This document shows positions 1 through 20,000 of a stretch of 20,000 nucleotides of DNA, in pieces. The translations under genes were made by a program, and so were the position numbers. Origin of the DNA: an uncultured virus (IMG/VR IMGVR_UViG_3300035660_000549). Its lineage: Duplodnaviria; Heunggongvirae; Uroviricota; Caudoviricetes. Every line of letters starts with the position of its first letter. Position 1 is the first letter of the stretch. The DNA is taken from the IMG/VR virus record IMGVR_UViG_3300035660_000549; one strand, written 5' to 3'. The notes below the pieces were generated by a model. It was not told where the DNA came from. It made no database searches and worked only from the letters and a program-made list of their open reading frames with translations.

Positions 1-96
1 AGTACACTTCCAACACCTCCAGGTTCCAGTAGAATCTATATAACCTTCATTAGATCGATGTTTGGGACACTTGAATTCCATCTTCTTTTTCTTCAT
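1..96 (-). CDS. Partial small Zn-finger protein (runs off left edge)
   Basis: Manual translation from ATG at 96: MKKKKMEFKCPKHRSNEGYIDSTGTWRCWKCT..., with CxxH and CxxC. Starts directly after the stop of 97..558. Confidence 0.6.
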   Translation of the reverse strand, partial: MKKKKMEFKCPKHRSNEGYIDSTGTWRCWKCT

Positions 97-558
97 TTAT
101 TTTCCTTCTTTTATTTTAACCATTTTGATCTTTATAATCTCATCATAAGAAGTATTCTTCTTCTTGATATGGGACCAGTATAGAGTTATTAATCCAGCAG
201 AATTTAGATTTCCTAGAGCTCCTATATACTTATGAGGAAGGCTTAGGATAGCCACTGGATATTTTATGTATCTAAGGAAGTTGTATAAAGTCCTTTCAGT
301 TAAAGAAAGACTTTTCTTTTCTTTAGTACTCTCTTCTTTTTCTATATTCTTTCCAGAAAATATAGGATTAAAGAATGGACAGATTGTTATAACACTAGGA
401 TCATGTAGCATTGGGTTAAACATTAGGCCAGTGTCTGGGCAATACCACTCTTGTGAATTATTAATCTTCAGAGGATATGGTTTAGTACAATCCATACAGT
501 TATTAGTTATAAATACTCCCTGCCTATCATTCTTGATTCTCTTATTCTTCTTCTTCAA
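97..558 (-). CDS. Hypothetical protein, Cys-containing N-terminus
   Basis: 153 aa ORF, TTG start overlapping the end of the upstream gene. CMDC, CPD and CPF motifs. Confidence 0.6.
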   Translation of the reverse strand: MKKKNKRIKNDRQGVFITNNCMDCTKPYPLKINNSQEWYCPDTGLMFNPMLHDPSVITICPFFNPIFSGKNIEKEESTKEKKSLSLTERTLYNFLRYIKYPVAILSLPHKYIGALGNLNSAGLITLYWSHIKKKNTSYDEIIKIKMVKIKEGK

Positions 559-1456
559 CTACCCAACCTTCCTCACTATTTAGTTTCTGGAAGAATATAG
601 AAGACATTTTCTGATGGTATGTTTTAGAATCTAGGAAATACTTTAATGAATTCATTCTGGTAGGATCTATATCTAATAGATAGAAAGTAGAATCTTTGAT
701 AAATAGATCTACTACTCCATTCCCTAGCATTATTTTATTAACTAGGAGTTTAGCTATTCCTTCTAGGTCTTTTCTATTGACTTCTAATTCTTTAGATAGT
801 TCTATGATTTCTTTCTTTTCTTCTTTTGAAGGTTCTTCATATTTAATTGTTCTAGTATATTGACTTGTAATTCTAATGGCTTCCTTATATCGTGATCCTT
901 CTGGGCAGTATAGAATAGTCTTATCATACTTATAGAATTTATATAGACTTCCAACTACCTCTCCTAGGAATGTATAAATTTCTATTGTTGGAAACCATGT
1001 TTTATCTAGATCTACTTCTAAAGGAGATAGCAAATGGTTCTTCTGCCATTCTGCTATTTTAGTAGAATCTAGGATTGGAAGTTCTTTATCTGTATCATAA
1101 TCTACTAGATATTTAGTATTAGGAATAGTGGAGGAAAAGAATGGTAAAGTATCTATTTCATTCCCTAGAGTAATAAAAAGAGAAGGCTTGTCTTTTACTA
1201 GTTCTAAAGTAGAAGGATATGAATCTAGAAGATATCCTTTCCCTTTTAGAAACTGTAAGTTTCCAGGATTATATTCTGGTCTAAAAATAATACAGGTCTC
1301 TGGGTAACATGCTATATTTGAAGCAGAGAAGAAAGTATTATGCCACTTTACTGATTGTGCATAGATAGGAACTTTATCCAGATCAGTAAATAGTTTGACC
1401 AGATATTCCCTGTCCTCATCCAGAGTACTATATACTAGCAATACTAAGTCTTTCAA
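542..1456 (-). CDS. Divergent RimK-like ATP-grasp protein (possibly inactive or altered)
   Basis: ATP-grasp-like segments: IIFR; SYPSTLELVKDK (NS...a.DK); IEIYTFLGEVVG (DxRvfvvggevv); LGNGVVDLF...FYLLDIDP (lg..gvDll...yvlEvN.P). AGGAG SD before TTG. Confidence 0.6.
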   Translation of the reverse strand: MKDLVLLVYSTLDEDREYLVKLFTDLDKVPIYAQSVKWHNTFFSASNIACYPETCIIFRPEYNPGNLQFLKGKGYLLDSYPSTLELVKDKPSLFITLGNEIDTLPFFSSTIPNTKYLVDYDTDKELPILDSTKIAEWQKNHLLSPLEVDLDKTWFPTIEIYTFLGEVVGSLYKFYKYDKTILYCPEGSRYKEAIRITSQYTRTIKYEEPSKEEKKEIIELSKELEVNRKDLEGIAKLLVNKIMLGNGVVDLFIKDSTFYLLDIDPTRMNSLKYFLDSKTYHQKMSSIFFQKLNSEEGWVVEEEE

Positions 1457-1461
1457 TACTC

Positions 1462-2613
1462 TTAACTCCTATAGCCCTTCAGACCATCCTGTTCATGACC
1501 TAAAAAATAAACTAGGTCAAAGTCTGGATCTTTGTTGTTCTCACTACAACCATGAGTATTGATACACTTTTCACAGTAGAACTTCTTACACCTAGAACAG
1601 AATATAGAAGTCTTCATGTCTACAACTACTTTACACTCTCTACATATACATTTCTCATTCTTTTCAGTCTTCTCTTCTTCCTTGGTTTCCTTCTCTTCTT
1701 CTTCTTTAGTTGCTTTCGGATTTAGATCCTCATAATGTGTTGTAGTCTTATTCTTATGGTAACATTCTATACAACGATCTTTCTCTAAGTTTCCTATCTT
1801 TACTTTCTCACATGGAAGATGATTAGTACCACAGAAATCACAGGATATAATTCTATTGAAGACCCATCCTCCTTCTTTTACTTTAGCTTCATTCCATTCA
1901 CCATATAGTTCTGCTTTGGTCTCTCCTTTCTCTCTCCATATCTTAACTAAGGAAGAAGATTCCTCTGGAATATACAATGTCATACTAGAATCTTTAAAAT
2001 TGGGAGACTTTAAGAATTCTCTTACTCCATCGAATTCAGAAGCAATAATAAAGCTTCTGTCTATCTTAACTAGAACAAATGAAGATTCAGGTATTCCATA
2101 CAGAGTACCATCTTTGAATAGAATAATCATGTTTCCATCTGATAGTGGGTAGAACTTCTCTATTGCTTTTTCCCTAGGATATTTCTTAAGAAGTTCTTCT
2201 AGAATATGTACAAAGATTTCTGTATCTGCTCCAGATTCTCTATTATGCCCTAAAGAATCTAGGAGTTTTCCTACATATTTATAACTGGTAAAGGTACCGT
2301 TGTGGACTAGTGCAAAGTTTCCATTCTCACTTAGAAATGGATGTGCTTCCTTATCTTCTTCCCTATCTACTATATTAGTACTGGCCGATCTGTTATGCCC
2401 AATAGAAATATCAGAATCTACTTTAGATAGATCTCTGGTTACTTCCATTCTAAACTTAAGGGGAGGAATAGCTTTCTTTAGAACAATTATCTTTCCAGAT
2501 TCTATATAAGCTACTCCAGAAGCATCTGTCCCTCTAGACTGTTGTGCTACTATTATATCTAGTATCTTCAGAGGAGCATTCTTTATTCCATATAGACAAC
2601 ATATTCCACACAT
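1462..2613 (-). CDS. Class II (Ntn) glutamine amidotransferase-like protein with C-terminal Cys/His Zn-finger extension
   Basis: N-terminal MCGI (catalytic Cys after Met removal), RGTDASG, IGHNRSAST, EAHPF, LVHNG, DTE. C-terminus has several CxxC pairs and an acidic/Lys linker. Confidence 0.9.
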   Translation of the reverse strand: MCGICCLYGIKNAPLKILDIIVAQQSRGTDASGVAYIESGKIIVLKKAIPPLKFRMEVTRDLSKVDSDISIGHNRSASTNIVDREEDKEAHPFLSENGNFALVHNGTFTSYKYVGKLLDSLGHNRESGADTEIFVHILEELLKKYPREKAIEKFYPLSDGNMIILFKDGTLYGIPESSFVLVKIDRSFIIASEFDGVREFLKSPNFKDSSMTLYIPEESSSLVKIWREKGETKAELYGEWNEAKVKEGGWVFNRIISCDFCGTNHLPCEKVKIGNLEKDRCIECYHKNKTTTHYEDLNPKATKEEEEKETKEEEKTEKNEKCICRECKVVVDMKTSIFCSRCKKFYCEKCINTHGCSENNKDPDFDLVYFLGHEQDGLKGYRS

Positions 2614-2614
2614 T

Positions 2615-3523
2615 CTAAATACATTCTCCTAAATTTAACCAGTCTTCTTTTGTTTTGTAATCATTGTAAATATACTTGCTTTTTATCTTATCATCTTCAA
2701 AGAACTCTTCCCAAGTTATCCTTCCATTAATAAAATCTAGTTCAAATGATTTCCAGTCAAATAGATTATTACAACGGTTACAATAGGAAAATGAAGGGAA
2801 TGTAAAGTCTGGAGCTTTAAGAGAACCACACTTTATACATTCAGTATTTTTAGAAGCATATTCCTCAAAATGTTTTAGATCAAATAAAACTTCAATATTC
2901 TGACTTCTGTTAGAGTTATCGGATGAAGAAGATGTAATTATACTTGGATCGAAGTTCTTAAGGAATTCTTTTAGAATATCCACATCTAGGGATGACAAAC
3001 ATGCATCACATAGAGGAATATCTCTATATGATTTTTGATTACACCTAGAACATCTATTGTATTTTCTCTCTATATCTATCTCGTGAGAGAATGCTGTTAC
3101 TAGGAAATTAATAAACCTAGTTAGAGTATGTTGATCATACATTATACTAGCATCTGTGTCTATCTCAATAAATATATTAGGATTAGGAAGACATGGAACT
3201 ATATTTAGATCAAATTTCTTAGCTAGTAATCCTAGTTCTCTAGTTAATTGTAAACTTGAAGAAGAGACCCGTATTCCTTTTGCATTTAAATAATCCCAGC
3301 TTTTAAAGAAAGAGATATCTTCAGATACTCCTTCCTGTTTGTAATGAAGTGGTCTTCTAGTGAACTTGCGAAGGAGATATGCTGGAATAAATATGTCTAT
3401 GGATTTAGGAACATTGATGGCTCTAGATCTAATTTTCCCTGGGAGAGATGGGCTCTGTACATATTCTGGAAATACTTTAACAGCTTCTAATACTCCTTCC
3501 TTGATTATTTCTTTGTTTATTAT
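2615..3523 (-). CDS. Hypothetical ~302 aa protein with two C-terminal Zn ribbons; extends the tracked 2615..3142 ORF upstream to a probable ATA start
   Basis: Frame of 2615..3142 stays open to 3523 (INKEIIKEGVLEAVKVFPEY...), filling an otherwise empty 378 bp gap. GGAGGA at 3538-3533. The ATA overlaps the upstream TAA stop. CSRC/CDAC and CIKC/CNRC pairs. Confidence 0.65.
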   Translation of the reverse strand: MINKEIIKEGVLEAVKVFPEYVQSPSLPGKIRSRAINVPKSIDIFIPAYLLRKFTRRPLHYKQEGVSEDISFFKSWDYLNAKGIRVSSSSLQLTRELGLLAKKFDLNIVPCLPNPNIFIEIDTDASIMYDQHTLTRFINFLVTAFSHEIDIERKYNRCSRCNQKSYRDIPLCDACLSSLDVDILKEFLKNFDPSIITSSSSDNSNRSQNIEVLFDLKHFEEYASKNTECIKCGSLKAPDFTFPSFSYCNRCNNLFDWKSFELDFINGRITWEEFFEDDKIKSKYIYNDYKTKEDWLNLGECI

Positions 3524-4866
3524 TGTATAGCATCCTCCAGAAGTTGTAATGCAGATAGAAAATTCTTTGAAGGAATAAGATTGCCAGTAAGTTCATCTTC
3601 TTTAACAACATCAAGCATCAGAAGTTTATTTACAAGTCTAGAAGAGAAGAGAGACTGTAGAGATCCTTTAGCTTTCTGTATGGCTGTAATAATATTATGA
3701 AAATCTTTCATATGTGGATCAACCAATAAATCCATTAGATCAATAAACCTCTCTGTAGAAGGGAGATCTTCTATTTTTAGATTGTCTATAATGTCTTTAA
3801 ATTCTTCTATGGAAATATGATCTTCTAGTTTAGGAAGTATGTCATTACCTGGGTTTGGAAGAGAATTAATTATGGGAACTAGATTATAAGAATCTTTAGT
3901 AAGTTTCTGTACAAAGAACCTATATTCTGATTTGTCTTCAGTTCTATTCCATTGTTCTAGGATCTTATCAGATACAGTATTTCCTTCTGCTACTGTTTCA
4001 TAGAAATCAAAGACCTCTTTCTTCAAAGTAGCAGAAACATCTTCTAAGATTTCTTTTAACCTATCTTTGTTAGAAGTGTAGAAACTCCTCCATAACTCTG
4101 TTATTGGAACATATACTTTCTTAGTCTTAATGCCAGAATATGTGATAGAAGAAGGAAGATATATAGGAATTACTGATCTACTTCCATACATTACTACTCT
4201 TTCATATATTTCTTCATTATTGAATACTGGTAAAGATTGATTATCACTATCTTCTAGGAGTAACCTAATAACTCCAGCTATTCCTATTATCTGGAAGAGA
4301 GGACTTGAAGAAGGAATTCTACATTCTAGAGTATCTCCGTTCTCTCCCTTAGCTAGAGCCATCCAGTGATCTCCATTTGAATCTCCAAATTCAGTAAACC
4401 TAGACCATGAAGAGAATGCTAATCTAACATCTGAAGCTCTGTATACTCCTCCAAATATAGGAGAGTTAGCAGATAGAAGAGCTATTAGAGGTTGAGCATT
4501 GAACAAGATCTTACTCATCTCTACCCATGATTCTGGAGACATTCCTTTTAGAGAAGTATGGATATGACCAGAACAGAAGTCATCATAGTATGGATAGTTT
4601 CCTAGTAAAGAATATATCCATTTCTCTTCTTCACATATCCCTAGACACTTTTGAATTACATATGCCAGGTGATCAGCTAATTCTCCCAGTGTTGGATATG
4701 GATCACTAGGAAACTCTGGTTTATTATCATCAAAATAGAAGCGACTGAATATATTTCTAAATTCTCCTTCTGCTAATTGATGATCTCCTTCATATCTTAT
4801 GAATGGAGACTTCTCTATAGGAATTATATTTCCTTCTAGTTCCACACCTTGCTTATTTACCTTGAT
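3520..4866 (-). CDS. Carboxylate-amine ligase, glutamate-cysteine ligase family 2 (GCS2/YbdK-like, glutamine synthetase fold)
   Basis: GVELEG (GxExE), SGHIHTS (GxHxH), LIALLSANSP, SDVR, TLECRIP (TxExR). Start extended from GTG 4845 to ATC 4866, which follows GGAGGA by 7 nt and restores the Gly of GxExE. Confidence 0.8.
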   Translation of the reverse strand: MKVNKQGVELEGNIIPIEKSPFIRYEGDHQLAEGEFRNIFSRFYFDDNKPEFPSDPYPTLGELADHLAYVIQKCLGICEEEKWIYSLLGNYPYYDDFCSGHIHTSLKGMSPESWVEMSKILFNAQPLIALLSANSPIFGGVYRASDVRLAFSSWSRFTEFGDSNGDHWMALAKGENGDTLECRIPSSSPLFQIIGIAGVIRLLLEDSDNQSLPVFNNEEIYERVVMYGSRSVIPIYLPSSITYSGIKTKKVYVPITELWRSFYTSNKDRLKEILEDVSATLKKEVFDFYETVAEGNTVSDKILEQWNRTEDKSEYRFFVQKLTKDSYNLVPIINSLPNPGNDILPKLEDHISIEEFKDIIDNLKIEDLPSTERFIDLMDLLVDPHMKDFHNIITAIQKAKGSLQSLFSSRLVNKLLMLDVVKEDELTGNLIPSKNFLSALQLLEDAIQ

Positions 4867-4878
4867 ACTTTATTCCTC

Positions 4879-5100
4879 CTATAAGGACTTAATACTATTC
4901 TTTTTTGATCCCCTGGAATATGGGGAGAGGATCAGAATTACATCTTTACCTTCTAGACCTTTTAATAATCTGATAGTGGTCTTTAGAGTACTTTCTTTAT
5001 CTTTAGTGAACAGAATACAGCCTTCTCTATCTGTGGTCATTGTTATTCCAGTAATCTTACAATATATTTCTACTGGTCTTTCTTCAGACAAACTATTCAT
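4879..5100 (-). CDS. Hypothetical 73 aa protein within the ligase cassette
   Basis: ATG overlaps the end of the ATP-grasp gene; tightly packed before the GCS2 gene. Confidence 0.6.
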   Translation of the reverse strand: MNSLSEERPVEIYCKITGITMTTDREGCILFTKDKESTLKTTIRLLKGLEGKDVILILSPYSRGSKKNSIKSL

Positions 5101-5962
5101 CTCTTCTAATTATACATCTAATTCTAATTGGTAAATTAATCTTGTTTATTCCTTCATTTGATCTCAACCAGGGATAGTCTTCTATCTTAGGTTGATCACC
5201 TAGGATTCCTTCTTTGAATAAGAAATCTTTGATAATAAAGGAATATAACTGTCTTCCAAATTTGTTCAAACGTACTGCTGAGTTCGCTTCTAGAATATAT
5301 GGTACACCTTCTTCAGATACTATTACGTCTATTCCTCCAAAGTTTATTCCTAGAACTTTAGAAGCTTTGATACATTCTTCAATTATTTTCTCTTCTAGAG
5401 GATAATCATGTTCATATATATCTGATAGAATGTATCCATGATCCACATTTCTAATCCAGTATTCTCCTCTAGTTGGTACTTTCTTCTGTATTCTAATAAC
5501 TTCATTGTTGAATAAATGAACTCTATATTCTCTAGTAGAATAGATATACTCTACAAAATAGTCTCCATCCACTCCATTTAGCTGGAGTCTATCATCCACT
5601 CTAATAATGTCTCTTCCCCTACTATGAAATCTTAGTCTGCTCAACACTGGAAATTTATGAGAAGGAATAGTTTCTTTCCTAGTGTAAACTATAGGAGTTC
5701 TAATTCCATTCTCTAAAAGAAACCTAGAACATCTTAGCTTGTCTTTAACTAGGTTTACTACTTTAGAGTTGTTTAATACTATTTTAAATCTCCATTCTCT
5801 TCTAGGACTGGAAGATACTCCATATCTAATCAGACAGTCTCCATTCTCTATCCCAGATAGAGTATTGATAGGGGTAAACCCGGAATATTCAGCTAGTTTT
5901 CTTCCTGTAGGCTTAGAGTAAAGACTAGACTCCATAAATGTTAAGAGATAGATATTTGCCAT
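5093..5962 (-). CDS. RimK/YheCD-like ATP-grasp peptide ligase
   Basis: LIRYG, VLNNS...VKDKL, GIRTP, FPVL, HSRGRDI, YFVEYI, EYRVHLF, WIRN, LGINFGGIDVI, PYILEANSA (intact ExN). Confidence 0.9.
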   Translation of the reverse strand: MANIYLLTFMESSLYSKPTGRKLAEYSGFTPINTLSGIENGDCLIRYGVSSSPRREWRFKIVLNNSKVVNLVKDKLRCSRFLLENGIRTPIVYTRKETIPSHKFPVLSRLRFHSRGRDIIRVDDRLQLNGVDGDYFVEYIYSTREYRVHLFNNEVIRIQKKVPTRGEYWIRNVDHGYILSDIYEHDYPLEEKIIEECIKASKVLGINFGGIDVIVSEEGVPYILEANSAVRLNKFGRQLYSFIIKDFLFKEGILGDQPKIEDYPWLRSNEGINKINLPIRIRCIIRRDE

Positions 5963-6241
5963 TTAGATCTTCCTTTTCTTTATAGAGACCTCTTTCTTAG
6001 TAACAATATCCTCTTGATATGCACAATAATTAGAGAGATAGGAATAACTATCAACTCTTTTCTCTAAGTCTTCTATTTCAGCAGAAGCATTGAATATTCT
6101 ATCTAGGAATAGTGGAAATATTTGTGATAGATCTTTCATAGATTCATTTAAAATCTCTACACATACTTCAGGATCATCTTCTAAGATGTCTTGCAAATCA
6201 TCTAGAAATGTTTCAATTAGTAACTTTATTTTCTCATGCAT
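5963..6241 (-). CDS. Hypothetical acidic helical protein
   Basis: 92 aa ORF, GGAG SD, abuts the ATP-grasp start. Confidence 0.65.
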   Translation of the reverse strand: MHEKIKLLIETFLDDLQDILEDDPEVCVEILNESMKDLSQIFPLFLDRIFNASAEIEDLEKRVDSYSYLSNYCAYQEDIVTKKEVSIKKRKI

Positions 6242-6243
6242 AG

Positions 6244-6654
6244 TTATTCTTCCTTCTTTCCATTCTTCTTTCCTTCCTTAGGATATATGTACCACTTGTC
6301 TTCTATAGAATTCAATCTTAGAACTATACACTCTCCAAACCTTCCAGAGAATTTAATATTCCCATTGAACCCCATCGAAAGGAGAGAGTCTATAAATATC
6401 TCTATACTAGAAGGATTCAACCGCATTATTTCAGATTCAAATAGGAGAATAGAAGGGTCTCTATCTGGTCCTGTAAAAGAATATACTTTCCCTTTGAATG
6501 CCTCCAGTCTTCCTTTTATTTTCTTTTTACAAGCAGGACATCTTTGTTCCTGGATCTCCATATATTTCTTCTCTTTATCTGATTTGATATTTAGAATTGC
6601 CTGGGTTCTCTTACCACAGTAACCACAATCAAATATTTGAAGGTACAATACCAT
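6244..6654 (-). CDS. Hypothetical protein with N-terminal Zn ribbon
   Basis: CGYC...CPAC; GAGG SD. Confidence 0.7.
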   Translation of the reverse strand: MVLYLQIFDCGYCGKRTQAILNIKSDKEKKYMEIQEQRCPACKKKIKGRLEAFKGKVYSFTGPDRDPSILLFESEIMRLNPSSIEIFIDSLLSMGFNGNIKFSGRFGECIVLRLNSIEDKWYIYPKEGKKNGKKEE

Positions 6655-6666
6655 TCTATATTCCTC

Positions 6667-6864
6667 TTATTCACTTAGTCTACATTTTAGAGCTTCTTCT
6701 ATATATGGTTTAGAAATATGAACTTCTTTCTCTTTTATAACTTCTTCAGTTTCCTTAACTTCTTCTTCAATACCAAAGATTTCAAATATTTGTTTATTCT
6801 TCAAAATATTCCCTCTTAGATCTTTCTTCATATTATGAAGGATCTTGAAAGGATGTAAATTCAA
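6667..6864 (-). CDS. Hypothetical 65 aa protein
   Basis: ORF track; fits operon packing. Confidence 0.5.
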   Translation of the reverse strand: MNLHPFKILHNMKKDLRGNILKNKQIFEIFGIEEEVKETEEVIKEKEVHISKPYIEEALKCRLSE

Positions 6865-6867
6865 TTA

Positions 6868-7089
6868 CTAGATCTTAGGAAGTTTATCCTTTATCTTTAC
6901 TATAGTCTGGTTAGGAATAGGAGTGTTACAGTAAGGACATAGAATAATAAATTCTTCTCTAATATCTCTCCTAGGGTTCTCTACAAAATATGTTCCATCT
7001 CGTCTAAGAGTGTATGTACCAATACTATGGTACTCCTCTCTTACCTTATCTAGAGACTTCTTACAGTTTGGACAGATCACTTCTGACAT
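6868..7089 (-). CDS. Small Zn-ribbon protein
   Basis: CPNC...CPYC; archaeal-type AGGTGA SD. Confidence 0.75.
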   Translation of the reverse strand: MSEVICPNCKKSLDKVREEYHSIGTYTLRRDGTYFVENPRRDIREEFIILCPYCNTPIPNQTIVKIKDKLPKI

Positions 7090-7098
7090 ATTATCACC

Positions 7099-7446
7099 TT
7101 AAAGATTCCTATTTGATATGATGATCTTTTTCTTAATCTTATATATCTTTTTACATTTAGGGCATTTAACTAGAAACTGTAAAACTTCTTTTACAAGTTT
7201 AGAAGAAGATATCAATCTATGTGGATTCTCATAGACCTTGTAGATTAAAGGAGAGAAGGTATGTTCACAACTAGGGCATATATTAGAAGATATAGTTGGA
7301 ATATTTCTTCTTCCTTTATCTAAACGATAATCAAATAGTATGCCTATGTCTTCTACTCCTAGTCTGTGTAAATGGAGATGAATGACCTTTAGCTTCTTGG
7401 GTACAAATTCATTACAGACTAGACATCTTTCCTTATACTTAGCCAA
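7099..7446 (-). CDS. Double Zn-finger protein (C2H2-like plus Zn ribbon)
   Basis: CLVC-x12-HLHLH, then CPSC...CPKC; GGAG SD before TTG. Confidence 0.7.
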   Translation of the reverse strand: MAKYKERCLVCNEFVPKKLKVIHLHLHRLGVEDIGILFDYRLDKGRRNIPTISSNICPSCEHTFSPLIYKVYENPHRLISSSKLVKEVLQFLVKCPKCKKIYKIKKKIIISNRNL

Positions 7447-7457
7447 ATACTTCTCTC

Positions 7458-7814
7458 CTACTGGTGTTCACACCTATCACATGGATTACAATCTTCCCCA
7501 CAAGTATCAGTTGCATCTGGGCAATTCTCACATATTACTTCATGTGGAGAACAACCTTCACATGGGTCTGTATCTTCATCTACTCTTTCTTCTTCGAAGC
7601 GATCTCTTATCAAATGGTTATCTAGGAGAAACCCCATTATACTATTTCTCTTGTCTAGGAGTTTCTTATATTTGATTAGAAAGTCTATCAGTTTGATATA
7701 TACCAAATTACTATCATTTGGTATTTCTTCTTTGTTGGTCTCGTCTACTCTTATTACTTTAAGAGATTCAATATTGACCAGAATATATGGATTAAATAAT
7801 TCTAGTTTGGCCAT
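7458..7814 (-). CDS. Hypothetical protein with Cys/acidic-rich C-terminus
   Basis: More likely start is ATG 7814 (MAKLELFNPY), because 7817..7939 encodes a separate small ORF. Tail CEGC..CENC..C...C..CDRC. Confidence 0.65.
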   Translation of the reverse strand: MAKLELFNPYILVNIESLKVIRVDETNKEEIPNDSNLVYIKLIDFLIKYKKLLDKRNSIMGFLLDNHLIRDRFEEERVDEDTDPCEGCSPHEVICENCPDATDTCGEDCNPCDRCEHQ

Positions 7815-7816
7815 AA

Positions 7817-7939
7817 TTATCTTCTCTTCCACCCTGAACAATTCAATTCTGGATTCATTATACACAAGTTAGTAAGAACACAAGTTAGATCTTCATTAAA
7901 TCTACAATTATAACACGTTCTTTCTTTTATTGTCTTCAT
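7817..7939 (-). CDS. 40 aa Cys-rich microprotein (not in ORF track)
   Basis: Manual translation MKTIKERTCYNCRFNEDLTCVLTNLCIMNPELNCSGWKRR*. TGATG overlap with the upstream stop. Confidence 0.6.
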   Translation of the reverse strand: MKTIKERTCYNCRFNEDLTCVLTNLCIMNPELNCSGWKRR

Positions 7940-8157
7940 CAACAACTTCCATGTATTATACAATAATCTAAATTAAGATAATTATTTTTAGTCTCTAGGA
8001 ATGTAGAGATCTCTATTACAGACCCTTCCTCACTTACCGCAACATTACTATAGAAAAGTAATCCTAGATGATCTTCTTTTATTTCTCTAAGTTTCCTTTC
8101 TAGGATGTAATAGGTGTACTCACACCATGCTCTTCTTAGAGTTATATTATCTTTCAT
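7939..8157 (-). CDS. Hypothetical 72 aa protein
   Basis: ORF track; GAGG SD. Confidence 0.65.
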   Translation of the reverse strand: MKDNITLRRAWCEYTYYILERKLREIKEDHLGLLFYSNVAVSEEGSVIEISTFLETKNNYLNLDYCIIHGSC

Positions 8158-8168
8158 ATTTCTTCCTC

Positions 8169-8357
8169 CTAGAACGAATATCGAACTAGGAATGTCCCAC
8201 AGTTATTACAAATCGGTACTTTTCTTGTCTCTAGAATAATTATACTTCCACCTTTGCCTTTCTTGGTTCTTAGAGGGACCTCTTTAGTTGGAATTAGATC
8301 ATCATATTTGATCTTACACTTAGGACATATATAGTAGATATTCTTTTCTTTCTTCAT
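8169..8357 (-). CDS. Small Zn-ribbon protein
   Basis: CPKC...CNNC; AAGGA SD. Confidence 0.7.
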   Translation of the reverse strand: MKKEKNIYYICPKCKIKYDDLIPTKEVPLRTKKGKGGSIIILETRKVPICNNCGTFLVRYSF

Positions 8358-8514
8358 ATTTATTCCTTCTATTAATAATTAATAAATAATTAGGATAATA
8401 GAAAAAAGAGGAGAATAGAGAATACCCTAGCAATCTTTTAGTTTCTGGTAGATTTCTCTAGCCTTTTCTTTAAGATATTTAGAATCGTCTGCTAAACCGA
8501 AACCAAAAGGTACT

Positions 8515-8757
8515 TCAATGGAAGACACTACCATCTTTTAGGAAGACATAACCAGAATATACACCAATTTGTACCACATTTTTTGTCTTGTTTGCTTCTG
8601 TGAGATCTTCGGAGAGACTTTTAATATGTTTAGCTAAAGTTGCTATATCCGATGTAGTAGAAGTGTAAATAGTATATCCACTTTCTAGAGAAATCTTCAA
8701 ACAGTTAGGCTGGGTACATCCATGTTCTTCGATTGTTGCTTTAAATTGCTTAGGCAT
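8515..8757 (-). CDS. Hypothetical 80 aa protein
   Basis: GGGAGG SD; ORF track. Confidence 0.7.
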   Translation of the reverse strand: MPKQFKATIEEHGCTQPNCLKISLESGYTIYTSTTSDIATLAKHIKSLSEDLTEANKTKNVVQIGVYSGYVFLKDGSVFH

Positions 8758-8769
8758 AGTTATTCCTCC

Positions 8770-8994
8770 CTAGCAGTCCTTCTTTATATTATGGAACTTT
8801 CTCTCATGTTCTTCTATTGTTGTACTAAATATCGCTATAGGTCCATAAACAAATGGTATGGTAGAAAAGCATCGATCTGTAACTTCTCTAGATTTGTTAA
8901 GAGGACAATTAGCAGTTGCTGGACAACCACATTGTCCATCTTTCTGACCAGAATCTCTTGTTTGTATATCAACATATTTACAAATGTACCTCAT
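8770..8994 (-). CDS. Small Cys-rich hypothetical protein
   Basis: AGGTG SD; C..CGCP...CP...C. Confidence 0.6.
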   Translation of the reverse strand: MRYICKYVDIQTRDSGQKDGQCGCPATANCPLNKSREVTDRCFSTIPFVYGPIAIFSTTIEEHERKFHNIKKDC

Positions 8995-9054
8995 TCTTTA
9001 CACCTTTGTCTCCAGTACATTTATTACTGGAGATTCCAAAGGATATTTATTCTT

Positions 9055-9291
9055 CTAAGATTTTCGGAGCATCCATAATGAATCAATTTCTTGGCAATAA
9101 CCTTCAGCATATTCATAAATAAAATTTAAATCTTTTCCTAGAATTCTAAGGAATAGAACTCTTTCTAAGACATCATTTAAATATGGTCTAATTCCAATAA
9201 CATATCCTAGAAGTTTCTTCTTTGCCAATGGACAATTTATTACTACAAATGAATTTATTCTAATATGTTTCTTCAAGTTTGTTCTCCTCAT
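9055..9291 (-). CDS. Hypothetical 78 aa protein
   Basis: ORF track; same strand as neighbours. Confidence 0.55.
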   Translation of the reverse strand: MRRTNLKKHIRINSFVVINCPLAKKKLLGYVIGIRPYLNDVLERVLFLRILGKDLNFIYEYAEGYCQEIDSLWMLRKS

Positions 9292-9360
9292 ATCCTAGTA
9301 TATCATTCAATATTATCCAGAAAACTAGCAATGAAATTAGAGTGAGAGTTAAACTGATCA

Positions 9361-9561
9361 TTAAGATCCCCAACCCCAATAATCACTAACTTCTAACTTG
9401 TTATTTCTTAACACTATACTTAAGGCTATGACTTGTAATGGACCAAAATCAATTATTATTTCTACTTTATCATCACTTGTTTCAGCATATATTTTAATTT
9501 TACATGGATCTTTATAGCCTTCTAAGATCTTCTTGAAATCAACTAATTCCCATTTTGGCAT
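9361..9561 (-). CDS. Hypothetical 66 aa protein
   Basis: ORF track; overlaps the end of the upstream ORF. Confidence 0.6.
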   Translation of the reverse strand: MPKWELVDFKKILEGYKDPCKIKIYAETSDDKVEIIIDFGPLQVIALSIVLRNNKLEVSDYWGWGS

Positions 9562-9749
9562 TTTATTTCATCTTCATGTTCTTTCTTTAATTTGTCCCAT
9601 TTCTTTGCTCCAAATAACAAATATCCAAGTCTATCAGTTATTTCAGCTAGGATATGAAAAAACTTAACTAGAAATCTATCATAGAATATTGAGGGTTCAT
9701 ATTTCAACCAGTGTTTGATTTTCCATAATTTATATTTTAGATCAAACAT
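9543..9749 (-). CDS. Hypothetical 68 aa aromatic/basic protein
   Basis: ORF track; GAGG SD. Confidence 0.55.
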   Translation of the reverse strand: MFDLKYKLWKIKHWLKYEPSIFYDRFLVKFFHILAEITDRLGYLLFGAKKWDKLKKEHEDEIKCQNGN

Positions 9750-9906
9750 CTAGGTCTTCCTCTTCCCTAACAATTAGGTGTGAACTTGGGAACCTAAGTT
9801 TCTTTCCTATATGACCACACTCGTTACAACGATAATTAAAAGAATCAAGTACTAATATGTTTATGCTATTGCATTTTGGACATTTTACAACAGTTAATAT
9901 TTTCAT
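9742..9906 (-). CDS. 54 aa Zn-ribbon microprotein (not in ORF track)
   Basis: MKILTVVKCPKCNSINILVLDSFNYRCNECGHIGKKLRFPSSHLIVREEEDLDV*; AGGAG SD. Confidence 0.7.
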   Translation of the reverse strand: MKILTVVKCPKCNSINILVLDSFNYRCNECGHIGKKLRFPSSHLIVREEEDLDV

Positions 9907-9963
9907 ATTTATTCTCCTAGGTTTTCTTATAAAGAATCTAAGATTCTTTTATTTACTAGAAAC

Positions 9964-10137
9964 TTAAGTTTCTTCTAAATCTTTTTCTCTTATGATGGAT
10001 TCTGATATAGAAGAAAGAATAAAAAATATAAAAAATATTAATTGAAAGGAAGTATCTAGATTCTTGCCTACACTATAACCAAAAAGCATGGCACTAAGCG
10101 TCATTAAGGACCGACTAATCAGATATTCTAACTTCAT
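9964..10137 (-). CDS. 57 aa putative membrane microprotein (not in ORF track)
   Basis: MKLEYLISRSLMTLSAMLFGYSVGKNLDTSFQLIFFIFFILSSISESIIREKDLEET*; AGGAG SD; two hydrophobic stretches. Confidence 0.6.
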   Translation of the reverse strand: MKLEYLISRSLMTLSAMLFGYSVGKNLDTSFQLIFFIFFILSSISESIIREKDLEET

Positions 10138-10245
10138 TTTTAAGAACTCCTTTTCTTTCTTAACCTCTTTAACTATTCTCTAAAATATAGAAAAACTTTT
10201 CATCAAATAATTTTCCTAATTTTCTTTTAAGTCTTATTTGGTTTT

Positions 10246-10419
10246 TCATTTCTTATTAACTCCTTTTCCTGAACTACCAAAAGTTAATAGAATTTTAGAC
10301 CATGCTTTCCTTGCTTTTCTAATCTCTGGATTATTCCTTCCTTCATAAGCGGGTGCTAACAAGTCTATGAAATTATCCACAATTCTAAAGTCCTCTAGAC
10401 TTGCCTTTTCTTTTCTCAA
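10246..10419 (-). CDS. 57 aa basic microprotein (not in ORF track)
   Basis: TTG start after AGTGAT: MRKEKASLEDFRIVDNFIDLLAPAYEGRNNPEIRKARKAWSKILLTFGSSGKGVNKK*. Confidence 0.5.
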   Translation of the reverse strand: MRKEKASLEDFRIVDNFIDLLAPAYEGRNNPEIRKARKAWSKILLTFGSSGKGVNKK

Positions 10420-10446
10420 GAATTATCACTTTCTTATTTCTTTTTC

Positions 10447-10893
10447 TTAGATGTTAAAAGGATATAGTTTCTGGAGTTCCTGGTGAGATATTTCTTCGTT
10501 CCTTATTCGTTCTGCTTCTTTCTTCAAAGATTGAATTGCTACTTCATAGTTTAGGAAGTCACTTTCTTCAAATGATATCTTCTGTATACCACATACTACT
10601 TTGTTCTTAGTAAATAGTTGCCATTGAGAGAGAGAAGTCCTGTTCAGGTCTGCATAGAGTTTTAGTACACTAAGTTTCAGGTCTCTTAGGTTTATTATAT
10701 TCTTTATTTCTTTTATCTTCGACATATTAAATCCTTCCTTTATATCTTTTAATTCTAATGATAAACAATAAAGACAATCTTCCAAACTTGGTTTATTATC
10801 CCAGACTTTAGTTTCTTCATTGAAGAGACAAGGACATTCTATAAAATGACATATCCATATCTTTTCTTTATCTCTTCCTATTTCTTCTGTCAT
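10447..10893 (-). CDS. Hypothetical 148 aa protein
   Basis: ORF track; N-terminal Cys cluster (CHFIECPC...CLYC). Confidence 0.65.
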   Translation of the reverse strand: MTEEIGRDKEKIWICHFIECPCLFNEETKVWDNKPSLEDCLYCLSLELKDIKEGFNMSKIKEIKNIINLRDLKLSVLKLYADLNRTSLSQWQLFTKNKVVCGIQKISFEESDFLNYEVAIQSLKKEAERIRNEEISHQELQKLYPFNI

Positions 10894-11007
10894 TTCTTCT
10901 TCAACTTTTCTTTTCTTAAACCTTTTATTTAGAGAAATAAAGAATACTTATGTATAGCGAAAAGGGTCTTTTCTTTAATAAAAGACTAAGTTTTCTTTAC
11001 TCTATCT

Positions 11008-11019
11008 CTTAAAAGGTTT
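11008..11019 (-). promoter_or_regulatory. Putative archaeal BRE-TATA promoter
   Basis: Minus strand AAACCTTTTAAG, upstream of 10447..10893. Confidence 0.35.
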
Positions 11020-11464
11020 AATGTGATATGTAAGAACCATGTAACTCATAACTCTGATTAAGTTTTTCTATTAGCTTTTTTACTATTTCCTTATTCTTAT
11101 AAATGTCTAATAGATTAATAAGAGCAAGATTAAGTAGTGCTATTTCCATATTACTATAAGAGAAAATAGATTTGGTTTTAGGTAAGTATAATTTCTTAGG
11201 TTCTAAAACCTTTAACCAATTATCACACCTACCAATATAGTTAATCCTCTTAGGGTTGGGGTATAATGTCTTTAAATTCCAACATAGCTTTAAACCTTTA
11301 CACTTAGAGATTAGACATAATGTAAAGTTAGGATATTTCTCGTTTATCTGTTCTCTAAGTTTTCTCTTAGTGTAGCGTTTAGGGTAATCTCTGATATTGA
11401 AATTTATATCAGCTAATAATTCCTCTAAGGAAAAGGTTTCGTTATACTCTATTTCCTTAACCAT
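11018..11464 (-). CDS. Hypothetical 148 aa protein
   Basis: AGGTG SD; ORF track. Confidence 0.7.
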   Translation of the reverse strand: MVKEIEYNETFSLEELLADINFNIRDYPKRYTKRKLREQINEKYPNFTLCLISKCKGLKLCWNLKTLYPNPKRINYIGRCDNWLKVLEPKKLYLPKTKSIFSYSNMEIALLNLALINLLDIYKNKEIVKKLIEKLNQSYELHGSYISH

Positions 11465-11528
11465 AAGACTTACACCTTATAATTTCATATTAAAAAAAGA
11501 GGATATTGAGTTATGTTTCGTGTATTGT

Positions 11529-11798
11529 TTACTCTTTAGCCTTAGGCTTTTTGGGTGTAGTTTGTAGTTTGTCTAATCTGAACAGTAGAGCAGTTAATCT
11601 CTTAGCTATTAAAGAACCACTGCCAGTCTTAAATGTTGAACATATCTTGTTCCATCCATCAATATTTAGTTGTATGTCTTTTCCGTCTATGTTAATCTTT
11701 TTCTCATCAAATATTATGTAGTGTATCGGGTTCTCTTTTCGGTTCTTAGTTGTTGCGATTATGTCCTTAGTCATGCTTTCAATGTCTAATTCTGACAT
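11529..11798 (-). CDS. Hypothetical 89 aa basic protein
   Basis: AGGGGA SD, own putative promoter, downstream oligo-T tract near 11492-11498. Confidence 0.7.
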   Translation of the reverse strand: MSELDIESMTKDIIATTKNRKENPIHYIIFDEKKINIDGKDIQLNIDGWNKICSTFKTGSGSLIAKRLTALLFRLDKLQTTPKKPKAKE

Positions 11799-11843
11799 TT
11801 TTATTTATCCCCTTTTGCGTAATTACTCATGCACAAAACACAC

Positions 11844-11855
11844 ATATAAAGGTTT
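11844..11855 (-). promoter_or_regulatory. Putative archaeal BRE-TATA promoter
   Basis: Minus strand AAACCTTTATAT, ~45 nt upstream of ATG 11798. Confidence 0.55.
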
Positions 11856-11992
11856 GTTTTTCCTTAGTGTTTTTTATCCCTTATGTGCATACAAAAACCA
11901 TCAGAACACCAAAACATAAGGCTTAAGGGACAGATAAAAAAAAGAGTATAATATAGTATAGTTTCTTTATGATGTCCTATGGTATAGTTTCT

Positions 11993-12235
11993 CTATGGTT
12001 TCCTGTTTGTTGATTTCCCTATCCATGTCTTTTCTATCCTGCACAAGTCAATAGTTTGTAGGCTATCATCAATTTCTAATATCCTTTCCGTAAACTCTAC
12101 TGCATTCTTAGGGTTGTGGTAGAATATTGTCTGTGTGTCTAACGGTTTAGAATTGTCTAAGTTTCTCTTGATGATAAGTACATGGCTGAATGGTGTATTT
12201 ACCATGTTTTTGATATTTACTTTTTGCTTAGGCAT
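11993..12235 (-). CDS. Hypothetical 80 aa protein
   Basis: AGGTTGA SD, putative TATA box at 12272-12283, downstream oligo-T tract at 11936-11943. Confidence 0.7.
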   Translation of the reverse strand: MPKQKVNIKNMVNTPFSHVLIIKRNLDNSKPLDTQTIFYHNPKNAVEFTERILEIDDSLQTIDLCRIEKTWIGKSTNRKP

Positions 12236-12311
12236 TTTATCAACCTTAAGGGTTATTCTATACTGTTTGAGTATTTATATTTTGCTAAGTTTGAATATAT
12301 AAAAATGGGTG

Positions 12312-12335
12312 TTGCTATCTTACACAAGATAGCAA
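12312..12335 (-). terminator. Perfect 10 bp stem-loop immediately after the DDE gene stop
   Basis: TTGCTATCTT-ACAC-AAGATAGCAA, followed on the minus strand by CACCCATTTTT. Confidence 0.45.
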
Positions 12336-12336
12336 T

Positions 12337-13077
12337 TTAGTGTTTAAGTTTGATTATTGTTTTGCATAGGATTATTTCAGTCTTCAGTAAATCTCTATAT
12401 AGCTTTATTAATTCTATATGATAGTTATGGTTTAATACCTCATCTATATAGACATTTAGGAAACTTATCAATTTATCTAAGTTTGCATTATTAGGTAATC
12501 TTTCAACAATATTGTAGAATTGACTTTTGAATAATCCTATTTGTCTTTCAGCATTAGAGTTATATGGGTAATCCTTACTCTTTTTAACTACACATACTTT
12601 TATGTTAAACTCTTGTTCTAATTGTAACCATTCATTAAATAATCTATCAGCACGAATAATCTTTAAGTTGTTACCATATTGTTGGATACACTTAATCAGT
12701 AAATCTCTTATGATGGATTTATTCTCTTGTATCTTACCATTATAAAACTTGAACACTACTCTATTTAATGGCTTGTTGTATGCTATTGCTAATAGTATTT
12801 TCTTATATGTTCTCTTATGCTTATTTGCCTTATCAATACTTGTCTTAGTCAATAAGCTAAAGTCAATGAATGTATCACATTCTTTAACTAAGTCAATATT
12901 TCTTATATTGAATGTATGTTCATTGGGCATATCTCCTTTAAAGAGATTATTGCTTTTAATGGTTCTAATAGTTACATAGGAATACTTACCATTAAAGAGT
13001 TTATATGCCAAATCTTCTCCATAACTTAATTCCTTACGTCTAAACTCTAACTGTTCAATTTCGTTTAAGCTTTCCAT
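12337..13077 (-). CDS. DDE integrase/transposase-core (rve-like, IS3/IS481-type) protein
   Basis: HTH-like SYG..LAYKL...YSYVTIRTI...NL; D1 in TFIDF; D2 in IIRAD; E in PYNSNAERQIGLFK (D-x32-E-x6-K, compare P..NG.aER....lK). GGGTGTGAT SD. Confidence 0.65.
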   Translation of the reverse strand: MESLNEIEQLEFRRKELSYGEDLAYKLFNGKYSYVTIRTIKSNNLFKGDMPNEHTFNIRNIDLVKECDTFIDFSLLTKTSIDKANKHKRTYKKILLAIAYNKPLNRVVFKFYNGKIQENKSIIRDLLIKCIQQYGNNLKIIRADRLFNEWLQLEQEFNIKVCVVKKSKDYPYNSNAERQIGLFKSQFYNIVERLPNNANLDKLISFLNVYIDEVLNHNYHIELIKLYRDLLKTEIILCKTIIKLKH

Positions 13078-13110
13078 ATTGAATCACACCCTTTAAGGTG
13101 TATGTAAGAG

Positions 13111-13122
13111 TTTATAAGGTTT
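13111..13122 (-). promoter_or_regulatory. Putative archaeal BRE-TATA promoter of the DDE gene
   Basis: Minus strand AAACCTTATAAA, ~33 nt upstream of ATG 13077. Confidence 0.55.
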
Positions 13123-13139
13123 ATGTCATTCTAATCCTA

Positions 13140-13186
13140 TATTAAGACTTAATACTCCATTCTTCTATGTCTTAAGACTTAATACT
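13140..13186. repeat. 15 bp direct repeat of a palindromic motif in the divergent intergenic region
   Basis: TTAAGACTTAATACT at 13142-13156 and 13172-13186 (30 bp period). TATTAAG-A-CTTAATA (13140-13154) is an interrupted palindrome. Confidence 0.8.
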
Positions 13187-13331
13187 AGTTAAACGAATAG
13201 GAATAAATAAGATAGAAAAATAATATGGAGGATTAGAAGACTATATATTGTGTGTATTAATACTGGGGTCCTCCCTGGTATGCGATATGTTTATTAAGAT
13301 AGTCTATGGAGTTTATCTAGGGTTACTGAAT

Positions 13332-13853
13332 ATGAAGACCTGTAAACTATGTTTATCTCCTAATAGAGTGGAATATGAAGAGATGAGGTTCAAGAAGAAT
13401 AAGTCTATTAAAGAGATATGGACCTATGCTTCTTCTGTTAAAGGAGAGAATATTAACTACTATGTATTCCAGAGACACTTCTATAAGATGATGGATGGTC
13501 TGGATGCTGTACATAAATCTTCTAAACTAAGGAATGATATTATAGAAGAAGAGATAAAGAAAGACATAGAGATCTCCCAGAGGCTTAGAAGGAACCTAGA
13601 GATATGTGCAGACAATATAGAGAAGTATGCTAAGAGAGATGATCTAACTGTAGAGGAAGAGAAATCTTTACTAGATTTTATAGGGAAGACTTCTCTAATA
13701 ATAGATGAACTATTGAAATGGTCTAAGCAACTAGACTTCAAACCTAAGAGTGAAGACATATTTGAAAAGATCCTTTATTGTATACATGACTTTCCAGAAC
13801 ATTTAATAGAGAAGTTCAAAGAGAGATGGACATCTTATGGCTCTTCAAGTTGA
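13332..13853 (+). CDS. terS: Probable terminase small subunit
   Basis: Directly upstream of and overlapping terL. Likely start MKTCKLC at ATG 13332; CxxC...RH N-terminus then helical region. Confidence 0.6.
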   Translation: MKTCKLCLSPNRVEYEEMRFKKNKSIKEIWTYASSVKGENINYYVFQRHFYKMMDGLDAVHKSSKLRNDIIEEEIKKDIEISQRLRRNLEICADNIEKYAKRDDLTVEEEKSLLDFIGKTSLIIDELLKWSKQLDFKPKSEDIFEKILYCIHDFPEHLIEKFKERWTSYGSSS

Positions 13854-15126
13854 TGAAGTAAAAAAGGCCTTAACTTTCCTATCTTGGTATAAGAATCCTT
13901 CTTCTTTCTATAGAGATATCTTCAATGAAGAGCCATATCCTTACCAGGCTAAAGTATTAAATACAATAAGGGAATATCCTAAGAGAACTATGCTTATGTC
14001 TGCTTCTGGAACTGGCAAGACTAAACTTCTAGCTTGTATTACTCTTCTCCTAGGAGTAGTATTTCCTAAGTTTCTAAAGACCCCTCTTTCTATAATTATA
14101 ATATCTGGAAGTAGAGACCAGGCTAGGAATCTTTACGAATATGTTAGATTAGCATTTAAAGATTCCAATATCCTAGCACAGGAAGTAGAAGGAGAACCTT
14201 TAATGAGTATTACTAGACTCCATGATAGGTCTGTAATCCTAGCTGTACCCAATTCTCTTAAGGCTATTCAAGGTAAACATTGTGATATTGTGATCATCGA
14301 TGAGGCAGTTCTAGCTGGAGACTTTATTATTAGAGATGCTTATAGAATAGTGTCGCAGTCTAAGAATGATATGATACTATTGTCTGGTACTCCTATGGAT
14401 GAACCTGGAGGAGAGTTGTTTGTAGAGATGTGGGAGGATGAAAAGAAATATCCAGAGTGGATCAGACATCACTGGACGGCCAGAGAGTGCCCTAGGATTA
14501 GTTTAGACAAATACACTGAAGCCAGTAAGGATCTCCCAGAGGATATGTTTTCGATCTTTTGGCAGGGCAAGCCATATCCTAAACTAGGTTCCCTAATTCC
14601 TATAGACAAACTTAAAGAATCTTCTAGAGACACTCCCCATTTAGAATATGACCCCAATGGAGGAAGAGTAGTTGCTGGGATCGACTGGGGTTGGAGAGAT
14701 TTTACAGCTTTAGTTATTCTACAATATAACAAAGAAGAAAACTTAGTGAAAATATTATTTTCTGATCAGTGGAATCTAGAACAATTTGAAGATCTACATA
14801 ATAGAATATCGAAGATATGTAAAGATTATAAGGTCTCTATTATATATGCTGATGCAGAAGATGTAGGAGAGAACCAGAGATTAGAAGCTAGGGGCCTGAA
14901 TGTAGAACCTATAGGATTCAACCAGAACAAGATTATAATGCAGACTAGACTCAAACTAATGTTCCACCAGAAGAAGATAAAGATTCCAGAAGACTCTACT
15001 GAATTACTAACAGAACTTAGGAAGTATAACTGGGATACTGCTAAGGGAGAGGACCTAGTTGATGCTCTAATGCTAGCATTGTATAAGGAAGAAGGAGAAC
15101 CTAGCTATTTCTATAAAGTAGTCTGA
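13837..15126 (+). CDS. terL: Terminase large subunit
   Basis: PYPYQ (Q motif), SASGTGKT (Walker A), IVIIDEA (Walker B), LSGTP (motif III), GIDWG and EDLVDAL (RNase H-like nuclease). Confidence 0.95.
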   Translation: MALQVDEVKKALTFLSWYKNPSSFYRDIFNEEPYPYQAKVLNTIREYPKRTMLMSASGTGKTKLLACITLLLGVVFPKFLKTPLSIIIISGSRDQARNLYEYVRLAFKDSNILAQEVEGEPLMSITRLHDRSVILAVPNSLKAIQGKHCDIVIIDEAVLAGDFIIRDAYRIVSQSKNDMILLSGTPMDEPGGELFVEMWEDEKKYPEWIRHHWTARECPRISLDKYTEASKDLPEDMFSIFWQGKPYPKLGSLIPIDKLKESSRDTPHLEYDPNGGRVVAGIDWGWRDFTALVILQYNKEENLVKILFSDQWNLEQFEDLHNRISKICKDYKVSIIYADAEDVGENQRLEARGLNVEPIGFNQNKIIMQTRLKLMFHQKKIKIPEDSTELLTELRKYNWDTAKGEDLVDALMLALYKEEGEPSYFYKVV

Positions 15127-15323
15127 GATTCTTTTAGGAAACTTAGAATATTTTTAAGACCATAATATAAAGAAAATACTCCATTACATATTAACATAGA
15201 TCCATCGATGAATCCAGCTCCAGTAAAAACTTGTTCAAAAGTTAAAACTATAACCTTTAATCCAATTCCAATAGAGAATGAACCAAGAAGAGAAATTAAA
15301 AAGAACCAGAAAAGTTTATCCAA
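15111..15323 (-). CDS. Small two-TM membrane protein
   Basis: 70 aa with two hydrophobic segments; overlaps the tail gene stop and converges on terL. Confidence 0.55.
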   Translation of the reverse strand: MDKLFWFFLISLLGSFSIGIGLKVIVLTFEQVFTGAGFIDGSMLICNGVFSLYYGLKNILSFLKESQTTL

Positions 15324-18300
15324 AATAACTTCCAGTTATAACTCTAATATATCTCTCATACATATCTAAACTTGATAAACATGAAGCTCCATATCTTAGT
15401 GAAATTGTATGAATACCAGTTGTTAAGATAGTATCTTCAATCATTGTAATATTATCACATCTATCATAATTATATTTCTCTTTTATGAAAATATGATTTA
15501 AAGATGTTCCATCTACATATATCGACCAATCATAATATTGAGGAGGAGGACTAAGAAAATGAATAGAAGCATTGCATCCAGAAAATATTATTGCTTTTGC
15601 ATTGTAATCTAAAGTACATGTTAGAAAGATAGCTGTACCAGCAGCTACAGTTGAATTAATTGTATTTATTTCCTTACTATAGTAGAAGTCAGGCATCCAT
15701 CTGTCCCTAGCAGTAGTATTGTCTACAAAGCTGGTAAGCTGGTTGCCTTTAACAATCATACAATCATCAAAGCAGAATGTGCCTCCACCTCTAGAATATA
15801 TACTGGGTTTAATGAATGGCTTAGCAGGATCAACAGTAAAGGTTCCATATGCTTGTGTCCAGGTAGAAATAGTAAACACTCCTCCAGTATTTACTTCTCC
15901 TCCATATACCCCTCCAGTTCCAAGTGCATCAGAAGCCTTAACATACCAGAAAGAAATGCCAGGGCTTGTTCCAGGTACTGTCCCCTTCCACCATATAGAT
16001 AGAATAAATGAAGATGCTCCAGCCATATTAATATATGAAGGATAGTCCTCATAGGTCTCAACAGTATTAGTTGTAGCAACTCTATAACATCTACTCCCAG
16101 AATGACTTTCAACAGTAGAACTTGTTCCTAGTCCACTTCCCCATCTTCCATATTCAAATCCAGGATTGACTATCTCATTCCAGCCTATAGGAGGCTTAAC
16201 TAGTCTATCATAACTAATAGTTAATGTATTGATATTATTGTTCTGGATCACATTGTTGCTTGCAATAGAGATCAAAGATAATGTAGATATTGAACTTGAG
16301 CCAATCACTAAGTTTCCTGTATTAGTGATGTTAGTAAAGTTGAGTGTACTATTCTGGAACAACACATTATCTATTGTGCCAGCATTCAAGTCTATATTAT
16401 TAATAGTTGCAGAAGATATTACTAGATTACTAATACTTCCTATGTTGAATCCAACAGAATTACCAGATAGAGTTCCTACTTGCATATTTGTTATTGTTCC
16501 AATATTAAATTTAATTGAATTGCCAGTAATGGTTCCTGCCTGGAAGTTAGTTAATGTTCCTATATTGAAACTTAGACTATTACCAAATATAGTTCCAGCC
16601 TGGAAAGATGTTATTGTACCTATATTAAATCCAATAGAGTTTCCTGATATGGTTCCAGTCTGGAAACTAGTTATGGTTCCTATATTAAATGATATACTAT
16701 TTCCAGATATGGTACCAGCCTGAAAGTTAGTGACTGTACCAATATTAAATTGTACAGAGTTTCCTGATATAGTTCCAGCCATAAATGTAGTAATTGTTCC
16801 AATGTTAAATTGAATACTGTTCCCTGAGATAGTGCCAGATAAAAAGTTAGTAATTGTTCCAACATTATAGTTTATGCTTGTACCATAAATATTTACTATT
16901 GTTCCAGCATTGGCAACTAGAGTACCATTCACATTTGCATATAGACAAACTAGATTATTGACATTGGCTATAGTACCAATATTAGCAGTAATAACATTTA
17001 GATTGTTTATAGTGTTAGATATTGTACCAACTGTCAAGTTTCCAATATTGCCAGCATCGATATTAAAATTGACTATCTGGTTACCAGATACATAATGAGA
17101 TCTCTCTCTGAATCCCATATATACAGATTTAATTTCATCTTCTGAAAGGGCTCTATTATAGATTCTAACTTCATCAATAGTACCTTTAAAGAAATAACTA
17201 GAAATATATCCTATCTTCAATGGAAAAGTACCCGAGTCAATGTTACCAGTTGCACTCTCTCCAATATACTGTACTCCATCATAGTAACCTACTACATATG
17301 TACCATCATAAGTCATAGCAACATGATGCCATTCATTAATAGGTAACACTGGGAAAGCAATAGGATCATAAGTATAAACATCATGTATTGTTCCTCCAAT
17401 ATAGATTCCTAGACATTGTGCTCCACTAGAATCAACCCACCAGAAGTACTGATTCTCTTTACCAATAGGTCTTGGCCAGGTACTTGCTGCAATTGTTCCT
17501 CTTTTAACCCATGCCATCATAGTTATTCTAGTAACATTCAAGGTACTAGTATTAGGTACCTGGACATAATCATTTATACCATCAAAATACAGAGCATTAC
17601 CAAACTTTCCTGTAGTAAAAGATGCTCCAGATATTGATCCATTATTATCATTGCTACTATAATCCTTAGCATCATCATCAAAGGGCATATCAAGGACCAG
17701 ACCATAGCCAGAAGTTGGTAATACAAAGTTTATCTTGTCAATATTAATGGCTAGATCAGCAATGTTTCCTGCTCCTAATGAGAATCCACCAGATAGTGCA
17801 TTAATACTGGCATTAATAACATTCAAGTTCTGTATAGAATTTATTGTACTTATAATTGCTGTTATAGCATTAAGATTAGTTAGAGTATTAGATATAACTC
17901 CTATACTGGCATTAGTAGCAAATAGATTAGTAAGAGTTAGAGTACCAATTCCTCCAATAGAATTGGACCATAGATTCGTTATAGTTGCAGTCCCAATACT
18001 TCCAAGTGTATTAGCATTTAATATTCCTACACTAAGAGAGTTCACTCCAGAAATAGTGTTAGAGGTTAAGATTCCTATAGTAGCTGTCCCTATACTTCCT
18101 AGAACACTAGCATTAACTATTCCAGCTGTAAATGTTGCTATACTACTTATTTGACTTATGTTTGCCACATTAGCATTTAGAACTCCTACTGTATTGATGG
18201 TACCTACACTCATATAACCAGCAGATATAGATCCAACAGTACCGATAGTACCAATATTAGCTGTTCCAATAGTGTTTATTACTCCGATAGAATTGATCAG

Positions 18301-20000
18301 ATTAGCACTCATAGTACCTATATTGTCTATCTTACTAATACCGAAACTACCTCCAGATGCTACATTGATATTAAAAGACCCTATCGAAACTGATCCATTC
18401 CAGTAGGAATAGTCTGGAACTTCCACTTCTGGATTGTTTATAATAAATGTTACATTGTTAAAGTCTTCATCCATTAAGTTGGCTCTTCTTTTAAGTTTGA
18501 CAACTTCATCCATTACTTCCTTAGACTTCTGTGCTCTTTCTCTAATAGGATTCCTAGCTGGAGAAGAAGACAGTACTAGTTTCGTCTTCCAGTCGGATCC
18601 ATCAAATTCATCATTTATCTCTTTTACCTGGAAGGACTTTGTCTCATTGTCTAGAGTTATTGTATACCTATAACCTAAATATACAGAACTAGTACCTTCT
18701 AAAATTAGGTCTCTAACTGATTCTTCTGCCTCAGAGACCTTGGAGAGTTCTTTATAACCTGTACTTTGTAATTGTGAAGTAGAAAGATCTTTATAATATG
18801 ATTTGGAAGGGACATGCTGTCTAATACCATATGATATAGTATTAGCATTGTACACATCAACAATTGCATATCTACTAAAATGGAGACCGTCTACAGCAAT
18901 ATTTCTACCATATGCTCCTCCACCAGCTAAATAGAATGATATCCATTGTAGTACTGTTCCATAATCTCCTTCTACATTCCAGTCTGGTGACATAGTTCCA
19001 TATTCATCTTTGATTGTTATATTTTTAGAAGTCCAAGAGATAGAACTATCCCAGTTTACTCCTCCTATTTCTCCAGGATCCCATTGGGTAAAGATATATC
19101 CTGGGAAAGAATCTGGATTACTCAAATCATATTGTGATAAAAGAACATACATCCTAGGATGTCCTGCCAATAGAGGAGGAATCAAATATCCACTTTTATA
19201 TAGGTTACCTATTGCAAACTTGACTTTGATCCCAATATCCGTTGCTAGAGTTAAAGGATCAATGCTCCTTGCCATATAAACAGCATATTCTGTTTCGCCC
19301 TCTCCAATCTTGGATCTAACAGAATAAGTTCCTTCTTGTGGATTGTAAGTTGATATACCCAAAGAAGAACTAGTCCAACCAGTAAACATATCTGGCTTAT
19401 ATTTAACTGACCATCCTACAGTAGATTCAGTATATTTGTCTGTGCCTTCATATTTAGTATCTACTCCATATATTCTCAAGTAGTTCTTCACAGATTCTAT
19501 AGAGGAAATCCTTTCTTTGGAAAGAAGTACACTGAGAGATGTAGAAGTTGTATTGTAGTCTCCCTTGAAGAAATATACTGTTCCTCCTGGAGAAGTATAG
19601 AAAGATATAGAAGAGTTCTTACATAGATTCTCTATTGCATCAGAAACATTGACTGCATCATTCTTGTCTATAGAGATACTTTCTCCTGGACATTTAGTAT
19701 AGTCTCCTACCAGGCTAGTATATGAAAGGTACCTAGCCAAAGCAACTGTATCGACTTCTACTGTTTCTCCTATAGCTATTGCTTTCTTACTTGCTTCAAA
19801 GAATGGACCATATGCTTGGTATTCCCAGGTAACCAGATCCTGGCCTGTTTTCATATTTCTCCTAGTGACTATTTCTCCCTTGAACGCTTCTAGAGAATCA
19901 GCTCCTCTCAAGAATGATATAGTGACATAAGAAGCTAGTGGAAGGGAAGTATCAACCCCCTGGAACTGGAACTTAGCATTATCCCAGCCATCGAGTACTC
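15316..20000 (-). CDS. Giant modular tail/adhesin protein (>1560 aa, 5' end outside window)
   Basis: Frame open past 19911 to the window edge (VLDGWDNAKFQF...). G/N/I/T/S-rich beta-helix repeats; LamG domain ~17117-17703 (GNALYFDG..DYV, WHHVAMTYDG, FKGTIDEVRIYNRALS); CBM-like domain ~15745-16180 (IVNPGFE...FDD). Confidence 0.85.
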   Translation of the reverse strand, partial: VLDGWDNAKFQFQGVDTSLPLASYVTISFLRGADSLEAFKGEIVTRRNMKTGQDLVTWEYQAYGPFFEASKKAIAIGETVEVDTVALARYLSYTSLVGDYTKCPGESISIDKNDAVNVSDAIENLCKNSSISFYTSPGGTVYFFKGDYNTTSTSLSVLLSKERISSIESVKNYLRIYGVDTKYEGTDKYTESTVGWSVKYKPDMFTGWTSSSLGISTYNPQEGTYSVRSKIGEGETEYAVYMARSIDPLTLATDIGIKVKFAIGNLYKSGYLIPPLLAGHPRMYVLLSQYDLSNPDSFPGYIFTQWDPGEIGGVNWDSSISWTSKNITIKDEYGTMSPDWNVEGDYGTVLQWISFYLAGGGAYGRNIAVDGLHFSRYAIVDVYNANTISYGIRQHVPSKSYYKDLSTSQLQSTGYKELSKVSEAEESVRDLILEGTSSVYLGYRYTITLDNETKSFQVKEINDEFDGSDWKTKLVLSSSPARNPIRERAQKSKEVMDEVVKLKRRANLMDEDFNNVTFIINNPEVEVPDYSYWNGSVSIGSFNINVASGGSFGISKIDNIGTMSANLINSIGVINTIGTANIGTIGTVGSISAGYMSVGTINTVGVLNANVANISQISSIATFTAGIVNASVLGSIGTATIGILTSNTISGVNSLSVGILNANTLGSIGTATITNLWSNSIGGIGTLTLTNLFATNASIGVISNTLTNLNAITAIISTINSIQNLNVINASINALSGGFSLGAGNIADLAINIDKINFVLPTSGYGLVLDMPFDDDAKDYSSNDNNGSISGASFTTGKFGNALYFDGINDYVQVPNTSTLNVTRITMMAWVKRGTIAASTWPRPIGKENQYFWWVDSSGAQCLGIYIGGTIHDVYTYDPIAFPVLPINEWHHVAMTYDGTYVVGYYDGVQYIGESATGNIDSGTFPLKIGYISSYFFKGTIDEVRIYNRALSEDEIKSVYMGFRERSHYVSGNQIVNFNIDAGNIGNLTVGTISNTINNLNVITANIGTIANVNNLVCLYANVNGTLVANAGTIVNIYGTSINYNVGTITNFLSGTISGNSIQFNIGTITTFMAGTISGNSVQFNIGTVTNFQAGTISGNSISFNIGTITSFQTGTISGNSIGFNIGTITSFQAGTIFGNSLSFNIGTLTNFQAGTITGNSIKFNIGTITNMQVGTLSGNSVGFNIGSISNLVISSATINNIDLNAGTIDNVLFQNSTLNFTNITNTGNLVIGSSSISTLSLISIASNNVIQNNNINTLTISYDRLVKPPIGWNEIVNPGFEYGRWGSGLGTSSTVESHSGSRCYRVATTNTVETYEDYPSYINMAGASSFILSIWWKGTVPGTSPGISFWYVKASDALGTGGVYGGEVNTGGVFTISTWTQAYGTFTVDPAKPFIKPSIYSRGGGTFCFDDCMIVKGNQLTSFVDNTTARDRWMPDFYYSKEINTINSTVAAGTAIFLTCTLDYNAKAIIFSGCNASIHFLSPPPQYYDWSIYVDGTSLNHIFIKEKYNYDRCDNITMIEDTILTTGIHTISLRYGASCLSSLDMYERYIRVITGSYFG
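16441..16860 (-). repeat. Seven degenerate 60 bp tandem repeats (20 aa unit GTITxFQAGTISGNSIxFNI)
   Basis: Consecutive 60 nt lines 16441-16860 align with each other; the protein shows the same period. Confidence 0.9.

Follow-up and report, generated by a model that had tools for sequence, protein, structure and literature searches.

What chemistry does a tailed virus perform with a compact run of six genes, on which substrate, and in what kind of host? The genes lie on the minus strand between positions 542 and 5962 of the window (the whole 20,000-nucleotide stretch of DNA that was analysed), which is viral, since a large terminase (TerL) is encoded at 13837-15126. As had been noticed from the sequence alone, they are co-oriented and tightly packed: the ORFs abut or overlap, no gap or overlap exceeds 12 nt, and this packing suggests that the six genes may be translationally coupled. 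The accompanying claim that four of the genes deal in amide-bond chemistry was also sustained, since such signatures were found in four of the six ORFs. The predicted features of the locus are the following:

97..558, minus strand: g0, Cys-rich protein of 153 aa, conserved directly downstream of g6
542..1456, minus strand: g6, 304 aa, predicted highly divergent ATP-grasp-fold protein, possibly non-catalytic
1462..2613, minus strand: g5, 383 aa, predicted class II (Ntn) glutamine amidotransferase domain plus Cys clusters (GATase_6, phrog_13807)
2615..~3523, minus strand: g4, ~297-302 aa, N-terminal domain of no assigned family plus two Cys-pair Zn-ribbon motifs
3520..4866, minus strand: g3, ~448 aa, predicted YbdK/GCS2-fold carboxylate-amine ligase plus C-terminal domain
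4875..4879, minus strand: GGAGG ribosome-binding site of g3, read from the sequence, 8 nt upstream of the start
4879..5100, minus strand: g2, 73 aa, small conserved protein directly upstream of g3, no known family
5093..5962, minus strand: g1, 289 aa, predicted RimK-type ATP-grasp amide ligase of the phage type (Pfam and PHROG)
6244-6654, 6868-7089 and 7099-7446, minus strand: small Zn-ribbon proteins upstream of g1, colinear neighbours in relatives

The start listed previously for g3 (GTG 4845) was replaced by the ATC codon at 4866-4864, which follows the GGAGG by 8 nt and aligns with an ATG in the homologues; the g2 stop codon overlaps this ribosome-binding site. Also, the 377-bp "gap" formerly placed between g3 and g4 turned out to be coding and to represent the N-terminus of g4. 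The g4 frame can be followed back to 3592 without a stop codon, contains no ATG, GTG or TTG before 3142 and starts at an ATA/ATC codon within 3523-3505, the extension aligning with ATG-started homologues. Full-length g4 aligns with its counterparts in the metagenomic relatives L004 (E 3.6e-21, residues 6-284) and L003 (1e-18).

The g1 product scores above the Pfam RimK cut-off (1.2e-6, 28.7 bits; cut-off 21) and matches TIGR00768 (RimK family; 4.7e-13, under its cut-off), the tetrahydromethanopterin:glutamate ligase MptN (NCBIfam; E 5.9e-10) and, as a family profile, RimK in the PDB (6.6e-6). In these respects it resembles RimK, MptN and LysX, from which it differs in that every NCBIfam equivalog score is far under the curated cut-off and in that its closest family is the phage family phrog_2599 (E 3.2e-31). 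Also, unlike in RimK and LysX systems, the neighbourhood does not encode a bS6- or LysW-type acceptor ending in a conserved acidic stretch. All 12 aligned sequences share K75, R109, H113, E145, K161, E225 and N227, and g1 is predicted to be an intact RimK-type ATP-grasp ligase with invariant ATP- and Mg-binding residues.

In g3, the ligase fold occupies residues 1-~320 and is followed by an extra C-terminal domain of ~110 aa. Identity to the YbdK/GCS2 ligases and the plant glutamate-cysteine ligase (PDB 1r8g, 1tt4, 2gwc; PF04107) is 14-15%, and g3 differs from them in its Pfam GCS2 score (PF04107; 17.4 bits, under the cut-off of 21), its additional domain, its viral origin and its rarity, the subfamily counting 59 representatives among 1.84 billion. 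Matches to the Pup ligase PafA and the deamidase Dop (PDB 4bjr, 4b0r, 9cku) were much weaker than those to YbdK. The LSANSP motif singled out in the sequence-only reading is real, N127 and P129 being invariant in 22 of 22 sequences, and g3 is predicted to have the YbdK/glutamate-cysteine-ligase fold with its conserved motifs intact. No structural match covers the ~110-aa C-terminal domain, the helix/hairpin pattern of which resembles a putative winged helix (secondary structure, Atlas scores <0.9).

The amidotransferase domain of g5 (residues 1-~230) begins with Met-Cys-Gly and is followed by two Cys-cluster motifs, putatively Zn-binding. It matches GATase_6 (42.5 bits; cut-off 27) and phrog_13807 (4.2e-15), and its family profile matches the glutaminase domains of GlmS and PurF from residue 1 (4.7e-13). 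Invariant positions in 11 of 11 sequences comprise C2, G3, R27, G28, D30, H73, N74, R75, N105 and G106, together with the C-terminal cysteines C258, C261, C281, C284, C324 and C327. The protein is predicted to carry an intact N-terminal-Cys glutaminase domain, with no synthase domain detected in it.

The remaining members are more divergent. For g6, described earlier as a second ATP-grasp paralog, the fold was recovered but close paralogy was not, and its E-x-N metal site is degenerate, the residues not being conserved, so that a fourth catalytic step is doubtful. The g4 protein gave weak double-zinc-ribbon matches in Pfam and nothing in Atlas. No match to g2 was found in Pfam, PHROG, PADLOC, NCBIfam or the PDB; its K33 and L46 are invariant in an alignment of 15 sequences. 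A carrier of the Pup or LysW kind would end in a conserved acidic or Gly-Gly-Gln-type C-terminus, which both g2 and g4 lack; in particular, a C-terminal Gly-Gly-Gln/Glu as in Pup is not conserved in g2, for which no similarity to solved proteins could be detected either. On the flanks, g0 has no family match in Pfam or PHROG and has tblastn counterparts 3' of the g6 position in L004, L009, L010 and L021, its membership in the cassette being uncertain. The three upstream small proteins show weak Pfam Zn-ribbon matches only, and have tblastn matches in the same order 5' of g1 in L004, L006, L007, L019 and L021.

Conserved synteny in viral metagenomes and recoverable folds had both been anticipated, and both were observed: the ATP-grasp, GCS2/YbdK, class II amidotransferase and second ATP-grasp folds were retrieved, and the g1-g2-g3-g4-g5-g6 order recurs among 25 metagenomic relatives where there is room, with g3 identities of 32-93%. 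All 15 loci that extend at least 850 bp upstream of g3 carry g1 there on the same strand, and g5 lies downstream of g3 in all 12 loci with at least 1300 bp. A g6-like ORF of ~300 aa comes directly after g5 (8/8 loci with room), an ORF of 270-380 aa holds the g4 position between g3 and g5 (11/11 loci read), and a g2-like ORF is found directly 5' of g3 in 17 of the 23 loci in which 200 bp or more precede g3 (tblastn detected 11 of these and the reading of ORFs another 6). The 25 relatives represent a single virus lineage, in which colinearity also covers the upstream Zn-ribbon genes and the downstream g0; since it exceeds the cassette, this synteny alone does not prove functional linkage. Insertions also occur within the block. 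A gene for a phiEco32-like COOH-NH2 ligase (PF14395; 29.5 bits, cut-off 25) lies between g1 and g2 in L004 and has a homologue in L019, and a second GCS2 paralog is inserted in L006, L007, L017, L021 and L022.

The phiEco32-type amidoligase cassette of bacteriophages was reportedly described by comparative genomics by Iyer, Abhiman, Burroughs and Aravind in 2009 (Mol Biosyst 5:1636). With tblastn, g1 matched 229 phage records, among them Kuravirus, PA11-like and Vibrio phages; the matching ATP-grasp genes of Shigella phage SGF2 and of Pseudomonas phage PA11 adjoin annotations for COOH.NH2 ligase, amidoligase and glutamine amidotransferase, with gamma-glutamyl cyclotransferase also annotated at the SGF2 cassette. 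Alignment with hhalign revealed homology of the g1 family to the SGF2/PA11 ATP-grasp proteins (E 3e-21 and 1.3e-26) and of the g5 family to their amidotransferases (E 3.7e-9 and 2.7e-11), so that the phiEco32-like link proposed in the sequence-only reading is real; the g3 family has no detectable similarity to the SGF2/PA11 COOH-NH2 ligase or amidoligase (best E 0.022). Also, amidoligase and amidotransferase genes follow the two closest g1 matches in the genome collection (L029 and L030). Passages of a 2023 and a 2025 paper still treat the function of the phage cassette as unexplored.

Both cassettes are virus-encoded, co-oriented and tightly packed, with a homologous RimK-type ATP-grasp, a homologous class II amidotransferase bearing C-terminal Cys-x-x-Cys motifs, at least one glutamine-synthetase-fold ligase and small family-less proteins interspersed; the PF14395 ligase of the phiEco32 type is shared through L004 and L019. 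In contrast to the phage cassette, the 22 window ORFs scanned contain no PF14395, Amidoligase_2 or gamma-glutamyl cyclotransferase (GGCT) match, and the glutamine-synthetase-fold ligase belongs to a YbdK-like GCS2 subfamily that carries an extra C-terminal domain and for which tblastn found no match in 50,697 phage records. The window also adds the degenerate second ATP-grasp (g6), the Zn-ribbon protein (g4) and the small protein (g2), the gene order differs, and the host is probably archaeal. The earlier description of a distinct variant therefore holds: Amidoligase_2 and the cyclotransferase are missing, a rare GCS2 subfamily and three unassigned proteins are added, and the g1/g5 homology combined with these changes makes the locus a new variant of a known viral cassette, probably a distant, rearranged relative of the phiEco32/PA11-type.

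Similar fold combinations occur in cellular pathways. In both EgtA/EgtC and GshA/GshB a gamma-glutamyl ligase of the GCS type has a partner, which is a stand-alone hydrolase with the class II amidotransferase fold in the former and a second, ATP-grasp ligase in the latter. The likeness of the window to these systems is one of folds and not of sequence-level membership; unlike their enzymes, those of the window carry Zn and helical appendages, and among the scanned ORFs there was neither a methyltransferase nor a sulfoxide synthase, nor any other partner from these pathways.

Judged from the predicted enzymes, the chemistry is most likely a stepwise ATP-dependent gamma-glutamyl-type ligation accompanied by amidation or trimming. 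The g3 ligase would activate a carboxylate, by analogy with its closest structural relatives most likely the gamma-carboxyl of glutamate, as an acyl phosphate and join it to an amine. Subsequently, g1 would extend a free carboxylate by at least one more amino acid, a reaction of the kind carried out by RimK, MptN or GshB. For g5 two roles are conceivable: amidating a carboxylate that a ligase has activated, with ammonia taken from glutamine, or hydrolysing a gamma-glutamyl link in the manner of the stand-alone class II EgtC. The g6, g4 and g2 proteins would be non-catalytic or specificity subunits. The functional proposal of the sequence-only reading was broad, and none of these results conflicts with it.

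Regarding the substrate, which is the weakest step of the proposal, we lean towards a macromolecule (a viral or host protein, a nucleic acid being less likely) over a free metabolite, because Zn or winged-helix-like appendages occur on three of the enzymes or partners and a small protein with an invariant Lys is encoded beside g3. The invariance of the g5 Cys clusters hints in the same direction, as does the presence among the best g1 relatives of RimK, which acts on a protein. It is possible, though doubtful, that the genes instead make a glutathione-like, gamma-glutamyl-amine or glutamylated-cofactor metabolite that reprogrammes host redox, polyamine or cofactor pools. In that case g3 would correspond to the GshA/EgtA-type gamma-glutamyl ligase, g1 would extend its product in the manner of GshB, CofF or MptN, and g5 would trim it like EgtC or amidate it. 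The MptN and RimK-family matches of g1 are consistent with this, as is the gamma-glutamyl cyclotransferase of the phage cassette, which belongs to the metabolism of free gamma-glutamyl compounds; yet scans of the window and of ORFs from the relatives yielded no cyclotransferase, the NCBIfam equivalog scores all fall far short of their cut-offs, and it is not obvious what the g5 Zn-cluster tails, g4, the extra domain of g3 and g2 would do in making a soluble metabolite.

The only organism labels among relatives of g3 and TerL are an Ignisphaera MAG (g3 homologue) and a Thorarchaeota MAG (TerL homologue). Relatives of the virus encode an eRF1-domain protein and ERCC4(+HhH) nucleases, which are archaeal/eukaryotic types, and these genes together with the two archaeal labels make an archaeal host likely. 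A bacterial host, with the cassette as another copy of the phage "peptidoglycan modification" module and the archaeal labels as binning artefacts, is unlikely. The homology of the g1 and g5 families to bacteriophage proteins speaks for it, as do strong GGAGG ribosome-binding sites, compatible with bacteria, the bacterial nature of all 17 genome-collection matches to g1 (at most 39% identity, mostly 22-30%) and the fact that no CRISPR spacer or provirus ties the virus to any host. Against it stand, besides the labels and the relatives' genes, the divergence of TerL, for which no catalogued phage exceeds 25% identity and an Altiarchaeum virus is the best-covered match, and g3, for which no relative was found among 185,579 species (one genome each).

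A role in modifying nucleic acids, in which an amino acid or amide placed on viral DNA bases or RNA would shield the genome from host nucleases and the winged-helix-like and Zn-ribbon parts would bind DNA or RNA, is improbable. In its favour, the cassette's neighbours in the non-structural block of the relatives include an ERCC4 nuclease, RNA ligases and a metallophosphoesterase, those in bacteriophages include primase/helicase and DNA polymerase genes, and the C-terminal domain of g3 is a possible winged helix. However, DNA binding by the appendages is only putative, scans of the window and relatives detected no base-activating neighbour (hydroxymethylase, base kinase or transglycosylase), and we know of no ATP-grasp or GCS2 enzyme that acts on DNA bases. 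Finally, that the six genes are mere neighbours in the colinear block of one lineage and serve separate substrates, as the extension of colinearity beyond both sides of the cassette in the five longest relatives would allow, is very improbable, given that ATP-grasp, class II amidotransferase and GS-fold ligase genes are also adjacent in unrelated bacteriophages and two bacterial-MAG contigs and that the genes inserted in relatives are further ligases of the same superfamily.

Returning to the preferred reading, the locus probably represents a divergent version, likely that of an archaeal virus, of the phage amidoligase cassette, the co-translated products of which would build and edit glutamate-type amide bonds on one substrate.

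The six genes at 542-5962 (g1 to g6) abut one another, all on the minus strand, so that the tightly packed and co-oriented set with amide-bond motifs picked out by the sequence-only reading is upheld. They form part of a single long block of minus-strand genes, extending from about 13,100 down to 97, in a window with a G+C content of 29-38% (1-kb windows) and no tRNA genes. Outside this block the window encodes a large terminase subunit (TerL) and a protein of 1,560 aa with a lectin-type domain, the latter probably a tail fibre or adhesin. The presence of these two genes indicates that the window derives from a tailed virus. The region 5963-12340 of the minus strand contains more than 20 small ORFs of 50-150 aa, many of them with Cys-x-x-Cys pairs and weak Zn-ribbon matches only. 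The main features are the following.

Predicted genes of the cassette and other features of the window

542-1456, minus strand: g6, ATP-grasp fold, 304 aa
1462-2613, minus strand: g5, class II amidotransferase domain, 383 aa
2615 to about 3523, minus strand: g4, about 300 aa, Zn-ribbon-like Cys pairs
3520-4866, minus strand: g3, YbdK-like ligase with an extra C-terminal domain (residues ~330-448)
4879-5100, minus strand: g2, 73 aa
5093-5962, minus strand: g1, RimK-type ATP-grasp, 289 aa
6244-6654, 6868-7089 and 7099-7446, minus strand: Zn-ribbon ORFs, also conserved in five relatives, where they precede the cassette
13837-15126, plus strand: TerL (Terminase_6C 5.4e-10; phrog_2 1e-30)
15316-19998, minus strand: 1,560-aa Laminin_G_3 protein (Laminin_G_3/concanavalin-like lectin domain at residues 806-957); the ORF leaves the window at its end

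The start of g3 lies earlier than listed, at an ATC codon (4866-4864) located 8 nt past a GGAGG (4879-4875) that overlaps the stop codon of g2, and homologues start four residues ahead of a conserved Gln-Gly-x-Glu-x-Glu strand. A non-coding gap of 377 bp between g3 and g4 was rejected, as this stretch is the N-terminus of g4. In the g4 frame there is no stop codon back to 3592 and no ATG, GTG or TTG before 3142, and the extension aligns with full-length homologues that start at ATG (g4 residues 6-284 match the relative in metagenomic locus L004 at E 3.6e-21); g4 is therefore of about 300 aa and starts at ATA or ATC, 10-13 nt or more downstream of a GGAGG. Isoleucine start codons (ATC, ATA, ATT) occur in several cassette genes, a few nucleotides past a strong GGAGG-like site, where orthologues have ATG. 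In the window they are found in g3 (ATC, 4864-4879 region) and g4 (ATA or ATC, 3505-3538 region), and others were noted in related loci (L001:418, L014:2478, L017:7800); the g3 of L014 starts with ATA, and in the g5 of L017 an ATC stands immediately ahead of the catalytic Cys. Also, the amidotransferase frame of Shigella phage SGF2 reads stop-AAA-ATT-TGT(Cys) upstream of its annotated GTG start, which thus seems to be placed about 27 codons late, the true start probably being the ATT.

Three of the six products are predicted to be intact catalytic domains: a YbdK-like ligase (g3), a RimK-like ligase (g1) and an Ntn glutaminase (g5); a fourth, g6, is a degenerate ATP-grasp. The assignment of g1 to the RimK-type ATP-grasp proteins, already proposed from its motifs, is borne out by a score of 28.7 bits to PF08443 (cut-off 21). 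The protein also matches phrog_2599 (E 3.2e-31), while TIGR00768 (E 4.7e-13, 49.1 bits, cut-off 143.4) and MptN (E 5.9e-10) stay under their curated cut-offs, and a profile of 12 family members matches RimK structures at E 6.6e-6. Residues K75, R109, H113, E145, K161, E225 and N227 are invariant in the family, and the ATP-grasp ligase encoded by g1 is intact and of RimK type.

GATase_6 is matched by residues 1 to ~230 of g5 (42.5 bits, cut-off 27), and the family profile aligns with the glutaminase domains of GlmS and PurF, beginning at their residue 1 (E 4.7e-13). The catalytic motifs Met-Cys-Gly (with the Cys right after the initiator Met), R-G-x-D, H-N-R and N-G are invariant (11/11), in agreement with the class II amidotransferase foreseen by the sequence-only reading. 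A fused synthase domain of GlmS, PurF or AsnB type is absent, the matches spanning residues 1 to ~205 only and the corresponding models scoring 20-68 bits against cut-offs of 267-418; at the position of such a domain the family has invariant Cys pairs (C258/C261/C281/C284 and C324/C327). The class II amidotransferase domain of g5 is intact and stands without a synthase part.

The GCS2 ligase claimed for g3 stands as to fold and family neighbourhood, but window g3 itself scores 17.4 bits to PF04107, under the gathering score of 21. Sixteen of its 22 close relatives match PF04107 at E<=0.1 (best 2.3e-6), and proteins passing this model are reached by the g3 family profile only at E 6e-8 to 8.5e-4. 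The AlphaFold model (pLDDT 87.9) has the fold of a glutamine-synthetase-type ligase with YbdK as its nearest relative, GshA (19.5), Dop (19.4), PafA (17.9) and glutamine synthetases (~15) having lower structural scores. Both N127 and P129, part of the LSANSP motif singled out earlier, are invariant in 22/22 sequences together with H94, H96, R141, E174 and R176, and E2 and E4 are nearly so; these conserved residues may correspond to the metal, ATP and substrate positions of the YbdK catalytic site. The phiEco32-like COOH-NH2 ligase model PF14395 gives 12.6 bits with window g3 (cut-off 25), and PDB sequence searches, with the single sequence or a profile, yielded no significant match. Residues ~330-448 constitute an added domain, covered by none of the structural matches, with a helix-helix-helix-hairpin-helix pattern; its Atlas scores (<=0.81) include several winged-helix families, a hint, to be taken as a lead only, that it may be a winged helix. 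The g3 family is rare, with 22 clusters in a collection of 5.8 billion proteins. Among 1.84 billion representatives, a complete HMM search recovered 59 proteins at E<=1e-3 (31 at E<=1e-30), the tail of the list comprising a shorter viral paralog and PF04107-passing proteins, and relatives were found neither in the viral contig collection (single-sequence and profile scans) nor in the genome collection.

The second ATP-grasp of the earlier reading, g6, is retained as a fold but not as a conserved active site. The protein has no sequence-family match, and PDB sequence searches with it, single or as a profile, gave nothing significant. Its model from a nine-sequence alignment, of moderate confidence (pLDDT 68.8, pTM 0.74; residues 103-146 poor), is a three-domain ATP-grasp, and its profile aligns colinearly with that of the g1 family, though weakly (E 8.8e-4, probability 23%). 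At the E-x-N metal site, as placed by a low-confidence alignment, the window has D-I-D and the relatives D/N-x-V/E/S/N/Y; conserved Mg/ATP ligands (E-x-N plus partner Asp/Lys) were not found, and P52, D78, L97, Y120 and K191 are the only invariant residues. Because the E-x-N position is not conserved, catalysis by g6 is doubtful, and the protein appears to be a degenerate ATP-grasp with a doubtful active site.

The two remaining products are less readily classified. The g2 protein carries an invariant Lys33, with no family matched and no PDB relative in a profile search, and g4 consists of an N-terminal domain that matches no family plus two Zn-ribbon-like Cys pairs, for which Pfam and PHROGs gave only sub-threshold Zn-ribbon matches; the Atlas score of g4 is 0.75. 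A role of either as a Pup- or LysW-like carrier was rejected, since the C-terminus is conserved in neither; the conserved C-terminal acidic or Gly-Gly-Gln/Glu acceptor of the Pup-PafA and LysW-LysX type is absent from both. PADLOC returned no defence-system match, and a Cas6 match (E 0.0038) on g0, a Cys-rich ORF downstream of g6, was dismissed as meaningless.

The cassette genes are tightly coupled and co-inherited, and the synteny expected from the sequence-only reading was recovered in metagenomes. Relatives of g3 occur in 25 metagenomic loci (32-93% identity). Upstream of them, on the same strand, g1 is found in all 15 loci that extend 850 bp or more in this direction, and g5 lies downstream in 12/12 loci with at least 1,300 bp on that side. 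An ORF of 270-380 aa separates g3 from g5 in all 11 loci read, similarity to window g4 being detectable in 8 of the 10 compared, and an ORF of ~300 aa immediately past g5, at the g6 position, occurs in 8/8 loci with room for it (three identified by tblastn, and five from their position together with transitive BLASTP). Of 23 loci that have 200 bp or more ahead of g3, 17 carry a g2-like ORF immediately in front of it; in the remaining six this position holds different small ORFs, partly Zn-ribbon. A caveat on this synteny is that the loci represent a single virus lineage, in which colinearity runs past the cassette: g0 (97-558) and the Zn-ribbon genes (6244-7446) are conserved as well. A second GCS2-like paralog is present within the cluster in five of the loci (L006, L007, L017, L021, L022).

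The clade most distant from the window has a Zn-ribbon protein of ~120-130 aa in place of g2 (L008:1467-1865, L009:3-389, L010:697-1095); the C-terminal tail of this protein is strongly acidic, reminiscent of the acceptors of RimK-/LysX-type ligases. Other genes near the cassette in relatives encode an eRF1 domain-1 protein, ERCC4 (plus HhH) nucleases, a nicotinamide phosphoribosyltransferase, RNA ligases, a radical-SAM enzyme and metallophosphoesterases (sites L021:273-764, L019:13170-13832, L006:12064-12711, L021:18461-19882, L006:15084-16106 and L006:12988-13674). Among 66 TerL relatives, seven are 727-746 aa long (P0031, P0032, P0036, P0038, P0053, P0055, P0060) and the others ~425 aa; one of the long proteins has the intein/LAGLIDADG domains PF14528 and PF14890, which suggests that terminase genes of the lineage carry inteins.

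An enzyme cassette of this type is already known from phages, and what is new is the distant version present in the window. Matches of g1 by tblastn occur in 229 of 50,697 phage records. The matching gene of SGF2 and that of Pseudomonas phage PA11 are each found inside an annotated COOH.NH2 ligase - amidoligase - glutamine amidotransferase - ATP-grasp cluster, adjoined in both by a primase/helicase and containing in SGF2 an additional gamma-glutamyl cyclotransferase. Genome-collection matches of g1 are distant and bacterial only (<=39% identity), and in the nearest two (L029, L030) amidoligase and amidotransferase genes come next. The proposed phiEco32-like link is substantiated by hhalign comparison with the SGF2 and PA11 proteins, significant for the g1 family against the ATP-grasp proteins (E 3e-21 and 1.3e-26) and for the g5 family against the amidotransferases (E 3.7e-9 and 2.7e-11). 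Nothing significant was obtained for g3 against either phage ligase (best E 0.022), and a search of the phage collection gave no match to g3. The window thus shares with the phiEco32-type cassette the ATP-grasp and class II amidotransferase features and, since the cassette in relatives adjoins ERCC4 nuclease, RNA ligase and phosphoesterase genes, a viral, non-structural-block location. In contrast, the PF14395 ligase is missing from the scanned window ORFs; relative L004 has it between g1 and g2 (29.5 bits, cut-off 25), with a homologue in L019. Neither Amidoligase_2 (PF12224) nor a GGCT/AIG2 cyclotransferase was found in 22 ORFs of the window, which covers part of a contig of roughly 77 kb, or in 58 ORFs of four relatives. 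The description of the cassette as a distinct variant holds.

The phage cassette was described in 2009, and passages of two papers from 2023 and 2025 (PMC10580990, PMC11706807) present its function as still without a test; the same passages relay the idea, credited to Iyer et al. 2009, of a role in the cell wall or superinfection exclusion. For archaeal viruses, the literature search on the cassette returned only a Poseidoniales-virus paper (amidoligase, GATase) and a haloarchaeal-virus preprint (two ATP-grasp genes). On indirect evidence, the host of the window's virus is quite probably an archaeon. Organism labels among the g3 and TerL relatives are archaeal only, namely an Ignisphaera MAG with a g3 homologue and a Thorarchaeota MAG with a TerL homologue, and the genes of related loci include those for an eRF1-domain protein and ERCC4(+HhH) nucleases. 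No catalogued phage exceeds 25% identity to TerL, whose best-covered match is an Altiarchaeum virus, and no bacterial relatives of g3 occur in the genome collection.

Judging from their families, g3 would convert a carboxylate, most probably the gamma-carboxyl of Glu, into an acyl phosphate and join it to an amine; g1 would add further residues onto a free carboxylate; and g5 would either cleave gamma-glutamyl bonds or provide the ammonia with which a ligase-activated carboxylate is amidated. The products of g6, g4 and g2 may confer specificity, or one of them may be the carrier or the target. We lean towards a macromolecular target in view of the Zn and helical appendages and of the small protein with its Lys. 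A pathway producing a small-molecule metabolite is a strong rival, because the nearest structural relatives of g3 are small-molecule enzymes. With a macromolecular target, the cassette could be a protein-tagging machine, common in differing versions to bacterial and archaeal viruses, a proposal that as a whole we consider unlikely. Under it, g3 would gamma-glutamylate either g2, with its invariant Lys, or a host protein; g1 would lengthen this tag, g5 would amidate or trim it, and g6 and g4 would be catalytically dead adaptors. The same proposal holds that, were the host a murein-free archaeon, the label 'peptidoglycan modification', usual for the phage cassettes of this family, would be mistaken and the shared target would be universal, such as the translation, replication or nucleotide machinery.

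The amidoligase cassette occurs in hundreds of bacteriophage genomes and has been annotated for more than 15 years. Over a very large evolutionary distance it has kept a GS-fold ligase, a RimK-type ATP-grasp and a class II amidotransferase that bears Zn clusters, the interchangeable parts being PF14395, Amidoligase_2 or YbdK-like ligases and the cyclotransferase. Four protein families (g2, g4, g6 and the g3 subfamily) are added by the window, as candidates for subunits that confer specificity or serve as carriers. A host that is an archaeon lacking peptidoglycan would count against the cell-wall hypothesis repeated for phiEco32, and a confirmed archaeal host would raise the interest of the cassette further, because it would limit the possible targets of the whole family.

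Follow-up and report, generated by a model that had tools for sequence, protein, structure and literature searches.

In this study, which was based on a window of 20,000 nucleotides (the whole stretch of DNA that was analysed) from the uncultured virus IMGVR_UViG_3300035660_000549 and on a comparison with its relatives, we found that a block of short genes beside the small terminase subunit gene (terS) is free of the palindromes CTAG and GATC. The depletion is palindrome-specific, exceeds what base composition or the choice of codons would give and is driven by selection; moreover, the palindrome-free zone is a trait of the family and not an isolated island. The best reading, to which we give about an even chance, is that the avoidance of restriction sites is confined to an early and probably first-entering gene block next to terS.

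CTAG, which has 145 copies across the window, does not occur at all in 10399-13184 (2.8 kb), a zone that is bounded by copies at 10395 on the left and 13185 on the right. GATC, with 85 copies in the window, is absent from 9744-13570, the bounding copies being at 9740 and 13571. Both zones follow from the site positions and were supported by gap statistics and codon shuffles. At the density of the flanks, 23.5 CTAG and 13.8 GATC would be expected in 10399-13184, which confirms the island described in an earlier sequence-only reading as well as its estimate of about 25 CTAG. That reading had also pointed out that CTTAG and CTAAG stay common inside the island, and 15 of 45 and 8 of 35 window copies, respectively, indeed lie there. 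CCWGG is likewise absent between 10479 and 13274. The right edge had been placed at the divergent intergenic repeats before terS, and it falls on the second of two copies of a 15-nt repeat (13142-13156 and 13172-13186). This divergent spacer also has two near-palindromic TTAAG-N-CTTAA sites (13138-13186) with a spacing of 30 nt, which look like operators; in a related strain, one 30-nt unit is missing.

The gap statistics and the shuffles show that the loss is more than an effect of composition. The CTAG gap equals 20.2 times the mean spacing, which is the most extreme value among all of the 4-mers with at least 40 copies, and the GATC gap equals 16.3 times. Local trinucleotide composition predicts 9.8 CTAG and 5.2 GATC inside the island, where none of either was observed, and the two words rank first and second for under-representation among the 188 island 4-mers for which at least 3 copies are expected. 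When synonymous codons were shuffled 1000 times within the five island ORFs, there was a mean of 4.4 CTAG and 4.8 GATC, and zero was reached in 0.5% (P 0.005) and 0.2% (P 0.002) of the shuffles, respectively. The loss of GTAC, of which two copies were observed in these ORFs, was not significant in the same shuffles. In the genes of the left flank, 80 CTAG were observed compared to 60.5 in synonymous shuffles, and 80 was reached in none of the 1000. Outside the zone, CTAG and GATC are normal or in excess, and even the full window, island included, has more CTAG than expected. The composition of the island is shifted as well, with a GC content of 29% compared to 33% elsewhere and a different choice of Leu codons (TTA 0.48 vs 0.24 and CTA 0.21 vs 0.40 in the island and the rest, respectively). 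Long gaps in the island were seen for the non-palindromic words GAAG/CTTC, CTCC/GGAG and CCAG/CTGG as well, and 2 of 21 control segments differ as much from the rest in their 4-mer signature as the island does.

The island genes are on the minus strand. The left CTAG boundary (10395) lies within an ORF of 57 aa (10246-10419). The five island ORFs comprise one of 148 aa (10447-10893), for which family, locus and atlas searches found no relatives; another of 148 aa (11018-11464), which has relatives inside the GATC-free zones of loci L021 and L026 as well as a match of 84% identity to a protein labelled 'viral metagenome'; one of 89 aa (11529-11798), whose one relative is in the zone region of L013 (6663-6938, 34% identity); one of 80 aa (11993-12235), without a family and without a relative in the related loci; and the first gene of the leftward block (12337-13077, 246 aa). 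A 26-nt tandem repeat in two copies (11952-12004) lies between two of these genes. Four of the five ORFs, all but 12337-13077, belong to no known family in Pfam and PHROG searches, and the same collections gave no match to known anti-restriction or T5 pre-early proteins. The spacers between the island genes are 27-194 nt long and contain TATA-like stretches that may be promoters, while most spacers in the left flank are of at most 12 nt. On the plus strand follow terS (13248-13853), which was recognised by its position and by its conservation in 49 of 77 related loci but has no Pfam or PHROG match, and the large terminase subunit gene TerL (13837-15126, Terminase_6C); the true start of terS is likely the ATG at 13332. 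No methyltransferase is encoded in the window, and no tRNA or Rfam family was found in it. A scan for sigma-70 promoters and terminators, a model that is unsuited to an archaeal host, gave no more matches than shuffled sequences, and no conserved motif, GC-rich or other, was found upstream of terS among 34 sequences.

The protein encoded by the first gene of the block is predicted to combine an N-terminal helix-turn-helix with a DDE (RNase H-like) integrase/transposase fold. Its family is rare (about 10 members); the AlphaFold2 model was built on a 10-sequence alignment and reached a pLDDT of 79, and folding of the single sequence was poor (pLDDT 41). A Foldseek search of the PDB with the model gave 40 matches at E <= 0.001, the best of which were retroviral integrase cores, IstA and TnsB with a probability of 1.00. 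D72, D144 and E177 are invariant in the 10 sequences. In the model, D72 is on E69-77, D144 is just past E140-143 and E177 starts H174-188, so that the putative catalytic D, D and E would be where the DDE fold expects them, i.e., on strand 1, after strand 4 and on the next helix. K184 was read from the window protein alone. Language-model matches at 0.84 are a weak lead. The likeness to IstA of IS21 and to TnsB lies in the fold, the positions of D...D...E and the N-terminal helix-turn-helix; in contrast to these transposases, the window protein has no match to the Pfam rve profile even at E <= 10 and sits beside the terminase. An insertion sequence or transposon was considered for this gene, but no convincing terminal inverted repeats or target duplication were found beside it, and around the island the search for terminal inverted or flanking direct repeats likewise gave no convincing pair. 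The gene for the DDE-fold protein adjoins the terminase genes in two distant viruses.

Relatives were collected through TerL, for which a single-protein scan of viral contigs found nothing and an alignment scan gave 19 loci; the gap survey covered 37 sequences, namely the window, eight IMG/VR genomes and 28 loci. In the relatives, zones of 2-12 kb abut the terS-TerL module and lack GATC, GTAC, CTAG, AGCT, CATG, TGCA, CCWGG or GCWGC. Across the 37 sequences, palindromes make up 410 of the 4425 eligible word classes (9%), but 25 of the 74 gaps with log10 P < -4 (34%) are palindromic, as are 13 of the 37 top-ranked words. Of these 25 gaps, 17 are no more than 1 kb away from the module, although in most loci long gaps are necessarily near TerL because the loci were cut around it. 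In L013, the gaps are at 6877-9390 (CTAG), 5264-8573 (GATC) and 6058-8151 (GTAC), with TerL at 10001; L026 has a GATC gap at 1338-9388; and L042 has no GATC in 1-8995 compared to 40 in the remaining 12 kb. In the 73-kb genome G014, AGCT, CATG, CTAG and TGCA are missing over 8-12 kb, and three of the four gaps stop within 240 nt of terS, while the TGCA gap stops 2.9 kb upstream. Its zone also has one CCWGG where 16.2 are expected and no GCWGC where 12.3 are expected, and the L026 zone has two GCWGC compared to 17.7 expected.

The zones share an architecture of runs of small ORFs, mostly on the strand opposite to terS and transcribed away from it. The coding nucleotides on the minus and plus strands are 2653 and 158 in the window, 6674 and 620 in L026, 7417 and 161 in L042 and 6821 and 209 in L050. 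The genes themselves are not conserved between zones: three of the five window island ORFs have no relative among the 77 loci, and 105 of 110 zone ORFs from seven relatives belong to no Pfam family. The check proposed in the sequence-only reading, depletion at a matching position despite unrelated genes, came out positive, although the position is not universal. The zone is downstream of TerL in G006, L017, L071, L073 and L070, the main zone of G004 is about 12 kb from the module, and no zone was found in L028, L024, L003, L047, L072, G001, G008, G011 and G012. The pairs L071/L073 and L059/L060 seem to be closely related and do not count as independent cases. A test with fixed 3-kb segments gave similar fractions of empty palindromes downstream (6 of 229) and upstream (7 of 308) of TerL, but it is insensitive because AT-only palindromes dominate the sums, and long zones escaped a test for empty windows in which an eligibility threshold was applied. 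In some relatives, the loss is genome-wide (no GATC in the 63.8 kb of G003 and five GTAC in the 92 kb of G012). Several relatives encode N6/N4 methyltransferases, and a CTAG-free stretch upstream of TerL in G003 encodes several N6/N4 DNA methyltransferase domains, which we count in favour of the best reading; the Dam-type family PF02086 had no match in five relatives.

The concern that the island is an assembly chimera was settled by an independent contig from the source run (77,017 nt), which covers the whole window at 40,461-60,460 with zero differences. Contigs of related strains bridge 12.07-15.1 kb, and in strains of about 95% identity, which come from three further studies, the segment 12.07-13.26 kb is contiguous with terS. 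All contigs cross 13.1-13.3 kb; the question of the termini was viewed here through assembled Logan contigs, which hold no starts, ends or local depth, and the stretches of the window that lack cover in runs X3-X5 are uninformative. The 'terminal repeats' of 40-123 nt in the relatives have the size of assembler overlaps. A side observation is that large metagenome contigs, the records behind L024, L039, L047 and L070, end 0.85-2.6 kb upstream of TerL. As for the host, the sole pointers are two relatives that were placed in archaeal MAGs, and the virus is probably an archaeal tailed virus. The Verdandiviruses, tailed viruses of Asgard archaea, were considered as kin, and passages of a preprint on them (10.1101/2021.07.29.453957) gave no evidence in either direction.

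From where the palindrome-specific loss lies, from how it recurs in the family and from the layout of the genes, we infer that restriction was the selective agent, that the DNA of the block enters first and that the block encodes a protective function. Selection would have purged short palindromes that are cut by type II restriction enzymes of the host, CTAG and GATC here and other sets in the zones of the relatives, and the island would form the beginning, on the terS side, of a leftward block of early-type genes. In the most economical scheme, which is that of T5 and T7-like phages, packaging would begin near terS, and the block, being packaged last, would be the first to leave the capsid; it would be transcribed from the end inwards, and its products would then shield the DNA that follows. 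Since the rest of the genome keeps its sites, even in excess, it must be protected otherwise. The sequence-only reading had already proposed a first-injected leader region with anti-defence genes; its depletion is real and palindrome-specific, its short ORFs do diverge from terS and the pattern recurs in relatives, so this interpretation holds in part, with first entry and the anti-defence role being putative.

Comparable patterns are known from cultured viruses. According to one study (PMC10644984), T5-like phages resist restriction-modification systems unless sites fall in the first-step-transfer region, and in Tequintavirus and Epseptimavirus this region also carries small, mostly unknown genes and has to be site-free while the rest may carry sites. 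The TerL of the window is distantly related to that of T5-like phages, which it matched among cultured phages (E = 1e-14, 24.6% identity), and in the T5-like phage phiR2-01 terS is 3.6 kb from the terminal repeat containing the pre-early genes, i.e., a block is likewise a few kb from terS-TerL. That terminal repeat shows no loss of 4-nt palindromes, only a general shift in composition, and as a control it is therefore uninformative for hosts with 6-nt enzymes. The T5 feature comprises a long terminal repeat, a two-step transfer and an injection stop signal, whereas the window is known from contigs alone. Moreover, the island has no homologues, in Pfam or PHROG, of 5'-deoxyribonucleotidase or of the proteins to which the phiR2-01 annotation gives DNA transfer and DNA binding roles, it loses palindromes of 4-5 nt, and its host is probably archaeal. 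In T7-like phages (Autographiviridae), as described in PMC12455610, restriction motifs matter only in the leading, first-entering, variable region with anti-defence genes. Transcription there runs from the end inwards, as is proposed for the block. Unlike these phages, the window has neither a virus RNA polymerase nor an Ocr-like gene, and its lost words resemble type II palindromes rather than a type I motif. The haloarchaeal tailed viruses of the HF1 group avoid CTAG, GATC, AGCT, TGCA and CATG, a loss that is ascribed to host restriction systems (PMC7230728); it is genome-wide there, whereas here it is sharply bounded, with the motifs normal or in excess elsewhere.

Several other explanations have to be weighed against ordered entry. 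The same architecture and site loss would be expected if the block were expressed early without entering first, in a kinetic race in which a cut there would abolish a function needed later to prevent or mend restriction damage elsewhere. The assemblies of the relatives are circular, with overlaps of only 40-123 nt, in keeping with permuted genomes that lack fixed ends, and some of their zones are found downstream of TerL or 12 kb off. However, the rest of the window has about 130 CTAG and 85 GATC, and an unprotected genome with so many sites would be cut almost at once, so partial avoidance would pay little unless entry is ordered; the sharp boundary at terS also fits a physical landmark, and we consider the race without first entry unlikely. 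Avoidance of methylation marks instead of cuts has only a slim chance in our view. Here, the virus or its host would methylate CTAG and GATC, and early promoters or genes would dodge methyl-dependent nucleases or methyl-sensitive regulation. The methyltransferases of several relatives and the excess of both words outside the zone agree with it, and methyl-GATC-dependent restriction in Haloferax, described in PMC7230728, offers a precedent, but a methyl-dependent nuclease would also cut the rest of the genome, the window encodes no methyltransferase, and the combined loss in G014 of AGCT, CATG, CTAG, TGCA, CCWGG and GCWGC fits several enzymes better than one mark.

It is also conceivable, but distinctly unlikely, that the island is an acquired or mobile segment, brought in with the DDE integrase-like gene at its edge from a donor whose whole genome is poor in CTAG and GATC through avoidance. 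Its lower GC content and Leu codon choice would agree with such an origin, as would the genome-wide losses in G003 (GATC) and G012 (GTAC) and the zones of L026, L021, G014 and G006, whose deviation from the rest is larger than that of all control segments. On the other hand, the L042 zone lacks GATC and GTAC although its non-palindromic 4-mer signature matches that of control segments, which indicates loss in place and not foreign origin. Many relatives are depleted at that position with unrelated genes and different palindromes, the repeats that a mobile segment might carry were not found, and CTAG and GATC keep ranks 1 and 2 after correcting for island composition. A recent horizontal acquisition, the alternative that had been named in the sequence-only reading, is unlikely: the block is present in the strains of about 95% identity from the three other studies, and blastn found no match for it in 50,697 phage and 72,556 plasmid records. 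Finally, chance or the composition of an AT-rich stretch with many Lys, Asn and Ile codons is scarcely credible; non-palindromic GC-containing words do vanish in the island too, but the Markov and codon-shuffle controls oppose this explanation, as does the recurrence in relatives whose zones exceed the rest in GC (L042, L050, L061, L038 and L060).

On the preferred reading, restriction-site avoidance in a first-entering early block, a logic known from T5 and T7-like phages would operate in an uncultivated, probably archaeal, tailed virus. To our knowledge, there is no information on how archaeal tailed viruses order the delivery of their DNA, and hardly any anti-restriction proteins have been described from archaea. 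A more far-reaching proposal, which is possible but doubtful, is that this probably archaeal lineage delivers its genome in order, by a two-step transfer or by transcription-coupled entry, after the manner of T5 or T7. The zone would then mark the stretch that is exposed before protection, its 2-12 kb would be the size of the first step, the family-less ORFs would be a pool of archaeal anti-restriction and takeover proteins, and the DDE-fold protein could act on the genome ends. Statistics of site avoidance over whole genomes can overlook strong regional avoidance, as is illustrated by the overall excess of CTAG in the window. A sharply bounded zone free of several palindromes beside the terminase is a signature that can be read directly from a genome. 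If it marks the first-exposed DNA, it would allow uncultivated virus genomes to be oriented, would point to counter-defence genes and would reveal, through the lost palindromes, the restriction specificities that each virus meets in nature.

In this virus, there is good support for selection that acts against short palindromes only in one early-type gene block, which begins at the divergent spacer beside terS. On recount, all of the coordinates that the sequence-only reading had given for the CTAG and GATC gaps were correct. CTAG occurs 145 times in the window, an approximately 2.4-fold excess over the 59 expected at zero order, and is absent from 10399-13184 (the island), a gap more extreme than that of any other 4-mer there; none of the 85 GATC copies falls within 9744-13570. 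The trinucleotide content of the island predicts 9.8 CTAG and 5.2 GATC, with none observed of either, and these were the two most under-represented of the 188 testable 4-mers in the island. When the synonymous codons of the five island ORFs were shuffled (n = 1000), the mean was 4.4 CTAG and 4.8 GATC, and zero copies were obtained in 0.5% and 0.2% of the shuffles, respectively. The two GTAC copies in the island were not significantly low after codon correction, and CCWGG is missing from the window between 10479 and 13274. The composition of the island is shifted (lower GC, the leucine codon TTA rather than CTA), which explains the GAAG/CTTC, CTCC/GGAG and CCAG/CTGG gaps that accompany the palindrome loss, but does not account for the loss of CTAG and GATC. 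In the left-flank genes (97-10137), there were 80 CTAG compared with the 60.5 predicted from codons, 58 of which were a CTA codon followed by G. As for recent horizontal acquisition, the alternative named by the sequence-only reading, the non-palindromic 4-mer signature of the island was on the high side, with two of the 21 control segments being equally different, and a blastn search of the island against phage and plasmid records returned no match.

The assembly across this region was supported by independent contigs, all of which cross the island-terS junction. A separate contig from the probable source run (same sample, different assembler) spans the whole window with zero differences, and strains that are approximately 95% identical to the window were found in three further sediment studies. 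Related-strain contigs bridge 12275-13966 (sequencing run X4) and 12069-13259 together with 13280-15124 (run X5). In two strains, the right-edge CTAG is abolished by an extra T after 13185. In the X5 strain, 20 GC-rich nucleotides at 13259-13280, with GGWCC and CCWGG inside, are swapped for 409 other letters, a finding that favours the ATG at 13332 as the start codon of terS. Among the relatives, four large contigs (57-121 kb; behind loci L024, L039, L047 and L070) stop 0.85-2.6 kb upstream of TerL; the L047 contig, which is the same record as genome G004, has a 123-nt end overlap, and its end is therefore probably arbitrary.

The source is an uncultivated tailed virus of sediment, probably with an archaeon as the host, judging from a TerL relative labelled as coming from a Thorarchaeota MAG, a genomic relative on a Thermoprotei MAG contig and a TerL match in an Altiarchaeum virus. 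The 67 TerL relatives in a large protein collection were nearly all metagenome proteins. Against 50,697 phage records, all TerL matches were below 60% identity, the best coverage being that of the Altiarchaeum virus and the lowest E-value among the matches listed (1e-14) that of T5-like phages. Many TerL relatives (proteins P0007, P0008, P0012, P0014, P0029, P0031 and P0036; loci L013, L039, L051 and L071-L073) are 727-746 aa long with a split match; together with the LAGLIDADG and intein-splicing domains of P0012, this indicates that inteins are common in this clade, the TerL of the window being intein-free.

The virus contig is approximately 77 kb long, and the GC content of the window is 32.7%, with CpG nearly missing (0-11 per kb; no GCGC or CGCG). 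Genes run leftward from 13077 as far as the window start and include several zinc-ribbon proteins; the island genes are separated by spacers of 27-194 nt that contain TATA-like stretches, whereas the genes further left are packed tightly. A minus-strand cluster at 1462-5962 looks like a virus-borne amide-bond or peptide-ligation module, comprising a class II glutamine amidotransferase (1462-2613), a 175-aa ORF, a protein of 441 aa that weakly matches GCS2-type ligases (3520-4845) and, at 5093-5962, a RimK-like ATP-grasp enzyme (PHROG 2599, E = 3e-31). Rightward of the island come terS (13248-13853, probably starting at 13332) and TerL (13837-15126, Terminase_6C), followed by a minus-strand fibre gene (15316-19911, 1531 aa) with a Laminin_G_3 domain at residues 777-928 and approximately six tandem 60-nt (20-aa) repeats at 16437-16867.

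The block opens with ORF 12337-13077 (246 aa), which had no Pfam or PHROG match and whose product is a predicted helix-turn-helix protein with a DDE recombinase fold. Nine relatives were found by exhaustive HMMER search and eight by profile search, and D72, D144 and E177 are invariant in the family alignment, along with other positions; in the window protein, a lysine (K184) lies seven residues past E177. In the model that was built from 10 sequences (pLDDT 79), the order is beta1-2-3/alpha/beta4/alpha/beta5/alpha, with one of the three acidic residues on strand 1, one just past strand 4 and one where the following helix begins. The fold assignment rests on this placement, on the top Foldseek matches, which were retroviral integrase cores, IstA and TnsB (probability 1.00, E from 5e-5), and on N-terminal helix-turn-helix matches in a distant family member. 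No terminal inverted repeats were found around the ORF or the island. A 24%-identical 246-aa homologue lies at L146:5986-6726, in another virus (107 kb) from this TerL family, 670 nt past the 3' end of TerL, whose frame is interrupted there. Between the ORF and terS are two near-palindromic TTAAG-N-CTTAA sites, 30 nt apart; one 30-nt unit of this spacer is missing in a related strain.

Site loss is a family trait that extends beyond the window. TerL-based scans yielded 77 metagenome and 19 IMG/VR loci, and eight IMG/VR genomes were examined whole. In palindrome maps drawn in 500-nt and 1-kb bins, zones without one or several short palindromes adjoin the terminase genes in relatives, and such depletion was present in many of them despite non-conserved gene content. 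L013, whose TerL (at 10001) is 58% identical, has gaps of CTAG (6877-9390), GATC (5264-8573) and GTAC (6058-8151), and L026 has a GATC gap at 1338-9388. In L021, L042, L050 and L061, GATC is missing over the first 5.7-9.6 kb of the locus, as far as terS or into it, as is GTAC in the L042 zone; shorter zones occur in L054, L049, L060, L038, L059, L063, L039, L014 and L034. The complete genome G014 (73 kb, 49% GC) lacks AGCT at 53291-61536, CATG at 49079-61006, CTAG at 50516-60919 and TGCA at 49579-58273, upstream of terS at 61155. Moreover, the five-letter palindromes CCWGG, GCWGC, GGWCC and GTSAC are depleted in several zones. In a gap statistic run on 37 sequences, palindromes, which make up 410 of the 4425 eligible word classes, supplied 25 of the 74 gaps that passed log10 P < -4, as well as 13 of the 37 top-ranked words.

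Of the 25 palindromic gaps, 17 were no more than 1 kb from the terS-TerL module, compared with 20 of the 49 non-palindromic ones, although long gaps are necessarily near TerL in most loci because the loci were cut around it; whole genomes therefore weigh more in judging zone position. Three of the eight had significant palindromic zones, two of them adjoining the module (upstream of terS in G014, 254 nt after TerL in G006) and that of G004 lying approximately 12 kb off. Zones also lie downstream of TerL in L017, L071, L073 and L070, as in G006; L071 and L073, and likewise L059 and L060, are probably kin with shared features. The maps and the gap statistic showed no zone in L028, L024, L003, L047, L072, G001, G008, G011 and G012. 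In a fixed 3-kb test, empty palindromes were equally frequent downstream (6/229) and upstream (7/308), whereas empty non-palindromes were far rarer (3/2310 and 8/3122, respectively).

The zones consist of successive small ORFs encoded on the opposite strand to terS and, judged by sequence comparison, their gene content is not conserved. ORF 11018-11464 has relatives that lie within the L021 and L026 zones, ORF 11529-11798 has one adjoining the zone of L013, and the other three of the five island ORFs have none among the 77 loci. No Pfam family (E <= 1e-4) was assigned to 105 of the 110 zone ORFs from seven relatives; those with one were a MoxR-type AAA ATPase, a DUF2201/VWA protein and one zf-PARP protein. 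The MoxR-type ATPase recurs in long zones of distant relatives (L026:1865-4266, L115:12212-15384 in G014, L042:917-2041), joined in L026 and G014 by a DUF2201 metallopeptidase/VWA protein, the ATPase partner in L026 being assumed from its position and having no Pfam match. Zone GC is not consistently lower than that of the remainder and is higher in L042, L050, L061, L038 and L060; the non-palindromic 4-mer signature is ordinary in L042, L013 and L050 and distinct in L026, L021, G014 and G006. In G003, several N6/N4 DNA methyltransferase domains are encoded by a 938-aa ORF and its neighbours (60.3-63.8 kb and 0.5-1.0 kb) in a CTAG-free stretch across the contig junction, upstream of TerL; by these domain matches, this is one case of a zone visibly carrying an anti-restriction function. 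PF01555 had no match in either complete genome with multi-palindrome zones (G014 and G004) and matched in the GATC-rich, zone-free G001 and G008, two genomes against two being too few to lean on. The content of 4-nt palindromes differs wildly among the relatives: G003 has no GATC in 63.8 kb, G012 has five GTAC in 92 kb, GGCC is absent from G006, G008, G011 and G012, G001 and G008 have 9-12 GATC per kb, and G006 and G008 have approximately 12 AGCT per kb, about three times the expectation.

The sequence-only reading had seen the island as a candidate first-injected, restriction-avoiding genome end with genes for putative anti-defence or takeover proteins. Its restriction-avoiding part has gained ground: the loss is palindrome-specific and goes beyond composition and codons, which makes anti-restriction site loss very likely. 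That the block physically enters first as a genome end is plausible by analogy, although every contig runs across the junction with terS. In T5-like phages, restriction is described as effective only with sites in the first-step-transfer region (PMC10644984), and in T7-like phages only leading-region motifs are reported to count (PMC12455610); by this logic, sites would be harmful only in the DNA that enters first, and the block alone would be purged. The block resembles these systems in adjoining terS and being transcribed away from it, and the TerL of the window is distantly akin to those of T5-like phages, in one of which, phiR2-01, terS and the repeat with the pre-early genes are 3.6 kb apart. 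HF1-group archaeal tailed viruses are described as avoiding the same motifs, an avoidance attributed to the restriction systems of their hosts (PMC7230728), but their loss is genome-wide, whereas that of the window is regional, in one block. A search of the open-access literature returned no account of zones like these for archaeal viruses. The zones represent a regional, multi-palindrome form of the principle known from T5 and T7-like phages, a form for which that literature offered no precedent in this lineage.
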